Shown: piece by piece, positions 1 through 64,000 of the stretch | Layout: each line of letters starts with the position of its first letter | Numbering within the stretch: position 1 is the first letter of the stretch | Origin: an uncultured archaeon | GTDB taxonomy: Archaea; Thermoplasmatota; Penumbrarchaeia; JASLWR01 | Assembly (NCBI GenBank): GCA_964342815.1 | Contig: CAYFHS010000006.1 | Coordinates: 1-64,000 of the forward strand | Reading direction: 5' to 3' | Length of the DNA: 64,000 nt | Notes under the pieces: generated by a model | Database searches by the model: none | Told to the model about the DNA's origin: nothing | Seen by the model: the letters and a program-made list of their open reading frames with translations, nothing else | Program-made: the position numbers and the translations under genes

Positions 1-2278
1 TTCCGGGAGTCCCGTTGAGAATACCAAAGAAGGTATCCAAATTTAGCCAAGTAGCGGTGGTATCAAGGTGCCAAGTAACGTTTCCCTGACCGTCATCGGT
101 GCAATCGTAATCGACACTGTATTCCCGGGCTTCATGAGCGCTGAGAATATTTGGTATGGTGATGGATGGGGCGGTATTATTCACCTGGATGGTGAAATTT
201 ATTATCCCTCTTGCACCCACAGCCTCTGCTAACAGTTCAACCCAGTATCTACCTACATCGGAGTTGTCAGGTCTACCAAATATTTTTTTCTGTCCGGAAT
301 TCCACGCCAGCCATGACGCGTTAGTATTAAATGACCAGGAGTCCGGTACGATAGCGGATGCTTCAAAATGCAGCCTAAAATCTATAGAATCTTCATGGAC
401 ATAGACGGTACTTGGCTTTGGGTTGATATCGATTCCCTGGCCGATAGTGAGGTTAACGAATTTTGTGGGATCCTTGCGGGATGTAATCTGTACCCAGCCA
501 CCTTCTGAGGCATTGATCCATTGGTATCGGTCGTGTGTGCGGTTGGCGATTGTGATGTTGCCTCGGAACTTCCCTGTGTTTGCCCCGGTTTCATGTAATC
601 TCAATCTGAATTGTTGATTAGGATTTGAACTACTTTTGACCCAGACCTGGGCAATATTCTTCCGAGTGGCATCAGCGTCGTTACCTTGTAGTTCCAGGTA
701 TATCTTGTCACCCTGTTCTGCGGACATAATTTCATGTGAGTATTCATCGTCAGAATTGGCTTTGACAGAGGTAATAGATAAAGGTCCCGAATTGTGGTCT
801 GGGAAAATAAGGTATGTCTGGCCTGACAGATCACCACCGTTGTCATCCCCATATGCCCCTGTTAGAATGTCATCATATCCGTCTCCGTTGACGTCCCCTC
901 CACCAGCGACCGATACTCCTAAATTGACGTAAATATCCTCACCCCAGAATGATGCATCCGATATAGAGAGGTCGGTGTCCATGGCCCAACTAGACCCCTT
1001 GCCGAGTATAAGATAAGTCTGACCTGCCTGATTACCACCTTCGTTGTTATTATTTGCTCCAATCAGAATGTCGTCATATCGATCACCGTTGACATCCCCC
1101 GCTCCAGCGACCGACATTCCAGAATTGTCGCCAGACGCCTCTCCCAAGAATGACGCGTCCGAAGCAGAGAGGTCGGTGTCCATGGCCCAGCCAGATGCTT
1201 TGCCGAGTATGAGGTATGTCTGGCCGGACCAAGCAAATGCTCCAATCAGAATATCATCATAACCATCATCGTTAATGTCTCCGGCACCTGCGACCGAGTA
1301 TCCGGAATAGTCGCCTTGGTTCTCTCCCCAGAAGGAAGCATCAGAATCGGATAGGTCGGTATCCATAGCCCAGCCGGAGGGTTTTCCGAGTATGAGGTAT
1401 GTCTGGCCTGCAGATTGACCGCCATCTTCGTCACGATCGGCTCCCACCAAAATGTCGTCGTATCCGTCTCCGTTAACGTCCCCAATACCTGCAACTGAGC
1501 GTCCAGAATAGTCGCCTGCGTCCTCTCCCAGGAATGATGCATCTGCATCCGAGAGGTCGGTATCCATAGCCCAGCCGGAGGATTTTCCGAGTATAAGGTA
1601 TGTCTGACCTGCATCATTACCGCCGTCGTTGTCACTGGATGCCCCAATGAGAATGTCGTCGTATCCATCCCCATTGACATCCCCAGCACCAGCGACTGAA
1701 CTTCCGGATCGGTCCTGCGTGTCTTCCCCTAAGAAAGATGCATCTGAATTAGAGAGGTCGGTGTCCATTGCCCAGCCAGAGGCTTTGCCGAGTATGAGGT
1801 ATGTCTGACCTGCGCCCCTGCCACCGTTACTGTTACTTTCGACTCCAATGAGAATATCATCATATCCATCACTGTTGACATCCCCAGCACACGTGATCCC
1901 TGACCGTCCTGCTGAATCGTCAGTGTCCTCCCCCCAGAATGATGCGTCTGCCGCCGAGAGGTCGGTGTCCATAGCCCAGCTGGAGGATTTTCCAAATATG
2001 AGATATATCTGGCCTGCCGAATTACCGCCGTCATCATCACCGAATGCTCCAATGAGAATGTCGTCGTATCCGTCTCCGTTGACGTCCCCCACGCCAGCCA
2101 CAGATCTTCCTGAACGATCGTCCGCGTCCTCTCCCCAGAATGACGCATCAACATTTCCGATGTCTGTATCCATACCATAATCAATTGCTTTCACTGGTGT
2201 AAATACTAATAAGGGAAGAAGAAATAACACATTCATCAGAAGAATGAAGGTTATCAGAAGGACTTGCCCTTTTTTCAT
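1..2278 (-). CDS. Secreted FG-GAP (integrin alpha-like beta-propeller) repeat protein followed by cadherin/He_PIG-like Ig domains; runs off the window start
   Basis: Not in the ORF track because it has no stop in the window. Manual translation from ATG 2278: MKKGQVLLITFILLMNVLFLL (signal peptide), then repeated DASFWGE..D..G..VAG.GDVNGDGYDDILIGA...AGQ.YLI.G, later ATWLNLDTFFGILNGTP. Frame is open where spot-checked. Confidence 0.9.
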   Translation of the reverse strand, partial: MKKGQVLLITFILLMNVLFLLPLLVFTPVKAIDYGMDTDIGNVDASFWGEDADDRSGRSVAGVGDVNGDGYDDILIGAFGDDDGGNSAGQIYLIFGKSSSWAMDTDLSAADASFWGEDTDDSAGRSGITCAGDVNSDGYDDILIGVESNSNGGRGAGQTYLILGKASGWAMDTDLSNSDASFLGEDTQDRSGSSVAGAGDVNGDGYDDILIGASSDNDGGNDAGQTYLILGKSSGWAMDTDLSDADASFLGEDAGDYSGRSVAGIGDVNGDGYDDILVGADRDEDGGQSAGQTYLILGKPSGWAMDTDLSDSDASFWGENQGDYSGYSVAGAGDINDDGYDDILIGAFAWSGQTYLILGKASGWAMDTDLSASDASFLGEASGDNSGMSVAGAGDVNGDRYDDILIGANNNNEGGNQAGQTYLILGKGSSWAMDTDLSISDASFWGEDIYVNLGVSVAGGGDVNGDGYDDILTGAYGDDNGGDLSGQTYLIFPDHNSGPLSITSVKANSDDEYSHEIMSAEQGDKIYLELQGNDADATRKNIAQVWVKSSSNPNQQFRLRLHETGANTGKFRGNITIANRTHDRYQWINASEGGWVQITSRKDPTKFVNLTIGQGIDINPKPSTVYVHEDSIDFRLHFEASAIVPDSWSFNTNASWLAWNSGQKKIFGRPDNSDVGRYWVELLAEAVGARGIINFTIQVNNTAPSITIPNILSAHEAREYSVDYDCTDDGQGNVTWHLDTTATWLNLDTFFGILNGTPG
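800..2160 (-). repeat. Seven coding FG-GAP repeats, about 185-205 bp period
   Basis: ccc(c)agaatga(t/c)gc(a/g)tc-like blocks near 941, 1141, 1325, 1526, 1727, 1931 and 2133. Confidence 0.85.
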
Positions 2279-2528
2279 ATGAACACCGAACTAGAACTAA
2301 TTTAGATTTAGACCGTAATAATGTATCTATTCTTATTTGGATTTTCCCCTTTCTTTGGGGGACGCTGGAAGGACTTTATACAACTCAGATAAACCATTCT
2401 ACACTATAACCTGTCCACTCCCCGCCAGCCGTCTTTTACAAAAATTATACAACAAGATTTAATATGGTTTAGTAATATTGCCATGAAATCAGCCATGTAT
2501 TATTATATTCATAAAGGAGGAGTGAAAT

Positions 2529-2771
2529 ATGACTATCCGCATCACTATCAGGGATGCCGACACTGGCAGTAAAGTGGAGATGGACCTTGAAGAAGATAAT
2601 TCGATTGAGGAGACCATAGAAAGCGCGGCAAGTTACTGGGAAAAGGAAGCAGGCGCCTACGTGCTTAGATACGGAAAAAAGGTGCTGCGTGGACAGACCA
2701 CCATCGGAATGTCCGCCATCCGCGACGGGGACCTCCTTGAGTTAATTCCAGACCCCGAGGGCGGTTGTTGA
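2529..2771 (+). CDS. Ubiquitin-like (beta-grasp, Ub/YukD-type) small protein with C-terminal GG-Cys
   Basis: 80 aa. YVLRYGKKVLRGQTTIGMSAIRDGDLLELIPDPEGG aligns by eye with ubiquitin [42 protein letters not shown] RBS upstream. Confidence 0.75.
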   Translation: MTIRITIRDADTGSKVEMDLEEDNSIEETIESAASYWEKEAGAYVLRYGKKVLRGQTTIGMSAIRDGDLLELIPDPEGGC

Positions 2772-2969
2772 GCAAACTCAGCCCGAGGGGGTATGTGTTT
2801 TCTCACCCCTTTTGCCTTCAATGCCGCAAACGGATTTCTGACGTTTAGTAAGGTAAATCCACAAAAATATCGGTTGACCGTTTGCCAGAATTATTTGATT
2901 TAGCAAAAATTCTTTATTTAATCTGCTGTACCAGCAGGTAAATTATACCGGTTACAGGTGTATGTAATT

Positions 2970-3836
2970 ATGAAAGCGGATGCTGGAAAACTTCTCGATC
3001 TATTGGAGGAAGAGGTGGAAGGTATCGGGCTCGAGGCTCGTAAAAAACTGTTTCCCATTATCGATGGATTCATAAACGATCTTAAACGTGAGTTGGGAAA
3101 GGTGATGAAACTTAAGGCGGACAAGCGTCTACGGAATCTCGAAATATCACTGAAGCAGAAATACAACAAACGATCTTCTGTGGTACGACTTTCGGACATC
3201 CCCGAACAGCTCATAGCCGAGATACGCGAGATATGCGAGTTAGAACTGGCATCCAAGTACCGGGACAATGAAATAAAATCGTCCGGAAAGATGATTGCCC
3301 GTGATGAACCGGATTCCGAAACCGGGCCTATGGACGCTTCCTTATCCGACGAAATTACCGAGGAACTCCCCGTATTGACCCCAATTGAGCCTGTTGAACT
3401 CTATATCGGGTCTCTGGCATTCAGGACCATGATGGAACATTGTGTCGATCTTGGAAACCAGGAACTGGAAGCCCTGGGATTCCTGCTTGGAGATCATTTC
3501 ACCCATGGAGGGGAAGAATATACCGTTGTGGAGGAAGTGGTCACTTCGGAGCTGGATTCCTCTTCCATATCGGTGAAAATAAAGGATTTCACCTCCATGT
3601 TCGAGAGAATGTACGAGCTTGAGAAAGCTGGAAAGGACTATATTCTCGTCGGTTGGTATCATTCTCACCCGGGTCACACCTGTTTTCTCTCCCCCAGTGA
3701 TATCGAAACTCAGAAACGCATGTTCAGGGAATCTTACCACGTGGCAGTGGTGGTGGACCCCGTTAACACCGAGATCAAATCGTTCAAGCTGAAGCAGGGA
3801 GACACCCGGGAGATATCCTTCGGCGTATATAGATGA
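2970..3836 (+). CDS. JAB/MPN+ (JAMM) metalloprotease, Rpn11/CSN5-like, with a helical N-terminal extension
   Basis: EALGFLLG, VGWYHSHPGHTCFLSPSDIETQ (HxH-x10-D) and AVVVDP. ATG 2970 chosen because AGGTG lies upstream; the track starts at GTG 2958. Confidence 0.9.
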   Translation: MKADAGKLLDLLEEEVEGIGLEARKKLFPIIDGFINDLKRELGKVMKLKADKRLRNLEISLKQKYNKRSSVVRLSDIPEQLIAEIREICELELASKYRDNEIKSSGKMIARDEPDSETGPMDASLSDEITEELPVLTPIEPVELYIGSLAFRTMMEHCVDLGNQELEALGFLLGDHFTHGGEEYTVVEEVVTSELDSSSISVKIKDFTSMFERMYELEKAGKDYILVGWYHSHPGHTCFLSPSDIETQKRMFRESYHVAVVVDPVNTEIKSFKLKQGDTREISFGVYR

Positions 3837-3851
3837 ATTTAACTGGGAATA

Positions 3852-4139
3852 TCAACCTCGTTTAAGCTTTATACCCTTCGGCAGCAGGATTCCCAGTAAC
3901 AGCAGTACGAAAAAACAGATCAGAATAAAGTAGAAGAGGACCACTTCATCCGAAGGCCAATTAATCAGATCTTTAACAACGTTCACGAGAATGAAGAAGG
4001 CCGCTATCACCAATAAGAATCCAAAGACTTTCCAAGTATTCTTCACATTTAAGGGCCAGTTCCTCCTGGGGTCAGGGAATTTAAACCCTATGATCAGCAA
4101 GATCACAATGAATGCCATTATCAACCAATGGGCCCACAT
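3852..4139 (-). CDS. Small membrane protein (about 3 TM)
   Basis: Three hydrophobic stretches; starts 6 bp after the AAA gene stop, same strand. Confidence 0.65.
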   Translation of the reverse strand: MWAHWLIMAFIVILLIIGFKFPDPRRNWPLNVKNTWKVFGFLLVIAAFFILVNVVKDLINWPSDEVVLFYFILICFFVLLLLGILLPKGIKLKRG

Positions 4140-4145
4140 AATTTA

Positions 4146-7100
4146 TCAATCCCAATCGTCGTCTTCGTCATAGTCTTCTTCACGGTACCTGCTGGTTTCC
4201 CGCAGGTCCGCTTCCTCCCACCCGTTCTCCGCTCTATCATCATCCTCTTCATCATAGTCATCATCCCACCCCTCATCATCTTCTTCACCGCCATCATATC
4301 TGCTTACCCTATACGATCTCTCTTGCTCACCCCGCCCGCTTTCTTTGGTCACCTTCTTTCCACCACCGGTTATCTTGTGAACCTTTCTCTCGTAGTGAGA
4401 CTGTAATTCTATGTAATCCTTCTGCATCTTCTTCGAGATCGACGGCTTCAGTATCTCAATCATATCACGGAAATCGTCCATGCTGATCGTGGTGCTCCTC
4501 TTGGTTGAAAGCGCCCGCCTCATTGCCTGGGTGGCGCATTCACGGCAGAGGTTTGCAATGTCCGCTCCGGAATACCCATCGGTGAGCTCGGCAATCTCTT
4601 TCACGTTGATCTTTCCTCCCGTGGGCTTGCCTTTCATGTGTATCTTCAATATCTCCATCCTATCCCGGGGTCCCGGTGGTGGCACGTACATCACCTTGTC
4701 GAACCTACCCGGCCTTAATAGTGCGGGATCCACCAGCTCGGGTTTGTTGGTGGCCGCGATTATTATTATCCCCGAGAACTCGTCCATTCCGTCCATCTCT
4801 GATAGCATGATACTTAAAAGCCTTGGGGTGACGTCGTCTGCGCTGTAGAAGTCTCTCCTCTTTGCAATGGCGTCGATCTCGTCCAGGAACAGCAGGCAGG
4901 GTTGCTTTTCCCGGGCTATCTTGAACAGATCGTTTATCAGGTTCTCGGACTCACCGTACCACTTCGACATTACGTCGGAACATTTGACCCCTATCATCTC
5001 CACATTCAGCTCGGTTGCTATTACCCGCATAAGCAGCGTCTTCCCGCATCCCGGGGGACCGAAAAGTATCATGCCCTTGGGGGGTACCACTCCGTATTTT
5101 CTGGACATTTCCGGCCTAAGGAGCGGGCCTATCATCGAATCGGTTATCTCACTCTTGACGCCTTTCAGACCGCCAACATTTTCGAAAGACGATTTCCGGA
5201 AGCTCATCATATCCGATATCCTCGTACCCACCCCTATGGTCTTCTTATCAACATAGAACTCGGAGTAGGCACCCCTCAGAATGAAGGCAAGGGAAATGGC
5301 GAAAAGGAGAGCCGGGAAGGCAAGAACGTAAACAAATATATACTTCCATGAAAAGACCAGGTCGGTGGTAAAATCGGCAAGGAACATCCCTCCTATGGTG
5401 GCTGCGAGAAGTATGCCTCCTGCGGTGAACGAGTAGATGAATACAGTTTGGTTTTTATTCTTTGTCTCAAGCTTTTTCTTTATGAGATATACCACCAGAA
5501 CCATCAGGACCCATACCAATACCTGCAGTATCGGTACCATTGACGACATGTAATCTTTTATGAAGCTGATCATGGCACCACCGTCGATATCCCTTATACC
5601 GCCGAATGCATTGAAGTATTGAGTGGGTGAAAATAATTTATCCCCCGGGACCTTCGAGAACGTTGTAATGCTGCTCTTTTCGGTTGCGTAGGGTGATACT
5701 ATGAAAGAAAGGTTGATCACGTTGCCTGTGGCCGTCACCATGGATAGGAACAGCCCCGATACAACGGTGACGGTGATGCTGGTAAAAAGCGAGAACAGAA
5801 AGATCGAGAACACGGGAACCAGGAACGAAATCCCGAAGGTAGAGAGAAATACGGTCAGGAACGATAGATAACCGAATTTCCAGTTAAAAAGAGAGCAGAC
5901 ACAGACGATGAGGGCGAATATCATGAATAATAAGCCGAACTGCGCTGTTTGAAAGGCAGTGGAGCCGATGACTGCGAAGCTGATGAACAGCAGTGCGATA
6001 TACGGGAACCGATATCCTATAGCCCCCGTGACGAGAGCGATGATCATGACCATCCACCAGGGATAGAAGGGGCACCACAGGGCTCCGAAGAATCCCAGGA
6101 AACCGAATGCCACGGCAGTGCTGATGTCCTTTTTACGCTCTATGCTCCGAAGGCGTTTCTCGAGATCGATAACTATCTTTCGGTATCCCTTGATTTCAGT
6201 TTTTTCCTGTATTTTTCCCTTCTTCTTTGCCTGTTTCTTCTCTTCCGCAGATTCCCGCTCTCGAGCACCCCGGTCTTTCAGATATAGAAAAGCGATGGGG
6301 AACATTAGGGTTACGATTGCAAGTGTTACAATAACCCTGAGTGACGGAAAGTCCATTATGTCGAGGCCGGTTGAGATGTCTTTCACGTCATAATATATCA
6401 GGAACGTGGATTCCGTTGTATTCTCGTCGATCCTTACGGTTATCTCCTTCGGTTCATAACCGATTTCCAGGGGTTCCACCCTGATGTTGTATTCTCCATC
6501 CACCATGTCCGTGGGCGTCCAGATTAGACCGTTTACAGTTTCCATGGAAAAGAGATATCCAGCAGAGTTGTATACGGTTATCTCCGCTTCGATATAATTG
6601 GATATTATATTGTCGTATGCTCCGGCTATTATTCCGTAATGATACGTTTCTTCAGGCACTTCCACCACGTATTTATAATCTCTCGAGGTCATGGGAGTGT
6701 CGTATTCGTCGTAGGCAGTAACGGAAAAGACAACAGTGGTGTTCCCGTGGTAATAGGGAATATTTGTTTTGTAAGATGTATCGTCGATCCGGGTCATGGA
6801 TTTCGACCAGTCGATCCAATTGGGATTGCCCGGAAGCTGGAAGGAAACGTTTAAGTCGGCCCGGTTGATGATCACCACGGGATTGTTTCCCTCAATCTTC
6901 ACTTCGACGGTATCGTTGACAGAGGGAGGGACCGGGCCGTAGCTTAGGTTCATGTTCGCCTCGAAGGTGTGAAACCGCCAGGATATCTTTGGCTCCACGT
7001 TGTAGTAGTAGGTTCGGGACCTTAACTGCCGGACTCCGTCGTAAACAGTAACGTAGAATGATATGTTGGTGTTCCCCGGGTACCCGTAGAGTTCGACGAA

Positions 7101-7403
7101 GGCATCTGTCTTGCTAGTCAGATTCATTTCATATGCACCGGAGGATTTGAAATCCCCTCCTCTGATGTCCAACCAGATGTATGCCCACAAGAGCTCCACA
7201 TCGTTCAGCGAGTGAATTGTAACGTTAACCTCCTCATATTCAGATGGGATCTCCGGAGTATAAATTAGCTGGACATTGTCGTCGAAATTGTCGTTTACGA
7301 ATACGGCACCTTGGGCGTTGTCCATAGCAAGGGAAAGTGCCAGAGTGGAAATGAATCCAAGCAGTATCAGCGGTATTATCCATCGGTAATTCATGGCTAT
7401 CAC
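4146..7403 (-). CDS. Polytopic membrane-anchored AAA+ ATPase (Cdc48-like module) with an N-terminal ectodomain and acidic tail
   Basis: Signal peptide, about 330 aa beta-rich region, about 10 TM, then GPPGCGKT, LFLDEID, KWYGESE pore loop and ATNKPELVDPALLRPGRFD. No HExxH protease domain seen. Confidence 0.9.
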   Translation of the reverse strand: MIAMNYRWIIPLILLGFISTLALSLAMDNAQGAVFVNDNFDDNVQLIYTPEIPSEYEEVNVTIHSLNDVELLWAYIWLDIRGGDFKSSGAYEMNLTSKTDAFVELYGYPGNTNISFYVTVYDGVRQLRSRTYYYNVEPKISWRFHTFEANMNLSYGPVPPSVNDTVEVKIEGNNPVVIINRADLNVSFQLPGNPNWIDWSKSMTRIDDTSYKTNIPYYHGNTTVVFSVTAYDEYDTPMTSRDYKYVVEVPEETYHYGIIAGAYDNIISNYIEAEITVYNSAGYLFSMETVNGLIWTPTDMVDGEYNIRVEPLEIGYEPKEITVRIDENTTESTFLIYYDVKDISTGLDIMDFPSLRVIVTLAIVTLMFPIAFLYLKDRGARERESAEEKKQAKKKGKIQEKTEIKGYRKIVIDLEKRLRSIERKKDISTAVAFGFLGFFGALWCPFYPWWMVMIIALVTGAIGYRFPYIALLFISFAVIGSTAFQTAQFGLLFMIFALIVCVCSLFNWKFGYLSFLTVFLSTFGISFLVPVFSIFLFSLFTSITVTVVSGLFLSMVTATGNVINLSFIVSPYATEKSSITTFSKVPGDKLFSPTQYFNAFGGIRDIDGGAMISFIKDYMSSMVPILQVLVWVLMVLVVYLIKKKLETKNKNQTVFIYSFTAGGILLAATIGGMFLADFTTDLVFSWKYIFVYVLAFPALLFAISLAFILRGAYSEFYVDKKTIGVGTRISDMMSFRKSSFENVGGLKGVKSEITDSMIGPLLRPEMSRKYGVVPPKGMILFGPPGCGKTLLMRVIATELNVEMIGVKCSDVMSKWYGESENLINDLFKIAREKQPCLLFLDEIDAIAKRRDFYSADDVTPRLLSIMLSEMDGMDEFSGIIIIAATNKPELVDPALLRPGRFDKVMYVPPPGPRDRMEILKIHMKGKPTGGKINVKEIAELTDGYSGADIANLCRECATQAMRRALSTKRSTTISMDDFRDMIEILKPSISKKMQKDYIELQSHYERKVHKITGGGKKVTKESGRGEQERSYRVSRYDGGEEDDEGWDDDYDEEDDDRAENGWEEADLRETSRYREEDYDEDDDWD

Positions 7404-7407
7404 ATCT

Positions 7408-8898
7408 TCAGGTGCCCACAGCGACCTTTTGTCTCGATATCAATCGTTTTTTGAGTTTTAATCGTTCGATGATTCCCAGCCCAACGAAACCGGCAATAAA
7501 GTATTCCACGGGGAAGACAACCGGAGTGGCTGCTGCAGGCAATCCAGTAGGAGCGCTAAGAGGGATCACCGTTGGGGGGGCGGGATTTATCACCACCACA
7601 GGGGAGCCTCCGGGGGGTGGCGGGGGAGGTGGCGGAGGTCCGGGCATTGGCGGCGGGCTCGGAGGGATCATCCATTCCAGGGGGGGTTTAGATGATTTGA
7701 TAGTAAGCGTGACAGTGGAAAAGAACTCCTGGTGTTCATCGTCCCTTACATTGTACACTACTCTGGCAGAGTTAGGGGGATGGAGAGAAACATTTGAATC
7801 TATGAGGTTTGAGGAGATATTGTAGCTGATAAGTATCTTATCACCGATGCTGACCTTGCTTATGTTCCATTCCATGACAGTCAGATTGTCTTCTGTGCCG
7901 TACATGGCATCCGGGTATCTCGTAAACGAGTTTTGGTCGATGTAAAAATCATTGTACAGAACGTCCCGGATCATCGGTTCTGAATCATTGACGTCCGGGT
8001 CGTACCCGGCGGTGTAGTTGCGAAACCTCATTGCTATATTCTCGTAGATGGGCTGCAGATCGTTTGCAGTCTTGGCAATGAAATATTCCCCTCCGGTCAT
8101 ATTTGCGATCCACTTTAACAGCTCCTCGTCAACCAGGGATGAGGACCTATCTTGGTATAGTCCTATGGTATGAATGGTTATGTTCAACGCAATGGTCTCG
8201 TTAAGCACATCGGTGGTTATGTTCGTTGATAGCGGTTCAGGTTTACCATCCGTAAGAAGTATGCAAACCCAAGACTTGTTCTCTTCTCCATAATTTAAAA
8301 ACTCAGCGTTCATTAATTGTATCGCAGCATTGAAGTTTGTTCCATCCTGATTGTCCCAATCGCTGAGATCGCTCATAACCCTGTCATAATCGGAGGACAA
8401 ATGATGGCCGCCTACCAGTTCCGCATTTCCATAGAATCTCACTACGGCAGCCCTATCCGGTGCTAGCAAATGCTCCGTGTAATTCTTTGCCGCCTCGAGC
8501 CTGAGGAAATCCGTATCTGCATCATTCATGCTTGTGGAGCTGTCAACGGTGAAAACAACATCCTGGGAATTGAAATCGATTGCGGGATTTCCTGCACCGG
8601 ATATCTCCAGATTGACAGTTGCATTTTTTGGCCCCCTTTCGTCGTCTTTCTGCCAGATCTCATCGATTGAAACGGATTTATCTACCACCAGATGGGGAGG
8701 TGAGTTTACATCGATACCGGCGTCTGTTCGCTGCCGTGGTCCTTCGACTGGGTTTTCGGCTATTTCAAGATCAAGCGGTTGCGAATTGAGATATACGGAG
8801 CCAGCGGGAGCGGCTCCATGGATTTGGATAAGATAAGCTGCCAGGCAGAAAAGAACCCCAGTTATGATTGCAATGGTTGTGCCCCTCATCTTATACAT
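7408..8898 (-). CDS. vWA-domain surface protein with Pro-rich linker and C-terminal TM
   Basis: MIDAS DSSTS, GTNFNAAI, LLTDG; poly-Pro linker; hydrophobic helix followed by RLKLKKR. Confidence 0.85.
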   Translation of the reverse strand: MYKMRGTTIAIITGVLFCLAAYLIQIHGAAPAGSVYLNSQPLDLEIAENPVEGPRQRTDAGIDVNSPPHLVVDKSVSIDEIWQKDDERGPKNATVNLEISGAGNPAIDFNSQDVVFTVDSSTSMNDADTDFLRLEAAKNYTEHLLAPDRAAVVRFYGNAELVGGHHLSSDYDRVMSDLSDWDNQDGTNFNAAIQLMNAEFLNYGEENKSWVCILLTDGKPEPLSTNITTDVLNETIALNITIHTIGLYQDRSSSLVDEELLKWIANMTGGEYFIAKTANDLQPIYENIAMRFRNYTAGYDPDVNDSEPMIRDVLYNDFYIDQNSFTRYPDAMYGTEDNLTVMEWNISKVSIGDKILISYNISSNLIDSNVSLHPPNSARVVYNVRDDEHQEFFSTVTLTIKSSKPPLEWMIPPSPPPMPGPPPPPPPPPGGSPVVVINPAPPTVIPLSAPTGLPAAATPVVFPVEYFIAGFVGLGIIERLKLKKRLISRQKVAVGT

Positions 8899-8904
8899 CC
8901 GTCC

Positions 8905-11900
8905 CTAGTCGTAAAAATCATCTTCATCGTCAATCCAGCCGCTCATTTCATCAACATCGTCAGCAGCTATTCCATAGGGTTTATCGCTTTCTCCCCTCTC
9001 TTCTCTCATACGCCTGCGCTGATCCTTCCAGTCCTTCTTTCTCCTCTTCGTCTCCGCCTCATCCTCTTCCAGGTAATCCGTTTCGTCTTCTGGCTCGTCT
9101 TCAAGCCATCCCCCCATCTCCTCCATGTCCTCCTGGGCATCCTGGTAGCGTCCTCCACGGCCTTTTTTATTCCCACGTCTCCCTTTTTTCCCCTTTCTCC
9201 CATTACCACGCGTTGAAGACTTTTTCTTCTCCTCTCTCCTTTTGGATCCCTTAAAGGAGGATAATCTTCCGGAAATTCTATCGTCTTCCTCTTCCGTATC
9301 TTCTTCTATCCCATCCTCCGCTTCCAACAGGTCCGAGGTCACAACTGCAGTATCGCTTTCAGTCTCATCAGATTTCCCCTGGTCTTCCTCTTTATTTCCC
9401 CTCTCCGCCTTTTCCATTTTATCGCCTTTCACCCATTTTTTAGCCTGGCCCGTTCGTATCAGCACGAAAATGATAATTATTATCACCAGTATCAGAAGAA
9501 TGAAAAGAATTAACGGCATAGTATCGCTGAATTCCTGAAGGAATGGCGTTTCGTTCTTCACTTCTATCACGGATGATTGGATTCTCTCGTTACCGTACTC
9601 GTCCACTGCTTTTATCTGATATGTGTGCTTACCATTGTCCTCCACATCGGTTGTCCATATGTACCAGAATGAGTTGTCCGCCTCGTCATATCCCATCTCT
9701 TTCCAGCCGGTTCCTTCTATGTTTATATACATTCGCGAAGCATTGTCATTGTTCTCCACCCTGAACTCGATCTCGCTGTCTCCCTTTACTGGTACGTTGT
9801 CAAGCAGGACGCCTGGCCCCATGTTATTGAAGCTTACCTGCACCATAGCAATATTCGACTTTCCCACATAGTCCCTTGCGGTGATAATGAGGGTATGGCC
9901 ACCGTCCTGATATTTCGCGGTATCAATGGGGACTTCGTACAGGCCGGTTACCGGATTGATAAATACGCTGACAGGTGTACCATTGTCCACCGACATGGCC
10001 ACAGATTCTATCGAGACAGTGTCGTAACAATATGCCTTAACAGTATTCGTTCCGGTCAGGTGATCTCCTATCCCCGGAGTGACCACGGTTAGATCCGGTA
10101 CTGAATTGTCCACATTTACTTTTATTGTACGTGTTGTGATGTGTCCGGCCTCATCAACCGCCATTAATTCTATTTCGTGGGCTCCGTCGGTGTAGTTCCT
10201 GGTATCCCAAAGGTTCAGCCCAGTGGAGTTGATCTTCACCCAACCGGTTTTGTCCACATTGTATTGAATATTTGTGTTATAATGATCCGTTGAGCTTACG
10301 ACTATCTCGGCAAGGCCGGTAATATAAGAGTTTCCGGTTGGTTTTTTGATATCGAGTGTGGGGAAGTTCCCGTCGACTCGGAACTGTACCGGAGCAAGGG
10401 TAACCGTGTTAAGGGACCCATCATATGCTGTAACCGTAATTTCATAGCTGCCGTCCGGGATACCGTAAAGTGATTGGGTGTACTCGTAGTAATTGGTGAC
10501 GGAATTGTGTGTTGCCTGAACCCTTTTTGCGTATGAAGAACCTGCAAAAATGTAGAGCTCCACCTTCTCGACGCCCAGGCTGTCCGAGGCAAGTACCCTG
10601 AATGTCATGGATCCTTCCACGAACTGATCCGGTGTTGGACTGTGAACCGTGCATTCCGGAAATCCGTTGTCCACAGTTACCGTGATGGTCTCCACCACAG
10701 TGTGTCCAATGGCGTCCCTTGCTCTTATTGATATGGTATGCATTCCATCCCCGACCCTGGTGGTATCCCATGGAACGCCGATATGATGCCATCCGGATGA
10801 ATCCACGTTGTACTCGGTGGGATTGGGGTACGAATCGATAGTTGTGACGTTGATGTCCACGCTTCCATTGAGATAATTAAGGTTCTTGGGGCTGTTGATC
10901 TCCAGCTTGGGTGGTGTGTTGTCCACGTTGAAGAAGACTGGTCCTGCATTCGCCTCCTTTCCGGAAAGATCGTAAGCCCTGGCTGAGATCGTCTGGATCC
11001 CGTCCTCCAGGATCACAGTGGTATCAAGGCTGTACTCGTAATAACCGCTCTGGCTGTTGAATGTAGCATTTACAAGTTCGTTGTATATGTCCAGGACAAC
11101 TTGAGATATACCAACTGCGTCGCTCACCTTTATCTTGAAGGTCACGACACCCTGCACATATTGGTTATCGTACGGGGTATGTATCTCGCAAGTGGGCTTC
11201 TTGTTATCCACTGTCAACGTTATGGTTTGGAGGGTCGAATGTCCAGCGAGGTCTCTGCCCCGAATATCTATAACGTGCTTTCCGTCGCTTATCGACGTTG
11301 TGTTCCAGTGAACCGAAACATCATTCCAACCGCTGGAATCCACATTGTATTCGAGAGATCGTGGGAATGACTCTCCACTAAATGATGCGTTAAGCTGAAC
11401 CAAACCGGAAACGATATCGCCCTCCCGCGGGGAATCAATAAGGAGCTTGGGTGCATTGTTGTCGACCTGGAAATCAACCTGGGCTGATATCGTAAGATTC
11501 CCGGCTCGATCCAGCGCCATTATAGTGGCCGAATAATTCCCGTCACTGACTCCGTTCGTATCAAAAATACACTCATAGTAACCCGTACCGGCGTTGTAGC
11601 TCATGGAAATGTTCACAATCTCAGTCTGGCTGGACATATCCACGATAACGGCCCTTACACTGCTGAGTCCCACCTCATCGGAGACGATGGCGCCAAGTGT
11701 GTATATCCCTGCCAGGAATTGGTTCGCGGAAGGGAGATTAAGTCTGCATTCCGGGTCATGATTGTCTATGGTAATTATAATGCTCTCAAGGACCTCATGG
11801 CCGGCAATGTCCCTAGCTCGGATCCTCATAACATGGTCCCCGTCCGGAAACAGTCCCGTACTCCAATTGACCGAGCTGTTGACCCAGCCCGAACTATCGA

Positions 11901-14900
11901 TATTATATTCGATAATGTCCAAAAAGGTATCGGTTACTGATATGTTTAGGCTGAATGTCCCGTATACTATCTGGCCGTTCGTTGGCTCATATATCGTCAT
12001 TCTCGGAAAGTTGTTGTCTATGTTGAACTCTCTGCTGGCGGATGATCTGCTAAGACCCGCTTTGTCATGAGCGTATGCTGTGAACCAGTAGCTGCCGTCC
12101 GGGAGATTTGCGGTTCCCAGTACCAGTTCGAAATAGCCGGAATCAGAATTATATCCCATGGAAGTGTTGGAAACCAGCTCTACCCCTGTTTCGTTTATTA
12201 TTGTGCCGTTCACGCTTTCAATCCCGATATCGTCCGTGGCTGTTACCCTGAACGAGTAAAGCCCCTCTATGAATTCCCCCGTTATCGGGGTAATCACAGA
12301 AGATTGATCCGGCGCGGTGTTGTCCGCGATGAAATTTATTTCCAGGGTGGATTCGGCACCGTACGGGTCCTTTGCGTTCACGTAGAGAACATGGGCTCCG
12401 TCAAGATACTGGGATGAATCCATTACGGCTCCGAATTCGCTTCCGGAGAGCAGAGACATGTTGAACCATGCGTTTGCGTCTACCCGGTAACGGGGATTGG
12501 TGTCGGTATCCTGGATCCCATCCGGGTCGCTGATGTTCGCTATGATCTGATAATTACCCGATACAATGGCTCCAGCCACGAGGTTTTTCATTATAATATC
12601 CACGTCGTTGAATATCTCAATATTCCCGGATTGACTGCCCAGATTACCCGCTTTGTCGTATGCGTTTACAGTGTAGGTATAGACCCCCGATACGAGTCCT
12701 GTGGTGACAGTTACGTTTTCCGAGGAGTAGTCGCCGTCGTAGGCTGTTTCGTCGTTCCCCAATCCATCATCCCTCATGGGCACCTGATTGGCACCGCCTA
12801 TGTTGGATGCATCGAGATAAACATTCCCCAACCCGGTCTGACCGTCAGAACAATTGGACACCACGTATATGGAATATCCGTCTTGGGCCTTGGTGCGGCC
12901 AGCGGGATAGGTGGTATTCACCCGGCCTACTGAGGGCTGTATGTTGTCCAATCTCACTGTGTATTGTGTTCCGTTCATGTTGCCCGCACGGTCGGTCCCT
13001 TCCACCTGAAATACGATATCGCCCGTTTCCAGGCTGTTCACGGTAACCAGCTCGGAGCCGTATATGTCGTCGTTGGCCTTTCCGTCGGCGTGCTTTCCGT
13101 CGTCGAACATGTTCACCTTGAGGGCGAGACCTATGGATGAGAGATCCGCCTGGATGGAATCGATTCCGTGGGGCTGTTCTATACCCAGGGTGCTGGCGCC
13201 GAAACTCTGGATCACCTGGGAAACGTTGTTGTAGATGTCATACAAGTCTGTGGAGGACGGAGCAAAATAGTATTTACCCCCAATCGAAGAATTGGCTATG
13301 CTCCAAAGGTCGAACTCGGTGGTGTATTTGTAGGAAGCGGCAGTCGGATCAAGGTAACCGGAAGCTGTGGCATTGGTTCCCTGGGGCCACATCCCCAGAC
13401 CAATGGTGAAGATCGGGATACTGGCATTTACCAGCCCCGTACGCGTCCTTTCGGCCGATCCCCCCGGAAAATTAGCCGTGGTCTTCGCGTTGATAGGATT
13501 GGTATCTCGCTCCCTCTGTATGGAAGGATAGGCTCTCATTGGCGAGTCCCATATACAGCCTCCGCTCACGCTCCAAGTCTGTCTACCCGCACCGTTAGGT
13601 GCTCCGGGACAGTATGTTTCCGAGCCGGTTTCGAGCCGGTTTCCACCAAGTGTTCCACCGGTATCGTTACCGTCGGTCATTGCGATGATTACGGGAACCG
13701 CCTCCTCTCTCCGGTTGTTGAGGGCATACTGGATTCCCGTACCGATGGTATCCCATATGGGAGTGTTGGCCAATGGCTGGCCCGACACCATAGTCAAGTG
13801 GGCCCCGTCGTCCACGGTGATTATGTATTTCGAGATATTGCGCCCGGTGTCCGTTTCAGGGGAGCCCTGCGGATCGTTATAGGTTTCGGACATAATAAAA
13901 AAGGGGGAGTACTGTTTGACGTCTTCCAGAGCCCCACCCCCCTGTCGGTCGAAAGATACTATGGCGCACCTGTCATTATCTGCAAGCTGATCAATAAATG
14001 TGGATGAAGCGTATTCGAGGTCATCCCATTTCATTCCTCCGGAGCCGTTCGAGTCACGCATTGATCCCGAATTATCCAGAACAAGCACCACATCCAGAGG
14101 TTTTCTCTCGACGACATCCTCGATCAATATTTTGTAATCCAACGCCTTTGCCGTGACCCTAATTGTGTCTCCATTTTTGACAGCTACCTGACCCGCCGGG
14201 AGCATGGTATCGATCTCCAGTATCGTTGGTTCGTACTGGTCCACGTTGCATGCGGCAGTGACGTTTCTAAAATTCCCCTGTGAATCTGTGGAATGAACGT
14301 AGGCTGCCCGATATCCCCCGCCAACCGTTACATTTACCAGCGCCGTACCGTAAATATTATCATTGGGTGCCCCATCGTTGTGGAGTCCGTCGTCGTACAT
14401 GGTAAGATCGGATGCGTCACCGATCATAGTGGCATCGCAGAGAACCGAAGAAATAGAGGAAACCGATTCTGTTACTTTTGCGGTAATTGTGACCTTGTCG
14501 CCGGGTTTTGCCGTATCCTGGCCGGTTGGATAGAGTGTTGTTGCATTGGTGATCTGAGGTCCGGAATTGTCGAACTTGACCGGGATCGAGGTAATGTCGT
14601 CAGTGGTATCTCCCGTTGAATCGTATCTGATTATATGGCGCCCGTCACTCCATCCCGATGTGTTTATCTGGAAAGACCATGTGGGACCGCCGGACATAGT
14701 GGCGATCAACACCCCGTCTATACTCAACTCCACCTTGTCTGCATTTGTGGAATTACACCTGAAGTTCACAATGCCGGTAAGGATATCTCCCGATTCCGGG
14801 ATATAGGGAGTAACGGGATTCGCACTTGTGGTTCCGGTGAACAAACCCAAGACTCCAAACCAACTGATAACGATCATTGCGGTCATGGCAGTAGCAGACC

Positions 14901-14931
14901 ATTTACTTCTATAGTTGAACATAACAATCAC
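8905..14931 (-). CDS. Giant (2008 aa) surface protein: Ig-like repeats, vWA, three choice-of-anchor-X-like motifs, C-terminal TM and charged tail
   Basis: DVVLVLDNSGS MIDAS, AMTDG; DDGLHNDGAPNDNIYG, DDGKHADGKANDDIYG and DDGLGNDETAYDGDYS; about 10 'DNxxP' Ig boundaries; TM LILFILLILVIIIIIFVLI. Confidence 0.88.
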   Translation of the reverse strand: MIVMFNYRSKWSATAMTAMIVISWFGVLGLFTGTTSANPVTPYIPESGDILTGIVNFRCNSTNADKVELSIDGVLIATMSGGPTWSFQINTSGWSDGRHIIRYDSTGDTTDDITSIPVKFDNSGPQITNATTLYPTGQDTAKPGDKVTITAKVTESVSSISSVLCDATMIGDASDLTMYDDGLHNDGAPNDNIYGTALVNVTVGGGYRAAYVHSTDSQGNFRNVTAACNVDQYEPTILEIDTMLPAGQVAVKNGDTIRVTAKALDYKILIEDVVERKPLDVVLVLDNSGSMRDSNGSGGMKWDDLEYASSTFIDQLADNDRCAIVSFDRQGGGALEDVKQYSPFFIMSETYNDPQGSPETDTGRNISKYIITVDDGAHLTMVSGQPLANTPIWDTIGTGIQYALNNRREEAVPVIIAMTDGNDTGGTLGGNRLETGSETYCPGAPNGAGRQTWSVSGGCIWDSPMRAYPSIQRERDTNPINAKTTANFPGGSAERTRTGLVNASIPIFTIGLGMWPQGTNATASGYLDPTAASYKYTTEFDLWSIANSSIGGKYYFAPSSTDLYDIYNNVSQVIQSFGASTLGIEQPHGIDSIQADLSSIGLALKVNMFDDGKHADGKANDDIYGSELVTVNSLETGDIVFQVEGTDRAGNMNGTQYTVRLDNIQPSVGRVNTTYPAGRTKAQDGYSIYVVSNCSDGQTGLGNVYLDASNIGGANQVPMRDDGLGNDETAYDGDYSSENVTVTTGLVSGVYTYTVNAYDKAGNLGSQSGNIEIFNDVDIIMKNLVAGAIVSGNYQIIANISDPDGIQDTDTNPRYRVDANAWFNMSLLSGSEFGAVMDSSQYLDGAHVLYVNAKDPYGAESTLEINFIADNTAPDQSSVITPITGEFIEGLYSFRVTATDDIGIESVNGTIINETGVELVSNTSMGYNSDSGYFELVLGTANLPDGSYWFTAYAHDKAGLSRSSASREFNIDNNFPRMTIYEPTNGQIVYGTFSLNISVTDTFLDIIEYNIDSSGWVNSSVNWSTGLFPDGDHVMRIRARDIAGHEVLESIIITIDNHDPECRLNLPSANQFLAGIYTLGAIVSDEVGLSSVRAVIVDMSSQTEIVNISMSYNAGTGYYECIFDTNGVSDGNYSATIMALDRAGNLTISAQVDFQVDNNAPKLLIDSPREGDIVSGLVQLNASFSGESFPRSLEYNVDSSGWNDVSVHWNTTSISDGKHVIDIRGRDLAGHSTLQTITLTVDNKKPTCEIHTPYDNQYVQGVVTFKIKVSDAVGISQVVLDIYNELVNATFNSQSGYYEYSLDTTVILEDGIQTISARAYDLSGKEANAGPVFFNVDNTPPKLEINSPKNLNYLNGSVDINVTTIDSYPNPTEYNVDSSGWHHIGVPWDTTRVGDGMHTISIRARDAIGHTVVETITVTVDNGFPECTVHSPTPDQFVEGSMTFRVLASDSLGVEKVELYIFAGSSYAKRVQATHNSVTNYYEYTQSLYGIPDGSYEITVTAYDGSLNTVTLAPVQFRVDGNFPTLDIKKPTGNSYITGLAEIVVSSTDHYNTNIQYNVDKTGWVKINSTGLNLWDTRNYTDGAHEIELMAVDEAGHITTRTIKVNVDNSVPDLTVVTPGIGDHLTGTNTVKAYCYDTVSIESVAMSVDNGTPVSVFINPVTGLYEVPIDTAKYQDGGHTLIITARDYVGKSNIAMVQVSFNNMGPGVLLDNVPVKGDSEIEFRVENNDNASRMYINIEGTGWKEMGYDEADNSFWYIWTTDVEDNGKHTYQIKAVDEYGNERIQSSVIEVKNETPFLQEFSDTMPLILFILLILVIIIIIFVLIRTGQAKKWVKGDKMEKAERGNKEEDQGKSDETESDTAVVTSDLLEAEDGIEEDTEEEDDRISGRLSSFKGSKRREEKKKSSTRGNGRKGKKGRRGNKKGRGGRYQDAQEDMEEMGGWLEDEPEDETDYLEEDEAETKRRKKDWKDQRRRMREERGESDKPYGIAADDVDEMSGWIDDEDDFYD

Positions 14932-15220
14932 TTCCTAAAGATTTATCCTTCCATAACGCAGGTCATTACTAAATATATTTTATGGTACATATTTCGAAAC
15001 AATTCTTATAAGTGGGTGAGTATATTTAACGGACTCCCCTCATATTTTCTATCAACTTACCTTTTTTGCCATTATTTAGTTTAATTATAGAACTTATGTC
15101 GGATTAATCGCATTTTAGCATATAATCGGATTTCTGATTGACCAAAAGAAAAAGACTTTAACAAAATTTTATATCGCTAAAAGTAGTTAACATTTACATA
15201 ATTCTTATTGGGGTACTTAT

Positions 15221-17287
15221 ATGGATTTCGACCTGAAAAAAAGGAAATATTTTGCCATAACAGCTGTGGTAGTATTGGGCCTAGCCGCTTTTGGTCTTTA
15301 CACCCTCATACAACCTGGGAAAGAGCCCATACCCCCTTATGAACCCACCATCGATCTTCCGAAAGAGTACATAATTCTCGTTGACGAACCCAAAAATCTC
15401 GATGACATGATGTTTATTTCATCCTTGTCCTCAATTGCTGTCAGGGAACAATATCATCCTCTGTTCATACTTGAGGACGGAAAACTGGACGATCATCAAT
15501 TGTGGACCATTGAACACTTTGTTGACGAAATAAAGAACGCCCCGAAGCTTTTGTTCACTTCCGATGAGACTGTGTTGAACAATGTTAAGGGTCAGGTCGA
15601 TGGAGTGGTACAATACGAGATATCCAACGACGTGCTTGCTCAGTTTAAGGGATTTGACGACGTTATCGATGTGAATTCTTACTCTGAGGCGCTATGGGCC
15701 GCCCCGGTGGCTCGGGTGGAAAACAAGGTCATCCGGTTAGGCCGTACAACCTTCACTAAGCAGGAAGAGGCATGGGACCGCTTGCAGGACAATGGAATAA
15801 ACGCAAGATATATCGTGGTGACGAACCCTTATGATCTTTCAACCCCGCTCATGGCCAATAATACGGAATATTACGACGAGTATGATTCGAACTTCCACAC
15901 ACCGTCCCTATCACTGGTATCGGCACAATTGGCTGCCTATCACAAGGCTTACGTACTTACGAGCGCACCTGTTTCCACCAAAGAAGTTTATACATTCGAG
16001 AACCCGAATTTCGATCCAGTGGAAAATTACCAATTAAATGCCAGGGCAACTGGCTATTATCTTGCACTGAAAGAGCTGTCTGCCGGATATTATGACCCTA
16101 AGGCCGATTTTGAACAACATGAGATTTACAAGGATTCTCCCGAATATGTTTGCATCGTGGGGAGTGCCGCTGCCGTTCCCCAGTTCCAGATACCTGGCAA
16201 CGGTGACGGTGACGATCTCGTTAGCTGCGACGTGATCTTCGGATTTCTGGACGATGATGACACACTGATGGATGCAGCCGTAGGTCGAATAGTGAACTAC
16301 AACGTGCAAGGTGCATCGAACCAGATGACGAAGACACTTGGATTCGATTACGTCGTAGATAAGGTAACGGTAGAATATTCGGACGGTCCCCGGGACGTTG
16401 AATGGAGAAAACACGGGGCCTCCTTCAGCGGGTTTGATATAACTTACAAGAGAATGCAGGTTTCTCCTGCAAGGTGGGTTTGCAAGGACTATACTGACGA
16501 GGGATTGGATTATGAATACTATGGACCGGCTCTCGTAGAGCAGGATATTACGGTCACACCGGAGACCACTCTCGAGCCTGCGGTTCAGGCCAGCGGATTC
16601 CTAGCCTACCGGGGACACGGGAGCGACAACGGAGGTTTGTATATGATCGCCTACAAGGCGGGGGATGAAAACGCGGTACTGCGCGGAACCGAGGCCAGGG
16701 AGTTATTCATCCCACCGCAGGTGTCTTTTTTCGTATCGTGCATGAACGGTAAGATCCACGGGAAGGATTTCGGAGATGGGGCTCCGGACGTACCCTACGA
16801 CGAATTGTTTTCCACGAACTATCAATACGGAGGCGCAGTGGCACTGGGAGGGGCAACTGAAGTGAGCTACAGCAATATCGGACAGGATTTATATTCGTAC
16901 CCGGAGGAATATCTCCCCGGTATACTGAATCCGGAATGGGGTGATGGAGATCACGAGTGGAACCGGAACGACGCCTGGTTCGCATTCTTCTGGGAGGGTA
17001 TGCTGAATGATGAGGAAGGCCACGGAAGTATCGGAAAGGCCCTGCAGTGGGCCGAGAACCGTTATATCGCCTATCAAACCTCAAAGGGGATGCCAGTGAC
17101 ACCTTTTAAATCCATAATGTCCGGCGGTAGCAACGGAGATACCGGCGAGGACCCCGCGGTGCACTGGAAAGAGGTGGCAATGTTCGTTATTTACGGGGAT
17201 CCCGCATTCACTCCGTACAGCTGGAAGGCGGGCGAGAACAGTTACAACCCCTGGAAGAACGGTGTTGACGAAGGGGATGACCTCTAG
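15221..17287 (+). CDS. Membrane-anchored/secreted peptidase C25 (gingipain-like) family protein
   Basis: N-terminal TM; VGRI motif, AYRGHG and FVSCMNG (His/Cys dyad), YGDPA near the C-terminus. Confidence 0.7.
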   Translation: MDFDLKKRKYFAITAVVVLGLAAFGLYTLIQPGKEPIPPYEPTIDLPKEYIILVDEPKNLDDMMFISSLSSIAVREQYHPLFILEDGKLDDHQLWTIEHFVDEIKNAPKLLFTSDETVLNNVKGQVDGVVQYEISNDVLAQFKGFDDVIDVNSYSEALWAAPVARVENKVIRLGRTTFTKQEEAWDRLQDNGINARYIVVTNPYDLSTPLMANNTEYYDEYDSNFHTPSLSLVSAQLAAYHKAYVLTSAPVSTKEVYTFENPNFDPVENYQLNARATGYYLALKELSAGYYDPKADFEQHEIYKDSPEYVCIVGSAAAVPQFQIPGNGDGDDLVSCDVIFGFLDDDDTLMDAAVGRIVNYNVQGASNQMTKTLGFDYVVDKVTVEYSDGPRDVEWRKHGASFSGFDITYKRMQVSPARWVCKDYTDEGLDYEYYGPALVEQDITVTPETTLEPAVQASGFLAYRGHGSDNGGLYMIAYKAGDENAVLRGTEARELFIPPQVSFFVSCMNGKIHGKDFGDGAPDVPYDELFSTNYQYGGAVALGGATEVSYSNIGQDLYSYPEEYLPGILNPEWGDGDHEWNRNDAWFAFFWEGMLNDEEGHGSIGKALQWAENRYIAYQTSKGMPVTPFKSIMSGGSNGDTGEDPAVHWKEVAMFVIYGDPAFTPYSWKAGENSYNPWKNGVDEGDDL

Positions 17288-17300
17288 TAGGGAATAGTTC

Positions 17301-19001
17301 ATGGCCAGCAAATCTCACGTTCCGTCATTATATCGTTCCCTTTTACGCGAGGCAAAAGGGTCACAACTCGAAGATATCAAGGGGTTCCGGAGTTTTTTCA
17401 GGGAAGCCAGGAAACTTGACGATCCTTACTATTCTGCATTGGCTCTTTTCAGGCTCTCTTCCGATTCCCGGGTACCGTTGAACGAAGCGTATTTTACAGC
17501 TGGCGAAGCGCTGGATATAGTGAAGAAGGTCAAGAGAATATGGAGGCGGGGGGAGCTGATATCGGCAATAACCCGGTTCATGGGGAAATGGAGGAGTGAC
17601 GCGGGTGACCTGGAGGAGACAGATAAGAAAGAACTGCTTTACGAGCGGATCATGGATCTGATCTCATCGCTGCCGCCGGGAAAAGGACTTTCTACTACTA
17701 TTAAAGAATCGGCAAAGCATCTTTCCCCTAACTTCACTGGACCACTACTCGGGAAGGCGTTGAGTAACGAAAATTTCATTCGTGATGATATCAAGGCAGT
17801 TATCAGGGCATGGGCTAAGGCTATAAATAAAAAAACCGTTTCAGTTGAGAAGATCATATCTCTCTTGTCAACAGTCAATGACCCATATGATGAAAGCCGA
17901 TTCCTTGGTTATCTGCAGTTGCAAATTAACAAGAACGACATACCCGGTTCCATGTTGGCTTTCGAAGGTGCGATAAAGGCGGCACTGAAGGTCGATGACG
18001 GAAACAATCGTGTGGATGCCTTTCGTTATCTCGTCAGTACGGCGGAGACCACGGATGAATTGGAGCGATTGAGGGATGCCGCACACCGTCTCGATAAACC
18101 GGAATATTCTGCTAGACTCCTTTCGGCGCTGGGTGGTAAAGCGGACAAGATCTATCCGGATGTGGCAAAGGATTGGTTCATGGAAGGAGTTTCCCACGCT
18201 GAAAAGGTGATTGATGCAGCGGAACGGGCGGGGTTACGTCTGAATCTGGCGGAGGGTCTCAAGCGATCTGGTTTGAACGACGATGCAAAGGACGTCTTCC
18301 AGCTAGCGCTTGCCGATTGCGACCTGATCTCTCGTGACGGAGTGGAAAAACCGGTCTTGGGAAGGATCGAGCGTTCTGCAGCAGGATATGGGATGAAAGT
18401 TCCTGAAACAAAATCGGCGATGGAAATCTCATCGAGACAGTTGGGAGAAAGGTCTATTCCTCCGGTAGGCGAGCACGTTCTAGCATTATTTAACACCTAC
18501 CAGGGCGGATTGAGCCCTGTGCATCTGAGGGCGATCTCCAGAGCTGCGCCATTGTGCTATGCATATGATCTCGATCTGGCGTTAATAGGTTTTCCCGCGT
18601 ACGATCTTGACAACCTAATCAACGAAGTAATTAGAGAAACCAACGTTGGAAAGGGAGGACGGTACATTCGTGAATTAGCCGCCGAGGGTAGAATCATATT
18701 GAAGGGAACGGATAATATCAACCTTCGGGAATCCGGCAGCATGGGGTTGATGGTAGCGACAACTGCAAATCCTGATGAGATGAAAAAAAGCACCCTCGAT
18801 GAATTGGTGAAGGAAACCGAAAAAGGGAGCGTGGGACCGAAATTATGTTTGATCATGGGTCTCGGGAAAAAGGGTCTTCCGCCATCGTTGTTAAAAGAAG
18901 CGTCTTATCACCTGGAGCTAACCGGAAATAATGTGTCGCTGGAGACCTGTACCGTGATGGGTATTATTGCCGAGAGGCTGAGGAACCTCGCTTCAAATTA
19001 A
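17301..19001 (+). CDS. Helical-repeat protein fused to a C-terminal DUF531 (SPOUT-like) domain
   Basis: C-terminal LALFNTY...HLRAISRAAPLCYAYDLDLALIGFP and GLGKKGLP...LELTGNNVSLETCTVMG resemble archaeal DUF531. N-terminal ~380 aa looks like TPR/HEAT-type helices. Confidence 0.7.
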   Translation: MASKSHVPSLYRSLLREAKGSQLEDIKGFRSFFREARKLDDPYYSALALFRLSSDSRVPLNEAYFTAGEALDIVKKVKRIWRRGELISAITRFMGKWRSDAGDLEETDKKELLYERIMDLISSLPPGKGLSTTIKESAKHLSPNFTGPLLGKALSNENFIRDDIKAVIRAWAKAINKKTVSVEKIISLLSTVNDPYDESRFLGYLQLQINKNDIPGSMLAFEGAIKAALKVDDGNNRVDAFRYLVSTAETTDELERLRDAAHRLDKPEYSARLLSALGGKADKIYPDVAKDWFMEGVSHAEKVIDAAERAGLRLNLAEGLKRSGLNDDAKDVFQLALADCDLISRDGVEKPVLGRIERSAAGYGMKVPETKSAMEISSRQLGERSIPPVGEHVLALFNTYQGGLSPVHLRAISRAAPLCYAYDLDLALIGFPAYDLDNLINEVIRETNVGKGGRYIRELAAEGRIILKGTDNINLRESGSMGLMVATTANPDEMKKSTLDELVKETEKGSVGPKLCLIMGLGKKGLPPSLLKEASYHLELTGNNVSLETCTVMGIIAERLRNLASN

Positions 19002-19059
19002 TTCTCATATATTCCAATATTGCGCAAAGGCGGATTGCGGATCATACATTGTTTATCAT

Positions 19060-19761
19060 TTATTTATTGAATTCCCCCTTACAATACCTTCTCCAGAAAC
19101 TCTTTCCCACGGTCAACCCTATTGCGATCCCGACAAAAATCCCTGCGACAAAATCCGAGAACCAATGAATATTAGTTGATATCCCAAGTCCCACATAGAA
19201 TGCATACGCCAGCGTCAGGTACCCGATCCTCTTTTTGTCAGGGTAAAGTATCATCAGACACACGGCAGTGGCAAAGGCCGTTGTAGTATGCCCGGATGGC
19301 CAGCCGTTGAATATACCGCCTCTCATAAAACCGAATTGAAAACCGCTTTTAATAGTACTGGCCGACAGATCGTCGAACATTTCGGGAGGCAACCTTCCGG
19401 TAAAGGCCTTGTACAACGAACTAACTACCAGACTGATTATCGCTGCCTGGGCAACTGCATAGGATGCGTTTATTGTTCTTACGTTATTTTTTTTCTTTCC
19501 GTAACGGTACAAGACTATGGGAACTGCAATTGGAAGTAATCCTCCAAGAAATACAGCGGGAAAGAAAAATGGTTGGAGGTAGAGATGGTCCATTGAAGAT
19601 CGGGAATAATTCCAGTCCATTTCAGTTGTCACGATCAGATAGGTTACACCCACTGCCATGACGTGAAGCAGTAAATTGAGTTTCCAGAAACTTCTGGCCA
19701 GGTTATATGGGAATCTATGCAATAGACCCCTGATAGAGTATCTTCTCTTGGTACCAGTCAT
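19060..19761 (-). CDS. PAP2-family membrane phosphatase
   Basis: K...GRLP, PSGH and HWFSD motifs. Start reset to ATG 19761 (MTGTKRR); the track extension overlaps the next gene. Confidence 0.85.
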   Translation of the reverse strand: MTGTKRRYSIRGLLHRFPYNLARSFWKLNLLLHVMAVGVTYLIVTTEMDWNYSRSSMDHLYLQPFFFPAVFLGGLLPIAVPIVLYRYGKKKNNVRTINASYAVAQAAIISLVVSSLYKAFTGRLPPEMFDDLSASTIKSGFQFGFMRGGIFNGWPSGHTTTAFATAVCLMILYPDKKRIGYLTLAYAFYVGLGISTNIHWFSDFVAGIFVGIAIGLTVGKSFWRRYCKGEFNK

Positions 19762-19909
19762 GAGGCTTTCGTAATGACGACGGAAATAAAAATGATTGCC
19801 GGTGTAAATTAAAATAGACGGGATAATTTTAATATAATCCGCTTCTTTCTTCAATAGTGGGAATGAAGTTGATTCGGAAAACTTCCTCCAGTAAATAATA
19901 GGTGTTCTG

Positions 19910-22165
19910 ATGACTGCCGATAGAAAAGAGCTGATCCGGAATAAGGTCGAAAAAGTAAAAAAGAAGCTTCCAGTCTCGGAAGATCTTATCTCACGGCTTC
20001 CACCGGCCTTTTTTGAGCTGTCGGACATCGACGATATAATCCATGATCTTAGACATCTTCCAGCAATAATCTCCCGCAAAAAGAAATTCTATAGGTACAA
20101 CTCCGACATAGAGGAATTTTCGATCATGTCCTGCGACCGTCATCGTCTGGTACGAACCCTCAATGGTTTTTACCTGAACAATCTGGCGAACACTAAGCTT
20201 TTCAGGATATATTTCGATAAAGAAAGGAAATTTGCCATAGTCGGTTCATATCATCTATTGAGTGAATCCACAAGGTCGAAGGAAAAAGATCTCGCAGAGC
20301 CAAACTGGAGCAAATTGGCAGTGACGAGTACAGAAGGAACACACAAGAGAATAGTATTCCATCCCATTGTAACGGAAAAAAAGGAAATTACTGCTGAAGT
20401 AGCCAACGTTTCGTTTCTCACTGTAATAAAAAATATCATCGAGACCATGACCCGCTTTGAATGTTCCTTTATAGAAATATGGATGAACCGGTCCTATTCA
20501 AAAAAGGTTCGAACCCTATACTCACTTCGCATACGGTATTACGATCACCTGAACGACGATGAGATCTCGGTCCTGAGTAATGAAGTAATCCATTATCTTT
20601 CTCCGTTCATACAAACCCGAAGCCTATTTTCCATAATCGGACCGGTAATGGTTGGTCCGTCCAGTTCGCACACTGCTGGAGCTGCTAAGATCGGTAACAT
20701 TGCCCGGGAAATGGTTATCTCTTTGCTTAAACAAGGAAAGATAAACAAAATCAGTTCAATAGGTGTCCGTCTTATCGGGTCGTTCCTGGAAACTGGCACC
20801 GGTCACAGCACTCCCGAGGCAGTACTGGGCGGCCTGAACGGTAATGCTGCCGACAGCCAAATGCTTCTCAAAAGAGGGGCCGAATTCATCGTAGACCCCA
20901 AGAGATCCCGCTTCAACTATCTTGGAAATAAGGTTGCCTTTTCCGGTTTTCTTCCACCTGATGAAAGTGCGGAAAAAAGATATTCGAAGGAACATAACCG
21001 GAATATAGCAGAAATACTTTTGGAGACCGATAAGGGTAATTTGAGCATCACGGGTTTCTCCATCGGAGGCGGTGAGATCGAGATAAGATATCTCAACGGA
21101 CAGAGGCTAAGCCACCCCATCGACGGGAAATCGAAAGTAGTGCTGGGCAAAAGATCATTTCCTAAAGTCACCGAACCGTTCCTGGGTATAGATGTTATAC
21201 CAATTGGAGGAAATGAGTTAAAACCGGGAAATAAACACGAATTCCTGCTGGATTTTAACACTTTCGAGGAGATGATGGAAATATTCGGTCACGGGATCAA
21301 GGGGGCCCGGCTCGTCAGGCGTATACTTGACGCCGAAAAGGGTATCAGCGGTATTGAGATAGACGATGCTATCAAGAAAGGACAGCAAATCTGGGAAGTG
21401 ATGTCTGAAAGTATGAAAATCGTTGATGAACGTGAGAAAAATGCCATTTTCAAGATCTGCGGTGGTGATTCGGACCTGCTTCGCAAATATGTCTCTCCCG
21501 GGAATCTGTTCGGAGAAAATCTCTACACCATGGCTTTGAAATATTCGCTGTCTGTAATAGAGAAGAATGCCCTCCACGGTCTCATCGTTGCCTGCCCCAC
21601 CGCAGGTTCCTGCGGTATTCTTCCCGCGGTCCTCCGATCATGGGAGGATCTCGCGGTCGGCGGCGGCAACGAAAAAAAGGAAAAAATAATAGGAGCTCTC
21701 GTGACATCCGGTTTCCTTGGAATGTTATTTTATGACGTGGTTCCAACAGCGGGAGCGACCTACGGCTGTCAGGCAGAGATAGGAGCAGGAGCCGCAATGG
21801 CGGCCAGCGCTCTGACCTTTTTACAGGATGGAAACCTCGAAGAGATCATACATGCCTTCACCCTTGCTATAAAGAACAGCATGGGGCTCACGTGCGATCC
21901 CGTATCGGGCCTTGTGGAGGTTCCGTGCATCAAGCGAAATGGGATTTTCACCTCCCTTGCCATATCCTCATCACTGATGGCGCTTTCCGGTGTACGATCG
22001 GTAATATCGCCTGACGAGGTCATTCTTGCTGTTAAAGAAGTGGGGGAGAAGATGAGCGATGATTTCAAGGAAACGGCCCGAGGCGGCCTTGCGGTTACCC
22101 GGGACGCACGTAAGATTGAAAAGATGATGGACGAGTACAATATCAAAAGGTATCAATACACGTGA
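19910..22165 (+). CDS. sdaA: Fe-S L-serine dehydratase, fused beta+alpha chains, with ~230 aa N-terminal extension
   Basis: IIGPVMVGPSSSHTAG (beta); IVACPTAGSCGILP, GCQAEIG, GLTCDPVSGLVEVPCIKRN (alpha). Confidence 0.9.
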   Translation: MTADRKELIRNKVEKVKKKLPVSEDLISRLPPAFFELSDIDDIIHDLRHLPAIISRKKKFYRYNSDIEEFSIMSCDRHRLVRTLNGFYLNNLANTKLFRIYFDKERKFAIVGSYHLLSESTRSKEKDLAEPNWSKLAVTSTEGTHKRIVFHPIVTEKKEITAEVANVSFLTVIKNIIETMTRFECSFIEIWMNRSYSKKVRTLYSLRIRYYDHLNDDEISVLSNEVIHYLSPFIQTRSLFSIIGPVMVGPSSSHTAGAAKIGNIAREMVISLLKQGKINKISSIGVRLIGSFLETGTGHSTPEAVLGGLNGNAADSQMLLKRGAEFIVDPKRSRFNYLGNKVAFSGFLPPDESAEKRYSKEHNRNIAEILLETDKGNLSITGFSIGGGEIEIRYLNGQRLSHPIDGKSKVVLGKRSFPKVTEPFLGIDVIPIGGNELKPGNKHEFLLDFNTFEEMMEIFGHGIKGARLVRRILDAEKGISGIEIDDAIKKGQQIWEVMSESMKIVDEREKNAIFKICGGDSDLLRKYVSPGNLFGENLYTMALKYSLSVIEKNALHGLIVACPTAGSCGILPAVLRSWEDLAVGGGNEKKEKIIGALVTSGFLGMLFYDVVPTAGATYGCQAEIGAGAAMAASALTFLQDGNLEEIIHAFTLAIKNSMGLTCDPVSGLVEVPCIKRNGIFTSLAISSSLMALSGVRSVISPDEVILAVKEVGEKMSDDFKETARGGLAVTRDARKIEKMMDEYNIKRYQYT

Positions 22166-22191
22166 TCCATTAACGAATCTCCCCAAAATCA

Positions 22192-22815
22192 TTATATTCT
22201 GGGTAATAAACTCAGTGAACTGCTGTTCTCGTAGGCGGAGCCCAAATGACACAGATGGTTCAATGTTTCAGAAAACAGCAGGAAAAGGGATCTGAGCCGT
22301 TCTATATCCTTGATCACCCCTACAACCTGAAAATAAAGCTCGTCAACCCCTTCGGGAAAATTTGCTCCGAACCATCCGTCATCGTCCTTCACCTGGAAAT
22401 AGACATTCGGCTGAAATTGTATCAATTCCCGGATTCTGGGATTTGCAAAAAGCATCTGAACTTTGTAGTCGTTATTTCCCTTAATTATGTAGTCATTGTC
22501 AAACTCAGGAATACCCACCTGTATGTCCTGCATCCCAAAGAACTTGCCTATTTTACCGAATATGTTCTCTCGATAAAGGGTAAAACGAAAACCGTCCTTA
22601 TTCACATAGGGAGCTCTGATCCGAGTATAGGTGGTACTGCTCTTTCCCGTTGACACCCTATAGGTATCCATGGTAACAATCCAATCTTTCACTCTGGCTG
22701 TGACAATGTCGCCTTTCCAGAATCCGCCATCCAGAAACTCGCCACCCATTTCTCTGGATAATTGCCTCCAAACCTCATCTTGGCTCGGACCGAATAATTG
22801 TCGTAACAAACCCAT
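22192..22815 (-). CDS. Conserved hypothetical protein resembling bacterial DUF3137-type proteins
   Basis: MGLLRQLFGPSQDEVWRQL...TYTRIRAPYVNKDGFRF...FPEGVDELYFQVVGVIKD recalled as a bacterial family; start moved to ATG 22815. Confidence 0.6.
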   Translation of the reverse strand: MGLLRQLFGPSQDEVWRQLSREMGGEFLDGGFWKGDIVTARVKDWIVTMDTYRVSTGKSSTTYTRIRAPYVNKDGFRFTLYRENIFGKIGKFFGMQDIQVGIPEFDNDYIIKGNNDYKVQMLFANPRIRELIQFQPNVYFQVKDDDGWFGANFPEGVDELYFQVVGVIKDIERLRSLFLLFSETLNHLCHLGSAYENSSSLSLLPRI

Positions 22816-23010
22816 TTTATTCACCACTTTATATTATTTCGTTGTTCATCAACTTTTGTTACAATCAAGGTAACTTTAATTATAATTTTCGGTTCTAATC
22901 AGTAGGGTGTATGCAAGGTAAGCAGATGCAACTATAAATGAGAGGGTATGGAGTATGGTGGTTTTTACAACTTTTTTTTATTTTAGTTTTGATATTATCT
23001 TCTCACACGG

Positions 23011-23415
23011 TTATAGGTCCGCACAATTTAGCAATGCACTTGCATTCATAATACTGATTCCTCGAAAATTTTTCAATTTTATTAAATGTTTGTCTCCGGA
23101 GATTATATGATCAACTTTGGCTTCCATGGCGCATTCTAAAAACATATTGTCAGTTGGATCTTCTTTGATTAATTCAACTTTTTCTTGGGGGATTACCATA
23201 TCGCAAACTTCAATAAGCGAAGTTACAAATTCTTCAATTTCATCTTTTGAAAACCTAAACTTTTTTCTGTTAGCGACCGCTATAAACTCCTCCAATATTT
23301 GTGGAGACATAAATAATTTGATCTCTCCCATAAATATTCTTTTAAGGAGCTGATGTTCGGATTTCTTCCAGCCAAGTGCGGAGATTAGAACATTTGTATC
23401 CACAACAATTTTCAT
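23011..23415 (-). CDS. vapC: PIN-domain toxin (VapC-like)
   Basis: MKIVVDTNVLISAL...DPTDNMFLECA...IISGDKHL; AT-rich. Confidence 0.9.
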   Translation of the reverse strand: MKIVVDTNVLISALGWKKSEHQLLKRIFMGEIKLFMSPQILEEFIAVANRKKFRFSKDEIEEFVTSLIEVCDMVIPQEKVELIKEDPTDNMFLECAMEAKVDHIISGDKHLIKLKNFRGISIMNASALLNCADL

Positions 23416-23419
23416 CCGC

Positions 23420-23680
23420 CTACCAGCCTGATCGAGATGATCCTATCTCCTTTTCCACATCTTTTTTACGTATCCCATCTTTTTCGAATCTTTCCCTCGT
23501 TTTTCTAGATAAAGATTCAAATACATCAAGAGGCGAGCGTTTTTGTTTAACAATTATCATATCATCATTATAGTAAAATTCTAAAATAGTTCCAATCTCG
23601 ATTCCACTGCTGTCCCGAATAACTTTGGGAACCGTGATTTGCCCCTGACGAGTAACAACTCCGCTGCCTGCATATCTCAT
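23420..23680 (-). CDS. AbrB/MazE/SpoVT-family antitoxin
   Basis: VTRQGQITVPKVIRDSSGIEIG; ends 4 bp before the PIN gene; start set to ATG 23680. Confidence 0.88.
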   Translation of the reverse strand: MRYAGSGVVTRQGQITVPKVIRDSSGIEIGTILEFYYNDDMIIVKQKRSPLDVFESLSRKTRERFEKDGIRKKDVEKEIGSSRSGW

Positions 23681-23818
23681 TTTGTCACCAATACTATACA
23701 TAGTATTAATAGTATTTAACTTTGTCATGTATAATCAATGAAATTTCGGGAAAACCGTTTAATACCGGCAGTATAATTTATCAAAAACTTTACTGTAAAA
23801 AATCAAGGAAGGATCATC

Positions 23819-25198
23819 ATGGACCTGATAATAAAGAACGGAACGATAGTTACGGACAGCGAGACCTTCGAAGCGGATATCGGCATCAAGAACGGCAGGA
23901 TCGCCCTCATCGGTAAGAACCTCACAGGTGCGGACGAGGTAATAGATGCAGTGGGAAAATACGTAATGCCGGCGGGATTGGACGTTCACGTTCACCTGCA
24001 GCTTCCTTTCTGCGGGACTGTTTCCTCGGACGATTTCGTAACCGGAACCAAGGCTGCGGCAGCCGGCGGTGTCACCACAATTGTGGATTTCGCTATTCAG
24101 AGCAAGGGTAATTCCGTAACGGAAGCTGTTCGAGCACGCCGTGGCGAGGCCGATGGAAAGGTATGCGTGGATTATTCGCTGCACGGCGGCATCACCGATT
24201 GGAACGAGCAGACGAGAAATGAGCTGAAATCACTCATCGACGACGGTATCGTATCGTACAAGATGTTCATGATATACAGAAGCGAGGGATGGATGGCAAC
24301 CGATTCCATGCTGTACCAGGCCCTTCTGGAAACCAAAGAACACGGCGGGACCATAATGGTTCACGCAGAATCGGTTGACGTTCTCGATTATCTTCTGGAC
24401 AAATATCACAACGAAGAAGATATGAAGAAATATGGAGCTTACTGCCACGTTCTCTCAAGACCCAACTTCATAGAGGAGGAAGCCATTCAGCGGGCCATCA
24501 CGTGGACCGAGGCCACAGGCGGCCGGCTTTACGTGGTCCACATGTCTACCGGCGGAGGAGCCGATCTCATAAAGGAGGCCAAGAAGCGCGGCGTGAACGT
24601 GTTTGCCGAGACCTGCCCCCAGTATTTACTGCTGGAAGACGATCTGTTCAAGGGCGAGAACGGCCACTTATACGGAACCTGTCCACAGATAAAAAAGAAA
24701 GAAGATATCGACCGCCTATGGCATGGTCTCGCAGTGGGTGATGTGGATACCCTTGCAACCGATACCTGCACTTTCGATACAAAACAAAAGGCCATGTGGA
24801 ATGGCGACTTTACTAAGATCCCATTCGGTATGCCCGGCTCCGAGCTGATGATTCCTCTAGTATATACCTATGGCGTACGGGAAGGAAAGATCACTCTCAA
24901 TCAATTCGTGCACTATCTCTCAACGAACCCAGCCAAGATATTCGGGATGTACCCCGACAAGGGTTCTCTGCAGGTGGGAACCGATGCCGATATTATGATA
25001 TTCGATCCCCACCGAAAGGTAACCGTCGATTATCGGAACATGGAGACCAACTGCGACTGGTCCCCCTATCAGGGATGGGAGCTCACCGGTTATCCCCATA
25101 TCACACTTCTCCGCGGCAGGGTAATTGCCAAGCAAGGTCAATTCGTGGGCCAGATCGGCGGGGGCAAGTTCATCCGTCGAAAAAAGGTACTTAATTAA
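23819..25198 (+). CDS. hydA: Dihydropyrimidinase
   Basis: DVHVHLQLPFCGTVSSDDF, SYKMFM, MVHAE, YVVHMS, ETCPQYL, TDTC, GMPG. Confidence 0.93.
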   Translation: MDLIIKNGTIVTDSETFEADIGIKNGRIALIGKNLTGADEVIDAVGKYVMPAGLDVHVHLQLPFCGTVSSDDFVTGTKAAAAGGVTTIVDFAIQSKGNSVTEAVRARRGEADGKVCVDYSLHGGITDWNEQTRNELKSLIDDGIVSYKMFMIYRSEGWMATDSMLYQALLETKEHGGTIMVHAESVDVLDYLLDKYHNEEDMKKYGAYCHVLSRPNFIEEEAIQRAITWTEATGGRLYVVHMSTGGGADLIKEAKKRGVNVFAETCPQYLLLEDDLFKGENGHLYGTCPQIKKKEDIDRLWHGLAVGDVDTLATDTCTFDTKQKAMWNGDFTKIPFGMPGSELMIPLVYTYGVREGKITLNQFVHYLSTNPAKIFGMYPDKGSLQVGTDADIMIFDPHRKVTVDYRNMETNCDWSPYQGWELTGYPHITLLRGRVIAKQGQFVGQIGGGKFIRRKKVLN

Positions 25199-25215
25199 AT
25201 TAAGGACGTGACCGT

Positions 25216-25437
25216 ATGGGACTTTGTCTGGATCACGGAGCCTATTCAGGTAGAGAATGTCCCGGATGTTCTAAGAAATCAATGGTCGGAAAGATAGTTT
25301 GCCAATACTGCCAGGGCCAGGGATATCATATTATAAGTGAGCCAACAGAGCCGGCGGCAAGAAAGGATGACGGCATACGGATTCCCTGCTCTTCCTGTGG
25401 TGGTAAGGGTTTCATCATTACTCAGCATCCTGATTGA
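25216..25437 (+). CDS. Small Zn-finger protein with DnaJ-type CxxCxGxG motifs
   Basis: CLDH, CPGC, CQYCQGQG and CSSCGGKG; starts 17 bp after hydA. Confidence 0.65.
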   Translation: MGLCLDHGAYSGRECPGCSKKSMVGKIVCQYCQGQGYHIISEPTEPAARKDDGIRIPCSSCGGKGFIITQHPD

Positions 25438-25503
25438 CGTTTTTCGGATTTCGGCGTTCTTTTTTACGCAAGTTTCTTTCGGGACGGCACCAATATAAAA
25501 GCT

Positions 25504-25556
25504 ATTTCGGCATGATCGAGAATTAATTATCCTGGATAATAGCTCCGGGCCGAAAT
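25504..25556. promoter_or_regulatory. Long imperfect palindrome upstream of the wHTH regulator (possible operator or terminator)
   Basis: atttcggc/gccgaaat outer arms enclosing attatcc-t-ggataat. Confidence 0.35.
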
Positions 25557-25689
25557 TATTAATGCATGCGTCACGTTCACTTGATTACAAATCCGATAAC
25601 GATTATTTTGTATAATCCTTAATTGTTACATCAATATCGGGAGCGTTGAGATACCAGAGGATTTATCAAAAAAAGGAGTCCGGTCAGTA

Positions 25690-25974
25690 ATGAAACGGTT
25701 ATTGTGGTGGTTGATCGCAGGTACGAAGGGCGGAATGAATCGGGCAAGGATAATTATGATTCTGCATGATAGACCGTACAATGCGAATCAGCTTACCGAA
25801 AAGCTGGGATTGGACTACAAGACAGTCCAGCATCATCTGGAGGTCCTGAAAAAGAACGATATAATTATCTCACCCCGTGGAAAGAAGTACGGGGCAATGT
25901 ATTTTCTTTCGGACCTTATGGAAGCTCATTATGAGATTTTCCGGGAGATTTGGGATCAAATTGGGAAAAAATGA
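25690..25974 (+). CDS. ArsR-like winged-helix transcriptional regulator
   Basis: [19 protein letters not shown]...[25 protein letters not shown], a common archaeal family. Confidence 0.9.
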
Positions 25975-26007
25975 ATAAAGCAGGACGCAAATATTAAAGG
26001 TGTGACA

Positions 26008-26490
26008 ATGAAAAGATCTTCAGTAATAATAATCCTCGTCATCATTATTGTTATGGGGCTGCTGGGAGTTGTCCTGGGAAATCGAGCCTCGGATGCCCCG
26101 CCGGATCGAGCGAGGGATCGTATCGGAAGACGCTTCTTTCCCGAGAAAAACCGTACCGAATCCTTCAACCGCAGCGATTTTTTCCATCGTGTCGAGGACA
26201 TCGATCATAAAGCTTACATGGTGGTAAAATCCACGGTAACCATGGTCAACATGACTATTTCCATTATTCTTATCTTCATCTACGTGAAGATATACCGAGA
26301 GATCAAGACCGACTTTACGCTGGGACTGCTGATAGTAATGTTCGCATTTCTCGTTTACGCCATCACATCCAATCCGCTTTTCTATTCCATATTCGGCTAC
26401 TGGGGATTCGGAATGGGCCCATTCCAGATGATACCGGATATATTTGGGACCATCGCATTGTCGGTACTGCTGTATCTGAGTCTGAAATGA
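26008..26490 (+). CDS. Membrane protein usually paired with this wHTH family
   Basis: About 4 TM; IY..IK..FTLGLLIVMFAFL...SNP and PDIFGTIALSVLLYLS. Confidence 0.75.
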   Translation: MKRSSVIIILVIIIVMGLLGVVLGNRASDAPPDRARDRIGRRFFPEKNRTESFNRSDFFHRVEDIDHKAYMVVKSTVTMVNMTISIILIFIYVKIYREIKTDFTLGLLIVMFAFLVYAITSNPLFYSIFGYWGFGMGPFQMIPDIFGTIALSVLLYLSLK

Positions 26491-26568
26491 TTTTTTCAAT
26501 AATATTATTAACGATGTTACGATATTATATCCATGACCGAGATTGAAACGACCTAAAAAGGATGGTGA

Positions 26569-29049
26569 TTGATGACCACAGAAGGGAGCGAAGGAACGAA
26601 TAAGGCGTCGAAGAGGAATAAAATTTTTCCCGAATCCTCCAAGAATACCAGTGAGAACCTTTCCTCCAGTAAGAGTTCTGTTATTCCCCGGAAATCGCTC
26701 CGTAACCCAAAAAGGGTGGTCAAGCTTTCAGCTATTGGTACCGTTTTGATAATTATCCTTGCTTTTAGCGTTCATTACTTCCTTACGGGACACACAATAT
26801 TCAGTCTGGATAACCTCCCACCGGAGGTAAAAGTCTCTGTGAACAATGATAATATTCATACTTTGGAAAAGGTGGAGTTAACGGCAAAATTCTCAGATGA
26901 GGACGGAAGCGTTGTGAAATGGGAATGGGATTTCGACGGGGACGGGACATATGAGCTGGAGTTATCATCGTACCATGGCGTTTACTGGGAATATACCGAC
27001 GACGGCGTTTACTTTCCATCACTGCGGGTGACCGATGACAACGGGGATACCGGGACCGGATCGGTGGAAATTACAGTGCGCAACCGCCCACCAGACACCA
27101 GTTTAGATATTAGCTCGTTCCAGGAATTAACCAATGAAGATATCATTTTCGAAGTTTCCGGAGTGGACCCCGATGGACTTATAACGGAGTATAAATGGGA
27201 TTTCGACGGAGACGGTGATATAGATCTTTCTAGCCCGGATGCCACCGCAACGCACAGCTATCAGGATGATGGGATTTACATTGCAGAGCTAATCGTGGTG
27301 GACGACGATGGTGACGAAACCACATCCTCCGTAATAATTACAATAGAGAACCGTAATCCACTGATTACTATCAAAGTTAATCGGACGACGGTGGCCACCA
27401 ACGAACTTTTATTTTTCGATGCCGATGTTAGCGATACCGACGGCGAGGTGATCCTCTATGAGTGGGATTTTACCAATGATGGAATTGTCGACTCAAGCTC
27501 AAAGACTGCTGCCGACGTAGAATATTCATTTGCGGATGACGGTAATTATGAAGTGAAATTGAAAGTTACCGACGACGATGATGGATTGGCTCAATCATCG
27601 GTCTTGATAACGGTGGACAACGTAGAACCTGTGGCCGAGGCATCAGTATCGGAAAAGAACGTAAGCACGCTTGTTGATCTGATTTTCCAGTGCGGCGGAA
27701 GTGATTCCGACGGAACGATCGTGAAATACCAGTGGGATTTCAATGGTGACGGGGAATTCGATTGGGAAACGATCAATCCTGATGATTCTGTTACCCATTC
27801 GTACGATGATGACGGAGACTACAAAGCCGTACTCAGGGTAACGGATGACGATGGTGCGACAAGCACGGATGATTTATTATTAAAAGTAAATAACCGAGCA
27901 CCCACCGCAGAGATACAAATCGATGATAGCCGCGAGACCACCGGTGTATCAATCGAATTTTTAGCAAACGGAACTGATTTGGATGGCGAAATAGTAATGT
28001 ATGAATGGGATTTTAACGGGGATGGAACTTACGATATCAACTCATCGTCGACCCCCTTGACCACTTATGTATATGAAAATGAGGGAAGCTACGATGCTAG
28101 ATTACGTATCACCGATGATGATGGTGCTGTCTCCGTGGTTTCGGTTACCATGACCATTGACGAGAATCGACCCCCGGTAGCCCATGCTGGCGATGATGCT
28201 AAATCAATTCCCGGTGAGACCATCATATTTGATGGGTCGGGATCTTCCGACCCGGACGGTCAAACTCTCACTTATCTATGGGATTTCGGAGACGGTATAT
28301 TCGGGAACGGTAAGACATCATCCCATCTGTATACTAACCCGGGAACTTTTACCGTCACCCTTACTGTTACCGATGAGGGTGGGCTCAAGGATACGGATAC
28401 CTGCGTGAAAACTATTATCGGAGGGAAATATGCAGTGGTCGTGGGTATTGCGGATTATTCCGGATCGTGGAACGATCTTGATTACTGCGATGAGGATGCG
28501 GATCACTGGGAATCCTATCTGGAGGGAAAGGGGTACGCGGTTCATAAACTTCTGGATAGTGAGGCTACAAAAGAAAATATATTGCTCGAGATCGCGTGGA
28601 TGGCAAGCGCCGAGGGGCCTGGAAGCTATTGTGTCTTCACCTACTCGGGCCACGGTGATTACGACTCTGGATCATATCTTCTCGATTATACCGAGGAGGG
28701 ACTGTGGGATTACGAGCTGGCAAATGCTTTTTCCTCGTTCGAAAGTGATCATATATTCTTTTTCTTTGATTGCTGCGCCAGCGGGGATTTCAATGATAAT
28801 CTTGGAGGGTATGGCCGCTATGTTGTGGAAGCCAGTGGATATGACGAATTCAGTCTGGATGACCCGGATCACAGGTATGGTGCATTTACCTATTGGTTCC
28901 TGGTGGACGGATTGGACGACAATGATTCGTGGTCCGTTGAGGACGCTTTTCAGAATGCCTATAACCACTGTTCAAGCGATTACGGCAGTGACAGTTTTCA
29001 TCCCGAACAGGATGATTCGGACCCTGAAAATCCTTTTTACCTTTTTTAA
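26569..29049 (+). CDS. Membrane-anchored PKD-repeat protein with C-terminal caspase-like (C14) domain
   Basis: N-terminal TM; five WDFxxDG repeats plus one WDFGDG PKD domain; then YAVVVGIADY, ATKENI, FTYSGHG and FFFDCCASG. Confidence 0.85.
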   Translation: MMTTEGSEGTNKASKRNKIFPESSKNTSENLSSSKSSVIPRKSLRNPKRVVKLSAIGTVLIIILAFSVHYFLTGHTIFSLDNLPPEVKVSVNNDNIHTLEKVELTAKFSDEDGSVVKWEWDFDGDGTYELELSSYHGVYWEYTDDGVYFPSLRVTDDNGDTGTGSVEITVRNRPPDTSLDISSFQELTNEDIIFEVSGVDPDGLITEYKWDFDGDGDIDLSSPDATATHSYQDDGIYIAELIVVDDDGDETTSSVIITIENRNPLITIKVNRTTVATNELLFFDADVSDTDGEVILYEWDFTNDGIVDSSSKTAADVEYSFADDGNYEVKLKVTDDDDGLAQSSVLITVDNVEPVAEASVSEKNVSTLVDLIFQCGGSDSDGTIVKYQWDFNGDGEFDWETINPDDSVTHSYDDDGDYKAVLRVTDDDGATSTDDLLLKVNNRAPTAEIQIDDSRETTGVSIEFLANGTDLDGEIVMYEWDFNGDGTYDINSSSTPLTTYVYENEGSYDARLRITDDDGAVSVVSVTMTIDENRPPVAHAGDDAKSIPGETIIFDGSGSSDPDGQTLTYLWDFGDGIFGNGKTSSHLYTNPGTFTVTLTVTDEGGLKDTDTCVKTIIGGKYAVVVGIADYSGSWNDLDYCDEDADHWESYLEGKGYAVHKLLDSEATKENILLEIAWMASAEGPGSYCVFTYSGHGDYDSGSYLLDYTEEGLWDYELANAFSSFESDHIFFFFDCCASGDFNDNLGGYGRYVVEASGYDEFSLDDPDHRYGAFTYWFLVDGLDDNDSWSVEDAFQNAYNHCSSDYGSDSFHPEQDDSDPENPFYLF

Positions 29050-29270
29050 TAAATTATGTGTGATCCGGTAATTGTATGACAAGTTTTCAAGCTGAAAAAT
29101 TGGACAGAATTTATATCATATATGTATGTAATTTGGAGCTGATTCAGGTATAATGACATATAATCCGCAATTCATGAAATAGTTGGATCCTGTTTGAAGT
29201 TAGGTATGTTAGGTGACATTAATGGGATTCTCTCGTAAGATGTGAGGTATTGATCGAGGAAGGATAACGA

Positions 29271-32200
29271 ATGGAAATAATTGGCAAAAATCAATTGGCA
29301 TTTATCATAATTTTATCTCTTCTGATAATGCCATTAAATTATGTGATCGTTGAGTCCCATTTCAAAATTGAATCCAAAAAAATCGACAATAATTCATTAA
29401 TTGGAAGGGCCGAGAATTTCTCGTTTACCACAGATATTCCGACTCTTTTTATCGGTGACGCATGGAATTATGTAACTATGCTGAACGTGACAAGCACCTT
29501 GGATGTTCCGGGCCAGCCGATTTCTTTGGATGGAAATATTACTGAGAATATAAATTATTCCGTTGGAAAAATTGTTCGGATCGAGAGAAATGGTACCGAA
29601 ACGCTGTGTTACAGGATCGATTTTTCCGGTTCAAGCATAATGGATGTTTCAGGATTGGACGGAAATGTCCGTGCGGTGATGGATTTTGCTGTAACTGGTA
29701 ATGAGTATTTTAGCGTGGCAGACCTTTCATTGGTAGGAAAAGATACTTTCAGGAACGGAACCTTATCCATCATCTCTCCCTTCGGAAATGACATATCTGG
29801 AGTGAATATTACCTCCAACGAGACATGGAATACACCTCTGGAGGAATACGATTTCCCTCTCTCTTACATGGAGGATTGGAACCAATCGTTTTCCAGATTC
29901 GTACTGTACTCGGGCGATATAATGGGAAATCCCATCGATTCACAGTACACGGAAAATATTCTCTATAACAATTCCTGCACCGGGATAATTTTTACAAATG
30001 TTAAAGCTGGGGCTCTTGATACGTTGGTGGTGGAGGTCGATGACGGAACCCAAATAAAATATTTTTCCCCGGAGGCCCGTGCCGAGCTTAAGACGATCTT
30101 CAATTCAGGTAATTACCTTGATATTCCGGGTCTCCTGGTAGAAATAAAGGAAGGAAAATCAGAATTGAATTCATTTGCTCTCGCTAACGTTGATTATCCA
30201 ATCCATCTCGAGATTCCAGCAGTTGTGATACCTGATTCCACGGTTCTGATCTCGGGGATCATATCGGGGAATCTTACGGGAAATGTCCATATTGAAATTC
30301 CCGGAACCGGAATGTCAATTTCGGCCTTTTTGGAACAGGGCAGTTTTTCCCGCGGTGTAATACTTTACAGGTCCGGCGATAATACTCCAACATATGCGGA
30401 TATCGGTTCCCATGGAGTGGTGGTCTACCATGGAGAGCTCCATGTTCTGGGAGTGGCAACCATAACTCTCGCCGATCCCGAGGTAAGCATATTTTCAGGG
30501 AATTTATCTGCTAAACCTTTCGGCGGAGTGTATGCTGGGGCGGAGGTGAAAATATCGGCTGAGGTGAACAATCCTTCCATAGTACCTCTTGAGAACCTTG
30601 TTCTCAGAATAGAAGACAATGGAAAGGTAGTTTTGCCCGACAGAATAATTTCCATGGCACCGCGCCGCAAAAAGACGATCTTCTGGAACTGGACAATACA
30701 TCATCCGGGTGATCATATATTTACTGTTATACTTGATCCAAACAATGTTTATGCTGAGACGCAGGAAAACAACAACATTGCCGCTATCCATTACAGCGTT
30801 AGCGAAAAACCGATACCAGGATTTACAAATGTCACACCCGCACCAGGCAATTTTACGTTGTACGAAAACGGATTGATGCTCTTCTCGGCTGAAGGTGTGG
30901 ACCCGGACGGTACAATCCCTCTGTTGGAGTGGCACCTGGATGGGGTATTCGTTATTGTAAATAATAATACATTTCAGTATCATCCCGATTTCAATTCCTC
31001 AGGAAATCATACTCTCAGTGTCACGGCCGTGGATGTAGATGAACCAAATAATGTATCCATGAGAACAACGATTGAATGGAATATAGAAGTATTCAACGTG
31101 AATCGGTTTCCTCTTGCTTCCATTAACCCACTTTCGTCCGATTCTCAATACTACGCGGGTGATGTCATAAACTTTTCAGGTAACCGGAGCCGTGACCCTG
31201 ATATCGCCCTGGAAAACATCTCCAAGCAGATGAATTTCACCTGGAATTTCGGAGATGGGAATTCTGCTGATGGAATGGAGGTAAAGCACAGTTTCAGCAA
31301 AGCGGGTATTTATGAAATACGGTTGAATGTCACCGATCCGGAGGGAGCATTTAATTTTACCAAAATATATCTGAATACCACTGAACGGATACCGGATCCG
31401 GGGGAAATCCCCAATGAGACAGGTAATGACACCGATTCGGAACCGAATGATGATTTGGTTATTTCCGAACCATCTATGATTCGCTCTCCTCTTATTTTCG
31501 GACTTTTGTTAATATTGATGCCGGTAATTATTGTCATTATTGTGGTTAAAAAACGAAGGATGATAAAGAAAAAAAATGAAAGTTGGGGTGGAGAAATAGA
31601 TTTACAGCCAAAAGGTCCTGGTGATGTGTCGCAATACGGGAAACCCGTGCTTCGAGAGACGTCATTCGAAGGGCCACTTGTGGAATGTCAGGGTCTGAAG
31701 AAATCCTTCAAGCTTCCCGGCGGTGGGGATTTACCGGTACTGAAGGAGATCGACCTGAAGTTAATGCCGGGGGAGTTCGTGACACTCATGGGTCCCTCCG
31801 GGTCCGGAAAGTCAACTCTTCTAAATGTGATCGGAGCCATGATCCCGTCCAGCGGTGGTGTGGTTAAGGTAAATGGAAAATCCCTTGGCGAAATGGATTA
31901 CGGCGAATTGACCGCTATCCGTCGAAACGATGTTGGTTGGATATTTCAGGATTTCAATCTGATCGAGAACCTCACTGCCCTTGAAAATATTATCATACCA
32001 ATGAACCTGGCTGGAAAGGTGGGTCCTGATGTCGATCTGCGGGCGAAGCAGCTCCTGTCGTTGGTTGGTCTGGGAGATCGGATGGGCCATTTTCCGGATA
32101 CGCTTTCGGGAGGTCAGCAGCAGAGAGTGGCTGCTGCCCGAGCCCTGGTTAACGACCCACCGTTAATCCTGGCCGATGAGCCAACGGGAAACCTTGATTC

Positions 32201-32366
32201 CGCATCGGGTAATGATATCATCGAGTTATTTAAAAGGCTGGCGAGGGAGAAAAAAGGTATTTTAATGGTAACCCATGACATTGAACTGGCCCGGGCGTCC
32301 GACAGGGTCTATATAATCAGGAACGGTAGTCTGGAGGAATCACTTACCCAGGAGGTGGGAGTGTGA
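29271..32366 (+). CDS. Fusion protein: large ectodomain (CARDB/Ig/PKD), TM, LolD/MacB-type ABC ATPase
   Basis: Signal peptide; LDPNNVYAETQENNN (CARDB); WNFGDG (PKD); TM plus KKRR; GPSGSGKST, LSGGQQQRVA, LADEPTGNLD, VTHD. Confidence 0.85.
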   Translation: MEIIGKNQLAFIIILSLLIMPLNYVIVESHFKIESKKIDNNSLIGRAENFSFTTDIPTLFIGDAWNYVTMLNVTSTLDVPGQPISLDGNITENINYSVGKIVRIERNGTETLCYRIDFSGSSIMDVSGLDGNVRAVMDFAVTGNEYFSVADLSLVGKDTFRNGTLSIISPFGNDISGVNITSNETWNTPLEEYDFPLSYMEDWNQSFSRFVLYSGDIMGNPIDSQYTENILYNNSCTGIIFTNVKAGALDTLVVEVDDGTQIKYFSPEARAELKTIFNSGNYLDIPGLLVEIKEGKSELNSFALANVDYPIHLEIPAVVIPDSTVLISGIISGNLTGNVHIEIPGTGMSISAFLEQGSFSRGVILYRSGDNTPTYADIGSHGVVVYHGELHVLGVATITLADPEVSIFSGNLSAKPFGGVYAGAEVKISAEVNNPSIVPLENLVLRIEDNGKVVLPDRIISMAPRRKKTIFWNWTIHHPGDHIFTVILDPNNVYAETQENNNIAAIHYSVSEKPIPGFTNVTPAPGNFTLYENGLMLFSAEGVDPDGTIPLLEWHLDGVFVIVNNNTFQYHPDFNSSGNHTLSVTAVDVDEPNNVSMRTTIEWNIEVFNVNRFPLASINPLSSDSQYYAGDVINFSGNRSRDPDIALENISKQMNFTWNFGDGNSADGMEVKHSFSKAGIYEIRLNVTDPEGAFNFTKIYLNTTERIPDPGEIPNETGNDTDSEPNDDLVISEPSMIRSPLIFGLLLILMPVIIVIIVVKKRRMIKKKNESWGGEIDLQPKGPGDVSQYGKPVLRETSFEGPLVECQGLKKSFKLPGGGDLPVLKEIDLKLMPGEFVTLMGPSGSGKSTLLNVIGAMIPSSGGVVKVNGKSLGEMDYGELTAIRRNDVGWIFQDFNLIENLTALENIIIPMNLAGKVGPDVDLRAKQLLSLVGLGDRMGHFPDTLSGGQQQRVAAARALVNDPPLILADEPTGNLDSASGNDIIELFKRLAREKKGILMVTHDIELARASDRVYIIRNGSLEESLTQEVGV

Positions 32367-35251
32367 AGTTTTCCTTGGCAAATTTTCTCCTCTCCGTTAA
32401 CGAGTCCCTAAACGGAATCATGAGGAACCGACGTCGTTCTATGGCCATGATCAGTGGGATAATACTCGGAACACTTATTATTTCAAGCATTCTTATCTAT
32501 ACGGGAATTCTCCAGGAAGATAATTACCGCTCAATAATTCAGACCACATCCTACGAGGTTTCCTTCACCCTGTCCGATCCGGGTCGGGAAAGCCGGCTCT
32601 GGAACGTAGCAAAGAGCCTGGAGTCGGAGGAACGAATAGAATCCCTGACCGTATTCGGAGGTATTCCGCTTAGCTCTATGTTCGGTGGCGGAGAAGGAAT
32701 GGGCCGCTCGTCCCTGAGGATTTCCATACCGGGCGATGTTAAACTGCTGGACATCGATGATTTTGCCAGGGGGGCGCAGATAACTCCATTATTTGTAAGG
32801 GATAATTTCACTTCCACCTCCATATACGACAAGATGATCGGTTCGAATATCGAGGGCACCTTTGATCTGGATGACGGTGTGAACCGCACAGTTATCCCAC
32901 GGACTACGGCGAATCGTTTGAATCTCGAAGTTGGCGACGTTATTTCCCAGATGAACATAACATTGGTGGAATTGAGAAGAAATGAAGTGACCACCACCGA
33001 GTTCAGCCTTAAAGATATATACGTGAGCGGGATATATGATACGGAACAGGAAGGTTTAGGGGGAATGCTGTCAAACTTTCTGAGGGTCGAGACAATATAT
33101 TTCAACACTGAATTGCTCTATAAATACAACAGCGATCTCGTTCCTATGTTCGAAAAAAAAGGATATTTCTACCTGGCTGCAAAGATAGAACAGGATGAGT
33201 TCACTCTCGAAGATACGGATACGCTGAATCTGGAGATCAATCGTTTGATAAATGATATCACCGATGAATCCGGAGAGGTGGTGACAGGTACGAACAATGT
33301 GGGGAGTTTGCTTACGCCCTTTACCATACTGAATTATTTTTTAATAGTTTTCGATTTTTTGCTGGTTCTCCCCACGGTGGTTCTATCGATCTACCTGCTG
33401 ATATTCGGCCTGGATCTGTCCCTTGAAGAAAGAAGACGTGAGATCGCCATCTTAAAGGTACAGGGGGCCGATAGCAAGCAGATATTCAGAATATTGAGGA
33501 ATGAATCCTTAGTGCTATTCCTGATCGGAGTGATTCTGGGTTATGTACTGGCAATGGTTGGTGCATGGGTGATCAGTTCGTCAGTCGGATTCATGAATTT
33601 CAATCTTGATCCGGCCTCTCTTGCAAATTTCATTGAGTTCGATTTCTGGGCCTTCCTGTTCGGCTTTCTAATTATAGGCTCGGTGGTTTTATTGGCGATC
33701 CGGAAAAAGGGAAAGACCTTCATCGAGCTGGAGGTAACCCAGGCTGTACAGCGAATGGAATGGAAAAAAGCAGGATTCGTAAAGAGGAACAATCTGGATA
33801 TTATTATGCTGACATTCGGTGGTCTCTGCGCGCTGATCACGATTCTGGAGCTGGTTTTCGGGATCACTAGCATATTCGGAATTGAGTTGAGCCTCGGGAC
33901 GGCCTTCGATGTGTTCGTTATAGGTTTTCTTGGTACTATTTTCTTCTGGCTGGGTGGAATGCTCAGCGGGCCCAGGATCGCCAAATGGATATCTATAAAA
34001 CTGGAGGTTGTCTTCCTGAGATTGAGCTATCTCAAGGATGTGGGCAATATTGTAAAGAGCGGTCTAAAAAGGCGGGGTGATGTGGCCCGGTTGGTCGTGA
34101 TAATCGTTTTGACGCTCTCCGTGGCAACACTGGCGGTGGCGCAGGGTTTCACTGACGAGCAGTACAGCATTAGAACATTGGAGTATGAGATCGGCAGTGA
34201 TTATCAACTTGAGTTTTCGATCGAGGAGAATCATACGGCCCTGATAAAGGATATTGAAGGAGTTTCCAGGATAATGGCCTTACCAAGCCTCACAGCGAAA
34301 ATATTGAGCACGGCAACTTCTGTCTATGGTATGGACCCAGCGAACGCCACTTTTGCCGTATGGCACGAAAACAGTTTCGAAGATCTTAGCTACGATGAAG
34401 CTCTTTCCACCCTGGATGCGGACGATGGCATACCCCGGGTGTTTCTTGGTACAGAACTGGCCCTTCATGTGGATGCTAGAGTGGGAGATATAATAAAGTT
34501 AAAGGCCGTAATCGAGAACGATGAAGAGGAGTTGGAGGTCACGGTACCCCTCGAGGTGAAGGTTGCGGTACTATTCGACCATGCTCCCGGTCACATCGGT
34601 TCCAACTCTGTTATATGCACGTACGGTACGATCCACAAACTGAAAGGATTGATGGGAAATTACACTCCTGTGATTAGTGATGAATTGGAGGCAACAAAAT
34701 ATCTTGTAGGTCTCAGCAACGATGCCCGTAGGAAGAATGTAGAGAAGGGTTTCGATCAACTGGAGGGAATTCTCAGCGTACGTGACCTTGAGGATGAGAA
34801 GGGCAATATCGGAAACCAGATGAACTTCGGCATACCGGGTCTTCTTACCATGATGTTCATTACCGCGCTTGCAGCTTCCATCACCAGCGCATTTGCCTTT
34901 TCATCCATCATTATGAAGCGTAGAAAACGGGAATTTGCCGTTCTCCAGACCCTGGGGGCTTCCAGAGGACAGGTTTATAAGACAGCCATTGGAGAGAACG
35001 CCTTATTGATGCTTATATCTGTGGTACTGGGGATTCTCCTGGGGATCGGAGTAAGTTATCAGATGAATGGTTTTTTCGAATTCATCGGTGAAATACTGGG
35101 CCGCGGGGAACTTGACCGTATTGTGTTTATACCCTGGGGGACCGTGTTGATAATCGGTCTGGTGACCCTTGCCGGTATGCTGGTTGCCGTGGCCCTGAGC
35201 GCGAGAAGCGCCGCTCGGCAGGACCTTGCCGTTGCCACGAGGGTGATATAA
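32363..35251 (+). CDS. FtsX/MacB-type ABC permease with two repeats
   Basis: Two ERRREIAILKVQGA / RRKREFAVLQTLGA motifs and large extracellular loops; start overlaps the upstream stop. Confidence 0.9.
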   Translation: MKFSLANFLLSVNESLNGIMRNRRRSMAMISGIILGTLIISSILIYTGILQEDNYRSIIQTTSYEVSFTLSDPGRESRLWNVAKSLESEERIESLTVFGGIPLSSMFGGGEGMGRSSLRISIPGDVKLLDIDDFARGAQITPLFVRDNFTSTSIYDKMIGSNIEGTFDLDDGVNRTVIPRTTANRLNLEVGDVISQMNITLVELRRNEVTTTEFSLKDIYVSGIYDTEQEGLGGMLSNFLRVETIYFNTELLYKYNSDLVPMFEKKGYFYLAAKIEQDEFTLEDTDTLNLEINRLINDITDESGEVVTGTNNVGSLLTPFTILNYFLIVFDFLLVLPTVVLSIYLLIFGLDLSLEERRREIAILKVQGADSKQIFRILRNESLVLFLIGVILGYVLAMVGAWVISSSVGFMNFNLDPASLANFIEFDFWAFLFGFLIIGSVVLLAIRKKGKTFIELEVTQAVQRMEWKKAGFVKRNNLDIIMLTFGGLCALITILELVFGITSIFGIELSLGTAFDVFVIGFLGTIFFWLGGMLSGPRIAKWISIKLEVVFLRLSYLKDVGNIVKSGLKRRGDVARLVVIIVLTLSVATLAVAQGFTDEQYSIRTLEYEIGSDYQLEFSIEENHTALIKDIEGVSRIMALPSLTAKILSTATSVYGMDPANATFAVWHENSFEDLSYDEALSTLDADDGIPRVFLGTELALHVDARVGDIIKLKAVIENDEEELEVTVPLEVKVAVLFDHAPGHIGSNSVICTYGTIHKLKGLMGNYTPVISDELEATKYLVGLSNDARRKNVEKGFDQLEGILSVRDLEDEKGNIGNQMNFGIPGLLTMMFITALAASITSAFAFSSIIMKRRKREFAVLQTLGASRGQVYKTAIGENALLMLISVVLGILLGIGVSYQMNGFFEFIGEILGRGELDRIVFIPWGTVLIIGLVTLAGMLVAVALSARSAARQDLAVATRVI

Positions 35252-36306
35252 TGAAAGGTGACAAGGGCAAGAGGGAAAAGGTGGGAGCTGATCAAGGAAC
35301 CCGTGACAAAACCAAGAAGGACGATATAAAAGTGGAATATCTGGTACGGGCCAAGAACGTTTACAGTCTCTACAAGGGAAAGGAGGGCAGCCCGAACGTG
35401 GTGGCCTTGAGAGGCCTGAACTTCAAGATCAAACCGGGTGAGCTAGTTTCTGTGGTTGGGCCTTCGGGATCTGGTAAATCAACGCTTCTGAGAATTCTGG
35501 GAGGATTACAGGCCCCCTCGGCCGGACACGTGTATTATCACGGGGAAGATATTACGAAACTTTCAGAAATTCAGCTCGTACCTTTCAGGCGCGCCCTAGT
35601 TGGATATGTTTTCCAAGAAGGCAATCTCATACCGACCAAGACTGCACTCCAGAATGTTATACAGACCCTGAGATTCGCTGGCAAATCCATCAGGGAATCG
35701 AGGACCAGAGCCGTGGAGCTGATGGAATTGCTCGGGATAAAAGATAGGATGAACGCGTTGCCCGGTTACCTCAGCGGGGGCGAAAGACAGAGAGTGGCCA
35801 TAGCGAGAGCGCTGGCCAATAACCCGGAGATCATTCTTGCGGATGAACCCACTGGCAACCTGGACTATGCAAATGCCGAGAACGTAATGAAGTTGATCCA
35901 GGATCTGAGGGGGGAATTGAACATGGCTTGCCTGGTAGTTACCCACTCCAAACACGTTTCTTCCTTTACGGATCGATCCGTGGAACTTCGTGACGGGAGA
36001 TTCATCGGGCAGCACGGGGCGGACCTGGACCTAGCGGAGCTGTCCAGTTCCCGGCAGGTATTCATATCACCTGACGGGACGCTGACCTTGCCGCCGGAGG
36101 TAATTCCGGTCATCGACGCCTTCGGAGATCTATGGGATATCAATATGGAAACGGACCCACACGGAAATCCAAAGCTCATCGGGACTCCCGCCAACGGAAT
36201 TCGAAGAGAGGGACCAACCGATCTGATGAGTTGGTGTCCCGTATGTAATGCGGTTATTGACGGGAAAAAGTTCTTCTGTGACTCATGCGGTGCCAAATTG
36301 GATTGA
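35251..36306 (+). CDS. LolD-type ABC ATPase with C-terminal AbrB-like segment and double Zn-ribbon
   Basis: GPSGSGKST, LSGGE, DEPTGNLD; VFISPDGTLTLPPE; CPVC...CDSCG. Confidence 0.9.
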   Translation: MKGDKGKREKVGADQGTRDKTKKDDIKVEYLVRAKNVYSLYKGKEGSPNVVALRGLNFKIKPGELVSVVGPSGSGKSTLLRILGGLQAPSAGHVYYHGEDITKLSEIQLVPFRRALVGYVFQEGNLIPTKTALQNVIQTLRFAGKSIRESRTRAVELMELLGIKDRMNALPGYLSGGERQRVAIARALANNPEIILADEPTGNLDYANAENVMKLIQDLRGELNMACLVVTHSKHVSSFTDRSVELRDGRFIGQHGADLDLAELSSSRQVFISPDGTLTLPPEVIPVIDAFGDLWDINMETDPHGNPKLIGTPANGIRREGPTDLMSWCPVCNAVIDGKKFFCDSCGAKLD

Positions 36307-36318
36307 TAATTGTTGCGA

Positions 36319-36370
36319 ATTTGGGTATGATTTGGGTGTAAATGGGTATCGATTTCGGTAAATTGGTATT
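36319..36370. repeat. Degenerate ~11-bp tandem repeat, 5 units
   Basis: atttgggtatg / atttgggtgta / aatgggtatcg / atttcggta / aattggtatt. Confidence 0.5.
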
Positions 36371-36406
36371 AATTCCCTGACCATATCTATCCTGTCTACT
36401 TGTAAG

Positions 36407-36551
36407 TAAAGGTGACCCATCCTGGCTCCTGTAGGTACACAAGTACCGAAGGAGCAGGAGCATACTAATGCTCTGGAGCCCGTAGATTTCATCTTGAAAT
36501 TGAGGGATCAGGGCAATCTCTGATTGTCCAGAGTGAAACGGGCTCACCAAA
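36407..36551 (+). repeat. Hairpin cluster with two GTAG-stem-GA modules (REP-like)
   Basis: cct-gta-ggtac-acaa-gtacc-ga-agg; gagcat-acta-atgctc; ccc-gta-gatttca-tct-tgaaatt-ga-ggg; gggcaatc-tct-gattgtcc; closed by ggtga-ccc...ggg-c-tcacc. Confidence 0.65.
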
Positions 36552-36581
36552 CTTGTCAAGTTGTGACTTTACTTGACAAGA
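36551..36581. promoter_or_regulatory. Pair of palindromic ACTTGWCAAG boxes 20 bp apart (putative operator)
   Basis: acttgtcaag (36551-60) and acttgacaag (36571-80), about 75 bp upstream of the ATG at 36655. Confidence 0.5.
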
Positions 36582-36654
36582 CGGAGGCTACTGGCCCGGC
36601 TTGAAAGTTTGACATGCCAACAGGTGTGTCTTTACAAGACAGGAGGTATAGAAA

Positions 36655-37374
36655 ATGAATCGAAAAACGATATTAATCGGACTGGGTGTATTGACCCTTT
36701 TGCTGACCGTTGGAATTGCTGCGGCTGGTTTCGACGAGGAAATCGAAGATTTGATGCCTGGAAAAAGGGGCGGAAGAGGTGGTTATTGTGATATGGAAGG
36801 CGGGGAATCCGGACGAACGTACGGAATGAATGGCCCTCGCATGACGGGTGATCTGGACAACGACAGCATAGCCAACTGCGAGGACCCCGACGACGATGGT
36901 GACGGGATAAACGACACCGATGACGAATATCCCCACGACCACGACAATGATGGTATACCAGACCCGAAGGACGACGACGATGACAATGACGGCATACCCG
37001 ATTCGGAGGACGATTCCTATGTCGGGAACTGTCCCGAAGGCGAACGTCCGGGACCCAGAAGACCGCATAAGAGGATGATGGAGCGCCGCAAGGCCTTCAT
37101 GAACGGCGATCTGGATAATGACAGTATTGCCAACTGCGAGGACCCCGACGACGACGGTGACGGGATAAACGACACATCTGACGAGTATCCCCACGACCAC
37201 GATAATGACGGGATTCCCGATTTCAGGGACGACGATGATGACAACGACGGTATTCCCGATGGTGAGGACGACGATTATGTGGGGAACACCCCTGAGATGA
37301 AAGGCCGTAAAGAGATGAGAAAGAACCATCGTAGTGGAGAGGGGAGAGGAGGACGTAAGGGAAGAAGATGTTAA
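36655..37374 (+). CDS. Secreted Asp-rich protein with thrombospondin-type-3-like DxDxDG Ca-binding repeats
   Basis: Signal peptide; two copies of GDLDNDSIANCEDPDDDGDGIND..DEYPHDHDNDGIPD; basic RG-rich spacers. Confidence 0.85.
   Translation: MNRKTILIGLGVLTLLLTVGIAAAGFDEEIEDLMPGKRGGRGGYCDMEGGESGRTYGMNGPRMTGDLDNDSIANCEDPDDDGDGINDTDDEYPHDHDNDGIPDPKDDDDDNDGIPDSEDDSYVGNCPEGERPGPRRPHKRMMERRKAFMNGDLDNDSIANCEDPDDDGDGINDTSDEYPHDHDNDGIPDFRDDDDDNDGIPDGEDDDYVGNTPEMKGRKEMRKNHRSGEGRGGRKGRRC
36847..37287 (+). repeat. Intragenic 183-bp duplication (36847-37029 and 37105-37287)
   Basis: Near-identical 61-aa units with many synonymous differences. Confidence 0.9.
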
Positions 37375-37383
37375 TGACCTGTT

Positions 37384-37419
37384 ATCGGGAAACGGGAATT
37401 TCCGTTTTCCGATTTTTTT
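37384..37419 (+). terminator. Hairpin plus T-tract terminator
   Basis: atcgggaaacgg-gaattt-ccgttttccgat followed by a T run, just after the stop at 37374. Confidence 0.7.
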
Positions 37420-37554
37420 CTAATCCAATATTTATTGTACAATAAACACGATAAGGACTGAGATATTTCAATTTGATCGAAGATTAGGTAACGATTCAAC
37501 GTTTTTTCCCGTCCTGGAGGGCATCCCGAAAGAGAGCCGCGGAGGCGATTAGAA

Positions 37555-38457
37555 ATGAGTAAGAAAACGAATAGCATACTGGTAGCAAGGCAACTCGACA
37601 AGATATTCGAGAAACAGGGGAATCAGGTCAAGGCCCTCAAGGGTGTGAACCTATCAATTAAAAAGGGAGAGTACATTACCCTTCAGGGTCCGTCTGGTTC
37701 GGGGAAGACGACTCTTCTGAATATTCTGGGCTGCCTTGACCGGCCCACTTCCGGGAAGGTCGTAATAGACGGTACGGACGTATCCGAGATGAGCGAAAAA
37801 GAACTGGCGAGTGTAAGGGGGAAGAAGATAGGTTTCGTGTTCCAGGCATTCAATCTCATACCAATCCTCAATGCACTCGAGAACGTGGAGCTTCCCATGG
37901 AACACAATTTGAATCTTACGAAATCCGAAAAACGTGCGAAGGCAAGGGAATTGTTGAAACTCGTGGGCCTTGCCACCAGGGAAAAACACAATCCTGAGGA
38001 GCTGAGCGCCGGAGAGCAGCAGAGAGTTGCCATTGCCCGTGCTCTCTCTAACGACCCGGCCATCATTCTCGCCGACGAGCCCACCGGTAACCTGGATTCC
38101 AAGAAGGGAAAACATATAATGAAATTATTGGGAGAGTTGAACAGAAAACTGGGGACCACCATTGTACTGGTGACTCATGACGATTCAATGGCAAGGTTAA
38201 GCAAAAAGATAGTGAAATTGAAGGATGGCAAGATCCGCAACGTAAGAGACCTTAAAGGCGAAAGAAATTCATTGGACATCTCTGACGAGCTGGAACTGTC
38301 CAAGCACATCGTGGACAAGCTCATTAATGGAGGATACGATACTCTTGCCAAAATATTGAAGCTGAAGGACCGTGATATGAAGACCATTTCAAAGATCACG
38401 AATAAGGATGTGAAGAGGATAAGGAGCAAGATCCGGGCGTACAAGCACGGGATATAG
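37555..38457 (+). CDS. LolD-type ABC ATPase with a C-terminal HhH-like extension
   Basis: GPSGSGKTT, LSAGEQQRV, DEPTGNLD; tail LSKHIVDKLINGGYDTLAKILKL...ISKITNKDVKRI. Confidence 0.9.
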   Translation: MSKKTNSILVARQLDKIFEKQGNQVKALKGVNLSIKKGEYITLQGPSGSGKTTLLNILGCLDRPTSGKVVIDGTDVSEMSEKELASVRGKKIGFVFQAFNLIPILNALENVELPMEHNLNLTKSEKRAKARELLKLVGLATREKHNPEELSAGEQQRVAIARALSNDPAIILADEPTGNLDSKKGKHIMKLLGELNRKLGTTIVLVTHDDSMARLSKKIVKLKDGKIRNVRDLKGERNSLDISDELELSKHIVDKLINGGYDTLAKILKLKDRDMKTISKITNKDVKRIRSKIRAYKHGI

Positions 38458-38477
38458 GGAGACCTGAGGCGTATAAT

Positions 38478-39869
38478 ATGGGATTATTCAGTATGGCCAC
38501 TAGAAATATTTTAAGAAAGATAAACAGAACGTTGCTGGTCTCAATGGCCCTCTGCTTTGCCATCGCTTCGATAATATCCGTCTATTCGGGTATCGAGGCC
38601 TCCAGTGCGGAAACCAAGGAGATGATCGATGAATATCAATCGTACATCGTCGATATGAGTGAACTCAGCGACGTGCAGGAGAGTATGATACAGGTCAGTG
38701 TGGGCTGGGGAGGAGGTATGGGCCACGGAGGTGGCTGGGGGGGCATGGGCGGTGGTTCCTCAGACGCAGTTAAACTAACCCAGGAGGAAATTGATATCGT
38801 GTCCTCAGTGGAATTAGTCGAGGCGGTCATTCCCAAGATCAGCAATTCGGTGGGCGAGGTGGATATGGAGCAGATAAGAGCGCAGATGAGGGCTATGAGG
38901 GAGCAGGGTGGCGGCGGTGCCTGGGGTGCCGGTGGTGGTGGTCATGGAGGCGGAGGTGGTGGTGGATTCGATAGAAATGCGATGATGGCATCATTCTATG
39001 ATTATTACGTGGAGGGAGTTCCCCTCGATTCTTCTCTGAATGAGAAATATTCGATACTTCCATCGAATATCGTTGAGGGAAGGCAACTCAACGAGAACGA
39101 TTCCGGGGTGGTTCTGATCCGGGATGAGTTGAAAAGCTTCTTCTCTGCGGGGCTAGGGAGCACGATCGACATCGAGGGACACGATTTCAGGATAGTGGGC
39201 ATCTACAACAGCTTTGTGAACCGGAACACTGTCTACATGAGTCTTCCGGACGCCCAACTGGTTGCGGGAATGGATGCAAATGAATACTCCTCCCTTGATG
39301 TGTACGTGGAAGACAAATCTCTGATCGATCTTGTGGTTTATGACATGGAGGAACAGTTGACGGATAGTTTCCGTGTAACGTCGTACGCAGAACGCAACGC
39401 CCGTTTCTCAGATCGTGTGCAACAGGCCCAGGAGGCGGAAATAGAAAGCCTCCAGGATGCCAACGACGAGGTTGAGAACTCCGGGAACGCGATCATCATC
39501 ATATCTCTCATTACTGCTGCCCTGATAGTGTTGTTCCTGATGATGTATACGGTGAAAGAGCGAACCAAGGAGATCGGCATATTCAAGGCGCTGGGATTCA
39601 CGGAGAACCGCATCATGAGCCAATTCGTATTGGAAGGAGGCATTGTCGGCTTGATAGGCGGCATATTCGGAATCGCCATCGGCTGGGCCGGCGCTCCCTT
39701 TATCGCGGAATTCTTCTTGCCGCCCACTGATGTTTATTCCACCATCGACCCGAGTATATTTTTAATCGCGGCAGGTCTGGGCTTATCGATCTTTCTGGGT
39801 GTCGTCGGGAGCATATACCCTGCCTGGAAAGCTTCCAGAAAATCTCCTGCGGAGGCGATCCGTGGGTGA
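38478..39869 (+). CDS. MacB/FtsX-type ABC permease with Gly-rich inserts
   Basis: RNILRKINRTLL, ERTKEIGIFKALG and YPAWKASRKSPAEAIR. Confidence 0.9.
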   Translation: MGLFSMATRNILRKINRTLLVSMALCFAIASIISVYSGIEASSAETKEMIDEYQSYIVDMSELSDVQESMIQVSVGWGGGMGHGGGWGGMGGGSSDAVKLTQEEIDIVSSVELVEAVIPKISNSVGEVDMEQIRAQMRAMREQGGGGAWGAGGGGHGGGGGGGFDRNAMMASFYDYYVEGVPLDSSLNEKYSILPSNIVEGRQLNENDSGVVLIRDELKSFFSAGLGSTIDIEGHDFRIVGIYNSFVNRNTVYMSLPDAQLVAGMDANEYSSLDVYVEDKSLIDLVVYDMEEQLTDSFRVTSYAERNARFSDRVQQAQEAEIESLQDANDEVENSGNAIIIISLITAALIVLFLMMYTVKERTKEIGIFKALGFTENRIMSQFVLEGGIVGLIGGIFGIAIGWAGAPFIAEFFLPPTDVYSTIDPSIFLIAAGLGLSIFLGVVGSIYPAWKASRKSPAEAIRG

Positions 39870-39931
39870 GGATTCAGTATAAAACTGGGATAATAGAACG
39901 TATCATTCATGAGATCCCGGATCAAGGCGTT

Positions 39932-40222
39932 TTAATTTAAAAGAGCATCGAGCATCAGAATGGCCGCTTTGCACATGACAGCACTGTCCTCGGTGGATAT
40001 TTTCAGCATCATTCTCTTCCGGAACAGTTGATCCGCTTCCACGAGCAAAGTCTCGGACCTATGAATTCCCCGCTGTTTCGCCTTAATAATAAGCGAATAG
40101 AACCTCTTCTCTGCATTCCAGAAACTTTTTTCTATGTTAGCTGTAGAATTGTCGATTTTATCATCACACCGGGTGATTTCTCTTTCAAGATCCTCTGATG
40201 ATACATCAATCAATAGTTCCAT
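39932..40222 (-). CDS. Hypothetical helical protein
   Basis: 96-aa ORF filling the gap between genes; no motif recognised. Confidence 0.5.
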   Translation of the reverse strand: MELLIDVSSEDLEREITRCDDKIDNSTANIEKSFWNAEKRFYSLIIKAKQRGIHRSETLLVEADQLFRKRMMLKISTEDSAVMCKAAILMLDALLN

Positions 40223-40295
40223 AATTCATCATCCCATCTCTTTCGGTAATTTAAAATTCCGTCATAAGTTTGTTACTATCATTCCTTATTTTCCC

Positions 40296-43200
40296 CTACC
40301 GATCATCAAATTTTTTATTCATCGGCAATCTGCCAAATTCATCATCTTCAAGATCGTCTTCCGGCTTTTTTTTCATACCGAGATATATGGCAATAACAAG
40401 GAAGGCCGTCACAATCATAACCACGATCCACAAGATGTAAAGCCAAATACTCATATTTTCTTCTGAAAATATTTTATTACCGTCATCATCCGGATTCTCT
40501 TCATCATCGGTTGTTAAGTCCAGTACAAGCGGAGGTTGTGAAGTCGAATTCTTTTCGGACATTCCCGGATTCCACTTATCCGGCATACCGTCGAAGTCCG
40601 TGTCCACGGATGCCGCGGGATCATATGGAAAAGCATCTTGCTCATCGGGGACTCCATCGTTATCGGAGTCCTTTATCTTCACTATGAGGGTGTAATCGTA
40701 ATGGTCTTTTCCACCTCGCCCGTCCGAAACAGTAACGTTTACCCAATATATCCCCTCTGATAACTTTCCAGAAAGATTTCCTGTGTGTCGATCTATTTCC
40801 AGCCACATGGCATTGGTATATATAGACCAGGTCAATTTATCAGCAACGGGATCATCGTCCGTAGCATTGAACCGAACAAAATAAATCTCCCCATCCATCG
40901 CAGACATCGGAGGTGTTGTGGTGATTATGGGTGGATCGTTAATATTATAAACGGTCAGAGAATAATTATACCATCCTTTCCCACCGTTACCATCGTTCAC
41001 CAAGACCGAGAGCAGGTATTGCCCCACTTCATCGTTGGTTGGAGTCCCGTACAATTCACCCGTATCATTGTTAAAATACAACCAGGTCGAATTCGTTTTC
41101 AGGTTCCAGGTAATTGTCCCCTGCATATCATCATCGGAGCTGAAATTAACGTAATATAATTCGTCTTCAGCAGTACTTATCCTGGGCTTTGTCATGATAA
41201 AAGGAGATGTGTTTTTCACAGTTAAAGTAAAATTTTTAAAATCGAACTCTCTCTGATCAGCAGTTACAGATATATTTACCCAAAACCTTCCTACATTCTC
41301 GTTGGTTGGTATACCAAAAAGAAATCCTGTTGTCTCGTTTAGAGTTAACCATTTCGCGTTCGTATCCAGGTTCCATAAGATAGATTCATCATTATTGAAT
41401 GCAATCTCATATTCATAATCTATTCCATATGGCACATCTTCCTCGTGTGTGGTAAGATCAATGGTGGTGATTCTTAAAATTATTCTTCGTGGCGCCTCCC
41501 AGTGAAAAAACGGATAAGTAAGCCCATCATGTATCCTCCAAATTGTTGAAAAATCCCAATTTGAATCTATAAAGGTTTTCCTGCTCATCATTTGCGTGGT
41601 GTTCTTCCCTATACCGCCGTCGCTCTGGGTTTGACCCGAAGTTTCATTATCCCAAAAACAATTCAGAAAAATGCCGATATCATTATCTCCCGCAAGCCCT
41701 CCGGTATTAAATTCACCGGACACGCTGGTCGCCGTATAACAGTCCTCAACCATACCGGAGTTGAATCCAATAAGCCCACCAATAAAACTATTACCACCCA
41801 CCGAACCAATCGTATAACAGTTTTCCATCTTACCCTCGTTTGTACCAACAAGCCCGCCGATATGGGTATTTCCACTTACATTTCCAATTACACGACACCT
41901 ACTTATCAAACAATCATTACCGGAGATGCCGACAAGTCCGCCCACCCAATTATTTCCACTTACATTGATATCAATCAATGAAACATTTGATATCTTCGCA
42001 TTATTATCCAATTGGCCGAAAAGTCCTGTATAGCTGTCATCTGGAAAAGATAAATTCAGGTTGGAAATCAGGAAACCATTTCCATCGTATTCACCCCCGG
42101 AGAAAACGGGTATATGAATGCCTGGTTCTTGGGATAGATCAATATTTGATAGCTGTCTGAAATTATAATCCAGTAATGCAAAGGGAAGTATGCATTTCAG
42201 ATCGGATACGGACGAAACATTATAGCTGACAGTCCCCGGGATCTTATTCAGGTAATCATCTATATATATTACCATATCCTGGGATATCCAATCATTAAAT
42301 TGCGGGTTTAAAATACCATATGGCGTGGGGTGTTTCTTTCCGTTTATAGTTGATTGATCGATGCAATAGAATGAATTTTTCACTTGTGTGAATGAATATG
42401 TATATCCAACAAGCCCACCAACAAAATCACCTTTTCCACTCACGTTACTCTTTGCATAGCAGTTTTTTACCGTTCCGGATGTTTGGAATCCGATAAGCCC
42501 GCCAATGAAACTTTGGTTACCTGTAACGGTTCCAAATGATTTGCATTTCTTAACATCCCCCCAACTGTTTCCCACAAAACCCCCGACCCTTTTATTTCCA
42601 TGTACATCGCCAGTCGCAGAACAATTATCAACAATGTTGTCGCAATCACCCACAAGTCCTCCCACAGACAATTTCCCGTATATATTGTTAGAAGCCGAGC
42701 TGTTCTCTATCAGACCGTGATAATTCCTTCCTACTAGGCCCCCGACGTTCTCATATGCTTCCACCGATCCTGCAGCCGAGCAATTTGTGATTATACCTAG
42801 ATTCTTTCCAACCAATCCCCCGACGTTATAATCTCCCTTCACATTACCAGTTATGCTAGAGCCATTTATCCGGCCAAGATTGTTTCCAACAAGCCCGCCG
42901 AGGTTGTTTTTTCCAGTGATATTTGCGTCCACAAGATTAATGTTACTTAATAATCCGTTGCTTTCCATGTAGCCGAAAAGGCCAAGGTTAATGTCGGTGC
43001 GGTTGATGAATATACCCGTAATATTATATCCTTGGCCATCGAGACTGCCATTGAAGCGGCCATAGAATTTGCCGATTGGATCAAATCCAATACCATCGTT
43101 CCAATATCGTGTTGAATTGGCATTTATATCGCATACGAGTATATAATGTGCATGTCTGTCACGGCTTATATTCTGGAGAAGTGACACATTGGAGATTCGG

Positions 43201-43391
43201 TAGGGATTGCTTTCCGAGCCGTTTCCTCTTCTAAAAAGTGTATCAACAATCACATTATTTCCGTCAGTGTGTGTCGAGTAATTTTTCATTATTATTTTCT
43301 TTTTGATAATATTCGAAGTTGGAAAGATAATTATTGAATTCCCGACAAGCAGAAGGCACACTACCATTATCGCCGTGGTCTTAGGATACAT
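40296..43391 (-). CDS. Surface protein with GLUG-like repeats, cadherin/He_PIG-like domains, DxDxDG motif and C-terminal TM
   Basis: Repeated VGGLVG.N.G; WL...TG.L.GTP; DSDNDGVPDEQDAFP; TM WLYILWIVVMIVTAFLVIAIYLG. Confidence 0.88.
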   Translation of the reverse strand: MYPKTTAIMVVCLLLVGNSIIIFPTSNIIKKKIIMKNYSTHTDGNNVIVDTLFRRGNGSESNPYRISNVSLLQNISRDRHAHYILVCDINANSTRYWNDGIGFDPIGKFYGRFNGSLDGQGYNITGIFINRTDINLGLFGYMESNGLLSNINLVDANITGKNNLGGLVGNNLGRINGSSITGNVKGDYNVGGLVGKNLGIITNCSAAGSVEAYENVGGLVGRNYHGLIENSSASNNIYGKLSVGGLVGDCDNIVDNCSATGDVHGNKRVGGFVGNSWGDVKKCKSFGTVTGNQSFIGGLIGFQTSGTVKNCYAKSNVSGKGDFVGGLVGYTYSFTQVKNSFYCIDQSTINGKKHPTPYGILNPQFNDWISQDMVIYIDDYLNKIPGTVSYNVSSVSDLKCILPFALLDYNFRQLSNIDLSQEPGIHIPVFSGGEYDGNGFLISNLNLSFPDDSYTGLFGQLDNNAKISNVSLIDINVSGNNWVGGLVGISGNDCLISRCRVIGNVSGNTHIGGLVGTNEGKMENCYTIGSVGGNSFIGGLIGFNSGMVEDCYTATSVSGEFNTGGLAGDNDIGIFLNCFWDNETSGQTQSDGGIGKNTTQMMSRKTFIDSNWDFSTIWRIHDGLTYPFFHWEAPRRIILRITTIDLTTHEEDVPYGIDYEYEIAFNNDESILWNLDTNAKWLTLNETTGFLFGIPTNENVGRFWVNISVTADQREFDFKNFTLTVKNTSPFIMTKPRISTAEDELYYVNFSSDDDMQGTITWNLKTNSTWLYFNNDTGELYGTPTNDEVGQYLLSVLVNDGNGGKGWYNYSLTVYNINDPPIITTTPPMSAMDGEIYFVRFNATDDDPVADKLTWSIYTNAMWLEIDRHTGNLSGKLSEGIYWVNVTVSDGRGGKDHYDYTLIVKIKDSDNDGVPDEQDAFPYDPAASVDTDFDGMPDKWNPGMSEKNSTSQPPLVLDLTTDDEENPDDDGNKIFSEENMSIWLYILWIVVMIVTAFLVIAIYLGMKKKPEDDLEDDEFGRLPMNKKFDDR

Positions 43392-43702
43392 GATCGCTCT
43401 CCAGCATCAGTGGTCAAGTATAATTATCTAACTTCTTTCTATAAATCACATCTCCCTTTATTTTAATAAATCTATTGATGTAAATTGAAAAGCTTATGAC
43501 TGGGAATAAATTACATGAATTTGCAGACCTCTCAGGCGGTAATTCCAGATTTTCGGAGTAACGCAGTTTTCCATTTAGATTCTCATTCGTTGGATTCACA
43601 CCATGGAACTACGGATTGTTATTGTGTATCATTCCTTATATATGATTAAATCCATGTTCACTATAAGAGGGGGATTTACTGTTGAGGAAATGGTGAATCC
43701 AA

Positions 43703-44098
43703 ATGAGTCAAACTGAAACGACTATCGATGTCAGGGAAGTAATAGACATCAAAGAACTTGTCATGGCCCAATTGCTGACCGATGATTACTGTTTGAAGAT
43801 CATTTCGGGAACAGCCAAGAAGGGCATGAGCGTAAAGGAGATGGCCTTTACCTATTTTATCCCCTTTGCCACCTGCTACAAGAAAGTGGCCCAGCTTGAA
43901 GCCATCGGGCTGTTGCGGGAAGACGGTAAAGCACTCAAAGGGAATGGAAAAAAATATTCTGTTTACCGCTCATGCTTGAAAAACCTAGAGGTCAATTACA
44001 AGAACAAACATATCGTGCTGGAAATAGAGCTGGAAGGTAAAGCGCCGAAAAAGTTATCGCTGGACCTTGTCGGGGGTTCGCTCCTTACAACCACATGA
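43703..44098 (+). CDS. Archaeal winged-helix regulator
   Basis: LLTDDYCLKII...SVKEMA...IPFATCYKKVAQLEAIGLL...GK....YRS. Confidence 0.8.
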   Translation: MSQTETTIDVREVIDIKELVMAQLLTDDYCLKIISGTAKKGMSVKEMAFTYFIPFATCYKKVAQLEAIGLLREDGKALKGNGKKYSVYRSCLKNLEVNYKNKHIVLEIELEGKAPKKLSLDLVGGSLLTTT

Positions 44099-44127
44099 TC
44101 CCGTTTATCTTTGATGTCTATTATTCA

Positions 44128-44139
44128 TTTTTTTTTTTT
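44128..44139 (+). terminator. Oligo-T (T12) archaeal-type terminator
   Basis: 12 consecutive T about 30 bp after the stop at 44098. Confidence 0.55.
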
Positions 44140-44251
44140 AATAAGACAATCTGAAAGATCGATCGTAATTAGTATTTCTTTTCGCTTCAACAGATAATAT
44201 TAAAGTATTTTAAAACCTTATCAACCCAATGAAATCGTTCCGGGGGAGCTG

Positions 44252-45373
44252 ATGGCCAAGAGACGAATGGACCGGGAAACCTGGGAAAAGGAAAATTCTG
44301 ATAGCGGGGATTTTATTCCAAAGGACCGACCCAAGAAACGGAGCGTCGGTGGCAAGATTCTTTTCCTAATAGGCAGTTTTATAAAACACCTGGCCATAAT
44401 CGTTTTTATGATATCCGTGGTGCTGGTGTTATTGTGGGGTTATACGGGAAGCTGGCCGCCGTTCGTGGTAGTGCAGTCGGGCAGCATGATGCATCATGAA
44501 ACCGACAGCCAATACGGTGCAGTTGACACCGGTGATATTATCCTTTATAGAAACGTCGATCAAAGCGTGATACAATCAGAGACCACCAGTTGGGTGGACC
44601 AAGAAGAAAAACATTACGGCACGTGGGGTGACGTTCTTATATTCGAGAAAAACGGTGAGGACAGCACACCGATGATCCACAGGGCTGTGGTATGGCTGGA
44701 AGTGAACCTGGCTGATTATGATGGAAACACAAAAAGAGGCGCAACATACGACATACCTTCCATGGGTCTCTATGGACAATCCGGGATAGTGATCATACCA
44801 GGGTACCCGGCCTTTGCCACAAACAGCTCGGATACCACAGATTTGAAAATAGACCTCGACCATATATTGAATAAATATCATGAGCAAGGCCAAAAACCCA
44901 GAAGCGGTTATATTACTAAAGGCGATAATAATCCCCGAATAGACCAGCCCGATATATGCATGCCGGTGGTTGACGAGTGGGTTATGGGGAAGGGCGGGGG
45001 CGAGATTCCATGGCTGGGTCTCATCAGCCTGATATACAAGGATAATCCCGACCCCATCCCCCGCAATTCGATCATATGGTCCGTCTTCACATTAATTATT
45101 CTCTTTGGTATCTCTATAAATCTTGAGATAGTAATAAAGATGATTAGAAGACGCCGGAAGGTAAAGAAGGAGAAATCCAAGAAGAAGGAAGAAAAGCGAT
45201 TTAAAAAGATATACTCAAAACTCGACGCAGGCCCCAAAAATAAAAGAAATTGGAATGAAACAGTTGTAGTTGAGGACGATTATGATGATGGTTGGGATCA
45301 AGGGGGCGGTCCATCGGAAGATGAATGGGACTGGGATGACGATGACGATTATGACGATTATTATGACGATTAA
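44252..45373 (+). CDS. Signal peptidase I (S26, archaeal Sec11-like) with acidic tail
   Basis: PPFVVVQSGSM (Ser), MIHRAV (His), ITKGDNN, GEIPWLG. Confidence 0.9.
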   Translation: MAKRRMDRETWEKENSDSGDFIPKDRPKKRSVGGKILFLIGSFIKHLAIIVFMISVVLVLLWGYTGSWPPFVVVQSGSMMHHETDSQYGAVDTGDIILYRNVDQSVIQSETTSWVDQEEKHYGTWGDVLIFEKNGEDSTPMIHRAVVWLEVNLADYDGNTKRGATYDIPSMGLYGQSGIVIIPGYPAFATNSSDTTDLKIDLDHILNKYHEQGQKPRSGYITKGDNNPRIDQPDICMPVVDEWVMGKGGGEIPWLGLISLIYKDNPDPIPRNSIIWSVFTLIILFGISINLEIVIKMIRRRRKVKKEKSKKKEEKRFKKIYSKLDAGPKNKRNWNETVVVEDDYDDGWDQGGGPSEDEWDWDDDDDYDDYYDD

Positions 45374-45555
45374 GCTGAAGTGTATGTCGAATTTACTGAG
45401 CTAATTACTTTCATAATAATAATGAATAAATGGCTTTAGATTCATTAAACCTTGCTTTTTTTATCATATAGGAAATACAGACCATCCAGTCGATTTGTAC
45501 TTTATTTAGGCAATCAAGTATTTGCGATAACGCAGGAGTGGAACTCTGCTAAGTC

Positions 45556-45827
45556 GCCAATTTCCTTTGGAATTTGGCTCCCCGAGGGAGCCCATCCCGA
45601 AGGGATATATTTGGGGGGGATGCCCACTTCGTTCCGCTAAATCAGAGATTTAGCTGCACCCTCGGTTTTGCGAACAAAACCTACGGGTGGCCCCGCTTTC
45701 CCGCAGGAATCCCATCTGGGATTCCGAGGGTGCTCACCTTGTTACGATGCATCAGAGATACATCTGCTTCCTCGGGAGTAAACTCCCTACGGATGCAGGC
45801 GTATCTTCGATGCGCCGTGTCATCGTA
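45556..45827. repeat. Dense cloverleaf hairpin cluster containing two GTAG-stem-GA modules on the minus strand and an inverted GCAG module on the plus strand
   Basis: At least 8 stems, e.g. ggctccc-cga-gggagcc, gctaaatc-aga-gatttagc, ggttttg-cgaa-caaaacc, ggaatccc-atct-gggattcc, gggag-taaa-ctccc, ggcgtatc-ttc-gatgcgcc. Confidence 0.7.
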
Positions 45828-45909
45828 GAAAAGTGGTTTTTCATTGCTCTTTTTTGACACCTATCAGTAACATTATTATATGTATAAAATCCTTGTACAC
45901 TAGATAACT

Positions 45910-48231
45910 ATGAGCTTACCACCGGCCCCATCCGATTCCTATACTCGTTTTCTGACACCTCCTGCCACAAAGGCCGCACCACACTACGTAATGAATATCC
46001 TGCCAATTTTCAAGATCACCCATATACTCGGCAGCGGAGGTTCGGCCGACGTTTACGCAGCCGAAGATGATGACGGAAGCGAGATCGCAATAAAGATACC
46101 TCATCAGAAGTTCGATAATACCATCGACACATCAATTTATAAGAGATTCGAGAAAGAAGCGGAGATGTGGAATAATCTCGACCATCAGAACATAGTAAAT
46201 TTTTTCTCGGCCCATGACCAACCTGTACCCCATATATCCATGGAATTGGTCAAGGGCGGGTCACTCCGATCATTGATGAAGAACCACCGGCTTACAGTAA
46301 GCGAAGCAATCCATATCATGCAGCAGGTATTGGAAGGCCTTTCTTATGCACATCGAATGGCCATAGTGCACCGGGACCTGAAACCCGAGAACATCCTTTT
46401 CACGGAAGAGGGCCTTGCAAAGATCACCGATTGGGGTATAGGAAAGTTCATGTCATCGGCTACCAGCTCGAAAACGGTTGGACATCTCGGGACCATGGCC
46501 TACAGCGCCCCGGAGCAGTTCGACAAGAAACAGTTCGGGACCATCGATTGGCAGACCGATATTTTTCAGGCGGGGATCATGTTTTATGAGATGTTGACCG
46601 GGGAAAATCCTTTTGCCGACCTGGACAACGCCAGCGTAATGGGCAAGGTCCTGATACTCGATCCCAAACCGCCGAGCAGTTATAACAGTGAAATTCCATT
46701 TGCTCTGGACAATATTGTGCTTGGAGCCCTGGGGAAAAAGAAAAGCTCGAGATGGAGGAGTGCTGATGTCATGCTCTTCCAGTTGAGGCACATGATCAGC
46801 GGGGGAAAGGTGAGCCGTCAGGGTGGGATGAAAGTCCCTCCCGAGCGATCGGAAAAACTTTCTCCAAAGGAGCGGGCACGTGTCATGGCTGAAAAACTTG
46901 ATCAAATGCTAGAGGAATTGAAGAAAATGGATGTGGATGTATCGGGTTTTCTGGAAAATCATTCCAAGGTGAAACGATCCATTAAGATGGGATGGTACGA
47001 GGACGCTGTCACTTTGGGCATTGGATTACTCAAGGAATTTGAATCAAGTTACGCGGAAAAGATGAGGGAAAGGTCGCGAAAGAGAGAAATGCTCCGGCGG
47101 AACGTGAAGATACTTTTCGGGACAGCTTTTAGGTTTAAGATAGACTGCGAGCATTTATTCGAAAAGAACCTGAAAGCCCGGGAGGCTCAGGAGAACGGCG
47201 ATCTTCAGAGAGAGGAGAAACTCAACCGGGAATTGTTACAAGAGTTAACCGAAGGGATCAATGAACATCGTGAGAGGCTGAAGGAGAAGAACAAGGTCGA
47301 GAGATTGGGTGAAGAGATCTCTCAATTATATCAGAGAGCTCTTATATACGGCATCGGTCTCTCAGAAGCACCCCGCTTGATCACCAATGCATCGGCCTTC
47401 CTGAACGAAGGCCGGTTTCAGGAGGCGAAAAAAGCTTTCGCCAAGGCAAATTCCGAACTGGAGACAGCTATCCGGAAATATGAGAGGCTTGAGGGCAGCA
47501 GGAGAAGGAAAGAATATCAGGACATATGGAACGCATCCGAGAAGACCATCCGTTTGAAGTCCACGGTTTATGTGAAAAAACTATTTGTCCAGCACAAAGA
47601 GATTAGAAAGAACAATATAGTGCAGCGGAGGAATTTTATGGGAACCCCATTTGTCAAGATCCCTGGAAAGAACTTTTACATGGCCCGCCACACCGTGACA
47701 CAGAGGGAGTGGAGCATCGTCATGGGGACGGCCCCATGGGAGGGGAGGCGTTATGGGACCGAAGGGGATGAATTTCCTGCCACCTATGTCTCGTGGTATC
47801 ACTGCAGGGATTTCATAAAGAGGCTGAACGAGATGGAAGGTGTCGTCCTGTATCGGCTTCCCACCGAAGAGGAATGGGAGTTTGCTTGCAGTGCCGATAG
47901 TGATACATATTATTATTTCGGGGATGATGAAAAGCATCTGAGATATTACGCATGGTACAGGGATAATGCATGGGCTGCGGGTAAAAAGTTCGCCCACCGA
48001 GTATGCCAGAAGAAACCGAATGCATGGGGTCTCTATGACATGCACGGCAATGTATGGGAATGGTGCGAGGACGAATACGACGCAGGTGGAGAGGCCCGTG
48101 TGATAACTGGCGGGAGCTGGGATGATCTTGCCGAATACTGCCGTACCGGTGAGCACCACGGCAATGTCCCCGATGACGCAACCGACGACGTGGGTTTCCG
48201 ACTGGTTCGGGACATGTCCGGTGGGAAATGA
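45910..48231 (+). CDS. Hanks-type Ser/Thr kinase, coiled-coil, FGE-sulfatase (C-type-lectin fold) domain
   Basis: GSGGSADV, AIK, HRDLKPEN, DWG, APE; VTQREW, RLPTEEEWE, PNAWGLYDMHGNVWEWC, GGSW, GFRLV. True start may be ATG 45991. Confidence 0.9.
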   Translation: MSLPPAPSDSYTRFLTPPATKAAPHYVMNILPIFKITHILGSGGSADVYAAEDDDGSEIAIKIPHQKFDNTIDTSIYKRFEKEAEMWNNLDHQNIVNFFSAHDQPVPHISMELVKGGSLRSLMKNHRLTVSEAIHIMQQVLEGLSYAHRMAIVHRDLKPENILFTEEGLAKITDWGIGKFMSSATSSKTVGHLGTMAYSAPEQFDKKQFGTIDWQTDIFQAGIMFYEMLTGENPFADLDNASVMGKVLILDPKPPSSYNSEIPFALDNIVLGALGKKKSSRWRSADVMLFQLRHMISGGKVSRQGGMKVPPERSEKLSPKERARVMAEKLDQMLEELKKMDVDVSGFLENHSKVKRSIKMGWYEDAVTLGIGLLKEFESSYAEKMRERSRKREMLRRNVKILFGTAFRFKIDCEHLFEKNLKAREAQENGDLQREEKLNRELLQELTEGINEHRERLKEKNKVERLGEEISQLYQRALIYGIGLSEAPRLITNASAFLNEGRFQEAKKAFAKANSELETAIRKYERLEGSRRRKEYQDIWNASEKTIRLKSTVYVKKLFVQHKEIRKNNIVQRRNFMGTPFVKIPGKNFYMARHTVTQREWSIVMGTAPWEGRRYGTEGDEFPATYVSWYHCRDFIKRLNEMEGVVLYRLPTEEEWEFACSADSDTYYYFGDDEKHLRYYAWYRDNAWAAGKKFAHRVCQKKPNAWGLYDMHGNVWEWCEDEYDAGGEARVITGGSWDDLAEYCRTGEHHGNVPDDATDDVGFRLVRDMSGGK

Positions 48232-48276
48232 ACCGCAAACCGAGATCTTATTTTCATCCGATTCATAGGCTGGTCT

Positions 48277-49674
48277 CTAATCCTCATGCATTATGTTGCC
48301 GAACAATTCTTCGTCGGTGGGCTGCGTGCTGGGTATCGGATACGATATCCAGGTGTAATTCAATAGATGTTCCCAGGTTACATTCGATGTTGTGCTGTTC
48401 CCCCCCCACGAGCCGCATCCCAAGGTCATTGACATGGGCATACCGTTTGTCCACGCCCCGCTGTTTGCCAGGCACTGCGGCTGCCTTATCATTATCCGTG
48501 ATACCTTCACGCTGAGCCCGAGCTCCCTGATGCGGGATTCTATTTTCGTATGTATACTGCAGGAATGGCCCGGTCCCGAAAAGGTTGTTATCCTGTTTAC
48601 GAGGTCTATGGCGTCTGGGAATTCCCTCCATTTGTAGAGGGTGGTGGTTACGGATAACTTTTCCCCGGAAAAGGGATAACCCACACCGACTCCCGTCTCC
48701 TCGATCATGATGAAGGTTTTTCCCTCCGGAAGGTCGATCCCCGCAAGTCCGGCAATCTTTTCCGGAGCTTGTGCAACGATGTCGCGGTTCAGTATTCCTC
48801 CGTCAACCCACATGGTATCCTGCAGCTTCTTCTTTTCTTCCGGGGATACCAGATATCCGCCTACGGCCTTAAGTTCATCCACCATATCATCGTAAACCTC
48901 TTCCTGAATTAGAATCGAGTTTTCAGTCGAGCAGCTCGTGGCATAATCGAATGTCTTGGATCGCATTATCTTGTCCGCGGCGTCCGCGAGGTCTGCCGTC
49001 TCGTCCACGATACACACTGAATTACCGGCACCAACTCCCTGGCTGGGGGTTCCGCTGCTGTATGCTGCCCTCACCATTCCGCTGCCGCCTGTGGCAAGGA
49101 TCATATCGCACTGCTTCATAAGCTCCTTGCTTGCTTGGACCGTGAGTTCATCGACGTTTATCACCAGATCTTCCGGCCAACCGTTCTTCTTCAATGTGGC
49201 CCTGATCCTGTTCGTAGCCATCTGATTGCAGGCAATTGTCCTGGGATGGGGTGCCATTATAATGGCATTTCTGGTCTTGATGGCTGTAATGGCTTTCACG
49301 AAGGGAGTCGCTTCGGCATTTGTAACCGGGATCAACGCACCGATGACACCCATTGGTTTAGCGATCTTAATGATACCTTTTTCTATGTCATGTTCGACGA
49401 TCCCTACGGATTTTTTACCTAACATATCCCGAAGGGTTCCCTTTATTTTTGTCATTATTTTACCGTATTTATGCGGTGCGTAGCCCATGCGGCTGTCCTC
49501 GACGCAGAACTCCGCCAGCTCGGTGGCGAATTTGGGTTCGACACCCGACCAGGCAACCCTTGTTGCCAGATCGTCCACCTGTTCCTGTGTAGCGAATTCA
49601 ATTTTTTTCTGTGCGGCTTTTGCCCGCTCTATTAGTCCTCTGATATAATCTGCAGCTTCCTGTTGGTCTGCCAT
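48277..49674 (-). CDS. CoA-acylating aldehyde dehydrogenase (SauS/SucD/AdhE-ALDH type)
   Basis: P.TN, ATGGSGMV, GVGAGN, SKTFDYATSCSTENS, GEKLS, TLGCGSWGGN. Confidence 0.85.
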   Translation of the reverse strand: MADQQEAADYIRGLIERAKAAQKKIEFATQEQVDDLATRVAWSGVEPKFATELAEFCVEDSRMGYAPHKYGKIMTKIKGTLRDMLGKKSVGIVEHDIEKGIIKIAKPMGVIGALIPVTNAEATPFVKAITAIKTRNAIIMAPHPRTIACNQMATNRIRATLKKNGWPEDLVINVDELTVQASKELMKQCDMILATGGSGMVRAAYSSGTPSQGVGAGNSVCIVDETADLADAADKIMRSKTFDYATSCSTENSILIQEEVYDDMVDELKAVGGYLVSPEEKKKLQDTMWVDGGILNRDIVAQAPEKIAGLAGIDLPEGKTFIMIEETGVGVGYPFSGEKLSVTTTLYKWREFPDAIDLVNRITTFSGPGHSCSIHTKIESRIRELGLSVKVSRIMIRQPQCLANSGAWTNGMPMSMTLGCGSWGGNSTTSNVTWEHLLNYTWISYPIPSTQPTDEELFGNIMHED

Positions 49675-49735
49675 TAATTACCCTCCTTTATCTGGATTAT
49701 TTATTTCTTGAATTTTATATCCTTGGACCAGTTCT

Positions 49736-49930
49736 CGTGTAAAGCCGTCCCATTCTGGTTCAACTTTACCAAGAAGTCAGTCCAAATGTTCCTGACTTTA
49801 CGTGTAAAGCCGTCCCTTTTTGGTACGTCTTTACCAATAAGTCTGTCCAAATGTGCCTGACTTTACGTGTAAAGCCGTCCCATTCTGGCACGTCTTTACC
49901 AAGAAGTCAGTCCAAATGTTCCTGACTTTA
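49736..49930. repeat. Intergenic tandem repeat, 3 x 65 bp
   Basis: Units 49736-49800, 49801-49865 and 49866-49930 (cgtgtaaagccgtccc...tttaccaagaagtcagtccaaatgttcctgacttta), with a few substitutions each. Confidence 0.95.
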
Positions 49931-50015
49931 CTCATGAACTGCCCCTCGATCCTTTTCAACATGCTTGTCAAACTGCCGGATCCCATGGGAAATCCGTACA
50001 GGAATATGAACATTA

Positions 50016-51260
50016 CTATCTCGAGACCGGGGGTACTATTTCCTTCTTGCCCGGCACGTGTTCATAGCATATCATGGGGGGATCGGACACCGGACAGATG
50101 AAGGAGCAAATCATGCAGCTCACGCATTTTTCATCGTCAGGGATTGGTCTCCGTTTTCCCCCGTCCCAACCCAGGCACTGACCGCCGGCATCCCGGCAGA
50201 CGATATAGCACTGGCCGCACCCGATACACCGATCGAGGTCGTAACGGGCGACCCCCTGGTGATCCAGGTCGAAGGCATCCGTTGGGTGTATGTTGGGAAG
50301 TGCTTTTCCGACGAGTTCGGAAACGCTGTCGATGCCTTTCGAATCCATGAAATCGGAAAGCCCCTCTATCATGTCCTCCACTATCCCGTACCCGTAATGT
50401 ATGACGCCAGTGGTCATCTGGACCGTGGACGAACCGCAGAGTATATATTCAAGGGCATCCACCCACGTTTCGACACCGCCGAGGCCCGAAAGGGGCAGGC
50501 TAAGCTCTCTGCACTGGGCGAGCTGGGCTATGCAGCGAAGGCCGATGGGCTTCACCGCCGGTCCGGAGTATCCACTCATGGCGCTCTTTCCGGCCACGTT
50601 GGGATGTGGTATGAATGTATCGGGATCGATCCCCACCAGGGCACTCACAGTATTGATCGCCGAGATTCCATCCGCACCTCCCCTCTTTGCATAGAGAGCA
50701 GGCTCTGTGATATCGGTGATGTTGGGGGTCATCTTTGCTATGATGGGCAGTGAAGTGTTCTCCCGCACTATTCGGGTGAAGTTCTCAAGAAGTTCGAAGG
50801 CCTGCCCCACCTTCATTCCCGAGCCCTCAACTGTCATGTGGGGACAGGAAAAGTTAAGCTCCAGCATGTCGGCGCCGGTCTCCTCCACCCCCCTTGCCAG
50901 CAGGCCCCACTCCTCCTCGGAGAAACCCATTATACTTACTATGACCGGATGATCTGGATAATGCCTCTTCAAGTAGCTTATGTCGGCCAGGTTGTCCTCG
51001 AAGCTTCGGTCAGATATCTGTTCCACGTTCTGGAGACCTACAAGCTTTCGAGATTCGTAATCGTATCCTGCCATTCGCGGTGATGGGTGAATTATCTTTG
51101 TCCTACCCGCATGTACGGTCTTGAAGACGGCCCCCCCAAAACCCTGATCGAAAGCTCTTGCCACCATTTCCGCTGTGTTAGATACCGGCGAGGACGATAG
51201 AAGGAAGGGATTGGGAAACTGAACCCCACACATCTCGATACTCAAATCCTTTCCTGTCAT
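50016..51260 (-). CDS. preA: Dihydropyrimidine dehydrogenase subunit PreA
   Basis: GLQNVEQIS, ELNFSCPH, KMTPN, SAINTV, GYSGPAVKP; C-terminal 2x[4Fe-4S] (CIGCGQC, CVSCMIC). Confidence 0.95.
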   Translation of the reverse strand: MTGKDLSIEMCGVQFPNPFLLSSSPVSNTAEMVARAFDQGFGGAVFKTVHAGRTKIIHPSPRMAGYDYESRKLVGLQNVEQISDRSFEDNLADISYLKRHYPDHPVIVSIMGFSEEEWGLLARGVEETGADMLELNFSCPHMTVEGSGMKVGQAFELLENFTRIVRENTSLPIIAKMTPNITDITEPALYAKRGGADGISAINTVSALVGIDPDTFIPHPNVAGKSAMSGYSGPAVKPIGLRCIAQLAQCRELSLPLSGLGGVETWVDALEYILCGSSTVQMTTGVIHYGYGIVEDMIEGLSDFMDSKGIDSVSELVGKALPNIHPTDAFDLDHQGVARYDLDRCIGCGQCYIVCRDAGGQCLGWDGGKRRPIPDDEKCVSCMICSFICPVSDPPMICYEHVPGKKEIVPPVSR

Positions 51261-52597
51261 TCAAACGCACCTCCTGCGGATTTATTTTCCTCAAGCATCT
51301 TCATTATACATTCGGCGGCTGTCTTGCCGTCCTGCACCGCCTGAACGATAAGAGCCGGTCCCCTTGCGGCATCCCCTCCGACGAATATCCTTTTATGGGT
51401 CGTTGAAACTCCATCATCGCCGGTCTTTACTAGGCCGTTTGGCAGATTTTCGACCAACTCGGAAAGCCCCTTGTTGCCCTCCTCGGACCTCATACCGATA
51501 GCCTTGACAAAAAAATCCACATTCAGACGGTATTCGGTCCCGGGAACGGTCACGAGATTCGCCGCAGAATGATCATCAGGGTTCTTCCAGTCTGTCTCGC
51601 AGCCCTTAAGACCGGTTAGCCTGCCGTCCTCGCCTATCAGCTCCGTGACAATACTCTGAGTGCGCAACGTAATGTTGTGGGAAAGGGCCAAATCGAGATC
51701 CTCCTCGTCTGCAGGCATCTCCCGGAGGCTGCGGCGGTAAATGACATAAACCTTGTTAGCGCCCAGGGTTGCACAAGTAGTGGCCGCGTCCATGGCAACG
51801 GAACCGCCTCCCACCACCGCAACGTTCTTGCCACGTATCTTTGATCCCAGTTCGACGTTCCTTCCCGATCTCATGCCCTCAAGGAACTTCTGCGAATCGG
51901 TAACGTTCACAAGATCGCTTCCCGGGATGTCCAATCGCGCAGGATTCCAAGTGCCTATTCCCATGAAGACGGCTTCGAATCCTTCCGAGAGGAGCCTGTC
52001 GGCCTCCCCCCTCTCGATCCTGCTTCTGGTTTTCAATTCCACTCCCAGGGTAAGAACGTCCTCAAGTTCACGTTCCACGAATTCCGTGTTCATGCGAAAT
52101 TCCGGCACGCCGTACCTTAGGACACCTCCCGCCTTCTCCCTCCCCTCGAATATAGTAATGCCGTACCCGTTCTTGGCCAGCTCGGCAGCACAGGCGAGGC
52201 CAGCAGGGCCGGAGCCGATGACTGCAATTTGTCCCTTCCCAGATCCCTTTTTCTTAATAGCATCAAATCCGGTCTCCCAGCCATATTCCACCAGGAACCT
52301 CTGGATCTTGCCGATTTCAATGGGACGGTCTATACCGGTGGCGCTGCACCCTTTCATACATAGTCTTTCCGTAGGACAGAGTGCGCCGCATATCCCTCCG
52401 AGTATGTTGTTGTTCTTTATGGTCCTTACTGCTCCCTTTATGTTCTTGAGCTTCAGTTTTCTAATGAATGTGCCCGGGTCCGTACCCGCAGGGCAGTCCC
52501 GGCTGCAGGGCGGCTCGTGGCAGTTCAGGCACCGGGACGCTTCGGAGATCGCTTGAAGAACACCATATGCCTTCTTATTACGTTCCAACCCGTTCAT
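51257..52597 (-). CDS. preT: Dihydropyrimidine dehydrogenase subunit PreT (GltD-like)
   Basis: EASRCLNC...CPAG, CGALCP..LC, GSGPAG, GGGSVAMD, GGD; overlaps the preA start. Confidence 0.9.
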   Translation of the reverse strand: MNGLERNKKAYGVLQAISEASRCLNCHEPPCSRDCPAGTDPGTFIRKLKLKNIKGAVRTIKNNNILGGICGALCPTERLCMKGCSATGIDRPIEIGKIQRFLVEYGWETGFDAIKKKGSGKGQIAVIGSGPAGLACAAELAKNGYGITIFEGREKAGGVLRYGVPEFRMNTEFVERELEDVLTLGVELKTRSRIERGEADRLLSEGFEAVFMGIGTWNPARLDIPGSDLVNVTDSQKFLEGMRSGRNVELGSKIRGKNVAVVGGGSVAMDAATTCATLGANKVYVIYRRSLREMPADEEDLDLALSHNITLRTQSIVTELIGEDGRLTGLKGCETDWKNPDDHSAANLVTVPGTEYRLNVDFFVKAIGMRSEEGNKGLSELVENLPNGLVKTGDDGVSTTHKRIFVGGDAARGPALIVQAVQDGKTAAECIMKMLEENKSAGGAFE

Positions 52598-52599
52598 AT

Positions 52600-53928
52600 C
52601 TAACCCTCCATCACCCTGAAAGCGTCATCCATAATCTCAAGGGATCTGTCTATCTGATCCATGGTCAATACCAATGGCGGCTGTATTCGGATAACATTTG
52701 CCAAAAGTCCCCCTAGTCCCAGAAGTAATCCGTTGTCCTTGCAAATTTCCATGAACTTCTTTGCTTCGGCCGTCCCGGGCGTCTTTTTCTCACGATCGCT
52801 AACCAGCTCAAACCCGATCATGAGTCCTTTTCCCCTGATATCACCGATCAATGCATGTTCCTCCATCATTTCATTGAGGCGCCGCTTGTAATAATTGCCC
52901 TTGGCCAGGGCTCCTTCCTGAAGGTTTTCCTTCTCTATTATCTCAAGATTGGAGAGCCCTGCTACCATGGCCAGCGGATTTCCGCCGAAGGTGGAGAACA
53001 GGTCTTTGGGCATGAGACAGTCGGATATTTCTTCGGAGGTAATAAGTGCCCCCATTGCAAAACCCGAACCAATGCCTTTTGCCATAGTCATCATGTCCGG
53101 TTTAACCCCCCAGTTCTCGATCCCCCAGAAATGCTTTCCGGTTCTTCCGAAACCGGTCTGTACCTCATCGCTAATAAAGAGCCCGTCGTATTTATGGACG
53201 ATCTCAGCCAGTATTGGAAAGAAATCCGGTACCGGCTCCGTAATACCCCCCACGCCCTGAAGTGGCTCGGCCAGCAGGGCCGCGACCCTCTTTGGCGTCT
53301 GACACCTTATTACCTTATCGGCGAACCACGCACATTCCATATCACACGTTTCGGGGTCCTTTCCGAAGTCACACCTGTAACAGTAACAGTTCGGCGTTCC
53401 TATGGTACCGGTGGCGTAGGTCATGTTTTGCCGCCAGGTGCCCTGGTTGGTAAGGCTCATGGCCATAAGCGTCCTCCCGTGAAAAGCTTCCAGCAGGGAG
53501 ACCACAAAATTGCAGTTGGTGTATTTTTTAGCAAGATGCAGTGCCGCTTCGTTCGCTTCGCTGCCCGAATTAACGAAAAAACATTTCTCTAAGCCTTCGG
53601 GGGAAATGGAAGCCAGTTTCTTGGCATATAGAGCCATGGGTATGGTAGGATAAAGCGTAGTGGTGTGCATCAAAAGGTCGAGTTGTTTTTTCAGGGCTTT
53701 GGTCATCGTGGGATGGCAGTGCCCCGAGTGAACGGTGCAGACACCTGCGAAAAGATCGATGTATGATTTACCTTCGCAGTCGAAGAGGATCGCTCCCTCA
53801 CCCTTGACGAATAATTTTGGTTCAGCATAGTAATGACCCACTGCGGGAACAAGGTGTTTTTTCTCTATTTCCAGTATGTCTTCTGTGGAGAATTTGCTTA
53901 AATTGAAAAGGTCTTCAAATTCACTCAT
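52600..53928 (-). CDS. Class III aminotransferase, AGXT2-like (probable beta-alanine aminotransferase)
   Basis: SGSEANE, FHGRT, DEVQTGFGRTG, TMAKG, STFGGNP; located in the pyrimidine operon. Confidence 0.85.
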   Translation of the reverse strand: MSEFEDLFNLSKFSTEDILEIEKKHLVPAVGHYYAEPKLFVKGEGAILFDCEGKSYIDLFAGVCTVHSGHCHPTMTKALKKQLDLLMHTTTLYPTIPMALYAKKLASISPEGLEKCFFVNSGSEANEAALHLAKKYTNCNFVVSLLEAFHGRTLMAMSLTNQGTWRQNMTYATGTIGTPNCYCYRCDFGKDPETCDMECAWFADKVIRCQTPKRVAALLAEPLQGVGGITEPVPDFFPILAEIVHKYDGLFISDEVQTGFGRTGKHFWGIENWGVKPDMMTMAKGIGSGFAMGALITSEEISDCLMPKDLFSTFGGNPLAMVAGLSNLEIIEKENLQEGALAKGNYYKRRLNEMMEEHALIGDIRGKGLMIGFELVSDREKKTPGTAEAKKFMEICKDNGLLLGLGGLLANVIRIQPPLVLTMDQIDRSLEIMDDAFRVMEG

Positions 53929-53983
53929 GATTATTTCACCTCACATATGTGGTAATTTATTTGCCCCTGGGAACCGTTGAAGA

Positions 53984-54853
53984 TCAGAGTTCTAAGAGGT
54001 CGTCGTACATTTCCGGCCGTCTGTCCCTGAAGAACTGCCATATGTTTCGCACCTCGTCGATCATGTCGAAATCCAGAGCGGCTGCAATGATCTCATCCTT
54101 GTCTCTGCTTCCTTCAGCAACAATCTGGCCTCGGGGGTCGCAGAAATAACTGGTACCGTAGAATTCACCGATGTTCCATGGTGCTTCAAATCCCACTCTG
54201 TTTATGGCACCGACGAAATACCCGTTGGCCACAGCATGGGCAGGCTGTTCCAGTTTCCAAAGATACTCGGAAAGTCCGGCAACTGTAGCAGAGGGGTTGA
54301 AAATAATCTCCGCTCCGTTCAATGCCAGTGCCCTTGCTCCTTCAGGGAAATGACGGTCGTAGCAGATGTATACCCCTACGTCAGCATATTCGGTCTCGAA
54401 CACTGGATACCCAAAATTCCCAGGTCGGAAATAATACTTTTCGAAAAATCCAGGCAGTACATGTGGTATGTGTGTCTTTCGATATTTTCCAAGGTAGGTT
54501 CCGTCGGCATCGATAACCGCGGCGGTATTATAATAGAAACCTGACATTTCCTTTTCATAAATAGGAACTATGAGGACCATGTGGTGCTTCTCTGCTAGAT
54601 CCATCATGGCTTCCGTGGTGGGACCGTCGGGTATCGGTTCTGCCATGTCATACCATTTTGGTCTCTGTTCGGCGGCGAAATAGGGCCCGTTGAACAGTTC
54701 CTGGAGACATAGTATCTTCACGCCCTTGGATGCGGCTTCTCCTATCAATTTCACATGCTTTTCCATCATGTAGCTCTTTATCTCGTCTACGGGAAGGTCG
54801 GTAGAAATATCGGCCTTGGCCTGTATCAATCCACATTTTACTATTCTTGACAT
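53984..54853 (-). CDS. Nitrilase-fold beta-ureidopropionase
   Basis: LQELF, KYRKTHIP, ICYDRHFPEGAR (E-K-C triad); probable start ATG 54853 (MSRIVKCGLIQ). Confidence 0.88.
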   Translation of the reverse strand: MSRIVKCGLIQAKADISTDLPVDEIKSYMMEKHVKLIGEAASKGVKILCLQELFNGPYFAAEQRPKWYDMAEPIPDGPTTEAMMDLAEKHHMVLIVPIYEKEMSGFYYNTAAVIDADGTYLGKYRKTHIPHVLPGFFEKYYFRPGNFGYPVFETEYADVGVYICYDRHFPEGARALALNGAEIIFNPSATVAGLSEYLWKLEQPAHAVANGYFVGAINRVGFEAPWNIGEFYGTSYFCDPRGQIVAEGSRDKDEIIAAALDFDMIDEVRNIWQFFRDRRPEMYDDLLEL

Positions 54854-54999
54854 GTTATTCACCATTTTATATATATTCGGCAATGTCGATATTGATGGAA
54901 ATATGCCAATCTTATTTAAATTATTAATATATCATATACTTACTTGGACAAATTTCATACGGTATTGTTGAATCCAATGTTAAAGGCAGGGAGCTTCTG

Positions 55000-55788
55000 A
55001 TGGATTACGCGGAAAAAATCCGAAAAGCCATTGAATGGATCGTCGGATCGAACCGTCTTGTGATATTCACCGGCGCAGGGGTAAGTACGGAGTCTGGCCT
55101 CCCGGATTACCGCGGTCCCCATGGGGTATGGACCAGAAGGGACAAGGGATTGGCTCCGCCGAAGTCCAAAAACATGGATGAGGTCCATCCCAATCGGACC
55201 CATTATTCCCTGGTCGAGCTTTTGGGATTGGGGAAACTCAATTTTCTCATATCCCAGAACGTGGACAACCTGCATCTTGCTTCCGGAATACCCCCGGATA
55301 TGATCGCCGAGCTGCATGGAAATCACGCGTTGATGAAGTGCATGGATTGCGACCATCGCCTATCTTTCAGCAAAGCAGGATGGGATAAAGGTACCTGGGG
55401 ACAGGGGTATCGTACGCAAAAATCACGCTTGGGACAACCCCAATGTCCGAGGTGCAGCGGCCGGCTAATATCCAGTGTGGTGAATTTTGGAGACCCCATG
55501 CCTGAAAAAGAGATTTCCATATCAATGGAAAGGTCGAGAACCTGCGACGTCTTTATTGTCATTGGCTCTTCTCTAGTTGTTAGTCCGGCAGCTAATATGC
55601 CTGCACTGGCTCTCGAGAACGGCGCGAAATTGATCATTATTAATCAGGGTGAGACTCCTTACGACCACTTGGCCGAATTAAGGTTCTGGGAGAACGCCGG
55701 CTCTGTGATGGAAGATATAGTCAATGGATTGAAGAGAATTGTTCAGCAAAAGAGCAAATCCTATAATGTCAATAGAGCGAACAAGTAA
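55000..55788 (+). CDS. cobB: NAD-dependent deacylase (sirtuin), SIRT6/7-like sequence pattern
   Basis: GAGVSTESGLPDYRGPHGVWT, SQNVDNLH, ELHGN, two CxxC, GSSL, IIN. Confidence 0.9.
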   Translation: MDYAEKIRKAIEWIVGSNRLVIFTGAGVSTESGLPDYRGPHGVWTRRDKGLAPPKSKNMDEVHPNRTHYSLVELLGLGKLNFLISQNVDNLHLASGIPPDMIAELHGNHALMKCMDCDHRLSFSKAGWDKGTWGQGYRTQKSRLGQPQCPRCSGRLISSVVNFGDPMPEKEISISMERSRTCDVFIVIGSSLVVSPAANMPALALENGAKLIIINQGETPYDHLAELRFWENAGSVMEDIVNGLKRIVQQKSKSYNVNRANK

Positions 55789-55795
55789 AGAAAAT

Positions 55796-55875
55796 AAAGA
55801 GGGCCGATGACCCCCAAGGCAAACATCGGCCCGATAGAAAAATAATAATATCAAGCATACAGAGGAAGAGGGCCT
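55796..55875 (-). repeat. Left copy of an inverted structured element
   Basis: gggccgatg-acccccaaggcaaa-catcggccc plus an A-rich linker and agagga; homologous to the reverse complement of 57055-57129. Confidence 0.65.
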
Positions 55876-56256
55876 GGTGCCCTCAGGGTCGGTGTGAGCC
55901 GACCTTATTTGTGCGAATAATATTGGTGAAACACTATTTGACGAGGCAGATGTTCCGCTAGAGCCACATCAGTCTTGAAATCTATTAGGCTAAATGAAAA
56001 GGCAGTTCCCCATCAAATCCTTTTCGAGGTTCGCCTGTTTGACAATATCCAAGAGAAAAGCACTTTGGCGTACCCAGATATGAATATATCGTACATAGCA
56101 GAATGAAATGAGTGGATGGCTGTTCAACGACAGACTAGTGAATTCCTTTTGACACTGTGGCGAGTTTATTTGAATACCACGTTTTACGAAATCAATAGTT
56201 ATAGTCCTAAGAATTTAAGTAACATAATCCAATATAAAGAAATTGAGGGGTATATT

Positions 56257-56838
56257 ATGTCACTCGTTACAATAGTATTTATTATTTTGTTGCTTATATT
56301 AAATGCTTGTCTAATAGGATTAATAATCTATTTTTGGAAAAATTTATCAGTCATAAAAGCAGAAAATAAAACACTTAAGGATAACCAATGGGAAATAAAG
56401 CAAGAATTTGAAAAAAATAAACTGATCGAAATTGAAAGAATAAAACAAACATGGGATGCTCAAAAACAAAATGAAATTGCGAACATAGTTGCACAGACAA
56501 GACAAGATACAAGCAATCGTTCAAGAGCAGCATTAAAAGGTAGAATTGGAGAACAAATGGCTCCACTAATGACAGAATTTTATTCGAAATACGAGTTATC
56601 TGATGCAAGGTTTATTGGAGAACCAATAGATTATATAATCTTTAAGAATTTATCTAAATACAAGTCCGAGAGAGAAAACAAAATTCCCCCGGACCAACGT
56701 TCACAAATTGAGATTATAATTGCTGACGTAAAGACTGGTAAAGCATATCTTAGTCAAGAACAAAGAAGAATTCGAGATGCTATATTATGTAAAAGAGTAA
56801 ATTGGGATATAATTCGTTTAACAATACCAGACGATTAA
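56257..56838 (+). CDS. Membrane-anchored Holliday-junction-resolvase-like PD-(D/E)xK endonuclease (Endonuc_Holl-type)
   Basis: TM plus coiled coil; SR...GRIGEQMAP, DARFIGEPIDYIIF, DVKTG..LSQEQRRI. GAGGGG RBS before ATG 56257. AT-rich (16/60 and 18/60 GC in two sampled lines). Confidence 0.85.
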   Translation: MSLVTIVFIILLLILNACLIGLIIYFWKNLSVIKAENKTLKDNQWEIKQEFEKNKLIEIERIKQTWDAQKQNEIANIVAQTRQDTSNRSRAALKGRIGEQMAPLMTEFYSKYELSDARFIGEPIDYIIFKNLSKYKSERENKIPPDQRSQIEIIIADVKTGKAYLSQEQRRIRDAILCKRVNWDIIRLTIPDD

Positions 56839-57054
56839 AATGTGAGTACAGTTAACTAACAATTATTTGCCCATTGACTTCACGTAACTCTCTTGGCTTC
56901 TGAAGTTTCCGAGGGGCCGTTGCATCTCGGATTCAACGGAGTAAAAAGGGCACACTTGCCGATACTGAAAACTTCCTTTCTGGAACGTTTTTGTATTTTC
57001 TCACAGCTATGCTCGAAAATAACACAGGGGCAATGCCCCGGAGCGGAGTTAGCG

Positions 57055-57129
57055 CCACCCCTCCTCTATCTTTTCGATATTATTTTTGGGTCAGGCCTGC
57101 GTTGGCCTTAGGGGCCGCAGGCCCTTTTT
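57055..57129 (+). repeat. Right copy of an inverted structured element, ending in hairpin plus T5
   Basis: ggcctgcg-ttggccttaggggc-cgcaggcc-c-ttttt. Confidence 0.65.
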
Positions 57130-57300
57130 GGATAAGAAGAAAGAGATTATAAAAACAAAAGCGGTGAAAGTAATCCACCAATATATTTATCCATAAGATG
57201 TATTATAGTTGTCAATATTTCCGTTAGCTTTATTATAGAAAAAAGACGATGTTATTCAAAGTACAAATTTCAAGTTTTATACCTCTAGAACGGTGATCAC

Positions 57301-60300
57301 ATGTTCGGTTCTCTGAAAAGGTCTCTTAATGTCTTTATACTTGTCCTTATGATAACCAGCAGTTCTTATCATTTTTCCTTCCCGACCGATGATGGAGATA
57401 CTTTTTATAACGGTAAAATACGCAGGGTCGACTTAGATATCGATACCTCCCAGGAATCAACTAGGGCTGAATTGTCTCAGATACTACTAACCGAAACTTT
57501 CGAATCCAATTCTTTTGCAACAAATGGATGGGCCAAGGAGGACGGCAGCGGCGGGGTCGAGATAGTCACCACCAACCCGAAGAATGGTACACGACACCTG
57601 CATTTCAAAGGAAACAGCTATAATACACACGGCTATATTTCAAAGGTTTTGAACCTGTCCGCTTATTCCCAAGCAGTCCTGGAATTCGAAGCCTACGGGG
57701 GGCCTAGCAGCGGTGGAGGTATAGACGGACCGGGAGGAAGCGAGGACATTCTCTGGGTGGATTTTCGTTCGTCGGCAACCAGCCAATGGACCACTTTAAA
57801 CTACTGGCATGGAGCTAACTGCAGCCTAAACCAGTACCGCTTCGAAAGAGTGACCCTACCTTCTTCGTCGTTTACGAACACCAGTGCAATTCGATTTAGA
57901 AACAAGATAAGTGTGAATAGCGAGTATTATCGCATTGACGATATTAAGGTAAAAGCAGCACCGCAGTTGGAAATTAATACTGATAACATCGCAGCTACTC
58001 CATCCTCGATATTGAGATACAATGGGACTATTAATATAAGCGGATCGTTCACGGATGACGTTGGTTTCGGGATATTGGATTATAAAATATCAATCGGAAT
58101 AAGGGATCCGGAGGGAAAAGAGACTCTATTGATAGATAACAAAACAAGCGGGAACGATTCTCTGAATATTCAACAACAGTCGCCAGGTGAATTTAATTTT
58201 TTCTACATCTGGTCCCCTTCGGAGAATTTTCTTTTCGGTAAATACGATATCAATATTAAGGTCTACCACAGACTCGGATGGAAATGTCTGCTTAGTTATG
58301 ACGATAATGATTGTAACTTCACACTTTTATCCGTAGCTCCTTACTTTCGGAATGAGTCTATCTTTTTCGAAAAAGAACCTCTAAACGCTCTGGACCCGGA
58401 TGGGATTCCAATTACAATAAAATTCCATGATGTTGATCGCCAATCCCCCGATGACTTTTTCATGAATCTGACCCTACGAGGAACGGAGAACAATATTACT
58501 ATATTCAAAAGTGCAACAAACGTGTCCGGGCTGAATATTTCAATGACGGAAAACGGGACCTACGAAGCAGCCCACGTATGGTATCCGGAAAATCCGGATG
58601 ATTTGGTCGAGGGGAGATACAGCGTTGACCTTGGTTTGTGGGAGGAAGGCGGACCGTTGGTAGAGATGGAAATCTTTAATATCGAAAGAAACGTCACTCT
58701 GGTAAAGAGATATGTTCCAGGGATAATATCACTGGCGTGTCAACCGGACACTATCAATATGAGCGGTTCCGGGAAAACCACGATACAGGGTGAGTTTTTC
58801 GATAAGGACACGAGCTCCATGATGGATTTCGAAATATCACTGAAGATAAGGGATGGAGATGATAAGGAGATAATTCTTACAGATGGGGCAAAGAGCGGCG
58901 AGAATGGTGTAATCATCGAGAAATCGGGAATATTCAGGTGGCGTATTACTTTTGCATATGATCCCCCGGTGACCCTTCGTCCGGGACCCTATGATCTTTA
59001 TATGGATGTATTCGACGGTGAATCAACCCTCACTAGTGAAGGGTTTAATAACAATACCGATGAGCTGTTTATTTACAACAACACCAGTCCAATAATCCAT
59101 GAGATCACACTCAGCAGATCGGTAGTGAACAAATACGGCAATGATTCCGCAAGGCTGAGCATCATCTTTTCAGATCCAGATGGCGAATCCATGGGTAATT
59201 TCACCATCAATCTGACCCTAATTGACTCGGAGGGCAATTTATATACACTGGTGAACGGTGAAAAGGAAGGCCCCAATGCAAGCATATCGTATCTGGCCCC
59301 CATAGACGGTCACAGTTACGTATTCACGTTTGATATCGACCCAGATACTTCGTTTACGGAGGGCCCGTACGGACTGTCTTTCAATGTCCGGGACAAATGG
59401 GGTGGTATTGATGGATTGGCTTACGGTGAGAACGACCTGAACCTTACTTTCTTCTACAATTATATACCGTCCCCTCCATCGAAAATTTGGCCCAACAGCA
59501 CCACCGATAAGCTTCCATTGATAAGCTGGTGGGGGGCATTGGACCTGGAAACACCCCACGAAGAGCTCGAGTATTCTATAAGGATCGGAACCGCCGGAGT
59601 TGACGATAATATCCTGGCCTGGCACGATGTAGGCCAGCGAACGACCTATCAGGTAATGGAAGAACTTGAGGTAGGTTTTTACCATATCCAGGTAAAGAGT
59701 TATGACGGTGATTTTTACTCCGAAGTTTCCAGCTCCATCATGACCATTGCCCCTGATGGCAATCACCCTCCAGGGGTGCCTGGTGCCATCAGTCCGCTTT
59801 ACACCGTCCGTCGAGATCCCACCATCACCTGGGATGCCAGTATTGACCGGGATGTCAACGATCTTATCGAGTACTTCATAAGCATTGGAACGGACTGGCA
59901 TGCCAGTGATATCATAAAGAGCACACCCACCAGTGTGAACACGATCTACCAGCTACCGTTCATGCTGTCCTACGGCACATATTACGTTCAGGTTATGGCC
60001 ACCGACGGATACGAATTTTCCCCTGTCAGGGAACAGCGGATGATCATCTTCGATCCGTCAGATAACATAGCTCCGTTCCCGCCCAAATCTATTATGCCGG
60101 ATGTGACCCGGAACCCATACCCATTGATCCAGTGGGAAGGCGCCGTGGACCTGAACGGCGACGACCTTCTTTTCTGGTTCAGGATAGGCAGCGGCCCCGG
60201 CCAGGGGGATATTATACCTTGGAGTAGCACGGGGAAGAGCAATTATTTCCAGATCGAGAAGTCAATGGCCCCCGGGGATTATTATGTCCAGGTAAAATGT

Positions 60301-62265
60301 TATGACAGCCAGGCATTCTCAAGGATATTCGAAGCAGTTATCCGGGTGAAAACGGAAAGAGAAATCATCGGTCCCACGGAGATCATACCTCGTATCTCAT
60401 CGGATCCCACGCCTCTCATAAACTGGAGCGGAGCACATTACATGAACAGTCCCGGTACAAATGAAAACTTTTCTTACCTTATCCGTTTAAGCAGCGAGCC
60501 TTCTCTCGGTGATCTGCTCCCGTGGAGTCTGGTTTCGAATACTACGAGTTATCAGGTGGAAAAGCCCTTAAGACGCGGCGATACTGTTTATGTGGAGATC
60601 AAGGCATTCGATGGGCACCAGTATTCCGAAGTTTCAATATTCGATCTGTGGATCGGTGATTTTTCTCTGACGGTTGGGTTCAACGAAACGAACTATATCT
60701 ATAAGATAACGGGAGAGGCCAATCAGACCATCCGAGGATTCATCAAGAACAGCGGCCGGGATGACGTTACCGTGGAACTGGGTTTGGGCGGTACTTTTGC
60801 GAAATACGTCAAAGTACCAGCAGAGCCGCTTCATATCAAAAGCGGGGAGATGGTGAGCGTTCTTCTGACGGTGAACATACCCGATTCGGCCAATGTGAAC
60901 CGTGACTCGGTGATCGTTCTAATAGCCACTTCGACGGATGGTGCTGCCGCTCAGTCCGAGCTTTTGGGATTCGCAAGAGAGAAAGCGGAGGATGAAACAT
61001 GGAGTGAGGCACTGGGGATGAACCTGAACCTAATTCTCGGTTCTATAGTGCTGTTATTGGCTTTTTTCATTCTCCTTATATTGATAGTAAAACGTTCAAA
61101 GCGAGGTAAACGTGAACGATTCGAAGTAATGGAGGTGTCTAAAAGCTCCGAGGCCGTGGTAATCGATGATCTCGTACAGACCAGCATCTATTCCACCCAA
61201 CGCTTAAGCGATCGGCGTACCTTCGAAGCACTGGACAAGACGCTTCTCAAAATGTTCAAGGCTCATGGTGTAAGAACGAAATCCAGAGTGAAAGGCCAAA
61301 AGGGCAGGGCATTGGGTGATGGTAGCAAGGGTAAGAAGACTCCAGCACTTCCACCTCCATCTCCCGGTGCGCTAGAGCCGGGAGAAGTTAAGAAAATGCC
61401 GCCACCTCCAGGAGAACGTGTAGAGTTCCTTCCGCCGGGGGAGGACGTCCCGGCTGAGGAGCTTCCTCCCGCTCCGGAAATGGAATACATTCCGCCTGAG
61501 GGGTCCGGGAAGACACCTGTGGCCATTGGGGATGCCATAGTTGATGCAGAGGAAATTACCGAGAAAATACTTGAGTCCGATGAGATATCGGAACAACCGG
61601 AAGCGGATGCCGTTGCGGTTTCGTTAGAAGATGACGAGAACGTCGATGAAATGCCTGAGGGATTTGCGGAAACGCCCGAAGATGTATCAGTTGCAGTTGA
61701 GGGAGATGGTGAAGAGCCACTCTACGACTTGTCGGAAGATGCCGGGTCACTCCGGCCTACAGGAGATGATGATGATTCGGAACTGTCCGAAGTATTATCA
61801 CAGGATATGGATGAGGATTCGGAACTGTCCGAAGTATTATCACAGGATATGGATGAGGATTCGGGAATATCAGATGCAGTGACGGATGAGCCAAACAAGG
61901 GTGATCCGGCGGAACCGGATGAGCCACTCGAGTCGGCGGAACCGGATGAGTCTCATCCTGAAGAATCCGTCATTCAACCCGATTCCCCCATTGGAGCCGA
62001 GCCGTCAGGGGAGGTGGCTCCCGAACCTAGATCCGAATCACCGGAGCCGGTAGAGCAGCCAAAAGAGCCCGAAACTCCGCCTTCGGAAGCTGATATGTCA
62101 GTACCATCCGAAGGGGATCGCCCAACCACGGATGATCCGACGCCCCCGAAGTCCCTGGAGGAGGCTCCCGAGGCGGAAAAGGAAGATAGCGCAACTGATG
62201 TCGGTGACGATTCCAGCGCCCTTGATGATATAATGGATATACTGGGTATCGATGAGGATGAGTAA
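57301..62265 (+). CDS. Giant surface protein (1654 aa): jelly-roll tip, Ig stalk, FN3-like repeats, TM, Pro/acidic cytoplasmic tail
   Basis: Signal peptide; repeated P..P..I.P...P.I.W...D....L.Y.I.IG; TM LILGSIVLLLAFFILLILIV. Confidence 0.88.
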   Translation: MFGSLKRSLNVFILVLMITSSSYHFSFPTDDGDTFYNGKIRRVDLDIDTSQESTRAELSQILLTETFESNSFATNGWAKEDGSGGVEIVTTNPKNGTRHLHFKGNSYNTHGYISKVLNLSAYSQAVLEFEAYGGPSSGGGIDGPGGSEDILWVDFRSSATSQWTTLNYWHGANCSLNQYRFERVTLPSSSFTNTSAIRFRNKISVNSEYYRIDDIKVKAAPQLEINTDNIAATPSSILRYNGTINISGSFTDDVGFGILDYKISIGIRDPEGKETLLIDNKTSGNDSLNIQQQSPGEFNFFYIWSPSENFLFGKYDINIKVYHRLGWKCLLSYDDNDCNFTLLSVAPYFRNESIFFEKEPLNALDPDGIPITIKFHDVDRQSPDDFFMNLTLRGTENNITIFKSATNVSGLNISMTENGTYEAAHVWYPENPDDLVEGRYSVDLGLWEEGGPLVEMEIFNIERNVTLVKRYVPGIISLACQPDTINMSGSGKTTIQGEFFDKDTSSMMDFEISLKIRDGDDKEIILTDGAKSGENGVIIEKSGIFRWRITFAYDPPVTLRPGPYDLYMDVFDGESTLTSEGFNNNTDELFIYNNTSPIIHEITLSRSVVNKYGNDSARLSIIFSDPDGESMGNFTINLTLIDSEGNLYTLVNGEKEGPNASISYLAPIDGHSYVFTFDIDPDTSFTEGPYGLSFNVRDKWGGIDGLAYGENDLNLTFFYNYIPSPPSKIWPNSTTDKLPLISWWGALDLETPHEELEYSIRIGTAGVDDNILAWHDVGQRTTYQVMEELEVGFYHIQVKSYDGDFYSEVSSSIMTIAPDGNHPPGVPGAISPLYTVRRDPTITWDASIDRDVNDLIEYFISIGTDWHASDIIKSTPTSVNTIYQLPFMLSYGTYYVQVMATDGYEFSPVREQRMIIFDPSDNIAPFPPKSIMPDVTRNPYPLIQWEGAVDLNGDDLLFWFRIGSGPGQGDIIPWSSTGKSNYFQIEKSMAPGDYYVQVKCYDSQAFSRIFEAVIRVKTEREIIGPTEIIPRISSDPTPLINWSGAHYMNSPGTNENFSYLIRLSSEPSLGDLLPWSLVSNTTSYQVEKPLRRGDTVYVEIKAFDGHQYSEVSIFDLWIGDFSLTVGFNETNYIYKITGEANQTIRGFIKNSGRDDVTVELGLGGTFAKYVKVPAEPLHIKSGEMVSVLLTVNIPDSANVNRDSVIVLIATSTDGAAAQSELLGFAREKAEDETWSEALGMNLNLILGSIVLLLAFFILLILIVKRSKRGKRERFEVMEVSKSSEAVVIDDLVQTSIYSTQRLSDRRTFEALDKTLLKMFKAHGVRTKSRVKGQKGRALGDGSKGKKTPALPPPSPGALEPGEVKKMPPPPGERVEFLPPGEDVPAEELPPAPEMEYIPPEGSGKTPVAIGDAIVDAEEITEKILESDEISEQPEADAVAVSLEDDENVDEMPEGFAETPEDVSVAVEGDGEEPLYDLSEDAGSLRPTGDDDDSELSEVLSQDMDEDSELSEVLSQDMDEDSGISDAVTDEPNKGDPAEPDEPLESAEPDESHPEESVIQPDSPIGAEPSGEVAPEPRSESPEPVEQPKEPETPPSEADMSVPSEGDRPTTDDPTPPKSLEEAPEAEKEDSATDVGDDSSALDDIMDILGIDEDE
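61774..61864 (+). repeat. Exact 42-bp coding tandem duplication (DSELSEVLSQDMDE x2)
   Basis: 61774-61815 is identical to 61816-61857, followed by a partial third unit. Confidence 0.92.
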
Positions 62266-62427
62266 TTGGTATTATTGTATCCATGTAGAACCTGATTTAT
62301 AATGATTGGACGGCTCATTATCCGATTCTGATTCCTCAATCTATAGAATCGGCGTTAATTATATAATGATAATAGACAATGGCTTTTCATCGATTCCCAT
62401 CTTCCGGATTCGATCAGGTGAGAGTGG

Positions 62428-64000
62428 ATGTTGATAAAACTGCTGAAGAGGATTATGTTATCCCGTATCTTAATTTTTTTACTTTCGTGTTCGGTGATTT
62501 TTCCCTCGATATTTTCAGCAATTATTTATTCTAATCATCATTATAATGGGAAAGTGGTTTCAAATGGAGAAAACACCCGGAAAGTTCATTTTTCGAGAGA
62601 TCGAGCTTCCATTATTATCTTTGAAGATGATGTGGAACCGGGCGGGGATGCCGCGAACGGACTTTGGGCGATAACCGAGCTGGTGGATGAGGGTACTTGT
62701 GAGCCATGGGCCATAAGCTCAAGCAGGTCCCACAGTGCGACCCATTCATGGTGGATCGATGACAGTGATAAAAGGACCGCAGAGGTGATGGATACTCCAT
62801 TGATCAACATTCCCCGACAAGTTACTGACCCGGAACTGAGATTCTGGCACTATATTGATACCGAGAGCAGCTATGACGGCGGTTGGCTGCAGTACCGAAA
62901 GGACAACGGTGCATGGACCGACGTGCCAAAGGGAATAATCTCGAAAAACGCCTATAACGATCGTATAGGCTTTCAGGGTTCAGGGATACCTTCGCAGGTC
63001 GAAAAACAGGCGTGGTCCGGCAAACCCTATGCCGCTTTCTCGGAAGTTGTGGTGGATCTCACTAGTCTGAACCTTTCTGGACATATGCTGAATATCAGAT
63101 GGAGATTCGAATCTGACGGTGCTGTTGGAGGTGGGGGATGGTGGGTTGATGACGTAAAGATTACCGTGGAACCCAAACTTGTATTTGATAACGGCTCCAT
63201 AAGCTCTTCAGCGTCATCCCTGTATCGATATAACGGAACCACGAATATCACTGGCTTTTTTTCGGACCTAGCGGGATACGAGATCAATGATTATGAACTT
63301 ACCCTGGCCATCCGCGACCCGGAGATGAATGTTACGAATATATTAGACAACCAAACCCATGGTAATCATTCATTGAATGTGTTTAAACTATCACCGGGGA
63401 ATTTCTCCTTTTCCCTGAAACTGATACCCTCCTTGGACTTGCCATTCGGACCCTATGATATTTCGGTCTCAATAAGTAATGTAAATGGTTGGAATGACAG
63501 CGTCTCATTCGATGAAAATGATGCTACCTTTACGCTTCTCTCAACCCCCCCCTTTTTCAGAAATGAAACCGTCTATATCTTGGGTAACACTATAAATGTT
63601 CTTGATCACCGCGGTATTGCCATCAAGATAGTTTTCCATGATCCGGATGCCCAGGATCCCAACGATTTCTCGTTGGACCTATATCTGTCCGGATTCAATG
63701 TAAGGATTACCCTATTCGAAAATTCAACCAATAGCTCCGGTCTGGATATATCTAGGGGACCTGATAATGTATATAATGTATCATACATATGGCACCCTGA
63801 AGAGCCGGAAACGATGCTCGAGGGCAGGTATGAAATTGAATTAATCTTAAGGGAAGGTGACGATTATGAAATCGATCTGGGAATGTTCGATATTGCCCGT
63901 AATGTCACAATTGCAAAGGGATATGTCCCGGATATAATTTCACTCTCGTGTCTGCCCGAGACATTGAATGTAAGCGGTTCCGCAAGCACGGTATTTTTTG
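62428..64000 (+). CDS. Paralog of the 57301 surface protein; runs off the window end
   Basis: Not in the ORF track. Manual translation from ATG 62428 (AGGTGA RBS): MLIKLLKRIMLSRILIFLL...FWHYIDTESSYDGGW...WWVDDVKI...SLYRYNGTTNITGFFSD, matching SILRYNGTINISGSFTD of the upstream gene. Confidence 0.88.
   Translation, partial: MLIKLLKRIMLSRILIFLLSCSVIFPSIFSAIIYSNHHYNGKVVSNGENTRKVHFSRDRASIIIFEDDVEPGGDAANGLWAITELVDEGTCEPWAISSSRSHSATHSWWIDDSDKRTAEVMDTPLINIPRQVTDPELRFWHYIDTESSYDGGWLQYRKDNGAWTDVPKGIISKNAYNDRIGFQGSGIPSQVEKQAWSGKPYAAFSEVVVDLTSLNLSGHMLNIRWRFESDGAVGGGGWWVDDVKITVEPKLVFDNGSISSSASSLYRYNGTTNITGFFSDLAGYEINDYELTLAIRDPEMNVTNILDNQTHGNHSLNVFKLSPGNFSFSLKLIPSLDLPFGPYDISVSISNVNGWNDSVSFDENDATFTLLSTPPFFRNETVYILGNTINVLDHRGIAIKIVFHDPDAQDPNDFSLDLYLSGFNVRITLFENSTNSSGLDISRGPDNVYNVSYIWHPEEPETMLEGRYEIELILREGDDYEIDLGMFDIARNVTIAKGYVPDIISLSCLPETLNVSGSASTVFF

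What the first reader, a model, noticed from the sequence alone, without database searches (positions are those of the whole stretch)
55796..57129. AT-rich endonuclease gene bracketed by two inverted, covarying structured elements: a possible new mobile or invertible cassette
Seen: the reverse complement of 55796-55875 aligns with 57055-57129. Left(-): ccctcttcctct...gatattattattttt-ctatc-gggccGATG-tttgccttgggggt-CATCggccc-tcttt. Right(+): ccctcctct...gatattattttt-gggtc-aggccTGCG-ttggccttaggggc-CGCAggccc-ttttt. The 4-bp GATG/CATC to TGCG/CGCA swap is fully compensatory, the 14-nt loop is 11/14 identical, and a G-C to G-U change favours the outward-reading strands. Weaker similarity and the same hairpin order continue inward for about 100-170 nt. 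Between them is a ~28-30% GC (sampled) TM-anchored PD-(D/E)xK nuclease gene, against 37/60 GC in a sampled sirtuin line. Inference: structured recombination ends of a non-autonomous cassette, an invertible segment, or two copies of an unknown ncRNA. No transposase or exact target duplication was found.
Basis: partly seen in the sequence, partly recalled or inferred. Interest (0 to 1): 0.75.

Follow-up and report, generated by a model that had tools for sequence, protein, structure and literature searches.

The report
Genome-wide hairpin repeats bracketing acquired nuclease
The two "ends" are copies of a hairpin repeat that occurs dozens of times in this marine Thermoplasmatota archaeon and two relatives; here a pair of them brackets a foreign, AT-rich nuclease gene, and the same bracketing recurs around five other single genes.

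Summary
The inverted similarity is real for the outer 52-80 nt, where 0 of 500 shuffles score as well. It does not extend further inward (251 of 500 shuffles).

Both arms belong to a lineage-restricted family. Each unit is a T-rich tract, a 9-bp G+C stem with a variable loop, and a TCTTT tail. A covariance model finds at least 42 copies in this genome, 18 in the sister species and 16 in a sister genus. It finds none in 28 other genomes of the class.

The arms are not each other's closest relatives in the family, and no transposase or target duplication was found.

The gene between them is a PF10107 Holliday-resolvase-like nuclease. Its G+C is 30%, the 0.4th percentile of this genome, and it was found in none of 30 relatives searched. 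In the sister species the sirtuin gene and the large downstream gene are about 240 nt apart, and the whole 1.4 kb is missing.

Family members sit preferentially as outward-facing pairs:
- six tight doublets, 27-73 nt apart;
- six pairs that each enclose one gene.

My best reading is a REP/REPIN-like mosaic repeat system in an archaeon, with a horizontally acquired gene lying inside one doublet. A mobile cassette is not excluded. An invertible segment is unsupported. What moves the repeats is unknown.

The parts
55790..55856 (-). Left arm. Family unit 'hairpin C': T-rich tract (55833-55856), 9-bp stem with a 14-nt loop (55801-55832), and a TCTTT-type tail that runs into the sirtuin stop codon.
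   Evidence: Model R1 scores it 64.3 bits, E 1e-11. Fold. Sequence.
55868..55904 (-). Accessory hairpins of the left arm: B (55868-55884) and A (55887-55904, a GGTCGG...CCGACC stem). These precede the T-rich tract in most family copies.
   Evidence: Fold (z -3.6 on this strand). The same A/B order is seen upstream of many copies. The best match elsewhere is the doublet at C2:86875.
56257..56838 (+). Nuclease gene of 193 aa: N-terminal hydrophobic helix, a coiled-coil-like stretch, then a PD-(D/E)xK-type Endonuc_Holl domain. A GAGGGG motif lies 8 nt before the ATG. A longer frame opens at 56116.
   Evidence: PF10107, E 3.5e-25. G+C 0.30, the 0.4th percentile of this genome. It is the only PF10107 match among 31 genomes.
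56896..56962 (+). Degenerate copy of 'module X', the second and more abundant structured repeat of this lineage.
   Evidence: Model R2 gives a weak match of 19.5 bits, E 0.0017.
57027..57064 (+). Accessory hairpins of the right arm: GGGGCAATGCCCC (57027-57039) and an imperfect GGAGCGG...CCCCTCC hairpin (57040-57064).
   Evidence: Sequence and fold. The fold is not better than shuffles on its own (z 0.1).
57069..57135 (+). Right arm. Family unit 'hairpin C': T-rich tract (57069-57092), stem-loop (57093-57124), then TTTTT and a GGATAAGAAG tail.
   Evidence: Model R1 scores it 62.9 bits, E 2e-11. Fold.
55789..57186 (.). Segment absent from the sister species. It holds both arms and the nuclease gene. 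In G001 about 95 nt of unrelated sequence take its place.
   Evidence: blastn aligns window 52000-55742 with L019 2464-6201 (85%) and 57187-59462 with L019 6335-8609 (78%). Model R1 finds nothing in L019.

Best explanation
The two elements are ordinary members of a lineage-specific family of intergenic palindromic repeats, comparable to bacterial REP/REPIN/BIME elements. The family belongs to a small clade of marine Thermoplasmatota.

Each unit is directional. It reads, in order: accessory hairpins A and B, a T-rich tract of about 25 nt, a 9-bp G+C stem (consensus GGGCCUGCG...CGCAGGCCC) whose loop comes from a small repertoire, and a TCTTT tail.

Units occur in three arrangements:
- as singletons;
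- as tight back-to-back doublets;
- as doublets with one gene between the arms.

The finding is of the third kind. A horizontally acquired, AT-rich PF10107 nuclease gene lies between two outward-facing units, and the whole 1.4 kb is an indel relative to the sister species.

Shown:
- family membership;
- restriction to this lineage;
- selection on the stem;
- presence/absence turnover between sister species;
- the foreign character of the gene;
- recurrence of the gene-bracketing pair.

Inferred:
- The units spread as selfish hairpin-forming DNA through an enzyme acting in trans that I could not identify.
- The interior of a doublet is a preferred landing place for incoming DNA.
- Because the T-tracts and hairpins face outward, they probably also stop or stabilise transcripts leaving the enclosed gene.
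For: FAMILY SIZE AND SPREAD
- The exact pattern GRCCTGCG-N8-16-CGCAGGYC occurs 28 times in G000, 3 times in G001 and 10 times in G003. The reversed control pattern occurs 0 times.
- Model R1 finds 42 copies in G000, 18 in G001, 16 in G003, and 0 in G002 and 27 other genomes of the class. The order holds only these four genomes.
- Both window arms score mid-table in that search.

STEM SELECTION
- 99.2% of cells pair. Four of the nine pairs show compensatory changes. No shuffle of 500 reaches the observed covariation score.

PLACEMENT
- 34 of 35 short copies are intergenic. All four combinations of neighbouring-gene orientation are about equally common, so the copies are not simply gene terminators.

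TURNOVER
- Hairpins are present in one sister species and absent in the other at syntenic sites.
- The loop class differs at an orthologous site (G001 C29 against G000 C57) and between 91%-identical paralogous flanks (C10 against C19).

PAIRING
- All six tight doublets are in the (-)(+) arrangement, as are the six pairs taken to enclose one gene; in one of those six an extra (-) unit lies between the gene and the (+) arm.
- About 0.6-1 genes flanked on both sides are expected by chance, giving P(>=6) of at most 5e-4.

THE GENE IS FOREIGN
- Its G+C is at the 0.4th percentile.
- PF10107 occurs in 1 of 31 genomes.
- The best homologues are only 54-59% identical, lie in unrelated contigs, and have no R1 match or comparable inverted repeats beside them.

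EMPTY SITE
- The sister species has the flanking genes adjacent, without the segment.
Against: - No enzyme that could move the units was found in this genome. There is no Y1/RAYT transposase, TnpB or reverse transcriptase. The only IS110 transposase sits on a 1.6-kb, roughly 62% G+C contig that looks like contamination. The genome is 88.9% complete, so absence is not proven.
- No target-site duplication or clean insertion boundary was seen at any empty/filled pair.
- The GTAG tag typical of bacterial REPs is present only in the E-type variant and not in the two arms here.
- Mobility is inferred from presence/absence between species. It was not observed directly.
- RNA-level function cannot be excluded.
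Confidence: 0.7

Rival explanations
1. Mobile gene cassette. The outward-facing hairpin units are recombination ends, and single genes travel between them, as in integron cassettes or genes captured between two MITEs. The tight doublets would be the empty form.
For: - The whole unit (arm, gene, arm) is missing from the sister species.
- Six single genes are bracketed in the same (-)(+) arrangement, well above chance.
- Two of those genes are paralogous FGE-sulfatase genes whose similarity starts at the outer edge of the left hairpin.
- Two of the six enclosed genes (the nuclease and the NosD-like gene) are strongly AT-rich, and gene content at the nuclease and C10 sites differs from the sister species.
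- Six doublets 27-73 nt apart look like empty cassettes.
Against: - The left and right arms are not each other's closest relatives (ranks 5 and 11 of 26).
- Similarity between the two FGE cassettes stops about 270 nt before the right hairpin.
- Nuclease homologues in other organisms carry no such ends.
- There is no second copy of this cassette, no target duplication and no dedicated recombinase beside it.
- Contigs from four other studies show only the filled, co-linear form.
Confidence: 0.17
2. Functional RNA or transcription signal. Each unit is a small RNA gene, or an intrinsic-terminator or RNA-stabiliser module that the host uses to insulate genes.
For: - T-tracts lie before and after a strong stem.
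- An inner G-U pair favours the outward strand.
- The stem covaries.
- The loop sequence TTTCTTACGT is identical across two genera.
- Around enclosed genes the units always point outward, which would stop transcripts leaving the gene.
Against: - Over all copies, orientation relative to the upstream and downstream genes is random: 13 of 28 copies are co-directional with the upstream gene.
- Copies are gained or lost between sister species at syntenic sites.
- Loops switch class at the same site.
- No Rfam family matches.
Confidence: 0.1
3. REPtron analogue. The resolvase-like nuclease is the enzyme that cuts and spreads the palindromes. It would sit between two of them as RAYT transposases sit between REPs.
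For: - The topology (a single-copy nuclease gene between inverted family members) mirrors REPtrons as described in PMC3733652.
- From general knowledge, Hjc-type nucleases recognise four-way or cruciform DNA.
Against: - G001 and G003 carry 16-18 or more hairpin units and more than 100 module X copies, but have no PF10107 gene.
- Five unrelated genes are bracketed in the same way.
- The gene looks recently acquired.
- The predicted N-terminal membrane anchor does not fit a DNA-transposing enzyme well.
Confidence: 0.03

Closest known systems
REP / REPIN / BIME elements of bacteria, with their RAYT transposases (PMC3116915, PMC3733652)
   Same: - Short G+C-rich imperfect palindromes present in dozens of intergenic copies.
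- Sub-families that differ by compensatory stem changes.
- Inverted doublets with a short spacer, like REPINs.
- Mosaic combination with other small modules, like BIMEs.
- Restriction to a lineage.
- The E-type variant carries GTCGTAGACGA, which contains GTAG, just before the stem.
   Different: - The host is an archaeon.
- The two arms in the window lack the GTAG or CGTC tag.
- No RAYT was found in this genome. The Y1 transposases of the two relatives have unrelated end hairpins and no family copies beside them.
- Doublets here often enclose a whole gene that is not a transposase.
- The units carry long T-rich leaders.
MITEs and palindrome-associated elements derived from IS200/IS605 in archaea
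   Same: They are small, non-coding, hairpin-forming and inserted in intergenic DNA, and they show presence/absence between close relatives. Module X shows an internal 4-nt 'guide' complementary to its 5' flank and to its own 3' end. From general knowledge, this recalls how IS200/IS605 ends are recognised.
   Different: There are no terminal inverted repeats, no target duplication and no parent IS. G000 has no TnpA or TnpB.
Integron gene cassettes with attC sites
   Same: Single, often promoter-poor accessory genes are bounded by imperfect palindromes, and gene content varies between relatives.
   Different: - attC sites lie in one orientation, one per cassette, in arrays next to an integrase gene.
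- Here two inverted units bracket each gene and the sites are scattered over the genome.
- No integron integrase or array was seen. I did not check whether the four tyrosine recombinases lie next to any unit.
Repetitive hairpin-forming elements of organelle and giant-virus genomes (for example sponge mitochondria, PMC2800124; pithoviruses, PMC10664404)
   Same: Invasive families of G+C-rich hairpins fill intergenic DNA, and their mobilising enzyme is not known.
   Different: The hosts and sequences are unrelated. This is a resemblance in kind only. I saw only the titles and abstracts of these papers.

Membership tests
REP/REPIN-like palindromic repeats | Short imperfect palindrome present in many intergenic copies in one genome | tested here: met
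   28 exact-pattern copies and 42 model hits in G000. 34 of 35 short copies are intergenic.
REP/REPIN-like palindromic repeats | GTAG or CGTC tetranucleotide tag at one foot of the stem (PMC3733652) | tested here: inconclusive
   About 14 E-type copies carry GTCGTAGACGA before the stem. C-type copies, including both arms of the finding, have TC/GGGTC instead.
REP/REPIN-like palindromic repeats | Inverted doublets separated by a short spacer (REPIN) | tested here: met
   Six (-)(+) doublets with gaps of 27-73 nt.
REP/REPIN-like palindromic repeats | A cognate RAYT (Y1 transposase) gene flanked by the repeats | tested here: not met
   PF01797 has no match in G000, which is 88.9% complete. The Y1 genes of G001 and G003 have no R1 or R2 match within 1.5 kb and carry different end hairpins.
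MITE | Terminal inverted repeats plus a target-site duplication, with a related autonomous IS | tested here: not met
   No duplication is visible at empty/filled comparisons. There is no multi-copy coding repeat in the assembly.
Intrinsic-terminator-type gene signal | Hairpin plus U-tract placed downstream of genes in the sense orientation | tested here: not met
   Only 13 of 28 C-type copies are co-directional with the upstream gene, and all four orientation classes are about equal. The gene calls are my own crude ones.
Invertible DNA segment | Inverted repeats with an adjacent invertase, and both orientations present in the population | tested here: not met
   There is no recombinase in 53000-60000. 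Contigs of four runs from four studies are co-linear with no joints, but these are low-depth contigs only.
Integron cassette | attC sites in one orientation, arrayed next to an intI gene | tested here: not met
   The units are inverted around each gene and scattered over many contigs. I did not test the intI subtype.
PF10107 Endonuc_Holl (the enclosed gene) | Match to the family profile above the curated cut-off | tested here: met
   89.1 bits against a cut-off of 23.8, covering profile positions 18-158 of 159. All 20 homologues found carry PF10107.
Known RNA families (Rfam 15) | Match at the gathering score | tested here: not met
   No match in the whole window. Only chance-level hits appear in 55600-57400. 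Module X loci also have none.

The most novel reading that the evidence does not exclude
This clade of marine Thermoplasmatota may carry an undescribed system for handling DNA at hairpins, in two layers.

(i) Outward-facing hairpin doublets could act as docking sites where single accessory genes are inserted or exchanged. That would be an integron-like cassette system without attC arrays.

(ii) A structured module of about 70 nt ('module X', more than 100 copies per genome) could insert itself into hairpin loops and into its own copies. Its targeting would use an internal 4-nt guide that is complementary both to the 5' flank and to the element's own 3' end. No known transposase, TnpB or reverse transcriptase was found in this genome.
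Probability: 0.15. Interest if true: 0.8.

Novelty: new variant of a known kind. Interest (0 to 1): 0.5.

Why it matters
REP-like repeats and their doublets are well studied in bacteria, where a dedicated transposase explains them. In this archaeal lineage a comparable mosaic of structured repeats has expanded to hundreds of copies with no recognisable mobilising enzyme. Its doublets repeatedly enclose single accessory genes, among them a foreign nuclease.

If the doublets are landing pads or cassette ends, they would be a new route for gene gain in uncultured marine archaea.

If they are not, the practical lesson still holds: a striking 'covarying inverted pair' around a gene can simply be two members of a genome-wide family. 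The whole genome should be scanned before calling such a pair a transposon.

Tried and rejected
RNA AND PROTEIN FAMILY SEARCHES
- Rfam at gathering and at E-value thresholds on the window, the region and module X loci gave nothing credible.
- There are no tRNAs in the window.
- PADLOC and PHROGS gave nothing useful for the nuclease.

SEARCH FOR A MOBILISING ENZYME IN G000
- The Y1 transposase, TnpB and reverse-transcriptase profiles had no match.
- IS110 matched only contig C110, which is 1.6 kb and about 62% G+C against 45% for the genome. I treated it as contamination.
- There are four tyrosine recombinases. I did not check whether any lies next to a unit.
- The IS200-like elements of G001 and G003 were examined as possible drivers. 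Their end hairpins (CCAGNNCCTAAAGGNNCTGG) are unrelated, they have no copies in G000, and no R1 or R2 hits lie nearby. No link was shown.
- A self-megablast found no multi-copy coding repeats of 400 bp or more.

SEARCHES IN PUBLIC COLLECTIONS
- The search for related loci with the nuclease in genome contigs found no relative.
- Viral contigs have no exact hairpin. The nine pattern matches to module X are chance: only one scores, at 20 bits, in 71% G+C DNA.
- One metagenome contig (L095) carries both repeat types and is probably another relative.

SEQUENCING RUNS
- No RNA holder was listed.
- Laying contigs from four DNA runs showed no joints and no variants. Several bins had no cover, which proves nothing.

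LITERATURE
- I found nothing describing this family in Thermoplasmatota.

IDEAS CONSIDERED AND DROPPED
- A tRNA-like minihelix or anticodon-loop reading of the hairpin: the registers do not fit.
- Hammerhead, HDV or twister ribozyme readings of module X: the core motifs are absent.
- A group II class C intron: there is no reverse transcriptase and no intron domains.

Full report
WHAT IS AT THE COORDINATES

The sirtuin gene (55000-55788, PF02146) is followed by a 468-nt spacer. Next comes a 193-aa ORF (56257-56838), then a 462-nt spacer, then a 1654-aa ORF starting at 57301. The 193-aa ORF matches PF10107, the family of endonucleases related to the archaeal Holliday junction resolvase (E 3.5e-25). 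It begins with a hydrophobic helix. G+C falls to 0.24-0.35 across it.

The repeat finder reports the inverted arms 55796-55847 and 57078-57129. Both fold into a 9-bp G+C stem with a 14-nt loop.

A shuffle test separates two parts of the claim:
- The outer ~90 nt align far better than chance (score 34 against 15.8 +/- 2.4; 0 of 500 shuffles).
- Everything further inward does not (score 17 against 17.0; 251 of 500 shuffles).

The compensatory swap is real but covers three base pairs, not four.

THE ARMS BELONG TO A GENOME-WIDE FAMILY

The window is contig C6 of a 4.35-Mb, 116-contig, 88.9%-complete genome with 45% G+C. Short BLAST hits and pattern scans showed the same architecture on many contigs: a T-rich tract, then TC-GGRCC-TGCG-loop-CGCA-GGYCC, then TCTTT. 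It is usually preceded by two small hairpins, A (GGTCGG...CCGACC) and B (GRGGGC...GCCCYC).

Loops come from a small repertoire, including TTTCTTACGT, TTTGCCTGGGGGT, TTTGGCTGGAGCT and TGGCTTTTTTGC. A second flank type, which I call E, carries GTCGTAGACGA before a slightly longer stem.

On a 27-sequence alignment, 99.2% of stem cells pair and four of nine pairs change on both sides. No shuffled or slid control approaches this.

The covariance model R1 gives these counts:
- G000: 42 copies
- G001 (sister species): 18 copies
- G003 (sister genus): 16 copies
- G002 and 27 further genomes of the class: none

The order contains only these four genomes. The exact stem pattern gives 28, 3 and 10 copies in G000, G001 and G003, against 0 for the reversed control. 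The two arms of the finding score 64 and 63 bits, in the middle of the list.

G001 is recorded as a 'Thermoplasmatota archaeon' MAG. The window's protein occurs on TARA and other marine contigs.

THE FAMILY DOES NOT BEHAVE LIKE GENE TERMINATORS OR FIXED GENES

With a crude gene call, 34 of 35 short copies are intergenic. Their orientation relative to the neighbouring genes is evenly spread over all four classes.

Positions are not conserved between the sister species:
- A G001 copy lies in a 1.7-kb insertion relative to G000.
- A G000 copy next to a NosD-like gene is missing at the syntenic G001 site.
- One orthologous site keeps the stem but has a different loop.
- Two 91%-identical paralogous flanks carry loops of different classes.

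THE SEGMENT IS AN INDEL AND THE GENE IS FOREIGN

In G001 the aminotransferase, nitrilase-like and sirtuin genes and the large downstream gene are co-linear with the window at 78-85% identity. However, window 55789-57186 has no counterpart. About 95 nt of unrelated sequence join the flanks, and model R1 finds nothing there.

PF10107 is found in G000 alone among 31 genomes. The gene's G+C is at the 0.4th percentile of this genome.

The closest homologues are 54-59% identical. They lie in unrelated contigs with G+C of 28-55%, and no R1 match or comparable inverted repeat lies beside them. In two of the three contigs the homologue is also AT-richer than its surroundings.

Contigs from four other marine studies match the window letter for letter where covered, including across both outer junctions. 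They show no joints.

A RECURRENT ARRANGEMENT

Neighbouring family members are almost always back to back, with the T-rich sides facing inward and the TCTTT tails outward. There are six doublets separated by 27-73 nt that share central A/B hairpins. There are also six pairs that each enclose exactly one gene:
- the nuclease;
- a NosD/beta-helix protein (G+C 0.33);
- two paralogous FGE-sulfatase-like proteins;
- a PKD/FG-GAP giant protein;
- a VIT-VWA-HTH protein. Here a tight (-E)(+C) doublet forms the right boundary, so an extra (-) unit lies between the gene and the (+) arm.

Chance predicts about 0.6-1 genes flanked on both sides (P of at most 5e-4). It also predicts a one-in-four chance per pair of this particular orientation.

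Several results argue against a simple transposon:
- The two arms are not each other's nearest relatives (ranks 5 and 11 of 26).
- The FGE paralogues share sequence only from the outer edge of the left hairpin to just past the start codon.
- No target duplication is visible.
- No second copy of the nuclease cassette exists.

A SECOND, MORE ABUNDANT REPEAT IS INTERLEAVED

Long variants of hairpin C contain an insert of about 60 nt, which I call module X. Its invariant positions read CCGUAGG...CCGAGG...CAG...CG.A.

Hairpin b of the module covaries at 7 of its 8 pairs. The four bases after CCGAGG are complementary both to the four bases just upstream of the element and to its own last four bases.

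Model R2 finds at least 105 copies in G000, 119 in G001 and 129 in G003. It finds none in G002, none in 32 other genomes of the class, and one in G030.

Module X sits in the loops of hairpins A and C, in a 65-nt tandem unit, and inside other copies of itself, in both orientations. A weak, degenerate copy lies inside the finding at 56896-56962.

No Rfam family matches it. No reverse transcriptase, TnpB or Y1 transposase was found in G000. G001 and G003 do have IS200-like Y1 elements, but these have unrelated end hairpins and no family copies beside them. What moves either repeat remains unknown.

VERDICT

The pair is not a private set of transposon ends. It consists of two members of a lineage-restricted, REP/REPIN/BIME-like repeat system, arranged as an outward-facing doublet that holds a recently acquired nuclease gene.

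I put about 0.7 on this reading, about 0.17 on a true hairpin-bounded mobile cassette, about 0.1 on an RNA or terminator function as the primary role, and about 0.03 on the nuclease being the family's own enzyme.

The closest described systems are bacterial REP/REPIN/BIME elements (PMC3116915, PMC3733652). Membership fails on the RAYT criterion, and the GTAG tag is met only by the E-type variant. I therefore file it as a new variant of that kind rather than as a member.

Noticed in passing
window 45540-45830 (model hits 45611-45690(-) and 45721-45796(-)); also 36476-36554(+): A cluster of nested 'module X' copies in both orientations fills the spacer between two genes. Module X is a structured repeat of about 70 nt, with more than 100 copies per genome in G000, G001 and G003 and none in the other 33 class genomes searched except one copy in G030. 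An internal 4-nt segment is complementary to both its 5' flank and its 3' end. No Rfam match and no identified mobilising enzyme.
   Followed up: partly
window 49736-49931: Three tandem copies of a 65-nt unit (89% matches) containing a small hairpin. Related arrays lie on C1, C3, C17 and C54. Elsewhere (C2:218324, C3:68596) the same unit carries a module X insertion, so this array is the 'empty' form.
   Followed up: partly
L053:720-790 and 1055-1142; L054:650-890; L055:646-822 (G000 C4, C10, C19): Another conserved non-coding module of about 100-200 nt (reading ...GAGCAGGTGAGCGGGGGTGAGG...GGGGGCTTGGGATGGC...). It lies directly inside the left hairpin of three gene-bracketing pairs and has many 80-92% matches in G001 and G003. 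Its nature is unknown.
   Followed up: no
G000 contig C110 (1579 nt): This contig encodes an IS110-family transposase. Its base composition is very different from the genome (roughly 62% against 45% G+C) and it has no match elsewhere in the assembly. It is probably a binning contaminant.
   Followed up: partly
L084:1343-2108 (G001 C158) and L083:1254-2019 (G003 C1): An IS200-like element of about 770 bp (Y1 transposase of 163 aa), 82% identical between the two genera, with direct subterminal hairpins CCAGNNCCTAAAGGNNCTGGCGTT. At the syntenic place in G000 the homology stops at the element's edge, near the end of a contig.
   Followed up: partly
L021:1782-2702(-) (G001 C92): The sister species has its own AT-rich, membrane-anchored 306-aa gene with no Pfam match. 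It lies in a 1.7-kb insertion that ends in an E/A/B/C hairpin composite. G000 has nothing at that site.
   Followed up: partly
window 57301-62265, and 62428 onward (to C6:67599): Two consecutive giant ORFs of about 1650-1720 aa. The first has a long acidic, proline- and glutamate-rich C-terminal tail after a membrane-spanning stretch, and is probably a surface protein. Its ortholog in G001 is only about 78% identical in DNA.
   Followed up: no
L002:3264-3345(-) (G000 C3): A tRNA gene lies about 100 nt from a long hairpin C variant that carries module X. I did not test whether repeats cluster near tRNA genes.
   Followed up: no

Follow-up and report, generated by a model that had tools for sequence, protein, structure and literature searches.

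What are the two folded DNA segments that bracket an AT-rich, foreign-looking nuclease gene in an uncultured marine Thermoplasmatota archaeon, and do they move it? The locus lies in a stretch of 64,000 nucleotides (the window; GenBank assembly GCA_964342815.1, contig CAYFHS010000006.1), which belongs to contig C6 of the draft genome referred to here as G000 (4.35 Mb, 45.3% GC, 89% complete). An earlier note, made from the sequence alone, had described the segments as inverted, covarying elements and had read them as the structured recombination ends of a non-autonomous cassette, as an invertible segment, or as two copies of an unknown ncRNA. We show here that the flanks are 2 of 69 intergenic copies, at 62 loci, of a palindromic repeat that is present in three of four genomes of one marine archaeal family and was found in none of 37 other genomes searched. 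Comparison between species indicates that the repeat marks sites at which accessory genes differ or are exchanged. However, no enzyme that would move it could be found.

The two flanks and the gene between them

The core of the observation holds. In the 5-kb region around the gene, the longest inverted repeat is 55796-55847 versus 57078-57129 (52 nt, 73%), the loops of the two terminal hairpins are identical at 11 of 14 positions, and the intervening gene encodes a PF10107 protein that scores far above the curated cut-off (87.9 versus 23.8 bits). Several details had to be corrected. Whereas all four swapped stem pairs were said to be compensatory, only three of them change and the fourth stays G-C. 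The sirtuin gene to the left is 49.4% GC and not ~62% as a sampled line had suggested. Similarity between the left and the right flank, described as continuing inward for about 100-170 nt, extends about 70-100 nt from the hairpins, beyond which the left flank has a second, oppositely facing half and the right flank has unrelated nested modules. The argument that a G-C to G-U change favours the outward-reading strands does not hold across the family, given that the two main stems show 24 A-C against 11 G-U on that strand, and the folding strand is thus not settled. Finally, the two flanks are not each other's closest relatives (12th and 30th of 41), so they are independent family members rather than a freshly duplicated pair. 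The left flank is a complete unit, with a B half facing outward (55801-55904) and an A half facing inward to 55975, whereas the right flank is an outward-facing B half only (57027-57124), preceded by the nested modules (56895-57010). The features of the locus are collected in Table 1.

Table 1. Features of the nuclease locus, in window coordinates.
Feature	Position	Strand	Basis
Left host gene, Sir2-family deacylase; its last 13 codons and stop come from the tail of the insertion	55000-55788	+	PF02146; the orthologue in the same-genus genome G001 is 249 aa versus 262 aa
Whole insertion (1.44 kb), absent from the syntenic site of G001	55743-57186		Alignment to the G001 locus ends at 55742 and resumes at 57187; G001 has 133 unrelated nt there
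Left outer tail, with a probable decayed copy of the terminal motif near 55769-55777	55743-55800	-	Not homologous to G001; motif defined in the family genome G003 and weakly detectable across G000 tails (p=0.002); this one copy assigned by eye
Left terminal hairpin (B type), 9-bp stem with a mini-hairpin in the loop	55801-55832	-	Sequence and fold
T-rich spacer and second hairpin h2 (55868-55884)	55833-55884	-	Sequence and fold
Central palindrome GGTCGG-N6-CCGACC, symmetry axis of the full unit	55887-55904		Sequence and family alignment
Inward-facing A half of the left unit (spacer plus decayed terminal hairpin 55944-55975), which makes the left flank a complete unit	55905-55975	+	A-half HMM E=2.5e-11 (the copy was among the seeds; the match spans 55887-55975); fold; alignment with other full units
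Passenger gene, 193-aa predicted membrane-anchored PD-(D/E)xK nuclease (PF10107), 30.1% GC, catalytic motifs intact (E99, D125, D157, K159)	56257-56838	+	Profile match and motifs; start agrees with the gene calls
Nested small hairpin modules of a second repeat class (~106 loci genome-wide)	56895-57010		One of the seeds of the module search; independent matches occur elsewhere
Right unit, atypical centre/h2 hairpins (57027-57064) and T-rich spacer	57027-57092	+	Fold; which hairpin is the centre is ambiguous
Right terminal hairpin (B type), facing outward	57093-57124	+	Covariance model E=3e-7 (the copy was in the training set)
Right outer tail with a probable decayed terminal motif (~57133-57152)	57125-57186	+	Comparison with G001 and with the G003 motif
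Right host gene, 1654-aa probable secreted/surface protein, adjacent to the sirtuin in G001	57301-62265	+	Gene call and synteny

A family of palindromic repeats

An iterated nhmmer search of G000 gave the 69 copies at E<0.01, whereas the reversed genome gave none, which is far beyond chance. None of the 69 copies overlaps an ORF of 150 aa or more, although 85% of the genome is coding. On an ordinary MAFFT alignment of 42 copies, 13 of 16 stem pairs show changes on both sides, and 91.8% of cells are paired against 30-46% for slid registers. A covariance model found 46, 22 and at least 30 copies in G000, G001 and G003, respectively, but none in G002, the fourth genome of the family, and none in 37 other genomes of the class or phylum. 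A pattern search with the central motif agrees, with only scattered matches elsewhere. An exact-pattern scan of genome contigs hit only Thermoplasmatota archaeon ETNP2_MAG_1 and one uncultured archaeon, and a metagenome scan returned a single hit, at a G001-like locus. In viral contigs, 72 loose pattern hits were obtained, none of which scored with the family HMM.

A full unit (~260-285 nt) consists of a tail, a terminal hairpin, a T-rich spacer, an optional h2 hairpin, the central palindrome GGTCGG-N-CCGACC, and again an optional h2, a spacer, a terminal hairpin and a tail. In G003 the units are 258-286 nt long with imperfect inverted end motifs, and their ends are sharply conserved up to GAAGAGAG-N4-TCTAACGA, after which conservation stops. 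This motif is decayed but detectable in the tails of G000. Another tail motif, AATCCC near +48, is enriched but may belong to the target. The second class of small hairpin modules occurs at ~106 loci in G000, 23 of them at units, where the modules are nested in the stems as insertions of 100-250 nt, mostly after a GC-ending tetramer (24 of 36 junctions) and with no duplication needed. Free-standing, BIME-like arrays of the same modules lie in the window at 45618-45797 and 36502-36543. A different repeat of ~65 bp is present in three tandem copies at 49736-49931, upstream of the aldehyde dehydrogenase gene, and its core 16-mer occurs 32 times on 22 contigs, often at contig ends and sometimes interrupted by the nested modules.

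Empty sites and exchanged cargo

At the nuclease locus, G001 is collinear on both sides but lacks the repeats, the tails and the nuclease. The gap in G001 is occupied by a different palindrome, a branched structure of ~100 nt (positions 9203-9304 of the G001 locus; -45.6 kcal/mol for the 150-nt stretch), which has no relative in G000 or in the other loci retrieved. All four same-species contigs carry the cassette in the same orientation.

Similar differences were found elsewhere. In G000, the segment C13:65085-66337 (a B half, a gene of 31% GC and an A half) corresponds to only 25 nt in G001, and a cargo-free unit on contig C46 corresponds to 6 nt, while a G001 unit corresponds to 8 nt between the aligned flanks in G000. 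One cassette with an FGE-domain gene is present at two loci, C10:1485-3058 and C19:32382-33754, and its homology begins and ends at the terminal hairpins. Of 24 anchored G001 sites, 17 are shared with G000 and 7 lack the repeat there (one of them doubtful), and 8 of 13 assessable shared sites differ on the side facing the centre of the unit. In one case, a 1.2-kb gene found only in G000 starts right after the central palindrome. At the start of G001 contig C103 (positions 200-300 of the locus retrieved), a sequence resembling a group II intron domain V/VI end lies at the position where G000 has a repeat unit. It should be kept in mind that G000 and G001 are only ~80% identical, so that junctions are approximate and gain cannot be told from loss at a single site.

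The two sides of a copy differ consistently. In G000 the GC content is 0.423 on the inner and 0.484 on the outer side (lower on the inner side in 44 of 55, p=5e-7), and in G001 it is 0.39 versus 0.49, whereas in G003 the trend is not significant (p=0.08). The inner flanks of G001 copies are conserved in G000 at 0.39 versus 0.84 for outer flanks (n=19, p=0.005). Pairs of copies are outward-facing, tandem or inward-facing in 7, 6 and 2 cases, and outward pairs enclose DNA of 38.8% GC as compared with 48.5% for inward pairs (n=7 and 2). These tests treat copies within one genome as independent, which they are not fully. The cargo is heterogeneous and comprises beta-helix/NosD/PKD surface proteins, FGE-domain proteins, a polysaccharide biosynthesis protein and unknowns, with whole genes of 0.6-6 kb. 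In contig C97 of G001, three direct copies of the centre-h2-spacer part separate genes of 28-29% GC, resembling a cassette array (positions 3511-6629 of the locus retrieved).

The nuclease itself appears to be carried rather than required. PF10107 was not found in G001 or G003, both of which carry the repeat, and its three nearest homologues (54-59% identity) have no repeat nearby. As a protein it does not differ from other PF10107 Endonuc_Holl proteins, with which it shares a hydrophobic N-terminus, presumably a membrane anchor, and the E / PD / DxK motifs; only its setting as cargo is special.

Search for a mobilising enzyme

No cognate enzyme gene lies next to any copy examined. Profile searches for Y1 and RAYT proteins (PF01797, NF047646) gave no hit in G000, and the hits in G001 and G003 are IS200-type elements whose ends are different sequences and lack the repeat, although the drafts are only 89-93% complete. 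IS91 (Y2), PF01609 (DDE) and IS110 loci that were examined also lack the repeat. A search for GIY-YIG proteins returned one UvrC-sized hit per genome and one weak 230-aa hit in G003. Neither a Pfam scan of 51 neighbouring proteins, judged on the top 25 of 48 families, nor the ORFs bracketed by repeats linked an enzyme to the repeat. No target duplication was found at six G003 units with both end motifs or at filled and empty junctions, although old copies may have lost it. No excision joint or circle was seen in contigs from four sequencing runs, but their cover was fragmentary and of low depth, making this result uninformative. GC skew gave no usable replichore.

The one recombinase of note is an IntI/XerA-like tyrosine recombinase at G000:C7:140389-141564 (positions 10389-11561 of the locus retrieved), the only tyrosine recombinase found in all four family genomes. 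It scores as archaeal XerA (NF040815, just over the cut-off) and lacks ~40 residues of the IntI-specific insertion relative to VchIntI4, an insertion that archaeal IntIs are said to have (10.1101/2022.02.06.479319). It is followed by an attI-like site with different first cassettes in G000 and G001, and 28 attC-like sites occur in G000, on C7, C14, C69, C2, C18, C47, C68 and others, together forming an apparent integron.

A probable non-autonomous cassette

The reading offered in the earlier note is partly supported. The structured ends of a non-autonomous cassette are supported by the empty site in G001, by the cassette with the same hairpins at two loci and by the other filled and empty sites. 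The note had also stated what would speak against it, namely similarity confined to generic terminators and a nuclease gene syntenic in relatives without these ends; we found that the similarity is genome-wide but to one specific family, and that the gene is absent where the ends are absent. The invertible and the ncRNA readings are not supported. The note missed that the ends belong to a repeat family of ~60 loci and that the left flank is itself a complete two-armed unit.

We consider the locus, with fair confidence, to be a composite, non-autonomous mobile cassette in which a foreign gene for a predicted nuclease is held between two copies of a lineage-specific palindromic element. Our analysis directly shows that the element is dispersed and intergenic with a structure conserved by covariation, that whole units, halves with cargo and two-ended cassettes are present in one species and absent at the same site in a sister species, that one cassette occurs at two loci bounded by the hairpins, that the centre-facing side is AT-rich and variable whereas the outer side is ordinary conserved genome, and that the sites examined lack target duplications. 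In contrast, the mechanism is inferred: an enzyme encoded elsewhere would bind the hairpins as extruded or single-stranded DNA, cut in or just beyond the tails or near the central palindrome, and excise and re-insert the unit with or without adjacent DNA and without target duplication, as RAYT does with REP/BIME elements, while new cargo would enter or be exchanged on the centre side. Hairpin-directed cleavage and joining, and any activity of the nuclease on junction DNA, likewise rest on inference. The copies are diverged (median identity to the two window copies 62-67%), and thus current activity is not shown; cargo exchange at shared sites could also come from homologous recombination between repeats.

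As to the mobiliser, no candidate reaches even odds. An HUH/Y1-type protein missing from these drafts is the likeliest. Tails of 25-75 nt and co-transfer of adjacent DNA fit an HUH enzyme of the RAYT kind, and TnpA(REP) cleaves at variable distance from its hairpin and recombines BIMEs (PMC3333891). A DDE or other enzyme follows closely, and the resident tyrosine recombinase is less likely.

Relation to known elements

The repeat works most like bacterial REP doublets (BIME/REPIN). Both are multicopy, extragenic, imperfect palindromes in inverted doublets with structured spacers, able to fold as one long hairpin, with nested mosaic arrays and no target duplication, and DNA inserted between dimer partners has been noted in the bacterial elements (PMC3733652). 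However, the unit described here is longer (~265 nt), with a central palindrome, T-rich arms and conserved tails, its stem foot is variable with no GTAG or CGTC tag, no REPtron flanked by the repeats was found in the drafts, and it carries whole genes. In a survey of HUH enzymes, subclass 1.1 (IS200-type) was the only TnpA(Y1) subclass observed in archaea (PMC6006769).

Composite MITEs (TIME-COMP, integron mobilization unit) are also similar in that two short non-coding elements with inverted ends bracket and mobilise passenger genes with an enzyme supplied in trans (PMC13367494), and our comparative evidence, which is not an assay, indicates that two copies here bracket a passenger and move as a unit. 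Those elements derive from Tn3-family ends, and target duplication is typical of them. Here the ends carry GC-rich hairpins, no duplication was found, and no matching autonomous transposon was seen among the PF01609, IS110, IS91 and IS200 loci examined. Integron cassettes, including those of archaeal integrons, share structure-conserved sites next to AT-rich accessory genes, occasional arrays of direct repeats and an R-box-like terminal motif (10.1101/2022.02.06.479319), but the repeat has no R''-L''-L'-R' layout with extrahelical bases, its sites are dispersed and in both orientations, its cargo is not co-oriented and can be very large, and the genome has its own separate attC family. Non-autonomous IS200/IS605 derivatives share subterminal hairpins and the lack of duplication, and Y1 chemistry is plausible; however, the ends here are inverted copies rather than distinct left and right ends, and they do not match those of the resident IS200 elements.

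Putative REPs have been predicted computationally in archaea (PMC12306157), but we found no description of this family or of such cargo capture in the papers that could be searched, a collection that is incomplete. REPIN/BIME-type mobile palindromes and composite MITEs are known mainly from bacteria. The present family provides sequence-defined sites at which an archaeal lineage of oxygen-minimum zones appears to gain and swap accessory genes, many encoding large surface proteins, and is a concrete route for archaeal genome plasticity with defined substrates (unit, tail motif, centre) and two enzyme candidates. Identification of the enzyme would either extend RAYT-like biology to archaea or show an integron-type recombinase working on a second class of site. 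It is possible, although less likely than not by a wide margin, that this is a dispersed archaeal gene-capture system of a new kind, in which symmetric hairpin units capture, swap and relocate whole foreign genes at dozens of chromosomal sites, driven by the integron recombinase, which lacks the IntI-specific insertion yet sits at an apparently active attI/attC array, or by an unrecognised single-strand enzyme rather than a RAYT or classical transposase.

Alternative explanations

The alternative that survives best, although unlikely, is a specific version of the model above, in which the repeat is a recombination site of the resident IntI/XerA-like recombinase and the terminal TCTAAC motif would act as an R box, giving a second, dispersed gene-capture system beside the integron. 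The conserved G003 ends at TCTAACGA resemble the RYYYAAC core site, no target duplication was found, the recombinase is shared by all four family genomes and sits beside the attI-like site, and split forms of the repeat carry direct repeats of h2 plus centre around the cargo. However, G002 has the recombinase but no repeat, none of the 28 attC-like sites lies within 1 kb of a copy, the repeat lacks L-box or extrahelical-base geometry and has randomly oriented cargo, and insertions extend 25-50 nt beyond the motif in G000 and G001.

It is somewhat less likely that the repeats are old, immobile selfish or structural DNA, and that cargo turnover comes only from homologous or illegitimate recombination at cruciform-forming sites. 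The many copies shared between G000 and G001, the divergence of copies and the absence of an identified enzyme would fit this view, but units without cargo are cleanly present or absent between species, the duplicated cassette ends at the hairpins, and the strong asymmetry between inner and outer sides is not expected from symmetric fragility.

Transcribed structured RNAs, or bidirectional terminators or insulators kept beside foreign genes, are very unlikely. Although covariation is strong, T-rich tracts lie next to hairpins and the copies are intergenic, the orientation of flanking genes is even (15/15/14/11), with no preference for gene 3' ends, no Rfam family came near a gathering score, A-C outnumbers G-U on the outward strand, and the unit is two-fold symmetric, tolerates nested insertions in its stems and is gained or lost between species. 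Lastly, an invertible segment, or a cassette mobilised by its own nuclease cutting the cruciform ends, is largely refuted despite the inverted outer halves and the relation of PF10107 to archaeal Holliday-junction resolvases, given the constant orientation in same-species contigs and in cassettes shared with G001, the absence of PF10107 from the hits in repeat-bearing G001 and G003, the repeat-free nearest homologues and the probable membrane anchor.

Neighbouring genes

The window also contains, at 48277-54883, a co-oriented cluster of a CN-hydrolase, a class III aminotransferase, two dihydropyrimidine-dehydrogenase-like subunits and an aldehyde dehydrogenase, labelled by Pfam matches and probably serving reductive pyrimidine degradation, a pathway that is inferred. 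A Ser/Thr kinase fused to an FGE-sulfatase domain is encoded at 45910-48231, and FGE-domain genes also occur as cargo of the repeat. Outside the window, the match to a second sirtuin at G000:C5:127511-128245 contains one in-frame TAG, as do matches in G001 and in a further genome (G012), which could reflect pyrrolysine or readthrough or an overrun of the alignment. The right host protein has an acidic C-terminal region containing a 14-residue repeat, and two same-species contigs encode 1640 aa (42 nt shorter), probably with one repeat unit fewer.
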